Shown: piece after piece, positions 1 to 32,000 of the stretch
Layout of the letters: every line of letters starts with the position of its first letter
How positions within the stretch are numbered: the stretch's first letter is position 1
Assembly (NCBI RefSeq): GCF_009557235.1
Contig: NZ_CP045650.1
Coordinates: forward strand, 690,001 to 722,000
Length of the DNA: 32,000 bases
Reading direction: 5' to 3'
Source: Acinetobacter wanghuae
GTDB lineage: Bacteria; Pseudomonadota; Gammaproteobacteria; Pseudomonadales; Moraxellaceae
Program-made: the position numbers and the translations under genes
Notes under the pieces: generated by a model
What the model saw: the letters and a program-made list of their open reading frames with translations, nothing else
What the model was told of the DNA's origin: nothing
Databases searched by the model: none

Positions 1-390
1 ACCGGTCACTAAAACTAAGCCACGCGGGAATTCACAGATATCTTTAAAGATTTGACCTAAACCTAAATCTTCAATGGTGAGTACTTTTGATGGAATAGTA
101 CGAAATACAGCACCTGCGCCACGATTTTGGTTAAATGCGTTCACACGGAAACGAGCCACACCCGGAACTTCAAATGAAAAGTCAGTTTCTAAGTGTTCTT
201 CGAAGTCACGACGCTGTTTATCATTCATGATGTCATAAACAAGCTTATGGACTTCTTTGTGTTCTAATACCGGTAGATTAATACGACGAACTTCACCATC
301 GACCCGAATCATCGGTGGCATACCCGCAGATAAATGTAAGTCTGATGCGCCGTTTTTAGCAGAAAAGGCTAATAATTCTGTAATATCCAT
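1..390 (-). CDS. pilT: Type IV pilus retraction ATPase PilT, N-terminal ~130 codons. The rest of the gene lies left of the window.
   Basis: Reverse-strand ATG at 388-390. My translation reads MDITELLAFSAKNGASDLHLSAGMPPMIRVDGEVRRINLP...FRVNAFNQNRGAGAVFRTIPSKVLTIEDLGLGQIFKDICEFPRGLVLVTG, the conserved PilT N-terminal region. The frame is open to the window edge, so it is absent from the ORF track. It is divergent from yggS, as in Pseudomonas and Acinetobacter. Confidence 0.88.
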   Translation of the reverse strand, partial: MDITELLAFSAKNGASDLHLSAGMPPMIRVDGEVRRINLPVLEHKEVHKLVYDIMNDKQRRDFEEHLETDFSFEVPGVARFRVNAFNQNRGAGAVFRTIPSKVLTIEDLGLGQIFKDICEFPRGLVLVTG

Positions 391-498
391 AAAGTCCCCG
401 AGATCATTTAAATGTTATTTATTTTGATAGAATAATAAGGCTTTCCCACAGCTTAACCAACACTTTGTTGATGGGCAAGGGAAAAAAAGATCAACGAA

Positions 499-1203
499 AT
501 GAGAACCCCGTCAATGAATATGTTGCAGCAATCACGAAATCAAGTTTTAGCGCAAATTCACGCTGCTTGCGAGCAAGCACAGCGCGATAAAAACAGGGTG
601 CAACTTTTGGCCGTATCTAAAACTCATCCGAGTGACGTTTTGTCGGAAATGTATCAAACTGGGCAACGTGCATTTGGAGAAAACTACCTGCAAGAAGCCT
701 TAGATAAGATTGAAAAACTAAAAGATTTACAGATTGAATGGCATTTTATTGGTCACGTACAGCGTAATAAAACCAAGCACTTGGCTGAAAAGTTTTCATG
801 GGTGCATGGAGTTGATCGTTTGATTATTGCTGAGCGTTTATCGACTCAAAGGGATGCATCACAAGCGCCACTCAATATTTGCTTACAAGTGAATATTGAT
901 GAGCAAGATACAAAAGATGGTTGCCAGCCAGCGGAAGTAGCCGAATTGGTTGCGCAAATCAGCCAACTGCCAAATTTAAAATTACGCGGATTAATGGTGA
1001 TTCCTGCACCCAATAACACAGAAGCCTTCAAAGATGCCAAAGCACTATTTGATGCTGTGAAAGTTCAACATAAAAATCCTGAAGATTGGGATACCTTGAG
1101 CATGGGGATGTCAGGCGATATGGATGCAGCGATTGCCGCAGGCTCAACCATGGTGCGTGTAGGAACAGCGTTGTTTGGGGCAAGAGATTATTCACCAAAG
1201 TAA
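499..1203 (+). CDS. yggS: YggS/PLPBP-family pyridoxal-phosphate homeostasis protein
   Basis: 234-aa ORF with LLAVSKTHP (PLP-lysine motif), GENYLQE, HFIGHVQRNK, SMGMSGD and VRVGTALFG, the full-length YggS family pattern. The start could also be ATG 514 or 520. Confidence 0.9.
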   Translation: MRTPSMNMLQQSRNQVLAQIHAACEQAQRDKNRVQLLAVSKTHPSDVLSEMYQTGQRAFGENYLQEALDKIEKLKDLQIEWHFIGHVQRNKTKHLAEKFSWVHGVDRLIIAERLSTQRDASQAPLNICLQVNIDEQDTKDGCQPAEVAELVAQISQLPNLKLRGLMVIPAPNNTEAFKDAKALFDAVKVQHKNPEDWDTLSMGMSGDMDAAIAAGSTMVRVGTALFGARDYSPK

Positions 1204-1222
1204 GAAGATAAATCCTCCCTAG

Positions 1223-1243
1223 CCCTCCTTTATTAAAGGAGGG
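1223..1243. terminator. 9-bp perfect hairpin (CCCTCCTTT-att-AAAGGAGGG) between convergent yggS and sbcC. Possible terminator.
   Basis: The inverted repeat was read directly. There is no clear U-run on either side, so function is uncertain. Confidence 0.3.
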
Positions 1244-1259
1244 AATGTGCCATTTGAGC

Positions 1260-4200
1260 TTAACCTATTACCTCGATGGTACTTGCACCTGCACCTACAG
1301 GCTTGACCTGAATCTGTACCGGAATCCGTTCATGCATTTCTTGAACATGTGAAATGAGCACGACTTTACGCCCTTGGCTTTGCAAATGATCTAGTGCATT
1401 CATGACCATATGCAAGGATGCAGGGTCGAGTGTGCCGAAGCCTTCATCAATAAACAGCGATTCAAGCTTCATTGAACCCGATGCCATATTGGCAATCGCC
1501 AGTGCTAAAGCCAAAGAAACAAGGAAAGTTTCACCGCCTGAGAGTGACAGGACAGGACGGATTTCGCTGTTCATATCGAGGTCAATAATGGCTAAGCTTA
1601 AACTGTTCGGAATACGGTGCAATTGATAACGTGGTGCAAGTGGTTGTAGTTGTTGGTTGGCATATTCCACCAGAATATCCAAATGATGCTCTTGCGCGAT
1701 TTTTTGGAATTTAGTGCCTTCTTTATGCCCAATCAAGTCATAGATCCGACCCCAACGGTATTCCTCAGCTTTAACTTGTTCAATTTGAGTTTGATATTTC
1801 GCATAAGTGGCTTGATTACTGGCATTTATCCGCAGTTTGGCATCAAGCTCATTAAAGGCATCTTGTTGAGTGGTTTTTTCAAGATGGATGTCACTCAGCT
1901 TTTGCTCAATGAGCTCAAATTCATGCTCGGGTTGTCGCTTTAAATGTGCTTGATATTGTTCCTCTAAGAGCTGCCATGCAGTTTTAGCATTTTCTAAAAT
2001 TTGTTTTTGATTCATTAAATCCTGACGGAGTTGTTGATGTTGAGCTAAATTGATCGCTAACCACTGTTCAATCATCGATTGGGTGACGTGTGGATGGGTC
2101 AATTGCCAAGACTGAATCGCTTGTTCCGCTTGATGAAGCTGTTGTTCTAGTTCATGCAAGCGAGTGATAAATTCTTGCACTTTTAAATTGGCTTGATGTA
2201 ATTCGGCATCTGCCTGTTGTACTTTTTGACGTTGTTGCTCAAGTGCCTGTGCTAAGGCTGCATGTTCCTGATCGAGATCCGTTTGCCAATCTAGCGCGAT
2301 ACGATAGGTTTTGCCTGCATAGTGTTCGGTCAGTTCTGCCAGTTGATGACGTAAATCTTTGCCTTGTTGAATCAATTGCTGCAATTTTTGATCTAAATCT
2401 GCATAGTTTTGCTGTTCAAGTTGAAGCTGATATTGGCTTTTTTCGAGCGACTGTTGATGTGTATTTAAATCATGTTCAATATTTTTTTGTTCTGTTAAAT
2501 ACTGAATACGCTGCGCTAACTGTTGCTTCACTTGATGTAGCCATGTCATGGGCGGCACGGTCTGATATTGGCTCGGCAATCGCTCAACAACGGGCGAGAT
2601 CAGCTGTTCAAGCTGTTCGCGCTGCTGTTGTAATAATTGCAGTTGATGTCGTTGCTGCTGTGATTCACGCCATTGATTTAAGTGTTGTTGCAAATGTTGT
2701 TCTTGTTCTAGAGCGGCTTGGATTTGGCTATTTAACTGAGCATGATAGCGATGAATATCTGTTGCTAAAACAGATAAATCCTGATGATTAACATCAATCG
2801 CAAAGTGCTTGATCTGTCCAATCAACTCATTTTTTTGACGTGTTAAATCCGCTGTCTGTGAATTGAAACGTTGCTGCTGTTGTTCAAGCACCGCGTGTTG
2901 TTTTGAGGTTTCAATATTTTCTTGCTGTTTCTGTTCAAGCAAATGCTCAAGCTTTTGTTTGGCCTGTTGTAATTGCTGTTCTTGCAGTTGTTGCAAGCCT
3001 TGTTCAAGCAATTCATGACCCGTTATAAAAGGATGGTCAAGGCTGCCACAGACCATACACGGCTCATCGGTTTTGAGCTGCGCCCTTAATTCTTGCACGC
3101 TTTGGGTATGTAAAAGACGTTGCTCTATGAGCACAGTTTCAAGTTGTGTAAACGCTTTTTGTTCAGCTTCAAGTTGCTGCTGTAATTGTCGTTCAGCATG
3201 TTGTCGCTGTTGTAATTGCTGCTCTTGAGCCAGAATCTCGGTTTGCAGCTTTTTATTGTCTTTTGATTGTTGCACAAGTTGTTGTAGACGTTGCTGTATA
3301 TGCTCAATTTTGACTTGAGTCGATTGTTGCTGTTGGCGTTGTTGTTGAACCGTACTGAGTTGCTGTTCTAAATGCGCTAAAGACTGATATTGTTCAGTCA
3401 ATTGGGTAATTTGATTGCAATACTCCTGCGAGCGTTGCTGAATCTCATTCAAGGGCAGCTGGAGCATCTCGGCATTGTCTTGCTCAAGCTGTTGATACTG
3501 TATTGCATAGTCATTTAAACGCTGCAAAATGCTTTGAGGTTCTTGATCAAAACTGCTGAATGCCTGAGTTTCATTGAGTTGTTGAGTCAGCTGCTGTTGT
3601 TTGGAACGAATGTGATTTAGATTCAATTGCTGCTGTTGAATATTTTGTTCTAAAGGTTGTAAACGATCCCGCTGAAAGTTGATTTGTTCAGCATTTAACT
3701 TTTTATACTGTTCAGAAACGGTATTGATTTCATGGTCAAGTTTAAGCCCGAGTTCTAAATGCGGTTTAAGTACTTCTCGGTGCTCTGAAAATTGTTGCAG
3801 TTTGTGTTGTAGCGCATTGAATTGGCTTTGTTCACTCGCGACTTGTGTTTTAAGCGCTTCAAATGCTTGGCTAAATTGGCTTTGCTGTTGTTGAATCTGT
3901 ACTTTTTGCGGGGCTAATTTCGCATGTTGCACAAATTGCTCACGAATGGATTGGAACGTATCAAGTTGTTCTAACAAGATTTGTTGTGGTGCTGATTTTG
4001 TGACAGCATCAAGCTGAACGTCATACACTTCTTTTTTTGCATGTACATCGGCATACATTTTATGCCGATCCAGATGCCATTTTCTTTCATTTTCAAGCAG
4101 CTTTTCTGACTGCTGTAAATTCTGTAAGGTTAATCCGAATTGTTTTTGTTGTTGAATTAACTGCTCGATGTTGTCTGGAGATAAAATTTCAATATGCCCA

Positions 4201-4859
4201 ATCAGGTTTTCAAGTTCAGCACGTTGCTGTTTGACCTGACTGTATTTTTCTGCGGCTTTGATACTGACCAAACTAAAAATATGCGAGTTAGTTAAATACT
4301 CGAGCAAGTCTGCACGTTCGTTGTCTTTGGCTTTTAAAAAAGCGCCGACTTCAGATTGAGCAAGCAGCACTGCACGAGTGAATTGTTCGAAACTCAAACC
4401 AATCAATTTTTCGATGATCGGTGTCGCTTCAGAAATTTTTTGATTCAATACACGTTGATCATCCAGACAGGTGATGGCACGTTCGACTTTTAAATTACCA
4501 TCTACTTTGTTGCGTGCGCGGCGAATCTCCCAACGGGCTTGGTAACGCTTACCATCAAGGGCGATAAATTCAAGCTCAGCAAAACCCGATGTGGTGCCAC
4601 GACGCAGAATATTTTTAGAATCTTTAATTGAAATATCTTGTCCACCGGTATCTTTTAAACTTCCTGCGGCACCTTTCAGGCGTGGTACTTCGTTATACAG
4701 CGCTAAGCACATCGCATCGAGTAAAGTCGATTTACCTGCGCCCGTTTTACCTGTAATCGCAATTAAACCTGCATGAGCAAGCGGTTGATGGTCAAAATGA
4801 ATATGATGTGTGCCTGCCAAAGATGCCAAATTATTTAAACTAAGTCGTAAAATTTTCAT
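1260..4859 (-). CDS. sbcC: SbcC exonuclease/ATPase subunit (Rad50-like SMC-type protein)
   Basis: 1199-aa ORF. N-terminal Walker A is GKTGAGKSTLLDAMCLALY. A very long Q-rich coiled coil has a central CxxC zinc hook (CMVCGS). The C-terminus has the signature LSGGETFLVSLALALA and Walker B LFIDEGFGTLD. It lies 9 nt downstream of sbcD. Confidence 0.93.
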   Translation of the reverse strand: MKILRLSLNNLASLAGTHHIHFDHQPLAHAGLIAITGKTGAGKSTLLDAMCLALYNEVPRLKGAAGSLKDTGGQDISIKDSKNILRRGTTSGFAELEFIALDGKRYQARWEIRRARNKVDGNLKVERAITCLDDQRVLNQKISEATPIIEKLIGLSFEQFTRAVLLAQSEVGAFLKAKDNERADLLEYLTNSHIFSLVSIKAAEKYSQVKQQRAELENLIGHIEILSPDNIEQLIQQQKQFGLTLQNLQQSEKLLENERKWHLDRHKMYADVHAKKEVYDVQLDAVTKSAPQQILLEQLDTFQSIREQFVQHAKLAPQKVQIQQQQSQFSQAFEALKTQVASEQSQFNALQHKLQQFSEHREVLKPHLELGLKLDHEINTVSEQYKKLNAEQINFQRDRLQPLEQNIQQQQLNLNHIRSKQQQLTQQLNETQAFSSFDQEPQSILQRLNDYAIQYQQLEQDNAEMLQLPLNEIQQRSQEYCNQITQLTEQYQSLAHLEQQLSTVQQQRQQQQSTQVKIEHIQQRLQQLVQQSKDNKKLQTEILAQEQQLQQRQHAERQLQQQLEAEQKAFTQLETVLIEQRLLHTQSVQELRAQLKTDEPCMVCGSLDHPFITGHELLEQGLQQLQEQQLQQAKQKLEHLLEQKQQENIETSKQHAVLEQQQQRFNSQTADLTRQKNELIGQIKHFAIDVNHQDLSVLATDIHRYHAQLNSQIQAALEQEQHLQQHLNQWRESQQQRHQLQLLQQQREQLEQLISPVVERLPSQYQTVPPMTWLHQVKQQLAQRIQYLTEQKNIEHDLNTHQQSLEKSQYQLQLEQQNYADLDQKLQQLIQQGKDLRHQLAELTEHYAGKTYRIALDWQTDLDQEHAALAQALEQQRQKVQQADAELHQANLKVQEFITRLHELEQQLHQAEQAIQSWQLTHPHVTQSMIEQWLAINLAQHQQLRQDLMNQKQILENAKTAWQLLEEQYQAHLKRQPEHEFELIEQKLSDIHLEKTTQQDAFNELDAKLRINASNQATYAKYQTQIEQVKAEEYRWGRIYDLIGHKEGTKFQKIAQEHHLDILVEYANQQLQPLAPRYQLHRIPNSLSLAIIDLDMNSEIRPVLSLSGGETFLVSLALALAIANMASGSMKLESLFIDEGFGTLDPASLHMVMNALDHLQSQGRKVVLISHVQEMHERIPVQIQVKPVGAGASTIEVIG

Positions 4860-4868
4860 GGCAAATCC

Positions 4869-6120
4869 TTAAGCCTGTTTTTCATCAAGATCATGTTGTG
4901 CTTCAGCCAGCAGTTGCTGAAAATCACGTTGCACTGAATTATCCGCTTCATAGCCCATTTTTGCCCAAATCGTGTCAAATAAAGATTCCGGTGTAGGTGG
5001 GGCTAAATCAATTTTTGTAGCTTGAGCAGCATCACTCGCTTGTTTTTGATAGATCCGAATCATGCGTAATAAACGATAACGATTGGGGGGCAGAGCAAGT
5101 TCTACTTGTTGGCGTAAATCGACGGGTGGCGGGGCATCTGTCGTGTATTCAATTTCTAAAAAATCACGCGCATTAAGTTGATCAATTTCCCCATTCGGTA
5201 AAGCTTTGATTTTTTCAATGAGCTCAGGGAGTTCTTCTCGGATACGTACTAATCCGACTGTACGAGGAATGTGTAACGCTTCAAATTGAAAGCGTTGCTC
5301 ATCTTTAAGCATCGGATTAATTTTGACTTCAACCACTTGGTGTTTATAGTTAATTTCACTAAACGACAGTGGAATCGGTGAACCGCTATAGCGAATATGC
5401 GGCTTTCCCACTTGCTGCGGTTTATGTAAATGTCCAAGCGCGACATAATCAATCACCTCGTCAAATAACGCTGTGGATAAGGCTTCTTCATTTCCGACAA
5501 TAATCGGGCGCTCAGAATCTGAGGTTTCACCACCTTGCATATGCGCATGTGACATCAAAATTAAGGCTTGATCGGGCTGTTTACGGGCTTTAGCTTCTGC
5601 AATAAGTTGTTGGTGCAAATAGGCGATGGCATTTTGGCTATTGTTTGTATGTTCATTCAGCCCAGTAATTTCGGCACTACGTAAATAGGGTAGGGTGAGA
5701 CACCAAGCAATGATTTGATGTTGCTGATCATAAATCGGGACAAGCAGACGATCCAAATCTAAGGTGTTTTCACTGTTGCGACCAATCACGCCCACCGCTT
5801 TGGCATTAAATTTTTCCAGTAAAGGTTCAACTTGTTCAATGCGATAACCCGAGTCATGATTACCCGCGATCATCAAGGTTTGCATATGCGGCGCAATATC
5901 ATGTACATCGGCTAAAAATTGGTACAGTTGTTTCTGTGCGCTCGATGCAGGATTAATCACATCAAAAAATATCACCTGCAATCAGCAGCGCATGGGGTTG
6001 TTTTTGTTTAATTTGCTCAAGTAACCAGCTTAAAAACTGAGCGTGTTCAAATTCACGATCATGATTGTGAAAGAACTGACCCAAATGCCAATCGGATGTA
6101 TGTAAAAAATGAACCGCCAT
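4869..6120 (-). pseudogene. sbcD: SbcD (Mre11-like nuclease) interrupted by a +1 frameshift in a T6 run (A6 on the + strand at 5964-5969)
   Basis: Reverse ATG at 6118-6120 gives MAVHFLHTSDWHLGQFFHNHDREFEHAQFLSWLLEQIKQKQPHALLIAGDIF and then a stop. The 4869-5981 ORF continues in another frame with FDVINPASS...MIAGNHDS...GHLH. Removing one T restores AGDIFDVINP, matching E. coli SbcD AGDVFD. It may be a real pseudogene or a homopolymer sequencing error. Confidence 0.8.
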
Positions 6121-6352
6121 GTCCTAATGCCCCAAAACCTCAATTGCTTGCTTACTATAGAAAAGATAAGCCGTTAAAATCTACTGAAAGTTTTATTTTC
6201 GCGTCTGCATATGTCGCGAAGCCAGTTGATAATTGAAGAAATAGAACGAATAAAAATGAAGGGCCAATATAAAGAGACAATATAAATAGGAGTGTTTGGA
6301 CGCATGCAACGTTATTTTTAGAATCAGCATACAACAACATTTTACAAGATTT

Positions 6353-6397
6353 GAAAAAATAAAGACCGACGATTCGAGTGATGGTAAATCGTCGGTC
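6353..6397 (-). terminator. Intrinsic-terminator-like hairpin on the minus strand with no obvious upstream gene
   Basis: The minus strand reads GACCGACGATT-(12 nt loop)-AATCGTCGGTC followed by TTTATTTTTTC. The 11-bp stem is perfect. It lies in the ~500 bp gap between sbcD and the 6619 ORF. Confidence 0.35.
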
Positions 6398-6618
6398 AAA
6401 ATCGTGGAGGATGAAAATTCTGGCTGCTATTCAAAATTTTCACGGTCACGAGACTTATTGCTTTAGCCAAGGTCAGTGTAAATTGTGGATGCCAGTACAA
6501 ATGTACCAACCTTGTACTCTCTATAACGTTGCTATAAGACGATTGGTTGACAATAAAATGAAAAAAAACTCAATTTTTTTTATACTAGGGCTTAAATATA
6601 CTGAAGGTCACAACTACT

Positions 6619-7068
6619 GTGTCATTAACTCGTTATTTTATTTGGTTTTTCTGTCTGTGCTTTATTTTTACCTGTGTTTGTGGCGTGCTTGCAGCGCTGA
6701 TGCCACAGGGAATGGGCGCAGTATTAACCATTTTTCCTTATCTTATTCCGATGATTTGGGTGTTATTCAAGTTTTTAAAACGTGAACAACGCGCTCCCAC
6801 CCAAGCCGAGCGTAAGAAAATAACGTGGGGATTTAGCCTGATTTATTGGTTATACAACCTTACGTTTTTATTATTAGGTATTTGGGTGGCGACATTTTCA
6901 AATCCAAATGCATGGAGTGATTTTCAATTGTACCTCCAAGAGCCACAATTCATGACGATGGTTCTGACAATGTGCTTGCTGATTGCGATTCCAATGTATG
7001 TATTAACCTATTGGTTTTATGGTCCACAAGCCAAACGTATGGCACAAAAAATGTTTTCTTCATCTTAA
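6619..7068 (+). CDS. Hypothetical small integral membrane protein (about 4 predicted TM segments)
   Basis: 149-aa ORF with hydrophobic stretches (FIWFFCLCFIFTCVCGVLAAL, LTIFPYLIPMIWVLF, GFSLIYWLYNLTFLLLGIWVATF, MVLTMCLLIAIPMYVL), followed by a strong terminator. The track start is a GTG, so the true start is uncertain. No family was recognised. Confidence 0.55.
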   Translation: MSLTRYFIWFFCLCFIFTCVCGVLAALMPQGMGAVLTIFPYLIPMIWVLFKFLKREQRAPTQAERKKITWGFSLIYWLYNLTFLLLGIWVATFSNPNAWSDFQLYLQEPQFMTMVLTMCLLIAIPMYVLTYWFYGPQAKRMAQKMFSSS

Positions 7069-7085
7069 ATGAAATTGAAAGCGTT

Positions 7086-7122
7086 AAAAAAGCAGATATC
7101 ACGACAATATCTGCTTTTTTTT
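7086..7122. terminator. Bidirectional rho-independent terminator between the membrane ORF and hemB
   Basis: AAAAA-AGCAGATAT-cacgaca-ATATCTGCT-TTTTTTT. The 9-bp perfect stem is flanked by an A-run and a T-run. Confidence 0.65.
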
Positions 7123-7145
7123 ATACTCAATTTTTATCGGCGAAC

Positions 7146-8237
<1,092 letters not shown>

Positions 8238-8266
8238 TTATTTAATGACCTTGATTCGAGCAAACA

Positions 8267-8764
8267 ATGACGCAAGCAGAGAAAAGTTGGACCGGTAGTG
8301 TTCAAGACGGTTCAGAGATCAATATTGACCGCATTTTTGACAAATTAACTCAAGCATTTAACACCTCTCCCTTCTTTCAACATGCGGGTATGCAAATGCG
8401 TGTGGTGGACGGTCAGATTGAAGCTTATATTGATATGCAAGATTTTATGATTGGCAATGTGGCTTATCAGATTTTGCATGGCGGTGTGGCTGCCACAATT
8501 TTAGACAGTATTGGCGGCATCACGGCAATGGGCGAGCTTTATAAAAAAGCGACTTTGGATGATATTGATGACGTTGGAAAAAAAGCATCACGCTTAGCCA
8601 CCGTGGATATGCGGGTCGATTATTTAGCACCGGGGCGTGGTCAATACTTTACTGCACGGGCTGAAACCCTACGTTTAGGGCGTAAAGGCTGCACCATGCG
8701 TATGACTTTAATTAATGATGAAGCGAAACCGATTGCAACTGCAATTGCCTCTTATGCTTATTAA
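8267..8764 (+). CDS. Hotdog-fold thioesterase (PaaI/YigI-like)
   Basis: 165-aa ORF with the HGGVAATILDSIGG motif typical of PaaI-type 4HBT thioesterases, followed by a VDMRVDYL strand. Confidence 0.75.
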   Translation: MTQAEKSWTGSVQDGSEINIDRIFDKLTQAFNTSPFFQHAGMQMRVVDGQIEAYIDMQDFMIGNVAYQILHGGVAATILDSIGGITAMGELYKKATLDDIDDVGKKASRLATVDMRVDYLAPGRGQYFTARAETLRLGRKGCTMRMTLINDEAKPIATAIASYAY

Positions 8765-9087
8765 TTGACAGTTTGTTTCGTCTTGTTAGGGAGATGATTT
8801 TCAACAGAAGGTCTCTTCCTTAAGTATCAATACAAGTCCAAAAAATATCTAAAACGTTTGTTTAATATTCAAAATATAAGATTTTTCCTGCTAAATAAAA
8901 CATCCGACTGGATAGTTACATTTTTTATTCTCAAATGATGATTTTTTGCCTTTAAAATGCCGACAATTTTAAAGTAAAAATGACTTTCTCATCGACACCA
9001 TTGATATGACCTTTTTGCAAAAAAAAGAGTGTCAGTAAAATCGGATCATGCCGCGTGACCAAGTCTGTTTGATTTAGGACAAAATCA

Positions 9088-10236
9088 ATGACAGATGTTC
9101 AACAACCGCTACCACATGCAGTAGCAGATCTACAGCAAGAGCAACAGCTCAAATCGAAACGTAAAAAAGCCTTGAGTATTGTGGCAATGCTCGTACTGAC
9201 TGCGCTGATTATATTTGCCATTTGGCGGGTATTTTTCAATAGTTCGGTGACCACAGACAATGCCTATGTCGGTGCTGAAACAGCGTCTGTCACTTCTATG
9301 GTGAGTGGACAAGTGGCAGAAGTACTGGTCAGTGATACGCAAACGGTCAAAAAAGGCGAAGTTTTACTAAGAATTGATGCGCGTGATACTGAGATTGCCG
9401 TCAATCAAGCCCAAGCAGAACTCATGAAAGCCAAGCGTCAATATAAACAGACCTCTGCAAATAGTGGTGCTTTAAACTCACAAGTCGGTGTCAGTGATGA
9501 TACGATTCACAGTGCCGAAGCGCAAGTCGCACAAGCCAAAGCCGCTTTAGATAAAGCCCAAGATGAATTGGCGCGTCGTGAAAAATTAACGGCTAGTGGT
9601 GCGATTTCGAGAGAAGAATTGAGTACCGCGCAAAGTGTCTTGAATAATGCAAAAGCAGGTTATGACTTAGCTCAAGCTGGTTTAGCTCAGGCACGTTCAA
9701 GCCAAAAAGCGGCACAAAGTACCTTAGCGGCCAATGACGCTTTAATTCAAGGCAGCAATGAAAACTCAACACCAGATGTTCAAATTGCGCAAGCCAAACT
9801 TAAACAAGCACTATTAGATTTAGAACGTACCGAAATTAAAGCACCTTTTGATGGTGTGATTTCACGCCGTAGTATTCAAGTGGGGCAGCGTGTTGCACCG
9901 GGCAATGTGTTGATGATGGTTGTGCCTGTGAGCCAACTGTATGTGGATGCCAACTTTAAAGAAAGCCAATTGAAACAAGTTCGTCCCGGACAAAAAGTGA
10001 CATTGATTTCTGACTTGTATGGCGATGATGTGGAATATACCGGTACGGTGGTTGGCTTTTCTGGCGGTACAGGTTCAGCGTTCGCTTTAATTCCTGCCCA
10101 AAATGCGACAGGTAACTGGATTAAAGTGGTTCAGCGTTTACCTGTCCGTATTCAACTCGACCCGAAGCAATTGGCTGAGCATCCGCTACGTGTGGGTTTA
10201 TCCATGGAAGCGACTGTTGATTTAAGCAAGAAGTAA
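9088..10236 (+). CDS. emrA: HlyD-family membrane fusion protein of an EmrAB-type efflux pump
   Basis: 382 aa with an N-terminal TM anchor (ALSIVAMLVLTALIIFAIW), a long coiled-coil hairpin, and the lipoyl/beta-barrel motif IKAPFDGVISRRSIQVGQRV. It lies 6 nt upstream of the MFS partner. Confidence 0.88.
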   Translation: MTDVQQPLPHAVADLQQEQQLKSKRKKALSIVAMLVLTALIIFAIWRVFFNSSVTTDNAYVGAETASVTSMVSGQVAEVLVSDTQTVKKGEVLLRIDARDTEIAVNQAQAELMKAKRQYKQTSANSGALNSQVGVSDDTIHSAEAQVAQAKAALDKAQDELARREKLTASGAISREELSTAQSVLNNAKAGYDLAQAGLAQARSSQKAAQSTLAANDALIQGSNENSTPDVQIAQAKLKQALLDLERTEIKAPFDGVISRRSIQVGQRVAPGNVLMMVVPVSQLYVDANFKESQLKQVRPGQKVTLISDLYGDDVEYTGTVVGFSGGTGSAFALIPAQNATGNWIKVVQRLPVRIQLDPKQLAEHPLRVGLSMEATVDLSKK

Positions 10237-10242
10237 GCGCTG

Positions 10243-11769
10243 ATGAATCCGACAGAAGTGATCCCTCAGCTCAAAGGTGGCAAGCTGATTCTGGCTGCCT
10301 TTGTTTTGGCGCTTGCCAATTTTATGGTCGTCTTAGATATGACCATTGCCAATGTTTCTGTACCGCATATTACGGGGAGCCTCGCAGTGTCTGCATCGCA
10401 GGGCACATGGGTGATTACCTCTTATGCTGTTGCCGAAGCGATTTGTGTGCCTTTAACGGGCTGGTTAGCCGGTCGATTTGGTGCAGTGCGTACCTTTAGC
10501 GTCAGTTTATTTGGTTTTACATTGTTCTCCATACTCTGTGGACTTTCGACCAGTTTAGAGATGTTGGTGATTTGCCGAATTGGTCAGGGTTTGTTTGGTG
10601 GTCCAATTATGCCACTCAGTCAAACCTTGCTTATGCGTATTTTCCCACCTGAAAAGCAATCGCAAGCGATGGGTATGTGGGCAATGACCACAGTAGTAGG
10701 TCCGATTCTTGGACCCATTTTAGGCGGCTCGATTAGTGATAATTGGTCGTGGCATTGGATTTTCTTTATCAATATTCCTGTAGGTTTAGTTTGTGCCTAT
10801 GCGGCAATGCGCTTATTAAAATCAGTAGAAACCCCCATTCATCGTCTTAAAATTGATATGGGTGGTCTATTTTTATTGGTGTTATGGATTGGTGCTTTAC
10901 AGTTAATGCTCGACTTGGGTCATGAGCGTGATTGGTTTAATCATCCATCTATTGTGATTCTTGCCATTATTGCATTGCTTGGTTTGATTATATTTACCAT
11001 TTGGGAGCTGACAGAACGCAATCCTATGGTGAATATTCATATCTTTAAATATCGAAGTTTCACCATTTCTGTTTTAGCGTTGGCATTTGGTTTTGGCGCA
11101 TTCTTTGGCAGTATTGTGTTGATCCCGCAGTGGCTACAAATTAACTTGGGCTATACCGCGACATGGGCGGGGTATTTAACTGCAACGATGGGCTTTGGTA
11201 GTTTGCTGATGTCACCCATCGTCGCGAAAATGGCAACCAAATATGATCAGCGTGCTTTAGCCTGTTTTGGTTTATGTCTACTCGGTGGCGTGACCTTAAT
11301 GCGTGCCTTTTGGGTGACGGATGCCGACTTTATGGCATTGGCTTTGCCCCAAATTTTGCAGGGCTTTGCTGTGCCATTCTTCTTTATTCCTTTATCAAAT
11401 ATGGCATTGGCATCGGTATTACCACAGGAAATGGCATCGGCTGCGGGTTTAATGAATTTCCTGCGAACGATGGCAGGTGCGATTGGTGCATCGCTTGCGG
11501 TCACCATTTGGGATGATCATAGCAAGGTTGCGCGTAGCGAATTGGTGGGCAACTTGCATGTGACTGAATCGCAAAATACTTTGATGCAGCAGGGGATGAG
11601 TGACAGCAGTGCTTTGGCGTATATCTCCAACTTGGTCGATCGAGAAGCCTCTACATTAGCCGCCAATCATGTCTTTTTAGTGCTTGCTGCGGTGTTCATT
11701 TTTGCAGGGCTGATGATTTGGCTCTGTCCGCGACCCAAATCAGGTATGGGGGATATGCCATCTCATTAA
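10243..11769 (+). CDS. emrB: DHA2 (EmrB/QacA) family MFS drug efflux transporter, about 14 TM
   Basis: 508 aa with LDMTIANVSVPHI and GRFGAVRTF motifs and many TM segments. It is paired with emrA. Confidence 0.9.
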   Translation: MNPTEVIPQLKGGKLILAAFVLALANFMVVLDMTIANVSVPHITGSLAVSASQGTWVITSYAVAEAICVPLTGWLAGRFGAVRTFSVSLFGFTLFSILCGLSTSLEMLVICRIGQGLFGGPIMPLSQTLLMRIFPPEKQSQAMGMWAMTTVVGPILGPILGGSISDNWSWHWIFFINIPVGLVCAYAAMRLLKSVETPIHRLKIDMGGLFLLVLWIGALQLMLDLGHERDWFNHPSIVILAIIALLGLIIFTIWELTERNPMVNIHIFKYRSFTISVLALAFGFGAFFGSIVLIPQWLQINLGYTATWAGYLTATMGFGSLLMSPIVAKMATKYDQRALACFGLCLLGGVTLMRAFWVTDADFMALALPQILQGFAVPFFFIPLSNMALASVLPQEMASAAGLMNFLRTMAGAIGASLAVTIWDDHSKVARSELVGNLHVTESQNTLMQQGMSDSSALAYISNLVDREASTLAANHVFLVLAAVFIFAGLMIWLCPRPKSGMGDMPSH

Positions 11770-11783
11770 TTTAAAAAGAGTAG

Positions 11784-11813
11784 AAAAAACCGCTGATCAT
11801 TCAGCGGTTTTTT
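11784..11813. terminator. Bidirectional rho-independent terminator between emrB and glpK
   Basis: AAAAAACCGCTGA-tcat-TCAGCGGTTTTTT. The 8-bp GC-rich stem is flanked by A and T runs. Confidence 0.7.
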
Positions 11814-11823
11814 ACATCAACAT

Positions 11824-13308
11824 TTAGATATCAGATCGAGCGCGTCGTAATGCGGTTTGCCATTTATCTAAATGCTGCTGGCGTTCATCATCTTGCATTT
11901 TAGGTTCAAAAGCGCGTTCAAGTTGCCAAGATTGTGCAATATCATCTAAGTTAGAAAATACCCCTGCCTTTAAGCCTGCCATCGCTGCTGCACCCCATGC
12001 CGTTGATTCAAGCATTTTGGGGCGGAGGACAGGTACATTTAATAGATCTGCTTGGAATTGCATCAGCATATCGTTTTGACTTGCGCCACCATCAACACGT
12101 AATTCTTTTAATGGCTGAGTAATATCCGATTGCATAGCGGTCAGCACGTCAGAGACTTGAAATGCAATGGATTCCAACGCAGCACGTGCAATATGCGCTT
12201 TGTTTGTGCCGCGTGACATGCCACACATGATGGCGCGGGCTTCACTGTCCCAGTGCGGTGCCCCAAGTCCAGTAAAAGCAGGTACCAGTACCACACCATC
12301 ACTATTCGAGACTTTACAGGCAAGTTTTTCTACATCTGCGCTTTTTTGAATAATGCTTAAACCATCACGCAGCCATTGGACTACAGCACCCGCCATAAAG
12401 ACGCTGCCTTCTAATGCATAGGTCGCTTGCTCTTGGGCTTGCCACGCTAAAGTCGAAAGTAATTTATTTTGACTTAGTTGTACGTCACTTCCAGTGTTAA
12501 ACAGCATAAAGCAGCCTGTGCCGTAGGTGTTTTTTGCTGTACCGACTTCAAAGCAAGACTGACCAAAGAGCGCTGATTGTTGATCGCCTAAAATGCCAGT
12601 AATCGGAATGTCTGCCCCGAGCAAACCCGTCGCGGTATCAGCGACATAACTGTCTGAAGCAATAATTTTGGGTAAAACAGCGCGTGGAATATCGAATAGC
12701 GCCAGCAGTTCTTCATCCCATTGTTGTGTTTTTAGATTCATAAGCATGGTACGAGAGGCATTAGTGGCTTCAATGACATGCTCTGCACCTTGGGTTAAAT
12801 TCCAAATGAGCCAACTGTCGACTGTGCCAAAAGCTATATGTCCTTGTTGGGCGAGGGCACGCAAACCGTCAATATGGTCGAGTAACCACACCAATTTCCC
12901 TGCACTAAAATAAGGGTCGATGCGTAAGCCTGTGAGCTGTTGAATTTTGTCTTGTAAATTATTTTGAATAAGTTGATTGCACCAATCGGTTGCACGACGG
13001 TCTTGCCAAATAATAGCAGGTGCGAGCGGTTTTCCTGTGCGTTTATCCCAAACAACAGTTGTTTCACGCTGATTGGTCAAACCAATGGCTTTAATGTCTT
13101 TGGCTAAAATATTGGCATTCGCAAGGGCTTGTTGCACCACCGCAATTTGGGTTGACCAAATTTCTAAAGCATCTTGTTCCACCCAACCTGAATGTGGGGT
13201 TTGAATTTGGATTTCTCGCTGTGCGCTGGCGTGAATATGTCCGCATTCATCGAAAATAATAGCGCGGCTTGAGGTTGTGCCCTGATCGAGAGCCAATAAG
13301 TAACTCAT
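11824..13308 (-). CDS. glpK: Glycerol kinase
   Basis: 494 aa with the FGGY kinase N-terminus MSYLLALDQGTTSSRAIIFD, plus GLTNQRETTVVWDK and DGGASQNDMLMQFQADLL. Confidence 0.95.
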   Translation of the reverse strand: MSYLLALDQGTTSSRAIIFDECGHIHASAQREIQIQTPHSGWVEQDALEIWSTQIAVVQQALANANILAKDIKAIGLTNQRETTVVWDKRTGKPLAPAIIWQDRRATDWCNQLIQNNLQDKIQQLTGLRIDPYFSAGKLVWLLDHIDGLRALAQQGHIAFGTVDSWLIWNLTQGAEHVIEATNASRTMLMNLKTQQWDEELLALFDIPRAVLPKIIASDSYVADTATGLLGADIPITGILGDQQSALFGQSCFEVGTAKNTYGTGCFMLFNTGSDVQLSQNKLLSTLAWQAQEQATYALEGSVFMAGAVVQWLRDGLSIIQKSADVEKLACKVSNSDGVVLVPAFTGLGAPHWDSEARAIMCGMSRGTNKAHIARAALESIAFQVSDVLTAMQSDITQPLKELRVDGGASQNDMLMQFQADLLNVPVLRPKMLESTAWGAAAMAGLKAGVFSNLDDIAQSWQLERAFEPKMQDDERQQHLDKWQTALRRARSDI

Positions 13309-13437
13309 ATGCTTTGGTTATAAGACTTTAAAAACAAAATATTAACGCAATTTTTCAATTAAACGCATTAACTTGTGTGAATGTGTAAAAAATACACTGA
13401 TTTTTCTTTCATTTGTGCTATGATTCATTTGTACTTT

Positions 13438-13796
13438 GGGGATGTTTCTGGCTTCGACGCTGGTGATGAAACTCATAGATGCATGCCGAGAGCGCATTTT
13501 CTCTCGTAAATCAAATTTGCATTTTTTAGTCGCAAACGACGAATCATACGCTCTAGCTGCCTAAGGGCAGCTTGTCCGCCTCTCCGAATACTTGTGGTTA
13601 GAGAGTCCGACTGAAGCGCACGCACACAAGTCCGTATTAAAGCCACGCCTCGGGGCTTTGTACTAAATTTAGAGGATCGCCCTAGCACCCTGTTCGTCGG
13701 GTCGCAACGGGTTAAACTAATTGACGATATCTAAGCATGTAGTATTCTCGAGCGTAATGCTGGCGGACGCGGGTTCAACTCCCGCCATCTCCACCA
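13438..13796 (+). ncRNA. ssrA: tmRNA (SsrA), 359 nt
   Basis: The 5' GGGGAUG pairs with the 3' CAUCUCC-ACCA, including the G3:U alanine identity pair. A T-arm is present (GGGTTCAACTCCCGCC). The tag reading frame at 13532-13564 is GCA AAC GAC GAA TCA TAC GCT CTA GCT GCC TAA, which encodes ANDESYALAA. Confidence 0.95.
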
Positions 13797-13841
13797 AATA
13801 CCTCTCAAAACATGGCATTACATGCCAAGTTTTAGAACTGA

Positions 13842-13875
13842 AAGGCTTGATTCTAAAGGGATCAAGCCTTTTTTT
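13842..13875 (+). terminator. Rho-independent terminator downstream of ssrA, on the island side of the junction
   Basis: AAGGCTTGAT-(9 nt)-ATCAAGCCTT followed by TTTTT. The stem is 10 bp. Confidence 0.55.
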
Positions 13876-13909
13876 ATGCCTATACATAACAAAATATAAC
13901 TAGCTATAG

Positions 13910-13972
13910 TGTACACCTAGTATGTACACTGTCATGTACATTGTAGGTTTTATTGAACTCACGGGTGTACAA
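13910..13972 (+). repeat. Four TGTACA(C/T/A) motifs clustered just upstream of int. Candidate integrase arm-type or operator sites.
   Basis: TGTACAC at 13910-13916, TGTACACTG at 13923-13931, TGTACATTG at 13935-13943 and TGTACAA at 13966-13972. The int ATG is at 13976. Confidence 0.5.
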
Positions 13973-13975
13973 GGT

Positions 13976-15169
13976 ATGAAAAGAAAAGATATTAAACGCC
14001 GTCCTTTATCCGATACTGTCTTAGCCAATCTCGAACCTGAATCAAAAGAATACCGAGAACTCGACGGCGAAGGCTTGTATTTCCGTGTGAAGCCCGATGG
14101 CAAAAAAGGCTGGTTATTCCGTTATAAAAAACCTGATGGCAAATGGTCATGGTTAGGCATTGGCACTTATCCTGAAATCTCAGGGGCGAATGCCCGAAAA
14201 AAAGCTAAAGAGGTCATGAATGATATTTCAGGCGGTGACAATCCCATCATTACCAAGCAACAAAGAAAGCAACAGGAACTTGAGCAGAATAATGCCACCT
14301 TTGAATCCTTAGCCCGTGAATGGTTGGATACTAAACTTCATCATTGGGTGAGTGACACAATGGTGAGAAACAAAGGGGCATTAGAAAAGCATATCTTCCC
14401 TGTGTTTGGTAAACGCTTATATACAGAAATCAGACCGATCGAATGGATGAATCATTTAAAAGGTATTCAGCAAGAAAAAGGCATCTTTGAACAGGTCAAT
14501 CGTATTCGTGCCATGTGCCGTGATATTTATGATTTTGCAAAGGTGACAGGGCGCATTGATTACAATCCTTTAGAAGGACTGCAAAAGTATCTTCAACAGG
14601 GCAAAAAAGAAAACATGGCTCACGTTAGTGAGCAAGAACTTCCAGCCTTGATCAGAGCCATTAATAACTATCCGACTCATGATGTGAAAATCGGTTTGCA
14701 GCTTTTGGCAATGTTGTTTTGCCGTCCGAGTGAGTTAAGAGGTGCAACATGGGACGAGTTCGATTTAGATCAAGGTTTATGGAATATTCCTGAGCATCGG
14801 ATGAAAAAACGCCGTGAGCATGTGATTCCTTTACCGACTCAAGCCATTGCCTTGTTAAATGAGTTAAAGAGCTATCAGACCAATTCTGATTATTTATTTC
14901 CAAGTCGATCAGACAAGAACAAGCCAAAGTCAGACACCGTTTTTATTATGGCACTTCGCCGAATGGGTTATGAGGGCAGACAAACGCCACACGGTTTTAG
15001 GCATATTGCCAGTACCTTGTTAAACAATCGTGGTTTTGATGAAAGGCATATTGAGTCAGCTTTGGCACACGTAAAAGATGGCGTGGCTGGTGTATACAAC
15101 AAGGCGCAATATTTACAAGATCGTAAACAGATGATGCAGTGGTATGCGGATTACGTAACTAGTTTTTAG
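13976..15169 (+). CDS. int: P4-type tyrosine integrase (DUF4102 arm-binding N-domain plus phage integrase catalytic domain)
   Basis: From ATG 13976 the protein reads MKRKDIKRRPLSDTVLANLEPESKEYRELDGEGLYFRVKPDGKKGWLFRY, a typical P4/CP4-57 integrase N-terminus. The C-terminus has HGFRHIASTLL (HxxR) and GVYNKAQY (catalytic Tyr). The track ORF begins upstream at 13922. Confidence 0.9.
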   Translation: MKRKDIKRRPLSDTVLANLEPESKEYRELDGEGLYFRVKPDGKKGWLFRYKKPDGKWSWLGIGTYPEISGANARKKAKEVMNDISGGDNPIITKQQRKQQELEQNNATFESLAREWLDTKLHHWVSDTMVRNKGALEKHIFPVFGKRLYTEIRPIEWMNHLKGIQQEKGIFEQVNRIRAMCRDIYDFAKVTGRIDYNPLEGLQKYLQQGKKENMAHVSEQELPALIRAINNYPTHDVKIGLQLLAMLFCRPSELRGATWDEFDLDQGLWNIPEHRMKKRREHVIPLPTQAIALLNELKSYQTNSDYLFPSRSDKNKPKSDTVFIMALRRMGYEGRQTPHGFRHIASTLLNNRGFDERHIESALAHVKDGVAGVYNKAQYLQDRKQMMQWYADYVTSF

Positions 15170-15215
15170 ATAAAAATAAAATATTGTAATTTTTAAATTG
15201 AATTAGGGGTAAATA

Positions 15216-16178
15216 ATGTCAATTGATTTAATGATTCCATTCTATAAATTAGAATCAGCTGTAGAGATACTAAATAATAAATTGAAAACGAGAATATATA
15301 CCAGAGAAAATATATTAGCTATAGCACTTTTATATGATCTCAAATTATATGTGATAGCCAAGAACTGGGAGGGGGATCATATTTCTTCATTTTTGAAAGT
15401 TGATATTGAAAATGAGGATTTTAATTCTGATATTATTTTAAAAAAAGCTGATGATTTTTTTAAAAGATATATCGAGATTGAGCTGAATTCAGGGTGTTTA
15501 TTACAGCTGGGTGAAGATGTGATATTAAAATTATATAATTATGGCTGTTGGAGGTGGTGTAATAATGATAAGGCTTTTGTCGATATTTTAAGCCTAAAAC
15601 ATGCTATTACTGGAGAGCCTAAAAATCATAAAATTAGTTTTATGGAAGGTGCTATAGGACTTTCTGTAATATATGATATTTGTATTCATAGCATTGATAT
15701 TTACTTATCGTTTGAGGGTGACGATATTTTTTTGTTGCCAAGAATAGATGATGATTTTAAAGAAATAAAAGATGATTCAAAATATATTAGACCATTAGTT
15801 GATATCAATGATGTTGTAATAACAGCATTCGAATTATCTAAAATTATAAATAATCAACTTACAATTAAACAGCAAGCTCCAATTGATAATACCAATTTAC
15901 TTACTTCAAGTAGCGATAGTCAAAGAGGAAAAAGTCTTGCAAAAGTAAATGCTCAATTAGCTGCTCAAACTTTAGCAGATTACTTATGGCGAAAGGATGT
16001 AGGAGAATCCATCAGAATCGCTGAAATGGCTCTGAATGTATATGCTGAATTAACTCAAACACATCATCACAAGGAATTGCCAGAGAGTGTGGAAAGTTTA
16101 GAAGTATGGATAAGAGAGATAGCTGAAAAATATCCACATTCTAGAAAACCAGGGAGAACTAAAAAGGTGAGCAACTAA
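15216..16178 (+). CDS. Hypothetical protein, very AT-rich, no recognisable motifs
   Basis: 320-aa uninterrupted ORF between int and alpA, preceded by AGGGG-taaata-ATG. No domain was recognised. Confidence 0.55.
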   Translation: MSIDLMIPFYKLESAVEILNNKLKTRIYTRENILAIALLYDLKLYVIAKNWEGDHISSFLKVDIENEDFNSDIILKKADDFFKRYIEIELNSGCLLQLGEDVILKLYNYGCWRWCNNDKAFVDILSLKHAITGEPKNHKISFMEGAIGLSVIYDICIHSIDIYLSFEGDDIFLLPRIDDDFKEIKDDSKYIRPLVDINDVVITAFELSKIINNQLTIKQQAPIDNTNLLTSSSDSQRGKSLAKVNAQLAAQTLADYLWRKDVGESIRIAEMALNVYAELTQTHHHKELPESVESLEVWIREIAEKYPHSRKPGRTKKVSN

Positions 16179-16271
16179 AGGTAAATGGTTATTAAGTACC
16201 ACTTGCTATCTTTTTCTTAGAAACCTATTAATTTAAAAAATACCTATATTCTTTCATGTATAGGCTTTTTT

Positions 16272-16484
16272 ATGACAATTAAACCAATCAGAATCCAATT
16301 TAAAACAACTTGTGAGTTGTTAGATATTAGCCGTGAAACTTTACGGCATATCGTTCGTACAGATAAAACTTTTCCTAAAGCAATGAAGCAGGGAAAAGCA
16401 AAACAGAGTCCAGTTTACTTTGACTATGTTGAGCTTATGCAGTGGCATGAAAGCCAAAAATCTTCTGCTAAAGAGGAGGCTTAA
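16272..16484 (+). CDS. alpA: AlpA/Xis-like small helix-turn-helix regulator
   Basis: 70 aa. TTCELLDISRETLRHIVRTDKTFPKAMKQG...VYFDYVELMQWHE fits the AlpA (prophage CP4-57 regulatory) pattern, and the position after int is typical. Confidence 0.75.
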   Translation: MTIKPIRIQFKTTCELLDISRETLRHIVRTDKTFPKAMKQGKAKQSPVYFDYVELMQWHESQKSSAKEEA

Positions 16485-16486
16485 TC

Positions 16487-16972
16487 ATGCAAGAACTCAT
16501 CACTATTCAAAATGGTCAGGCAGTGACAACGGATATTCTGATTGCCAAAGCATTTAATAAACGTCCAAGCTCAGTTAGACGAGCAATTAAAAACTTAAAC
16601 TGCTCAGAAGAATTTAGACTGCACAATTTTGCACACACCTACTATGTTGACCAACAAGGAAAGAAACAACCGAGTTATCTCATCACAAAAGATGGCTTTG
16701 TTTTGCTGGTCATGGGATTTACAGGGAAGTATGCCACTGGGTTTAAAATCCAATACATTGAGGCATTCAACAAAATGGAAAAGTATTTGCAAAGTACTCA
16801 GCAACAATATAACCAAGTGAATTTTTATTTTAATGTCAAAAAAGATGGAATCAGTGATTGTGCTAGAAGCATGGTTTTTTGGAAGCAAGAAAAGCCAGTC
16901 CTTTTAAATATTCTTGCAACATTGGAAAAGCACTTACAGCTCGATTTATTTCAAGATGCTGGAACTAAATAG
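16487..16972 (+). CDS. Rha-family phage regulatory protein
   Basis: 161 aa. LITIQNGQAVTTDILIAKAFNKRPSSVRRAIKNL...YLITKDGFVLLVMGFTGKYATGFKIQYIEAFNKME matches the Phage_pRha domain pattern. It lies 2 nt after the alpA stop. Confidence 0.8.
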   Translation: MQELITIQNGQAVTTDILIAKAFNKRPSSVRRAIKNLNCSEEFRLHNFAHTYYVDQQGKKQPSYLITKDGFVLLVMGFTGKYATGFKIQYIEAFNKMEKYLQSTQQQYNQVNFYFNVKKDGISDCARSMVFWKQEKPVLLNILATLEKHLQLDLFQDAGTK

Positions 16973-16980
16973 GGGGCGAC

Positions 16981-19401
16981 ATGACTGCAATTCAAGAAGC
17001 CCCGAGCTTAGAACAGCCTTTAGACATTCTAGCAAATTGCCGAAAATATAATCCACAAGATAACGCTTATTTGCGTCATCCTGTGATAAACCGTTTTGGC
17101 AGTCCTGAACAAAGCATTTATATGGATGAAATGACCGTCAGTTTATATGGTGTTAAATATGAACAGCCTTTGATTTTACCTGTACATAATGCACAGCTTG
17201 AACTGGTGCAATGTGCCGTATTACAGAATCAACAGCCTGTAAAAGTCATTCCTGATGGCATGGAAAAAGGATTCGCTTACTACGGCGAATTGCGAAAAGA
17301 TCATCCTGTCATCATCACATATAGTTTGGAAGCATTTTTCAAAATCGCTCAAACGAGTTACGCCGTTGTATTGGTGATCTTACAAGACTTATGCAGACAG
17401 CCATTAAAAGAACTCAAAGCATTCGATTTTGAGCAGATTCAATCTGTGGTGAATCAATTATCCAAAGCTGGATATAAACGCTTATACATGCCAGTCAGAG
17501 CCGAACATATACAGCTTGAGCCATTTCAAAAGCTGGAACAACACACAGAACTTAGACTGCTTAATCAATTTCAAGTCATAGAGGGAAATGAATATTACAC
17601 GGAAATATCTCAGGATGAAGATCCTTTGGAAGTCGAAGCATTTCTAAAGATGGCGATAGCGTTATTGTTGCCTAAAGGACATCTAGCCAAACTTATGAAA
17701 TGGGGGATGGGATACTTCTGTATCCGCCAAGATGGCATATTTTACGTGAATAAAAATGTTAAAGGGGATATGCAAAGCCGTTTCATTTGCAGTCCTATTT
17801 TAGTTAAAGCAAAAACGCGAGATGAGGCTAGTAACAATTGGGGGGTGTTGTTGGAGTGGCACGATGACAAACAGGTTAAACATACTCAAGCAGTATCAAT
17901 GGAACTCTTCCAAACAGATGGAAAAGAACTTCGCACCACATTAGCTAATCAGGGCGTGAGGATTTCCTCTGATCAGCGATGCAGAAACTTATTCCAGTGT
18001 TACTTGATGAATTATCCAATCGAGCAATATGCCTTGTGTGTTGATCGTGTCGGTTGGCATGGCGATGTATTTGTATTGCCTCACCAACACTATGGACAGA
18101 TGAATGAACACATTGTTTATCAGGCAGTGACAGGCTTAGACAATCGCTATAAAAGCAAAGGCACGTTAGAGCAATGGCGAAACCAAGTAGCACAATTGGT
18201 AGAGCAACATAGCTTTCTAGTTTTTTCCTTGTGTACTGCGTTTACAGGGCAGTTACTTAGACCATTGAACCAACAGGGGGGTGGTTTTCACCTAAAAGGT
18301 GGATCATCCAAGGGAAAAAGTACAGCTTTAAATCTTGCCTGTTCTGTATGGGGTAATCCTGAACAATTTTATCGTACGTGGAGAGCAACAGGTAATTTTC
18401 TTGAGCATACAGCTTGTATGCACAATGACGGTTTTTTAGTTCTTGATGAAATTGGAGAAATTAATAATCCAAAAGAACTGGGCAATATTGTCTATATGCT
18501 TGCCAATGGCATAGGTAAAGGTCGCATGACTAAGCAAATTACAGCCAAGCCCATGCACCAATGGAAAGTGATCTTTCTATCCAGTGGTGAAAAGAGCATG
18601 AAAGAAATCATGCTCGAGCAAGGTCAAAAGACCAAGCTAGGGCAGGAAATTAGACTTGCCGATATTGATATAGATCAATCTGAATATGGTGTATTTGATT
18701 GCTTAAATTTTGCTGAAGATGGCGCAAAGCAAGCGATTGAATTAAGCCAGCGTATGAGTGGCTGCTACGGCGTGGCGAGTGAAGTATGGTTAGATTATCT
18801 CAGCAAAGATAAATCTGAGCGCATGGGGCAAGCCAAACAGCTTTTAAACCAATATCGTGAAATTCTAGTCGGTGAGCATACGCAAGGGCATATCAGTCGA
18901 GTTGCAAACTACTTTGCAGTGGTGGCGGTGGCTGGAGAAATGGCAACACAAGCCAAGATTACAGGATGGCAAACAGGTACAGCATTGAACGCCGTTGTTA
19001 AAGTATTTCAGCATTGGTTAAGTGGTTTTGAGCATGTTGGAGACTATGAAAATCGAGAAATCATTGCTCATGTGAAAGCATTTTTCGAGGCGAATGAATC
19101 CAGTCGTTTTGAAGCCATTACACCTGATGCAGACAATATCGAACGTGTCGTAAATCGTGTCGGTTATTGGAAAATCGAAAACAATGAAAAGATTTTCTAT
19201 GTATTGCCTGAACAATTTAAAAAAGAAGTCTGTAAGGGGTATGACAGTCGTAAGGTGGCAAAGGTACTGATAGAGCATGATCTACTTGAGCATGACACAG
19301 CGAAGAAAACCAAGACCGTCCGATTACCGAATAGAAGTCAGTCCATCCGTGTGTATGCCATTAAAGAATCAATCTTTAGTTGCAATATAGATCATTCATA
19401 A
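16981..19401 (+). CDS. DUF927-type primase/SF3-like helicase (P4 alpha-like replication protein)
   Basis: 806 aa with Walker A HLKGGSSKGKSTAL (about 18290-18330) and Walker B-like FLVLDEIGE. Size and position match the replication protein of P4-like and PICI-like islands. An iteron field starts 1 nt after its stop. Confidence 0.8.
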   Translation: MTAIQEAPSLEQPLDILANCRKYNPQDNAYLRHPVINRFGSPEQSIYMDEMTVSLYGVKYEQPLILPVHNAQLELVQCAVLQNQQPVKVIPDGMEKGFAYYGELRKDHPVIITYSLEAFFKIAQTSYAVVLVILQDLCRQPLKELKAFDFEQIQSVVNQLSKAGYKRLYMPVRAEHIQLEPFQKLEQHTELRLLNQFQVIEGNEYYTEISQDEDPLEVEAFLKMAIALLLPKGHLAKLMKWGMGYFCIRQDGIFYVNKNVKGDMQSRFICSPILVKAKTRDEASNNWGVLLEWHDDKQVKHTQAVSMELFQTDGKELRTTLANQGVRISSDQRCRNLFQCYLMNYPIEQYALCVDRVGWHGDVFVLPHQHYGQMNEHIVYQAVTGLDNRYKSKGTLEQWRNQVAQLVEQHSFLVFSLCTAFTGQLLRPLNQQGGGFHLKGGSSKGKSTALNLACSVWGNPEQFYRTWRATGNFLEHTACMHNDGFLVLDEIGEINNPKELGNIVYMLANGIGKGRMTKQITAKPMHQWKVIFLSSGEKSMKEIMLEQGQKTKLGQEIRLADIDIDQSEYGVFDCLNFAEDGAKQAIELSQRMSGCYGVASEVWLDYLSKDKSERMGQAKQLLNQYREILVGEHTQGHISRVANYFAVVAVAGEMATQAKITGWQTGTALNAVVKVFQHWLSGFEHVGDYENREIIAHVKAFFEANESSRFEAITPDADNIERVVNRVGYWKIENNEKIFYVLPEQFKKEVCKGYDSRKVAKVLIEHDLLEHDTAKKTKTVRLPNRSQSIRVYAIKESIFSCNIDHS

Positions 19402-19589
19402 GGCAACACAGGCAACGGGGGCAACAGGCTTATGAATAAAGGCTTGTTATGTGTTGCCTGATAAATAATACAGATGCAACGAGGGCAACATTGAATGGAT
19501 TGTTGCCTGTGTTTCCCGAGTCGATTTTATACAGGCAACGGCGCAAAGGCTTATGTGGTGGTGATGTTGCCTGTGTTGCCCTTGTTGCC
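19402..19589. repeat. Iteron field, putative island origin of replication
   Basis: GGCAAC occurs at 19402, 19411, 19420, 19484 and 19534, with TGCAAC at 19475. The inverse GTTGCC occurs at 19453, 19502, 19566, 19575 and 19584. The outer triplets are each spaced 9 bp apart and face each other. A second motif, AGGCTTATG, occurs at 19426 and 19547. Confidence 0.7.
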
Positions 19590-19728
19590 TTTTATATTCA
19601 GAGATGCTGTTAGGCTTTATGCTTTACCTAAATCAATAGGATGAACACGCCAATCAGCACGTCAAACTATTCAAATTGTTATTAGGAAGTCATCACTTTT
19701 AAGAGGGATGCTATTTATAGAGGTAATA

Positions 19729-20349
19729 ATGAGAAAGACGCATACAAAATTAGAAGATCATATTTTTTTAGATTGTCGCATTATGGCTAAACTAGGTATT
19801 TTTCGATGTGAAAATATTGGATCTTGGGAATGGCATGATATTGACTCAAAGGAGATGCAATGTTGTATTTCATATTGGTATATATCAGATCATCAAGTTC
19901 TCAAGCTTGGTTATAGAATAGATAATGAAAAATTTAAGTATGATGTGAATGTTGTGAAAACATCATGCAACTATGGTGGATCACGTTATTGGTTTAGATG
20001 TCCATCTTGTCATAAGCATGTAGCTAAACTTTACTTTAAAGTTTGTATATTTCTATGCAGAGAATGTCATAGCTTGAACTATACCTCTCAACAGCGTTCT
20101 AAGCATAGTGTATCTAATAATGAAAATGACATAAAAATGGCTCTTCATGAGAACACTTATATCAATAACAATCCGTATATGAAATTTGAGGGTGTTCATT
20201 ATTTCACTTATACAAATTTAAAGTTTCCTGATGAAAAGTCTCAACAAAAGATAGAATCTGATATAGATGATGCTGTCATTTCTTTATTTAAGGAGTTGAA
20301 ACAAATACAAGAAAAAATTGATAAGGTAATTAATGAAGCACTTCATTGA
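19729..20349 (+). CDS. Hypothetical zinc-ribbon protein (CxxC...CxxC)
   Basis: The ORF 19708-20349 has a better RBS (GAGG) before ATG 19729. The motif WFRCPSCHKHVAKLYF...CRECHSLNYTSQQ is a four-Cys ribbon. Function is unknown. Confidence 0.55.
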   Translation: MRKTHTKLEDHIFLDCRIMAKLGIFRCENIGSWEWHDIDSKEMQCCISYWYISDHQVLKLGYRIDNEKFKYDVNVVKTSCNYGGSRYWFRCPSCHKHVAKLYFKVCIFLCRECHSLNYTSQQRSKHSVSNNENDIKMALHENTYINNNPYMKFEGVHYFTYTNLKFPDEKSQQKIESDIDDAVISLFKELKQIQEKIDKVINEALH

Positions 20350-20562
20350 ATTGATATGTCTGATCAGTTCAAAATGAGAATTACTCTAAAGATTAACGTT
20401 AGATAAAATCTTAAGAACATTCTGAGTTCAAATTAGAGAGAGCTTTATCTGAGAAGTATGACATTTATTTATTCATCTTAAGCCAAAGCATGATTGCTCA
20501 TTTATAGATAAACGTTACTATATCCCACTGATATATACATAATAATTTTCGGAATCCGATTT

Positions 20563-22144
20563 ATGACCCAAGTGCAACTCCAACAACTCCAAAAACAACT
20601 CTGGAATATCGCAAATACTTTGCGTGGCAAGATGGGAGCGGATGAGTTCCGTGATTACATTTTGGGTTTCATCTTCTTTAAATATTTATCTGAAAAATCG
20701 GTTACTTTTGCTAATGAGCTTCTCGAAGGTGAAGATATCAGCTTTTTAGAGCTTGATGAAAGTAACGAAGAGCATGTGGCATATATTGAAGAAATTAAAA
20801 AGAATGCCATTAGCGAAGTGGGCTATGCACTAACACCAAAGCAACTGTTCCATACCCTAGCTAAACGTGGTCGCAGTGAAGATAAGGCTGAGAATTTCAT
20901 CTTAGATGATCTTGCGGCAACATTAAAAGCGATTGAACAAAGCACTCTAGGCACAGATTCAGCAGATGACTTTGCCAACCTGTTTGAAGATATGGATCTC
21001 AACTCAAGTAAGTTGGGCAATACCGCAAGTGACCGTAATGAGTTAGTGGCAAAAGTCCTGAGTCATTTAGACGATATTGATTTTGATATCTCCAATACAG
21101 AAGCGGATATTTTGGGTGATGCTTATGAATACCTGATTGGTGAGTTTGCATCAGGTGCGGGCAAAAAAAGCGGGGGAATTCTATACCCCGCAAACCGTAT
21201 CGACTTTACTGGCGAAGATTGTCACCCAAGGCAAAGAGCGTTTACGCTCAGTCTATGACCCAACGTGTGGTTCAGGTTCACTGCTTTTACGTGTAAAACG
21301 TGAAGTGAAAGATGTGGATATGATTTACGGTCAAGAGATGAATCGTACCACCTACAACTTGGCACGTATGAACATGATTCTGCATGATGTGCATTTTGCC
21401 AAGTTTGACATTAAGCAAGAAGATACTTTAATCCGTCCTCAGCATCTCGATAAACGTTTTGACGCCGTGGTGGCGAATCCTCCATTTTCTGCGAAATGGT
21501 CAGCCGATCCGCTATTTTTACAAGATGAGCGTTTTAGCAGTTACGGCAAACTTGCACCAAGTTCTAAAGCGGATATGGCATTTGTTCAGCACATGCTTCA
21601 TCACTTAGATGAAAACGGGACGATGGCAGTGGTCTTGCCCCACGGCGTTTTATTCCGTGGTTCAAGTGAGGGCGTGATTCGTCAATACTTGATCGAGCAG
21701 ATGAATGTAATTGATACCATCATTGGTCTACCTGCCAATATTTTCTATGGTACGTCTATTCCGACCTGTATTTTGGTGCTGAAAAAAAACCGTGAGCATA
21801 AAGACAATATTTTGTTTATTGATGCCAGCAATGAGTTTGAAAAGCAAAAGACCCAGAACAAATTATTGCCTGAGCATTTAGACAATATTATTGGTGCTTT
21901 TGAAAAGCGTCAGAATATTGAGAAATATGCCAAAGTTGCCACTTTGCAAGAAGTGAAAGACAACGACTTTAATTTAAACATTCCTCGTTATGTCGATACC
22001 TTTGAAGCCGAAGCTGAGATTGATTTAGATGCGATTGCGAAAAAGCTTCAAGCTTTAGAAGTGGAAAGTCAAAAGACCGATGCAGTGATTGCAGATTTTT
22101 GTAAAGAGCTAGGTATTGATTCGCCATTTGTGGAGGTGAAGTAA
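20563..22144 (+). pseudogene. hsdM: Type I R-M methyltransferase HsdM split by a +1 frameshift in an A7 run (21163-21169)
   Basis: ORF 20563-21258 is an HsdM N-domain (LWNIANTLRGKMGADEFRDYILGFIFFKYLSE ... EYLIGEFASGAGKK). ORF 21137-22144 continues with AGEFYTPQTVSTLLAKIV, DPTCGSGSLL (motif I) and NPPF (motif IV). Deleting one A gives GAGKKAGEFYTP in a single 526-codon frame. Confidence 0.85.
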
Positions 22145-23397
22145 TGACTTTACCTAAGTTACGCTTTAAAGAGTTTAATGGGGATTGGGAAGCAAATACC
22201 ATTCAGCATTTTTTGGATAAGAAATTTATTCTTGATCAAATGGATGGTAATCATGGAGAACTTTATCCTAAATCCGAAGAATTTAGTTCATGTGGCATAC
22301 CATATGTGAGTGCAACTGATTTTAGTTCAGGAACATTAGATTTTTCTAAATGTAAAAGACTCCCTTTAGAACGAGCGAAATTATTTAAAAAGGGTATTGC
22401 GAAAAATGGTGATGTCCTATTTGCACACAATGCCACGGTTGGTCCTGTTGCTATTTTAAAAACGGAATTGGATTTTGTTGTACTTAGTACAACAGCTACT
22501 TATTATCGTTGCAATGGTAGTTTTTTGAATAATTATTATTTAAAAAATTACTTTGAATCTGATTTTTTTGTACAGCAATATTTTGGCATTATGAGCCAAT
22601 CGACTCGAAATCAAGTTCCCATTACTACTCAGAGAAAGCTTAGTATCTCGATTCCAATAGTAAAGGAACAAATCAAAATCGCTTCTTTTCTTTCCGCTAT
22701 GGATGAAAAGATTAGCCAACTGACTCAAAAACATGAACTGCTGAGCCAATATAAACAGGGGATGATGCAAAAGCTGTTTAGTCAGCAGATTCGTTTTAAA
22801 TCGGATGATGGTAGGGAGTTTGGGGAGTGGGAAGATAAGCCTCTCTCAGAATTATCAGAAAAAGCTATGTATGGAATGAATGCGTCAGCTACCGAATATG
22901 ACGGATTAAATAAGTACCTGAGAATTACCGATATTTGTGAAATATCTCATAAATTAAAAAGGGATAATCTGACATCTCCTAATGCTGAGTTAGGAGAAAA
23001 ATATAAATTAGGTTATGGTGATTTACTTTTTGCTAGGACTGGAGCAAGTGTTGGGAAGAGTTATCTTTACAGCGTAGATGATGGACTTGCTTATTTTGCA
23101 GGATTCTTAATAAAGTTTTCACTGAAGTTAGATTTAGTAAATCCTTATTTTATATTTGCTCAAACACTGACATCAGAATTTGATAAATGGGTAGTTACGA
23201 ACTCAATGAGATCAGGGCAACCGGGCATTAATGCAGAGGAATATTCTGGTTATATTTTTAAAGTACCTTGCCTAGAAGAACAAGCCAAAATCGCCAATTT
23301 CCTATCTGCCATTGACCAAAAAATTGAAGTCGTGGCACAGCAAATAGAACAAGCGAAACAGTGGAAAAAAGGCTTGTTACAGCAGATGTTTGTGTAG
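22144..23397 (+). CDS. hsdS: Type I R-M specificity subunit HsdS (two target-recognition domains)
   Basis: 417 aa. The start overlaps the hsdM stop (TAATG). Two conserved helical repeats are present: IASFLSAMDEKISQLTQKHELLSQYKQGMMQKLF and IANFLSAIDQKIEVVAQQIEQAKQWKKGLLQQMF. Confidence 0.9.
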   Translation: MTLPKLRFKEFNGDWEANTIQHFLDKKFILDQMDGNHGELYPKSEEFSSCGIPYVSATDFSSGTLDFSKCKRLPLERAKLFKKGIAKNGDVLFAHNATVGPVAILKTELDFVVLSTTATYYRCNGSFLNNYYLKNYFESDFFVQQYFGIMSQSTRNQVPITTQRKLSISIPIVKEQIKIASFLSAMDEKISQLTQKHELLSQYKQGMMQKLFSQQIRFKSDDGREFGEWEDKPLSELSEKAMYGMNASATEYDGLNKYLRITDICEISHKLKRDNLTSPNAELGEKYKLGYGDLLFARTGASVGKSYLYSVDDGLAYFAGFLIKFSLKLDLVNPYFIFAQTLTSEFDKWVVTNSMRSGQPGINAEEYSGYIFKVPCLEEQAKIANFLSAIDQKIEVVAQQIEQAKQWKKGLLQQMFV

Positions 23398-23406
23398 AGG
23401 GATCTT

Positions 23407-24261
23407 ATGTCTGAATGGCTGTTTCCTGTTAATCCTGATATTTATGATATAGATCGTGCTTATCATGATGCACATCAAATATGTTGGGCAAAATACGATT
23501 TTGAATTCCAAATTAATGATATTCTATTTTTATATGTGACAGAACCAATAGGAAAAATCCAATATCAATATCAAGTTATTGGTTTTATAGGTCACTCTGA
23601 CTTGCCAGAAAAAGATAGAGAATATTGGTTAGATCAAAAAGAATTAGAGGCATATAAAGGTGATTACTTTCTAATTCAACCAATTGAAAAAGTTGAGAAA
23701 GCCTCACTTTCTAGACGATATTTAGCCGAACAAGGTCTAATCACCGCAAAAGATACCTTGCAGTCGCACAAAACAACCAAATTTGTGAAAGGTAAATCTC
23801 TAGATAAGGTTGAAGCACATAAAAAATTGCTTAGTTATATTGCTGAGCAGTTTAGGAATGTTGGAGAGACCAACTATCCTGATGAAGCAGGTGTGAATAG
23901 TCCCAAATTTCTTGAAGGCAAAAAAATAACCGTCACTGTAAATGGTTATGAAAGATGCTCTAAAGCGAGAGCTGAATGTATTGCGCTTTATGGGACTCGT
24001 TGCTATGTCTGTGGCATGAGCTTTGAACATACCTATGGTGCATTTGCTAAAGATTTTATCCATGTGCATCACATCGAGCCGTTACATACTATCGCTAAAG
24101 AGTATGAAGTAAATCCGCAAAAGGATTTACGACCTGTTTGCCCAAATTGTCATGCCATGCTCCATAAAACTGTAGATGGTATTCCAATGACGATAGAGAA
24201 ATTAAAAGTTTTTTACAAATATTCTCTTAATAACCCACTTAGACAAACTTTTGAAGAATGA
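23407..24261 (+). CDS. PUA/EVE-like N-domain fused to an HNH endonuclease. Putative modification-dependent (type IV-like) nuclease.
   Basis: 284 aa. The C-terminus, CYVCGMSFEHTYGAFAKDFIHVHHIEPL...DLRPVCPNCHAMLHK, is a McrA-type HNH with two CxxC pairs. The N-terminus, WLFPVNPDIYDIDRAY...ICWAKYDF...INDILFLYVTEPIGKIQYQYQVIG, resembles EVE/PUA-like modules seen in EVE-HNH enzymes. The N-domain assignment is from pattern memory only. Confidence 0.7.
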   Translation: MSEWLFPVNPDIYDIDRAYHDAHQICWAKYDFEFQINDILFLYVTEPIGKIQYQYQVIGFIGHSDLPEKDREYWLDQKELEAYKGDYFLIQPIEKVEKASLSRRYLAEQGLITAKDTLQSHKTTKFVKGKSLDKVEAHKKLLSYIAEQFRNVGETNYPDEAGVNSPKFLEGKKITVTVNGYERCSKARAECIALYGTRCYVCGMSFEHTYGAFAKDFIHVHHIEPLHTIAKEYEVNPQKDLRPVCPNCHAMLHKTVDGIPMTIEKLKVFYKYSLNNPLRQTFEE

Positions 24262-24286
24262 AAACCTCGAAATTTGGGTAAGAGCT

Positions 24287-25384
24287 ATGCTGTTAGAAAA
24301 TAAATTGAAGTATTTTGAAGCACTACTTGAGTCTGCTAAAAAATTTAAGCAACAGCCTCGTGAAAAGACTTTCTTTGACACGGCGATCCGTAATCATTAT
24401 GAAAATCCAACGACTGAGCTATTAGAGTTCTTCTTAAATCCGCAAGAATCTCACGAGTTGGGAGATGTCTTTTGGAAAGGCTTTGCCGATGTCGTTCAGG
24501 CTGAACTAAAGCAGGATACAGACGTTTCAATGGGTCAAATTGAACGATTAGAGCGTGAATGTGTAACGCATAGCGGTAATCGTATAGATCTGATGCTCGA
24601 AACTGACTCGCATCTATTGCTTGTTGAAGCGAAGATCTATCATCACCAAAACAATCCCTTTGATGACTATGTCAAATATGCAAAGACTCGTACAAAAGGG
24701 AAAGAGATTTTAGGGCTGATTCTGAGCATTTCGGGTAAAAGTGAAGCTCTTAATTGGTATGGTATTTCTTATCAACAATTGGTAAATGCGGTACGTCCAT
24801 ATTTGGCGGAGCAGATGCTCAGTCAACCCATGAATAAATGGAACCTATTTGCTCGTGAATTCTTACTTCATCTTGAAAGCTATTACAAAATACAGAACTT
24901 AGATATGAACCGTGTCCAATTTATTTTTGATCATTACCAAGAGATTCAAGAATTACAGAAGCTCAAGACCAATACGATTAAAGAAGTTGTTGAAAAAATT
25001 AGCCAGCAATTGAATCTAATGATCGACAATTATGCCTCTTTTACCAAATATGAGTCATGGGGTGGCATCCGTTTTTATAATCATGCATGGGGCAATTTAA
25101 CAAATACAACTTTGCATATTCGCGAACATAAAGGTGAAACAATTTTTGGGGTAACAACCTATATTTTAAATTTATCTGAAGAGTTACAAGAAGAGGCGTT
25201 TCAAATCTTAAACTGTCATGAAGATTCACGTTTAAGAAATTGGAAAATAGAAAAATATAAGGGTGGAGCTGAACGTTGGTTATGTATTTATTGGGATTCA
25301 CCTGAACCAACTTTTGAAGCAATTGAAAAGTTAATACTTGAAAAAGCAAGGTTACTAGATCAGATAGAAAAGACTTTACGATAA
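24287..25384 (+). CDS. PD-(D/E)XK-type nuclease family protein
   Basis: The ORF is open from TTG 24251 and the first ATG is at 24287. The N-terminal motif is ENPTTELLEFFLNPQESHELGDVFWKGF. The catalytic-like motifs are RIDLMLE (D at 24587) and LLLVEAKI (E-A-K at 24626-24634). Confidence 0.6.
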   Translation: MLLENKLKYFEALLESAKKFKQQPREKTFFDTAIRNHYENPTTELLEFFLNPQESHELGDVFWKGFADVVQAELKQDTDVSMGQIERLERECVTHSGNRIDLMLETDSHLLLVEAKIYHHQNNPFDDYVKYAKTRTKGKEILGLILSISGKSEALNWYGISYQQLVNAVRPYLAEQMLSQPMNKWNLFAREFLLHLESYYKIQNLDMNRVQFIFDHYQEIQELQKLKTNTIKEVVEKISQQLNLMIDNYASFTKYESWGGIRFYNHAWGNLTNTTLHIREHKGETIFGVTTYILNLSEELQEEAFQILNCHEDSRLRNWKIEKYKGGAERWLCIYWDSPEPTFEAIEKLILEKARLLDQIEKTLR

Positions 25385-25413
25385 ATTAAATAGATAAATA
25401 TTGAGGGGAAGAT

Positions 25414-26130
25414 ATGGCACGGCGTAAAAAGAATGATCAATCTGGTGGTGCAGCAATTTTATATTTTGGTTTTATCCTTGTGCTATTTGTTGTTTCCGTT
25501 TCACCAATATTTATACTGTTATATGGATTGTTCTTCATTTTGAAGTTCTATTTCAAATATCAAAAAATAAATAAAAACTATTCAGACTTCTGGCTTGATG
25601 AAGAAGAGAAACAACAGTTCTTGAGAAGCTATGAAAGCTGGATTGTTTATGATGACGAAATTGAAGAATTGCACAGCCTAGCAAGACGAAATAGAGTTTC
25701 AATTAATGCAAATGGTAACTTCAGTCGTAAAAGTAAAGTGGGTAAGCAGGTACAGGATCGTTTAGATGATATTGTTCCTGAATGGCAAAGCCTGAAAGAG
25801 ACTAAAGAATATTTAGAGTATTTACCACAAAGTAGATGGAAAGAGTTTCATGGATGGGCAGCAAAAGGCTTAGGAGGGATTCTAGGCTTTGTTGCTTGGG
25901 CTTTAGTATTTGAATTTTTATGTAATGACTATAAAGTCGGAGCAGCTCAATTGTTTAAAGACTACAGTAACTTTGTGTTCTATGAAGCAGGTAACTATAT
26001 ATTTGGTTTGTCAGGGCTTGCAGCAATTATTATCTTCTTTATCACTAAATGGATTCTCGGATTATTTGCGAATGGAATGTATTCACCCGAGCCACCATTG
26101 GTTGATATCAGTAACTTAAACGATTACTAA
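25414..26130 (+). CDS. Hypothetical 4-TM membrane protein with a ~100-aa soluble central region
   Basis: 238 aa with RBS GAGGGG. The TM pairs are AAILYFGFILVLFVVSV / IFILLYGLFFILKFYF and GLGGILGFVAWALVFEFL / IFGLSGLAAIIIFFITKWILGLF. It is the last gene before the terminator. Confidence 0.6.
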   Translation: MARRKKNDQSGGAAILYFGFILVLFVVSVSPIFILLYGLFFILKFYFKYQKINKNYSDFWLDEEEKQQFLRSYESWIVYDDEIEELHSLARRNRVSINANGNFSRKSKVGKQVQDRLDDIVPEWQSLKETKEYLEYLPQSRWKEFHGWAAKGLGGILGFVAWALVFEFLCNDYKVGAAQLFKDYSNFVFYEAGNYIFGLSGLAAIIIFFITKWILGLFANGMYSPEPPLVDISNLNDY

Positions 26131-26160
26131 AAAAATCCCTGCTTAAGCAGGGATTTTTTT
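26129..26160. terminator. Bidirectional rho-independent terminator
   Basis: AAAAAAATCCCTGC-ttaa-GCAGGGATTTTTTT. The 9-bp stem is flanked by A and T runs and follows the stop of the 25414-26130 gene directly. Confidence 0.75.
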
Positions 26161-26389
26161 ACATATGGTTTCGAATATTTCCAACACGCTTGCCTTTAAT
26201 CCATTGTTTTGGATTAAATAATTCACCAGATTTATCCGCAACTAGAAGCCCAATAATGGGCGTGATAATAGCTAAAAATAAGAAGTGCGTTTGCACGACT
26301 TTCACGTCGTTGTTTTGCAGTTTGACCACTTGGCTTGATAAGTGAGATAAGGTTAATTACCCATAAAAAGGCTAATGGTAATTTGGTTA

Positions 26390-26701
26390 CTAATGCCATG
26401 AGTAATTTCCAAATGACACGATCATTATCGATATAACTATTTCTAACCATGATGCAGAACAGAACAGAATAAAAGATACAATGGAAGCAAGTGGTAGGCT
26501 GAACTTAGGGCTTCCGCCAAACATGTGGAAAATAAAAATAATACCGAAAAAAGAAGTAGGAATAAGAAAAGTGAGTCCCAGATCATCATAATCTTTGAAT
26601 ACAATGATAGTACGGTTTTTGCCTGCTCCCAAAAAAATACCAATGATGATAATGCTAAAGCCTATGAATAGACCTATATTATAGATGTTGTATCCATCCA
26701 T
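26390..26701 (-). CDS. Small hydrophobic membrane protein (103 aa). Possibly the 5' fragment of a longer disrupted gene.
   Basis: About 3 TM segments (IGLFIGFSIIIIGIFLGA, LTFLIPTSFFGIIFIFHMF, LPLASIVSFILFCSA). Two further minus-strand frames (26232-26450, and about 26159-26355) continue with membrane-like sequence up to the terminator. Confidence 0.4.
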   Translation of the reverse strand: MDGYNIYNIGLFIGFSIIIIGIFLGAGKNRTIIVFKDYDDLGLTFLIPTSFFGIIFIFHMFGGSPKFSLPLASIVSFILFCSASWLEIVISIMIVSFGNYSWH

Positions 26702-26826
26702 GAGATTCCCCTAAAAATACTTTTATACTTAAGTGTTATTCAACTTTTATACAAAAAAAATTAAAGATATAATCTTTTCATAAATTATTAATTATACAAG
26801 TATTTTATATAAGATTTGAGGGTTAA

Positions 26827-29703
26827 ATGACAGCACAAAGTGAACAACAACTTGAAAATGAACTCATAGCACAACTAGAAAGCTTAGGGTTTAGCAGAGT
26901 CATTATTAAGGATGAAGTTCAGCTATTGGCTAATCTCAAATCCCAACTTGAAAAAGCGAATAGACTCTCACCACTTTCTGACACTGAGTGGAAACAAGTC
27001 ATTAGCTTCCTAAATAACGGCACAGTATTTGAACGTGCTAAAAAGCTTCGTGATCAATTTCCTATTAAATTTGATGATGGCACAAGCAAGCATATTTATT
27101 TCTTATCGGATGATCCAAATAAGAACAGTTATCAAGTCACCAATCAAATTACTGTAGACCATCGTGACCATAATGGTCGTACCAGTCGCTTTGATGTCAC
27201 GCTCTTGGTCAATGGCTTGCCAGTCGTACAAATCGAGCTGAAAAAGCGAGGCATGGAGATTGCTGAAGCATTTAATCAGACTCAAAGATATACCAGAGAA
27301 GCCTATTGGGCAGGACAGGGCTTATTCCGCTTTATTCAGCTTTTTATCATCAGCAACGGCGCAAATACTCGCTACTATTCGAATGGCACAAAACACATTG
27401 ATTTCACCTTCCCATGGGCGGATATCAAGAACCAACATATCAATGAAGTGGTCGACTTTGCTGACGTATTTCTAAATAAACAGCATCTCACCAAAATGCT
27501 GACACAGTTTATGGTGATCCATGAGACTTCAAAAGAACTCATGGTTTTACGTCCATATCAAATTTACGCCGTAGAGAAGATTGTAGAGCAGGTTAGAAAT
27601 ACCAAGCAGAATGGCTATATTTGGCATACGACTGGTTCAGGTAAAACGCTGACTTCATTTAAAGCCAGTCAAATCATCATGCAGATGCCTGATGTCGAGA
27701 AAGTTCTATTTGTCGTAGACCGTAATGATTTAGACACGCAAACCGCAAGAGAATTTAATGCCTTTAAAGCCGAAAGTGTAGATAGCACCGATAATACCTC
27801 TACCTTAGTGAATCAGCTCGATCAGCGTCACGATAAGCTCATTGTGACTACGATTCAAAAGCTGAATAAGGCAATTAGTACAGACCGCTACTTGGAATAT
27901 ATTGATTACCTGAAAGAGAAAAAAGTCGTTTTTATTTTTGATGAATGCCATCGTAGTCAGTTTGGTGAAACCCATCAGAACATTAAAAAATTCTTTAAAA
28001 ATGCTCAGATGTTTGGCTTCACAGGAACACCAATCTTTGAAGAAAATAGCTTATCGAAAGCAGGCTTAAAACTCACAACAGACTACTTGTTTAATGAGTG
28101 CCTACATAAGTATGTGATTGTTGATGCGATTCGTGACCGTAACGTGTTGCAGTTCCAGATTGATTATCGTGGCAAGTACACGGCGAAAGGTATGCAGACC
28201 AATGATCAATACGATGAAGATGTAGAAGGTATTGATACCAAAGAGCTGTATGACAATCCTCAACGCTTGGAAATGATTGCTCGTTATATCGTGAATACAC
28301 ACGACAAGAAAACCAAAGATCGTGAATTTACGGCAATGTTCTGTGTCAGCTCCGTAGATACTTTGACTCAATACTATGAGTTATTTGAAAAAGTCCAAGC
28401 TGAAAAGAAAATTGAGGATGAAGAGCAAGGTCGATTATTTAAGCCTTTAACCATTGCAACGATCTTTTCATATTCAGCCAATGAAGCTGTACCTGTAGAG
28501 GGGCAGAATGGGCTGATTGATGAAGAGAGTGCTGATATCCCATCACAGGTGAATCAATCGAGCAGAGACAAGCTAGATCGCTATATCAGTCAGTACAATG
28601 AGCATTTTGGCACAAACTTTAACTCTGGTGATCGTTTCTATGCGTATTACCGTGATATTGCTGACCGAGTGAAGAAAAAGCAGATTGATATTTTGCTTGT
28701 AGTTAATATGTTCTTAACAGGCTTTGACTCAAAACCGTTGAATACGCTGTATGTAGACAAGAACCTTAAATACCATGGGCTGATTCAGGCTTTTTCACGT
28801 ACCAATCGAGTATTCAATGATAAGAAACCTTTTGGCAATATCGTGTGTTTCCGTAATCTAAAACGAGCAACGGATGAAGCATTGGCACTTTTTTCAAATA
28901 AAGATGCCAAGAAAATTGTCCTTGTGCCGAGCTTTGATGAAATCAAAAATGATTATGAGAATGCTGTCGCTAAGCTATTGGCTTTGACACCAGACTATAA
29001 GTCGGTTGATACGCTGATCACAGAAGAAGCTCAATTAGAGTTTATTAAGGCATTCCGTGAGGTAATGCGTTACAACGCTCAGCTACAGACTTTTGTGGAT
29101 TATGACCAAGATGTTACGGCGTTAGATAAACAGCATTTTGCAAATTTTGCATCCAAGTATAGTGATCTATGCCGTGAGGTGAGAAAGACCACCAAAAAAG
29201 AAAAAGTCTCTGTATTAGATGATGTCGATTTCCAACTTGATTTATTGCACAGTGATCGTATCAATGTGGGCTATATCCTGAATCTGCTCCAGATGATGGT
29301 CAATGCTGATACGGATGAAAAACGTCAGAAGTATAAAGCTCAAATCCATGATCTTATTGGTGGGGACGTAACTCTACATGACAAGCAAGAACTGATTAAT
29401 AAGTTCATCGAGGAAAACATGCCAAAAATGCTCAATGGGCAAAGTGTCAAAGATGCCTTTGCAGAGTATTGGGATGTGCAGAAGGAACAGGCATACCAGC
29501 ATTTGTGTGAACAAGAAAATCTAAAGCCTGAAGTAATGAAAACAGTTTTGGATAATTATGAGTTCACTAAGCGTTTACCGAGAAAAGAAGAACTTAAAGA
29601 CTTGCCAAACTTTAAAGTGAAGCTGTTTGAACGTGAAAATGTCTTTAACCAACTGTGGGATAAGACAAGAAAGTTTATTCAGACTTTTTATACGGGGCTT
29701 TGA
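26827..29703 (+). CDS. hsdR: Type I restriction enzyme R subunit HsdR
   Basis: 958 aa. The N-terminal nuclease motif is RFDVTLLVNGLPVVQIELKKRG. Helicase motif I is TTGSGKT (about 27634-27648) and motif II is DECH (27940-27951). FTGTP and QAFSRTNR are also present. It has its own RBS (GAGGG) and an AT-rich upstream region. Confidence 0.93.
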   Translation: MTAQSEQQLENELIAQLESLGFSRVIIKDEVQLLANLKSQLEKANRLSPLSDTEWKQVISFLNNGTVFERAKKLRDQFPIKFDDGTSKHIYFLSDDPNKNSYQVTNQITVDHRDHNGRTSRFDVTLLVNGLPVVQIELKKRGMEIAEAFNQTQRYTREAYWAGQGLFRFIQLFIISNGANTRYYSNGTKHIDFTFPWADIKNQHINEVVDFADVFLNKQHLTKMLTQFMVIHETSKELMVLRPYQIYAVEKIVEQVRNTKQNGYIWHTTGSGKTLTSFKASQIIMQMPDVEKVLFVVDRNDLDTQTAREFNAFKAESVDSTDNTSTLVNQLDQRHDKLIVTTIQKLNKAISTDRYLEYIDYLKEKKVVFIFDECHRSQFGETHQNIKKFFKNAQMFGFTGTPIFEENSLSKAGLKLTTDYLFNECLHKYVIVDAIRDRNVLQFQIDYRGKYTAKGMQTNDQYDEDVEGIDTKELYDNPQRLEMIARYIVNTHDKKTKDREFTAMFCVSSVDTLTQYYELFEKVQAEKKIEDEEQGRLFKPLTIATIFSYSANEAVPVEGQNGLIDEESADIPSQVNQSSRDKLDRYISQYNEHFGTNFNSGDRFYAYYRDIADRVKKKQIDILLVVNMFLTGFDSKPLNTLYVDKNLKYHGLIQAFSRTNRVFNDKKPFGNIVCFRNLKRATDEALALFSNKDAKKIVLVPSFDEIKNDYENAVAKLLALTPDYKSVDTLITEEAQLEFIKAFREVMRYNAQLQTFVDYDQDVTALDKQHFANFASKYSDLCREVRKTTKKEKVSVLDDVDFQLDLLHSDRINVGYILNLLQMMVNADTDEKRQKYKAQIHDLIGGDVTLHDKQELINKFIEENMPKMLNGQSVKDAFAEYWDVQKEQAYQHLCEQENLKPEVMKTVLDNYEFTKRLPRKEELKDLPNFKVKLFERENVFNQLWDKTRKFIQTFYTGL

Positions 29704-29730
29704 ATTAAAGGAGCTTAGGGAAGATTGATT

Positions 29731-29751
29731 TGTACACTGGTTTGTACATTG
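29731..29751 (+). repeat. Right-end copy of the 21-bp TGTACACTG-N3-TGTACATTG repeat
   Basis: TGTACACTGGTTTGTACATTG here versus TGTACACTGTCATGTACATTG at 13923-13943. They share orientation and match at 18 of 21 positions. Confidence 0.5.
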
Positions 29752-29800
29752 GCTTTTTTAAGTAAATTAATATTTATATATTTCAATTATTTAGGTATTT

Positions 29801-29826
29801 AGTTCAATTGACGCCATCGCCATTGG
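29801..29826 (+). other. Degenerate copy of the ssrA 3' end. Candidate attR or displaced ancestral ssrA terminus.
   Basis: AGTTCAATTGACGCCATCGCCATTGG aligned to GGTTCAACTCCCGCCATCTCCACCAA (13772-13797) shares the blocks GTTCAA, CGCCATC and CCA. By my hand alignment about 17-18 of 26 positions match. The match is weak on its own. Confidence 0.3.
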
Positions 29827-29992
29827 CTTCTAATACATCAATTCCCTAAATTCATTTATTAAAAGAAAAAAGTAAGTTGTCTTAAGTCAAGATGTATTTT
29901 TGGTTCACCAAGACTATTCTTCGATAATGTAATCATTAAAGTTTATTATATAATTACAATAATCTATGAAAATTAAAATTATATTTTTTTAA

Positions 29993-30553
29993 ATGACACT
30001 GGGGGCATTGATGTCAATTGCAAAGCAAGAAATTGTTAGCCTATATAACGAAGTAAAAGATAGTGTGAATCATGCAATCAATGATATTAGTTCAATATCT
30101 TTATCAAGTGAGGAGGAGCAGAAACATATCTTACAAATCAAAGATAAATTAAGTGAAATTAGTCAAAGCTTCAATAAAGAGATTGATAGTCTAGAAAAGA
30201 ACTCAGAATGGGAAAAATTTACTATTGCCTTTTTTGGGGAGACAAATGCTGGAAAAAGTACGATCATTGAGTCCTTGAGGATTATTTTTAAAGAAAAAGA
30301 ACGCCAAAAACACATTGAAAATGGTCAAGCTTCATTAGATGAGTTGGAAAAAACGTTTTCTGAAAATTCGGGTGCTTTAATTGCAGACTTGAATACAAGT
30401 CTGCAAAATTATACGAATGAAATACGAAATATTGAAAGACAAATTACCTTAATCAAAAAAGAAAGTAATTCTTCATTTAATAATAAGATATTTGCTGCAG
30501 CTGGGATATTCTTGGGAATCATCCTAACACTGATCTATCAGGCAGTGATTTAG
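29993..30553 (+). CDS. Small coiled-coil protein with a GTPase P-loop (G1) and a C-terminal TM anchor
   Basis: 186 aa. The likely start is ATG 30011, preceded by GGGGG. The P-loop is FTIAFFGETNAGKSTIIESL (30236-30259), followed by a coiled-coil-like stretch and then IFAAAGIFLGIILTLIYQAVI. No DxxG or NKxD motif follows the P-loop. Confidence 0.6.
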   Translation: MTLGALMSIAKQEIVSLYNEVKDSVNHAINDISSISLSSEEEQKHILQIKDKLSEISQSFNKEIDSLEKNSEWEKFTIAFFGETNAGKSTIIESLRIIFKEKERQKHIENGQASLDELEKTFSENSGALIADLNTSLQNYTNEIRNIERQITLIKKESNSSFNNKIFAAAGIFLGIILTLIYQAVI

Positions 30554-30563
30554 GAGAAATAAG

Positions 30564-32000
30564 ATGACAAATCTGAATAATGATAGATGGTTCTATTTAG
30601 ATAAAAAACATGAAACTTTAGGTAATTTTAATTCACAACAATTATTAGAGTTATATCAAAGAAAAATTCTTACAAATCGCAGTTATGTTTGGAAAGAAGG
30701 TTTTGAAGACTGGAAAAGATTTAAAGATGTACGCCCATCAATTCAGAATCAAGAATTAAAGATTATAGAACAACAGGTTCAAATTGAATCAGTAACTAAA
30801 GAAAGTGATTTAAATAGTTCTAAATTAAGCAATTCTAAAATTGTGGAAAAGCAAGAATTAAATAATATCGATTATACAGCTCCATATCGCGTGAATTGGA
30901 TATCTGAAAATCATAAACAGAATGTAACAAGTTTGACACAGCAAATCGCTGAAAGTTTAGCTTTACAAAAGAGGTTAGAAAGTTTTCGATTATCACCAAA
31001 TAAACCAGATGGGTTGATTATAGGTACTGGTGAAGCTGACTTTACCAAGGATAACGTTCCTTATGAGTTTACTTATCAAAATAAAACATTCCAGTTGATT
31101 GATGTTCCTGGTATTGAAGGAAATGAAGGACGGTATGAGCAGTTTGTAAAAGAAGCAGTAGAAAAAGCTCATTTAGTAATTTATGTAAACGGGACTAATA
31201 AGAAGCCTGAAGAACTTACTGCTCGTAAAATCAAAAGTTATCTGAATCAATATGCAAAAATATATGCAGTTTGTAATTTGCGTGGTAAAGCCGATAAATA
31301 TGATTCAGAAATAGATGAACTAGTTTCATTAAAACATAGCCATAAAGAAATGGATGATGTTTACAATCAGACTTTAATTGTATTAAATCAAGCTGTAGGA
31401 GCCGATTTGATAGACGGAGGTACGTGTGTTCAGGGCTTAATGGCATTCTCTTCATTAGCTTACGATCAGAGTGAAGAAGAAACTACAATTTCATCTAGTC
31501 GTAAAGATTTAATTGCAACACAAAAGTCATTTATGCGTGACTTTCCTTCATTAGAAAAAATGAAAGAATTTAGTCAAATAGATGAGTTAGAGCAAAAAAT
31601 AATTTCAAAATTTTCTACGTTTGAAGAGGATATTATTGAAAGTAATAAAAATAAAATCGTTAGAAAAATAGAACAAATTAAAGCTGTTATTCAAGAACAA
31701 CTAAACGATCATCTGAAATTGCAAACAAAGATTAAGAAGGAGCTTGACGTTGGTCGAGATTCAATTAATCGAGCTTTAAACGATTTTGAAAGTAAGTTAT
31801 CGAATAAATCTAATAATGCAGTGAGTTCGGCTTTTATTAATATTGCAGATGAAGGATGTTTGATAATTGAAAAATACTTTGGTAACCAAGAACAAATATC
31901 TTCAAATATTGAAGATATAGTAGATTATGCAACTCACAATCTTTTCAAAGAATTAGAGAAAATTAAGACAGAAGAAAGTCAGTATTTTCAAGATAATCTA
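30564..32000 (+). CDS. GYF-like N-domain protein carrying G3 (DVPG) and G4-like GTPase motifs but no P-loop. Dynamin-like/helical C-terminal part. Runs off the window.
   Basis: It is not in the ORF track because there is no stop in the window. AGGAG at 30552-30556 precedes ATG 30564. I read 479 open codons to position 32000. The sequence includes RWFYLDKKHETLGNFNSQQLLELYQRKILTNRSYVWKEGFEDWKRFKDV (GYF_2-like), IIGTGEADFTKD, FQLIDVPGIEGNEG (31101-31112 is DVPG) and CNLRGKAD. Confidence 0.65.
   Translation, partial: MTNLNNDRWFYLDKKHETLGNFNSQQLLELYQRKILTNRSYVWKEGFEDWKRFKDVRPSIQNQELKIIEQQVQIESVTKESDLNSSKLSNSKIVEKQELNNIDYTAPYRVNWISENHKQNVTSLTQQIAESLALQKRLESFRLSPNKPDGLIIGTGEADFTKDNVPYEFTYQNKTFQLIDVPGIEGNEGRYEQFVKEAVEKAHLVIYVNGTNKKPEELTARKIKSYLNQYAKIYAVCNLRGKADKYDSEIDELVSLKHSHKEMDDVYNQTLIVLNQAVGADLIDGGTCVQGLMAFSSLAYDQSEEETTISSSRKDLIATQKSFMRDFPSLEKMKEFSQIDELEQKIISKFSTFEEDIIESNKNKIVRKIEQIKAVIQEQLNDHLKLQTKIKKELDVGRDSINRALNDFESKLSNKSNNAVSSAFINIADEGCLIIEKYFGNQEQISSNIEDIVDYATHNLFKELEKIKTEESQYFQDNL

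Follow-up and report, generated by a model that had tools for sequence, protein, structure and literature searches.

Probably independent and exchangeable single-gene modules between hsdMS and hsdR of an island-borne type I restriction-modification locus in Acinetobacter wanghuae

The window, by which we mean the whole stretch of 32,000 nt analysed here (Acinetobacter wanghuae contig NZ_CP045650.1, positions 690,001 to 722,000, forward strand), contains a type I restriction-modification (R-M) locus that is cargo of a tmRNA-integrated genomic island (Table 1). Further defence-type genes, Leo/dynamin-like as assigned by PADLOC, are found in the same island. Within the locus, hsdM and hsdS overlap in a TAATG (hsdM stop TAA at 22142-22144, hsdS ATG at 22144), and hsdS is followed on the same strand by three genes, A, B, and C, with gaps read from the sequence of 9, 25, and 29 nt. 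GAGGGA precedes A, GGGTAAGAG precedes B, and GAGGGGAAG precedes C. A fourth gene, D, runs convergently to C, and beyond it lies hsdR, which matches the PADLOC REase_I model (1.9e-300).

Table 1. Features of the island and of the type I R-M locus (positions in the window).
Feature	Position	Strand	Description
tmRNA (ssrA)	13438-13796	+	Found by ARAGORN; marks the attachment side of the island in which the R-M locus lies
Tyrosine integrase	13922-15169	+	ORF directly after ssrA; Phage_integrase Pfam matches in the identical L082 copy
Island backbone	13922-19401	+	Integrase, small ORFs, and a DUF927 primase/helicase-like protein (16981-19401)
hsdM	20563-22144	+	Type I methyltransferase; Pfam HsdM_N and N6_Mtase spread across two ORFs
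hsdS	22144-23397	+	Specificity subunit; Pfam Methylase_S, PADLOC Specificity_I; intact
Gene A	23407-24261	+	N-terminal PUA-like (ASCH/EVE-fold) domain and McrA-type HNH nuclease domain
Gene B	24287-25384	+	365 aa; PD-(D/E)XK nuclease (PDDEXK_4) and C-terminal domain without assigned function
Gene C	25414-26130	+	238-aa membrane protein, 3-4 TM, central helical soluble domain of ~100 aa
Bidirectional intrinsic terminator	26128-26161	both	15-pair stem; common to the convergent genes C and D
Gene D	26159-26701	-	178-aa membrane protein, ~5 TM; pseudogene or misassembled in the window
Best promoter-like site	26746-26773	+	TTTATA-16-TATAAT, 10/12 matches (consensus scan); 5' of hsdR
hsdR	26827-29703	+	EcoR124-like type I restriction subunit; Pfam HSDR_N, SWI2_SNF2, T1R_D3-like, EcoR124_C; intact

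As assessed by a consensus scan, the terminator after C is far ahead of all other candidates, and its A-run and T-run flanks make it bidirectional. Because the gaps between the genes are short and no terminator occurs before 26128, transcription from the hsdMS promoter probably continues through A, B, and C. The promoter-like site upstream of hsdR falls in an AT-rich stretch (GC of 0.316 across 26501-27000). An earlier note on this DNA had described the layout in these terms, i.e. overlapping hsdM and hsdS, three closely spaced same-strand ORFs, a first strong terminator only after the third of them, hsdR restarting behind an AT-rich region, and ∼2.7 kb of non-R-M genes nested between hsdMS and hsdR. 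All of this was borne out, the non-R-M coding from hsdS to the terminator spanning 23407-26130. The opposed small membrane ORF that it also listed (103 aa, 26390-26701) is really the 5' part of D, which is broken in the window.

The window contains three indels, all in hsdM or D, and the core genes at 1-13400 appear intact. A +1 shift, caused by one extra A in an A7 run (21163-21169), splits hsdM into two ORFs (20563-21258 and 21137-22144), a lesion absent from the earlier reading of the window. In L082, an otherwise identical copy of the locus, the run is A6 and HsdM is an intact protein of 526 aa. The frame of D is broken by two insertions, one surplus CAGAA unit in the repeat at 26455-26469, which reads (CAGAA)3, and one surplus A in the run at 26274-26278, which reads A5. 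Intact homologues span three frames of the window in tblastn. In the identical strain copy L082, D is again intact, with 178 aa. The indels in hsdM and D may be real mutations or assembly errors.

Gene A combines two recognizable domains, as the earlier note had proposed when it called the product a PUA/EVE-like plus HNH protein. The protein matches Pfam HNH (5e-6), and a profile of the A family matches the structure of E. coli McrA (EcoKMcrA, 6GHC; 1.4e-5). Its C-terminal domain presents the features of a ββα-Me HNH nuclease, a catalytic His/Asn and a Cys4 zinc site, and the invariant residues of the family are C199, C202, H219, H221, H222, C245, N247, C248, H249, and H253. In the AlphaFold2 (AF2) model (pLDDT 87.5, about 90 or more for residues 1-150), the N-terminal domain is a PUA-like β-barrel, for which Foldseek returned matches with a probability of 1.00 to ZmASCH, the EVE proteins 1zce and 2gbs, and THYN1 with 5mC DNA, and weaker matches to YTH and McrB-N. 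These fold matches do not separate ASCH from EVE (TM about 0.55 on target). There was no match of A to Pfam EVE (PF01878) at E<=0.1, a domain carried by P0207, a distant and longer relative of A. No PADLOC type IV model matched A, weak mREase_IV matches coming from its relatives only, and VcaM4I was absent from the top 50 structural matches. A direct sequence search with A, B, and C against the PDB returned nothing useful, McrA being reached with the A-family profile only. The two-domain architecture is the same as in PUA-HNH enzymes, such as the EVE-HNH proteins VcaM4I and TspA15I, the SRA-HNH proteins TagI and ScoMcrA, and E. coli McrA, which have been described as modification-dependent restriction enzymes (PMC6765204, PMC7897488). 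A differs from VcaM4I-type EVE-HNH proteins in having no Pfam EVE match and a fold as near to ASCH as to EVE. From this architecture, A is predicted to be a type IV-like restriction endonuclease that likely cuts modified DNA.

As judged by profile matching, gene B corresponds to PDC-S26, a candidate for phage defence that PADLOC lists as a single gene: residues 7-364 of 365 align with positions 4-356 of the 358 in PDLC04981 (E 9.1e-126), and twelve additional PDC-S26 sub-models also match. The PD-(D/E)XK assignment made earlier agrees with a match to Pfam PDDEXK_4 (PF14281, 1.3e-15) and with residues D101, E114, and K116, which are invariant among 20 diverse homologues. A start of B at TTG 24251 was rejected, since homologues of ∼365 aa all align from the ATG at 24287. 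PDC-S26 is a predicted system, one of 145 candidates defined by "guilt-by-embedding", a published discovery principle that uses type I loci as docking sites (Payne, Hughes, Fineran, and Jackson 2024, bioRxiv 10.1101/2024.01.29.577857). B shares the defining context of PDC-S26, same-strand embedding in a type I R-M, BREX, or DISARM locus, as it lies between hsdS and hsdR on their strand. A search of paper supplements for PDC-S26, PDC-S18, and PDC-S14 returned nothing. The earlier statement that type I R-M loci dock other immunity genes is thereby upheld. As for the PADLOC search that the earlier note suggested, it assigned B, and A, C, and D, which are absent from PADLOC-DB v2.0.0, received no assignment.

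The genomic contexts of B were surveyed in 71 species-level loci. B is embedded between hsdM/S and hsdR in 26 and partially so in 6, and 39 have no detectable hsd gene, a class that may include divergent R-M families because detection relied on single-sequence phmmer queries. Non-embedded B genes that were inspected are solo, beside unrelated genes. C and D accompany B in only one of the 71 loci and A in only three, so that B is without C in 70/71. In half of the embedded loci (13/26) the stop codon of B is placed between -30 and +52 nt relative to the start of hsdR, and this abutting or overlapping arrangement hints at a coupling to HsdR and at less than full autonomy.

C and D are membrane proteins without a match in the family, fold, and defence databases searched. 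The hydropathy profile of C has three hydrophobic stretches, the first of which comprises 34 residues with an invariant Pro and is compatible with a total of four TM helices. In the AF2 model this stretch is one long helix, hence a count of three or four, the earlier note having given four. C belongs to an unannotated family that comprises about 208 clusters and has conserved motifs, and it has no Pfam, NCBIfam, PADLOC, PHROG, or PDB match. A Zorya/ExbB-like motor was considered for C and rejected, the best Foldseek PDB matches being ExbB/MotA-type stators at a non-significant E of 0.6 and a TM of 0.16. Searches for D in Pfam, NCBIfam, PADLOC, and PHROGs returned nothing. Neither C nor D had a tblastn match among 72,556 plasmids, C had none in IMG/VR viral contigs, and only one contig, of 1.7 kb, came out of a scan of metagenomes with C. 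Long members of the C family are fused to mixed partners (TonB_C, AAA, TerB, TM2, and ALTTAQ repeats), which suggests no single function. Remote members are solo, after nrdAB-yfaE or between mtlR and rlmL, and remote relatives in Gilliamella and the nrdAB-linked lineage have housekeeping surroundings and no called D-like neighbour. In a defence-island-like region of Halopseudomonas, a D-like gene (31% identity) faces a homologue of B in convergent orientation.

Comparison of related loci revealed a fixed and a variable part. C-D-hsdR is a collinear block with ∼74% nucleotide identity in every C-carrying locus compared (L001-L009 and L082). The interval from hsdS to C varies both in the genes present (A, B, PDC-S18, PDC-S14, and others) and in their order, and permutations include A-B-C, A-PDC-S18-B-C, B-PDC-S14-A-C, and B-A-PDC-S18. 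Its left border is the conserved 3' end of hsdS (23266-23396), and alignment of hsdS with its relatives is confined to the conserved regions. Acinetobacter sp. A2 (L001) is 97% identical to the window over B-C-D-hsdR, and its A is only ∼70% identical over the HNH half and is separated from B by an additional gene, PDC-S18 (DUF5655). The order is hsdS-B-PDC-S14-A-C-D-hsdR in L002-L004, and A is the gene upstream of C, with a 283-nt gap, in L002-L005. L008 reads B-PDC-S14-(opposed gene of 115 aa)-C-D, L006 has neither A nor B (hsdS-152 aa-C-D-hsdR), and the shorter L007 contig begins just upstream of C. In A. bereziniae, hsdS-DUF4431-B-A-DUF5655-282 aa-143 aa-hsdR was found, C and D being absent, and in A. 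lwoffii and A. tianfuensis a B that is 77-79% identical lies directly 5' of hsdR without C or D, as it does in many other genera. Because A, B, and DUF5655 recur jointly in several Acinetobacter type I loci, some cooperation among these three may exist.

We consider it probable (roughly 0.7) that the gap between hsdMS and hsdR is a landing pad for independent, exchangeable single-gene modules and that there is no obligate A-B-C unit. The gap, flanked by the hsdMS operon and a separately promoted hsdR, would gather such modules and exchange them, cassette turnover proceeding most likely by recombination between the 3' end of hsdS and the C/hsdR block, as the distribution of nucleotide identity suggests. 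Judging from its architecture, A would couple a PUA-like reader to an HNH nuclease of the McrA type, most likely to cut DNA with modified bases, which would complement the type I enzyme, directed against unmodified DNA. B would be an autonomous nuclease-type candidate. C and D are a convergent pair of membrane-protein genes and part of the block that this sub-lineage conserves on the hsdR side.

The earlier note had instead proposed that A-B-C, or B-C, act as one multi-gene defence unit, with A and/or B as the nuclease/sensor that would signal to C, the membrane effector. In the window, the tight same-strand spacing (9-29 nt) and the common terminator would suit such a unit, as would the B-C junction kept in Acinetobacter sp. 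A2. However, B is nearly always without C, including in the 77-79% identical copies directly before hsdR; L006 carries C in the absence of A and B; in L002-L005 C follows A after 283 nt and in L008 an opposed gene precedes it; distant members of the C family are solo; and no PADLOC multi-gene model contains these proteins. Nor was a conserved co-localisation and order of A, B, and C outside this locus found, B and C each occurring solo and the orders being permuted. The comparative data largely refute a single system, which we regard as extremely unlikely, and what survives of the proposal is the presence of two nuclease-type defence candidates. Likewise, the gene combination indeed matches no named multi-gene system, yet B is catalogued singly and A has the architecture of a type IV enzyme. 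It is also very unlikely that the genes in the gap are mere hitch-hikers, selfish or neutral, without an immune role, defence loci being an insertion-tolerant genomic sink, an idea raised by Payne et al. themselves (bioRxiv 10.1101/2024.01.29.577857). C-family relatives in non-defence contexts, and the breakage of hsdM and D in the window copy, suggesting relaxed selection, are consistent with it. On the other hand, the catalytic motifs of A and B are intact and invariant, their nuclease architectures are typical of defence, other cassettes in the slot are the PADLOC candidates PDC-S14 and PDC-S18, and the island holds more defence-type genes (Leo/dynamin-like).

Two further readings concern the genes closest to hsdR. 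By analogy with PrrC, B might be a guard that is kept inactive by HsdMSR and is released as a nuclease once a phage knocks out the R-M complex with an anti-restriction protein. The 26 embedded loci, spread over many genera, the 13 stop codons near the hsdR start, which are compatible with translational coupling, and the precedent of PrrC in EcoprrI speak for this. We nevertheless find it rather unlikely, as at least 39 of the 71 loci lack a detectable hsd near B, several of those inspected being clearly solo. Moreover, PrrC and RloC, although likewise nested in type I hsd loci, are ABC-ATPase anticodon nucleases, and neither B nor A, C, or D has such domains as assessed with Pfam, NCBIfam, and PADLOC. 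Alternatively, C and D could be a two-gene membrane module of their own on the hsdR side, either an abortive-infection effector with its partner or a toxin/immunity pair. In its favour are the C-D-hsdR block of every C-carrying locus, with C and D always convergent around a common terminator, the specific disruption of D in the window copy, and the D-like gene in Halopseudomonas. It is quite unlikely, because the close C-D pair is confined to one narrow sub-lineage within Acinetobacter, remote relatives of C in Gilliamella and the nrdAB-linked lineage sit among housekeeping genes without a called D-like neighbour, and neither protein matches any family, fold, or defence database. There is only a slim chance that C/D are an unrecognised membrane-acting immunity or toxin-immunity module on the hsdR side or that B is a PrrC-like guard translationally coupled to hsdR; if so, it would be through a functional link that hsdM and D are both disrupted in this strain. 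C and D are not tied to defence by the present evidence.

With the landing-pad reading, the locus is a clear and well-resolved case of a type I R-M system on a mobile island serving as exchange site for single-gene defence candidates. It reveals no new multi-gene system, and C and D are its only truly uncharacterised elements. In relatives, the neighbouring slot carries the PADLOC candidates PDC-S18 and PDC-S14, and here, in a tractable genus, a PDC-S26 candidate adjoins what is predicted to be a type IV enzyme. Linkage of enzymes against unmodified and modified DNA is also seen in the immigration control region of E. coli K-12 (hsdRMS beside mrr and mcrBC) and in BREX-embedded BrxU. In contrast to these, the type IV-like gene is here enclosed by the type I locus and apparently transcribed together with hsdMS, and the enzyme family differs. 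A homologue of A in Exiguobacterium lies within a pAgo/SLFN-helicase island, outside any R-M locus.

Inspection of the type I R-M locus shows that the hsdM stop and hsdS start codons overlap in TAATG (22142-22146), and that hsdS is followed by the same-strand genes A, B and C, at intervals of 9, 25 and 29 nt and each preceded by a purine-rich stretch, as an earlier note on this DNA had described. As assessed by consensus scans, by far the best terminator lies after C (26128-26161), where a strong one had been proposed, and the AT-rich stretch preceding hsdR, which starts at 26827, holds the best plus-strand promoter-like site (26746-26773). In the window copy, A, B and C would be transcribed from the hsdMS promoter. 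On the other hand, the opposed small membrane ORF (26390-26701) listed in the same note is not a gene of its own, but corresponds to the first 103 codons of gene D, which encodes a membrane protein.

Features of the hsd locus and of the island that carries it (window positions)
Feature	Position	Strand	Comment
tmRNA gene	13438-13796		island integrated beside it
Tyrosine-type integrase	13922-15169		directly after the tmRNA gene, then small ORFs
DUF927 primase/helicase-like protein	16981-19401		island backbone
hsdM, first ORF	20563-21258		
hsdM, second ORF	21137-22144		
A	23407-24261	same as hsdS	
B	24287-25384	same as hsdS	
C	25414-26130	same as hsdS	
D	26159-26701	opposed	178-aa membrane-protein gene, interrupted by two insertions
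LeoC-like gene	within 29993-32000		directly 3' of hsdR

Protein A matches an A. wanghuae protein at 100% identity. The contig L082 (WITK01000011.1), from a second A. wanghuae assembly, is identical to window positions 13406-32000 apart from three insertions, with zero substitutions across 18.6 kb. The window has A7 instead of A6 at 21163-21169, the extra A splitting hsdM into two ORFs, and, within D, A5 instead of A4 at 26274-26278 and (CAGAA)3 instead of (CAGAA)2 at 26455-26469. All three indels thus lie in hsdM or D, and both genes are disrupted by them, whereas the L082 copies are intact (526 and 178 aa, respectively); the chance of all falling in these 2.1 kb is ∼0.0015. This disruption could reflect slipped-strand inactivation or phase variation, or it could be an assembly error. 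hsdM is likewise split (361 + 175 aa) in the metagenome contigs L002 and L005, where it lies at 1149-2709, and, from other samples, in L003 and L004. L002 and L005 also have an hsdR (8640-11513) that is broken into three ORFs. Type I genes seem to decay repeatedly around embedded genes that are intact.

Comparison of related loci shows that close relatives differ in the set of single genes placed in the slot between hsdS and the hsdR side. In every locus with a close C, D and hsdR are present too, in an unchanged arrangement, and this C-D-hsdR block aligns collinearly with that of the window (∼74% nucleotide identity). Between the conserved 3' end of hsdS and C, by contrast, content and order vary. 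In Acinetobacter sp. A2, B-C-D-hsdR is 97% identical to the window and A only ∼70%, and in A. lwoffii and A. tianfuensis B (77-79% identical) stands directly before hsdR, without C or D. The DUF5655 and DUF4357 proteins found in several of these loci are named by PADLOC as the phage defence candidates (PDC) PDC-S18 and PDC-S14, respectively.

Gene content between hsdS and hsdR in the window and related loci
Locus	Arrangement
Window	A-B-C
Acinetobacter sp. A2 (L001)	A-DUF5655-B-C
L002-L004	B-(GIY-YIG/DUF4357)-A, then 283 nt, then C
L008	B-DUF4357-(opposed 115-aa gene)-C
L006	hsdS-152aa-C-D-hsdR; neither A nor B
A. bereziniae	hsdS-DUF4431-B-A-DUF5655-two more genes-hsdR

These comparative data, i.e. 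permuted orders, B without C, C without A or B, and solo relatives, argue against the proposal that A-B-C act as one nuclease/sensor and membrane-effector unit. Nor is co-localisation conserved: among 71 species-level loci encoding a B homologue, only one carries C and D, and three carry A. The cassettes have probably been swapped by recombination between the conserved flanks. A 122-152-aa protein with a weak DUF4431 match, found right after hsdS in several Acinetobacter type I loci (L006, L008, L014, L017 and L093-L095) and matching no PADLOC model, is another exchangeable cassette.

Two of the window genes, B and A, are predicted nucleases with intact catalytic motifs. B was correctly recognized as a PD-(D/E)XK-type protein: it matches Pfam PDDEXK_4, and the D...ExK motif is invariant in its homologues. 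When PADLOC was run on the window, B was a full-length match to PDC-S26 (E 9e-126), a single-gene member of the 145 candidates predicted on the basis of their location inside BREX, DISARM and type I R-M systems (Payne et al. bioRxiv 10.1101/2024.01.29.577857). In the survey of 71 loci, B was embedded between hsdM/S and hsdR in 26 and partially so in six, no hsd genes were detected nearby in 39, and the non-embedded B genes that were inspected are solo, with unrelated neighbours. B would be best viewed as an autonomous nuclease-type defence candidate. In half of the embedded loci (13/26), the B stop lies -30 to +52 nt from the hsdR start, which leaves room for a PrrC-like guard coupled to the type I enzyme. 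Three Psychrobacter loci (L036, L038 and L042, ∼8755-11125) have two B-family (PDC-S26) paralogues in tandem on the same strand.

A contains a Pfam HNH domain (5e-6), and a profile of its family (32 homologues) matched the HNH domain of E. coli McrA (6GHC) at 1.4e-5; the Cys4 zinc site and the catalytic His/Asn residues do not vary among homologues. In the AlphaFold model (pLDDT 87.5), the N-terminal domain is a β-barrel, which Foldseek matched with a probability of 1.00 to ASCH and EVE proteins, including THYN1 bound to 5mC DNA; YTH and McrB-N domains were weaker matches. The earlier description of a PUA/EVE-like plus HNH protein is thereby upheld. Modification-dependent restriction endonucleases in which a PUA-superfamily reader is joined to HNH have been documented (PMC6765204, PMC7897488). 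Because A is below threshold for the Pfam EVE model and for every PADLOC model, we name it type IV-like by architecture, rather than a member of the VcaM4I family; type IV PADLOC matches are weak in its relatives. A probably restricts DNA with modified bases and would so complement the type I enzyme, the same logic as in the E. coli immigration control region and BREX-embedded BrxU. One homologue, in Exiguobacterium, is located in a pAgo/helicase island.

C has no match in Pfam, NCBIfam, PADLOC, PHROGs or PDB, and a fold search gave no significant match. An exhaustive profile search defined a family of 208 clusters, mostly 230-260 aa, with a basic N terminus, a Pro within the first hydrophobic stretch, and the motifs SDFWLxxxEK, NxDGSxSxRSxxGK, LPxxRW and C-terminal SPxPPxVxxxNxDxY. 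That C is a membrane protein holds, although hydropathy gives three to four TM segments rather than a firm four; they flank a soluble helical domain of ∼100 aa. Remote members are solo genes that follow nrdAB-yfaE, lie between mtlR and rlmL (Gilliamella) or have unrelated neighbours. In Acinetobacter sp. A2 (L001, 10713-11921), whose locus is closest to that of the window, a Transposase_mut (IS256-type) insertion cuts the 3' end of C, leaving 212 aa. D, which has about five TM segments, could be assigned to no family. In a single observation of independent B-D adjacency, a membrane protein resembling D (31% identity, BLASTP 4e-11) is convergent with and immediately 3' of a B homologue in Halopseudomonas oceani (L018, 9995-11961); the surroundings lack hsd genes, and WYL/WCX regulators and an ADP-ribosylglycohydrolase border the region.

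It is established that defence genes can be embedded in type I loci, which have already been mined for them systematically. B is in the PADLOC catalogue, and the architecture of A is known; the locus does not amount to an uncharacterised multi-gene system. New aspects are confined to C, D and a possible coupling of B to HsdR, and on present evidence it is improbable that either C/D or this coupling will be shown to be a defence unit.

The succession of tmRNA gene, tyrosine integrase and DUF927 protein suggests that the whole hsd locus is cargo of an ssrA-integrated island, whose far end is outside the window. Genes upstream of the tmRNA gene are housekeeping and appear intact. Separately, two plus-strand ORFs (135 and 149 aa) at 6378-7068 overlap in different frames, neither with a Pfam match, and could be a frameshifted gene or chance ORFs. 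The gene following hsdR matches PADLOC LeoC (4.7e-54), and in L082 (16599-20854) the LeoC-like gene is followed by genes for a 656-aa GYF_2 protein and a 581-aa dynamin-like GTPase, forming a candidate Leo/dynamin-type defence cluster that adjoins the R-M locus.

Follow-up and report, generated by a model that had tools for sequence, protein, structure and literature searches.

LeoC and LeoB of a probable Eleos operon in Acinetobacter wanghuae: a dynamin-like G domain encoded by two adjacent genes

Gene organization and genomic context

The right-hand end of the window (the whole 32,000-nucleotide stretch of Acinetobacter wanghuae DNA analysed here) carries two adjacent genes, ORF1 and ORF2, that are very probably leoC and leoB, with which an Eleos (LeoABC) dynamin-like anti-phage operon begins (Table 1). 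ORF1 matched the PADLOC model of LeoC (E 4.7e-54) and the ORF2 fragment that of LeoB (E 2e-123), two proteins that PADLOC keeps as separate models. The window stops inside leoB, and the genes beyond it were read from contig L001, which is 99.95% identical to window positions 29819–32000 over the shared 2182 bp (blastn). Past position 32000, L001 provides the rest of leoB (656 aa in full; PADLOC LeoB E 3.9e-171), then LeoA (581 aa; PADLOC E 4.3e-237, with Dynamin_N and DLP_helical matches) and a DUF805 membrane protein, placing leoA and the DUF805 gene, on the evidence of this contig, just past the window end, where the paddle and GED of LeoB also lie. A leoA gene is next after leoB in nearly all of the 84 loci compared. 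The initial annotation had proposed a dynamin-like or LeoA-like GTPase with G1 and G2–G4 on adjacent genes, in an Eleos context; the PADLOC matches and the LeoA that follows in L001 bear this out.

Table 1 Features of the leoC–leoB region (window coordinates)
Feature	Position	Strand	Description
Region upstream of the probable Eleos cassette	29819-29992	+	Near-identity to independent contig L001 starts at 29819
leoC (ORF1)	29993-30553	+	186 aa; N-terminal helices, strand beta1, P-loop, helix alpha1, helical spacer, C-terminal tail-anchor TM helix
G1 / P-loop GETNAGKS (LeoC aa 82-89)	30236-30259	+	Read from sequence
C-terminal hydrophobic membrane anchor (LeoC aa 168-186)	30494-30550	+	19-mer, mean Kyte-Doolittle 2.2
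leoC stop TAG (30551-30553), overlapping AGGAG RBS, 10-nt spacer before leoB	30551-30563	+	Read from sequence
leoB (ORF2), 5' 479 codons	30564-32000	+	Rest of G domain and helical stalk; start ATG 30564
GYF_2 domain (LeoB aa 9-56)	30588-30731	+	Pfam PF14237, E 2.6e-10, 40.4 bits against a gathering cutoff of 25.8
Switch-I-like motif GTGEADFT (LeoB aa 154-161)	31023-31046	+	Alignment A1
G3 / switch II DVPGIEG (LeoB aa 180-186)	31101-31121	+	Invariant in alignment A1
G4-like NLRGKAD (LeoB aa 238-244)	31275-31295	+	Atypical N-x-R-x(3)-D rather than NKxD

In ORF1 the P-loop is followed by helical sequence and a transmembrane helix, and, as first annotated, we found no second GTPase motif. Translation probably starts at ATG 30011 to give 180 aa, because the 180-aa homologues begin at the equivalent of Met7. 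The 850 LeoC homologues retrieved are mostly stand-alone proteins of 180–310 aa. Among the LeoC proteins of 56 loci with separate leoC and leoB genes (hereafter, split loci), GETNAGKS is identical in 55, and the equivalent of the membrane anchor ends 0–7 aa from the C terminus in 52; the anchor found here agrees with the 22-aa anchor of ETEC LeoC (Michie et al. 2014, PLoS One 9:e107211). The placement of ORF2 10 nt after ORF1 behind an AGGAG was also correct, and this arrangement, with the AGGAG overlapping the leoC stop codon and the leoB ATG 10 nt on, suggests that the two genes are translationally coupled. The leoC–leoB gap runs from -32 to +57 nt in intact split loci; values of -73 (L010) and -71 (L085) are artefacts of longest-ORF start calls, and a gap of 542 belongs to L074, in which leoB is disrupted.

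In ORF2, the Pfam GYF_2 match and a motif scan recovered the GYF domain and the G2-like, G3 and G4-like motifs that had been annotated, and no GxxxxGK[ST] P-loop was present in the 479 codons up to the window end. The full G1–G4 set is present only across two chains, with G1 in LeoC and the others in LeoB. The distance from G1 to the G2-like motif, originally given as ~690 nt, measured about 760 nt. Residues G154, T155, G156, D159, F160 and T161 of the switch-I-like motif are invariant in alignment A1, as are N238 and R240 of the G4-like motif; judged from this conservation, the G2 threonine is likely to be T161 or T155. Across split loci, the LeoB motifs recur as GTGxxDFT (about 52/55), DVPGIEG (53/55) and N[VIL]RGxx[DE] (about 49/55).

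The locus lies on an A. wanghuae island at the tmRNA gene, with an integrase, and a megablast search of the locus against PLSDB plasmids gave no match. Directly upstream in the window are a type I restriction–modification system (HsdM, HsdS and HsdR), an HNH gene and a PDDEXK_4 gene. To the left of 29819 the two contexts diverge, with HsdR in the window and SspE in L001, and a related locus (L005) has Kiwa-like (KwaA) and GmrSD genes as neighbours; the operon is thus found in a defence-island setting. A sigma-70-like site at 29921–29949 was weak (9/12 match) and did not exceed shuffled sequences in the promoter scan. ETEC LeoA was first linked to vesicle and toxin secretion, and disruption of leoAB lowers periplasmic and outer-membrane protein secretion (Michie et al. 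2014, PLoS One 9:e107211, and earlier work), so that the operon could be read as a membrane-vesicle or virulence factor rather than as phage defence. We consider this improbable, given that the loci sit on integrative islands together with WYL regulators and genes for restriction–modification, SspE, GmrSD and Kiwa-like proteins, and that for the fused system both ~60% co-localization with defence genes and an anti-phage effect shown directly are reported (Millman et al. 2022).

Split and fused forms of the G domain

A search for homologues with both parts in one polypeptide, as proposed in the initial annotation, yielded 28 fused loci among the 84, the remaining 56 being split. The split loci include 50 species-level genomes, and their hosts belong to the Gamma-, Beta- and Alphaproteobacteria, Spirochaetes, Firmicutes and Verrucomicrobia. 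The two ORFs align in colinear order with the fused LeoBC profile, ORF1 with positions 15–98 (E 1e-22) and ORF2 with positions 100–419. In every case the chain break falls where alpha1 meets switch I. Compact fused LeoBC proteins have G1 and G3 61 aa apart, with the end of the LeoC alpha1 abutting the LeoB 'DG.IIGTG', and long fused forms carry a spacer of 40–117 aa at the break site. This spacer varies in both length and content, and the long-spacer proteins represent intermediates between the split and compact fused forms.

These comparisons bear on two other readings of the gene pair. The initial annotation had allowed for a decayed gene, that is, a once-fused leoBC broken by an insertion or nonsense lesion into non-functional fragments, as the 28 fused loci might suggest. 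The same split is conserved in 56 loci, with intact ORFs, a conserved C-terminal anchor, a separate RBS and, in each half, GTP-binding motifs that hardly vary, and most of the 850 LeoC homologues stand alone; decay is effectively refuted by this conservation, which across 56 independent split loci also puts the motifs far beyond chance. Alternatively, ORF1 might be an independent small P-loop ATPase unrelated to the G domain of LeoB, given database names such as 'DNA repair ATPase RecN' and 'chromosome segregation ATPase' and weak AAA_23/SMC matches. Those matches come from the coiled coil and P-loop (E ~1e-2 to 1e-3), against E values of the order of 1e-54 and 1e-22 for the LeoC and fused LeoBC profiles, which tie ORF1 to GTPases colinearly with the fused proteins; ORF1 lacks both a Walker B and a signature motif, and an ORF1-type gene is always immediately upstream of leoB, making an unrelated ATPase very improbable. 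The best reading of the sequences, and one of the two put forward at the outset, is a two-chain GTPase, colinear with fused LeoBC and with conserved motifs in both halves.

The first annotation knew of no split inside a G domain, but exactly this split is published: LeoC makes up the N-terminal, P-loop-containing part of the G domain and ends in a membrane anchor, and LeoB is the remainder with the DxxG motif (Michie et al. 2014, PLoS One 9:e107211), and the first gene was noted to be divided in ETEC (Millman et al. 2022). The division is ordinary for Eleos and nothing new by itself. The LeoC/LeoB/LeoA proteins of ETEC H10407 (LeoA structure 4AUR) share with the present operon the gene order leoC-leoB-leoA, the break point and a LeoB with DxxG, stalk, paddle and GED; the LeoB described here shares 35% identity with E. 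coli LeoB (P0092). The present LeoC is shorter (180–186 aa versus 206 aa), whereas LeoB is longer (656 aa versus ~572 aa) owing to an extra N-terminal segment of ~90 aa that comprises the GYF_2 module and a linker, and a conserved DUF805 gene follows leoA, unlike ETEC orf5, which is not conserved (Michie et al. 2014). With the Eleos or 'Dynamins' system of DefenseFinder and PADLOC (LeoA plus LeoBC), the operon has homologous proteins, a defence-island location and a tandem pair of dynamin-like proteins (DLPs) in common; the tested system, from Bacillus vietnamensis, has a fused LeoBC instead of two genes and lacks the extra GYF domain and the fourth gene.

Other tandem DLP genes (Campylobacter DLP1/DLP2 (5OXF/5OWV), Nostoc BDLP (2J69), Bacillus subtilis DynA and Mycobacterium IniA/IniC) share the overall fold, but have contiguous G domains and no GYF domain; DynA also protects against phage. 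Heterotrimeric G-alpha, the top weak Pfam match for LeoC, has a large insertion at the alpha1/switch-I junction, where LeoBC breaks or carries a spacer, and we take the helical-domain insertion in the G-alpha fold to occupy the same site as the LeoBC break; Foldseek also gave G-alpha Ras-like domains. G-alpha is nevertheless a single chain that lacks a dynamin stalk and has no anchor in the membrane at its insertion, and the homology is limited to the GTPase fold. The long and short isoforms of Mgm1/OPA1, one anchored and the other soluble, have to work together and were offered as an analogy by Michie et al. (2014); they remain an analogy only, as their anchor sits at the N terminus and both isoforms are produced by proteolytic cleavage of a single protein whose G domain is complete.

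Both halves of LeoC/LeoB are under strong constraint, the break site is constant and long-spacer intermediates exist, and for these reasons the pair is well suited as a natural model of GTPase trans-complementation.

Structure models

We modelled a natural long-spacer fusion (P0082; 36% identical) and a chimera of the window proteins (LeoC 1–104 joined to LeoB 147–479), built to mimic the compact fusions and ending before the paddle, with AlphaFold2 (AF2) and unpaired LeoC and LeoB alignments. The mean pLDDT was 74 for the fusion, with residues 68–162, including the P-loop, below 50, and 78 for the chimera, with the P-loop segment 75–102 below 50; in both models, obtained with these unpaired alignments, the beta1/P-loop/alpha1 segment was undocked. 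The best PDB matches of the P0082 model were LeoA 4AUR (E 4.6e-7), Cj-DLP 5OXF/5OWV, BDLP 2J69 and IniA 6J72 (Foldseek), and the chimera matched only Ras-like and G-alpha GTPase domains. Sequence searches of LeoC and LeoB against PDB entries (phmmer and profile search) gave chance-level matches only, and LeoA 4AUR was reached by fold search alone.

Proposed mechanism

We propose that LeoC and LeoB together make up one bacterial dynamin-like protein in two chains. LeoC would bring the neck helices at its N terminus, followed by strand beta1, the P-loop and helix alpha1, with its C-terminal tail anchor tying it to the inner membrane. Switch I, switch II (DVPG) and the G4-like motif would come from LeoB, together with its helical stalk, membrane paddle and GED. 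Since alpha1 and switch I, contiguous in compact fused LeoBC, sit on separate chains, the nucleotide pocket would form only once LeoC docks on LeoB, so that the pair would complement its G domain in trans, have GTPase activity and act in defence. LeoA and the LeoBC heterodimer would then form a tandem DLP couple, which would use GTP to act on the membrane when phage infect the cell, a step that we infer because mutating the P-loop of either protein removes protection in the fused Bacillus system, which protects against jumbo phages (Millman et al. 2022). LeoC and LeoB could not be purified in earlier work (Michie et al. 2014, PLoS One 9:e107211), and in searchable papers we found no phage assay of any split Eleos system, the fused system of B. 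vietnamensis being the only one with demonstrated activity.

How the two chains meet is a separate matter from Eleos identity. Rather than forming a constitutive heterodimer, LeoC and LeoB might be held apart until a signal, for example phage-induced membrane perturbation, brings LeoB to anchored LeoC, the split serving as an on/off switch; the initial annotation had likewise suggested a GTPase active only once assembled at the membrane. The tail anchor of LeoC and the paddle of LeoB are separate membrane-targeting elements, the break-point spacer is variable in length and content, and Michie et al. (2014, PLoS One 9:e107211) speculated that the split may govern assembly or hydrolysis. Against this, translational coupling within a shared operon favours co-assembly at synthesis, and the fused forms function without any split. 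The ~70 aa of N-terminal helices that LeoC adds (secondary structure of the AF2 chimera) also predict a large, stable LeoC–LeoB interface, as N-terminal helices of DLPs pack into a neck bundle (BDLP architecture). We therefore regard a switch of this kind as somewhat unlikely.

The GYF domain and the DUF805 gene

The features of the operon that are possibly new are the GYF_2 domain on LeoB and the fourth gene (DUF805), which are confined to Acinetobacter-type loci. GYF_2 was absent from LeoB in the 79 non-Acinetobacter loci (L007–L085, genome scan), and clustering of the ORFs downstream of leoA gave no conserved fourth gene in non-Acinetobacter Eleos loci. A GYF-bearing LeoB and a DUF805 gene with a poly-proline loop occur together in 6/6 Acinetobacter-type loci for which downstream sequence was available, down to 40% LeoB identity, and neither is present in the remaining loci. 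All cases come from one genus and may thus reflect a single evolutionary event.

The fourth gene encodes a DUF805 protein with a conserved PPPPPPLDNP loop, with or without an FKBP domain; the loop is strictly conserved (G-x-PPP(P/A)PPLDNP(I/V)SK), and the protein often ends in the FKBP prolyl isomerase. The N-terminal GYF_2 of LeoB is present in one to three copies in relatives. At E<=1e-3, 365 library proteins resembled the LeoB GYF_2, and all 134 of those scanned carry GYF_2, of which only two, P0384 and P0355, are fused to DUF805. These fusions place the GYF domain at either DUF805 end, which argues that both DUF805 termini are cytoplasmic; the poly-proline loop is probably cytoplasmic. A word-indexed search with the N-terminal part of the DUF805 protein returned 5 fragments only, too few for an architecture census.

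Eukaryotic GYF domains bind proline-rich peptides; the LeoB GYF_2 does not retain the G-Y-F triplet that gives the domain its name. The candidate docking pair would be the LeoB GYF domain (aa 1–62) and the DUF805 loop peptide NGLPPPPPPLDNPISK. We tentatively suggest, as an idea with the odds against it, a four-component Acinetobacter Eleos in which LeoB GYF_2 docks on the DUF805 poly-proline loop; the docking would provide the split dynamin with a second, regulated membrane receptor or with a sensor linking envelope status to dynamin activation. Our literature searches on GYF with Eleos or anti-phage systems, on DUF4339/DUF805 and on recent Eleos mechanisms gave nothing relevant, and the GYF domain with its co-inherited DUF805/poly-proline/FKBP gene would, if functional, give Eleos its first described accessory module, a sensor or adaptor. 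Separately, two Pseudomonas loci (L032 and L048) have GYF_2 ORFs ~0.65–1.2 kb downstream of leoA, about as many as chance would produce, and these were not counted as evidence.

Identity of the gene pair and the rest of the operon

The sequence itself had been described accurately in the initial annotation: the P-loop lies in ORF1 (GETNAGKS, aa 82–89), and ORF2, whose reading frame is still open after 479 codons at the window end, has no GxxxxGK[ST] in these visible codons and carries a GYF_2 domain, LIDVPGIEG and NLRGKAD. Outside GETNAGKS, ORF1 consists of helical, low-complexity sequence and ends in IFAAAGIFLGIILTLIYQAVI, with its best 19-residue hydropathy window (mean KD 2.2) reaching the final residue. 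The ATG of ORF2 (30564) lies 10 nt past the leoC stop. Because Acinetobacter LeoC homologues are 180 aa long and begin at the equivalent of ORF1 Met7, ATG 30011 (preceded by GGGGG) is a likelier leoC start than 29993. PADLOC profiles matched ORF1 to LeoC (E 4.7e-54) and ORF2 to LeoB (E 2e-123), and both are colinear with the profile of the fused protein LeoBC (ORF1 aa 15–96 with positions 15–98; ORF2 aa 134–478 with positions 100–419), settling their identity as LeoC and LeoB of Eleos.

An exact-sequence look-up with ORF1 reached a 9-kb contig (L001) that is 99.95% identical to window 29819–32000. It encodes a LeoB of 656 aa (PADLOC E 3.9e-171), a LeoA of 581 aa (E 4.3e-237; Pfam Dynamin_N and DLP_helical) and, after LeoA, a 489-aa membrane protein with DUF805 and FKBP_C. 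Left of 29819 the two sequences diverge, with HsdR in the window and SspE in L001; the Eleos cassette therefore occurs in differing defence neighbourhoods.

Features of the Eleos locus, its island and the compared loci
Feature	Position	Strand	Remark
tmRNA gene	13438-13796
Tyrosine integrase	13922-15169		Directly after tmRNA gene
Rha regulator	16487-16972
DUF927/HTH_56 primase-like protein	16981-19401
ORF1 (leoC), 186 aa	29993-30553	+	Read from sequence
leoC stop TAG	30551-30553	+	Overlapped by AGGAG
Pfam GYF_2	ORF2 aa 9-56		E 2.6e-10; 40.4 bits vs cutoff 25.8
IIGTGEADFTKD	ORF2 aa 152-163		Downstream of GYF_2
LIDVPGIEG	ORF2 aa 178-186
NLRGKAD	ORF2 aa 238-244
Fourth gene	L001 7357-8826; L002 11695-12840; L004 10285-11202; L005 11740-13209; L088 9756-11033

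Conservation of the split

The initial annotation knew of no split inside a G domain; it was mistaken, as the LeoC/LeoB split of ETEC had already been published with the description of LeoC and found conserved in various bacteria (Michie et al. 2014, PMC4159319). Such a split is ordinary for the LeoC/LeoB family. A fused two-gene system of Bacillus vietnamensis defends against jumbo phages AR9 and PBS1, and defence is lost on mutation of the P-loop in either protein; in ETEC the first gene of the system is in two parts (Millman et al. 2022). The system was later named Eleos.

A genome scan in which each species was represented by one genome and a LeoB alignment served as the query yielded 80 loci, in which ORFs were called and searched with HMMs from four Acinetobacter operons. 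Together with the window, L001, L002, L004 and L005, 84 loci could be scored. The split form, with a LeoC ORF of its own directly upstream of a LeoB without a P-loop, was found in 56 of the 84 (Acinetobacter, Pseudomonas, Serratia, Escherichia, Pectobacterium, Shewanella, Burkholderiales, Azospirillum, Brachyspira, Treponema, a Vallitaleaceae MAG and a Verrucomicrobia MAG). The remaining 28 are fused, chiefly in Bacteroidales and Flavobacteriia and also in Agathobaculum, Dialister, one Treponema and one Oxalobacteraceae. Split loci retain GETNAGKS as G1 (55/56), GTGxxDFT (~52/55), DVPGIEG (53/55) and N[VIL]RGxx[DE] (~49/55), and the hydrophobic segment of LeoC ends 0–7 residues from the C terminus in 52/56. 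The leoC–leoB gap of intact split loci ranges from −32 to +57 nt; three values outside this range trace to start-call artefacts or to disruption of leoB. Of the 850 homologues of LeoC in the database, most are stand-alone proteins of 180–310 aa. Decay of a single gene, the alternative raised initially, is thus refuted by the split shared by 56 loci, by the motifs and C-terminal anchor retained in nearly all of them and by these homologues.

One LeoB homologue (P0049 of L087, 832 aa) has a different N-terminal extension of ~330 aa in place of GYF. The 5 kb upstream of it showed no ORF that resembles LeoC or bears a P-loop; the P-loop partner of this protein is encoded elsewhere or absent.

Position of the break and structure models

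Compact fusions, in which 61 aa cover G1 up to and including the DxPG of G3, have the order GETNAGKSTIIE.FRILF, ~6 residues, DG.IVGDG..DFT. Because they place LeoC alpha1 next to LeoB ‘DGLIIGTGEADFT’, these two elements adjoin each other in the ancestral fold; the chain break falls between alpha1 and switch I. In five long-spacer fusions (L013, L056, L062, L069 and L080), the G1-to-G3 span is 101–178 aa versus 61 aa, and the spacers, at the break site of the split form, comprise coiled coil with amphipathic or hydrophobic patches; these fusions may be evolutionary intermediates or may have arisen by re-fusion. In G-alpha subunits, the helical domain sits at this same alpha1/switch-I junction, where LeoBC is split or spacer-bearing. 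Consistent with a shared insertion junction, the top weak Pfam match of LeoC is G-alpha, and Foldseek matches include G-alpha Ras-like domains.

A structure model of P0082, a fusion that occurs naturally in Oxalobacteraceae, was built from an alignment with 60 LeoC and 20 LeoB rows correctly registered. The model (mean pLDDT 74) best matched LeoA (4AUR), Campylobacter DLP1/2, BDLP and IniA in the PDB, confirming the DLP fold; residues 68–162, among them beta1, the P-loop and alpha1, have pLDDT <50. A window chimera imitating compact fusions (LeoC 1–104 plus LeoB 147–479) reached a mean pLDDT of 78, with residues 75–102 again <50. The P-loop stayed undocked in both models, but as just one row per alignment joins the two halves, this says nothing for or against docking. 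From colinearity with the fused proteins, we infer that LeoC and LeoB complete the G domain in trans.

LeoC and LeoB of Eleos very probably constitute one DLP in two chains. LeoC would supply ~70 aa of N-terminal helices (probably of the neck bundle), beta1, the P-loop, alpha1 and a tail anchor in the inner membrane; LeoB would supply switch I, switch II, the G4-like motif, stalk, paddle (glycine-rich and hydrophobic in L001 LeoB) and GED. GTP binding would be confined to the composite site, and on infection LeoBC would team up with LeoA at the membrane, as two DLPs in tandem. Assembly may itself be the regulated step, an idea of the initial annotation and a speculation of Michie et al.; given the apparent translational coupling of leoC and leoB and the large neck interface expected between their products, a constitutive heterodimer is favoured.

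A GYF-bearing variant with a fourth gene

LeoB-borne GYF_2 is limited to Acinetobacter-type sequences (~48 protein clusters, 40–93% identity to the window LeoB), with one to three copies within the clade; none was found on LeoB in the 79 non-Acinetobacter loci of the scan (L007–L085). Three tandem repeats form the LeoB N terminus in L086 (768–3056; P0033, 762 aa). A DUF805 gene lies ~10 nt past leoA in all six GYF-type loci with downstream sequence (L001, L002, L004, L005, L006 and L088), and no conserved fourth gene was found in the other, non-GYF-type loci. Its product comprises DUF805, a PPPPPPLDNP loop, a TM helix, a conserved module (LPFxLxxGDxYxKVxAxDGxDAYYxVTxxDGxxxHYxLDGxLQWSN; two copies in L004) and a variable C terminus, which is FKBP_C in three of the five proteins read and is also so annotated in L006. 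The loop separates the DUF805 helices from the additional TM helix and is near-invariant (G-x-PPP(P/A)PPLDNP(I/V)SK) in L001, L002, L004, L005 and L088.

Since eukaryotic GYF domains bind proline-rich peptides, a GYF–polyPro contact between LeoB and the DUF805 protein is an attractive hypothesis. Among the 134 nearest GYF_2 proteins, GYF_2 is fused to a zinc ribbon (43), DUF4234 (35), DUF6693 (15) or DUF805 (2). The DUF805 fusions carry GYF at opposite ends (N-terminal of DUF805 in P0384, C-terminal in P0355), which suggests a cytoplasmic location for the two ends of DUF805 and, by extension, for the poly-Pro loop; a naive model (three TM helices, N terminus inside) places the loop in the periplasm. 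The GYF–DUF805 evidence, with all cases from one genus, is suggestive only, and our literature search found no paper tying GYF to Eleos or phage defence. The GYF and DUF805 additions represent a modest new variant of Eleos, worth a targeted experiment.

Two Pseudomonas loci of the non-GYF type have a separate GYF_2 ORF 0.65–1.2 kb past leoA (L032 11444–11839, followed by a hydrophobic segment, and L048 11102–11734); about as many, two in ~75 loci, would be expected by chance. In A. cumulans (L006 8947–13257), leoA is seemingly interrupted (fragments 10238–10426 and 11743–13257), probably by an insertion element, and ~2.8 kb separates the leoB end from the main leoA ORF.

Genomic island and neighbouring genes

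Proteins encoded near the locus have exact matches that assign the window to the chromosome of Acinetobacter wanghuae. The Eleos locus lies inside an island that begins at a tmRNA gene and an integrase and also carries a type I R-M system. Because the integrase, Rha and DUF927 genes follow the tmRNA gene directly in line, the island carrying the R-M and Eleos genes is integrated at ssrA; to its left are core genes (sbcCD, hemB, an efflux pump and an FGGY kinase). The hsdM region (20563–22144) of the adjoining R-M system is in two ORFs, HsdM_N (20563–21258) and N6_Mtase (21137–22144). It reads as a +1 frameshift in a homopolymer (~21163–21171): one A fewer in the A-run of GGCAAAAAAAGCGGGGGAATTC restores the canonical GKKAGEFYTPQ motif. 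The frameshift may reflect phase variation, mark a pseudogene or stem from a sequencing error. At 29728–29759, just past the hsdR stop, TTTGTACA-ctgg-TTTGTACA forms a short direct repeat, and TTGGCTTTTTT comes next; a terminator scan made no call there. A. johnsonii L002 has the HsdR-then-Eleos order of the window (29704–29992 versus L002 5960–7408), with DNA identities of 77% for HsdR and 73% for leoC/leoB. The window and L001 are without the gene for a 299-aa HTH_11-WYL-WCX regulator that lies between hsdR and leoC in L002 and is also present in L004, L005 and L006.
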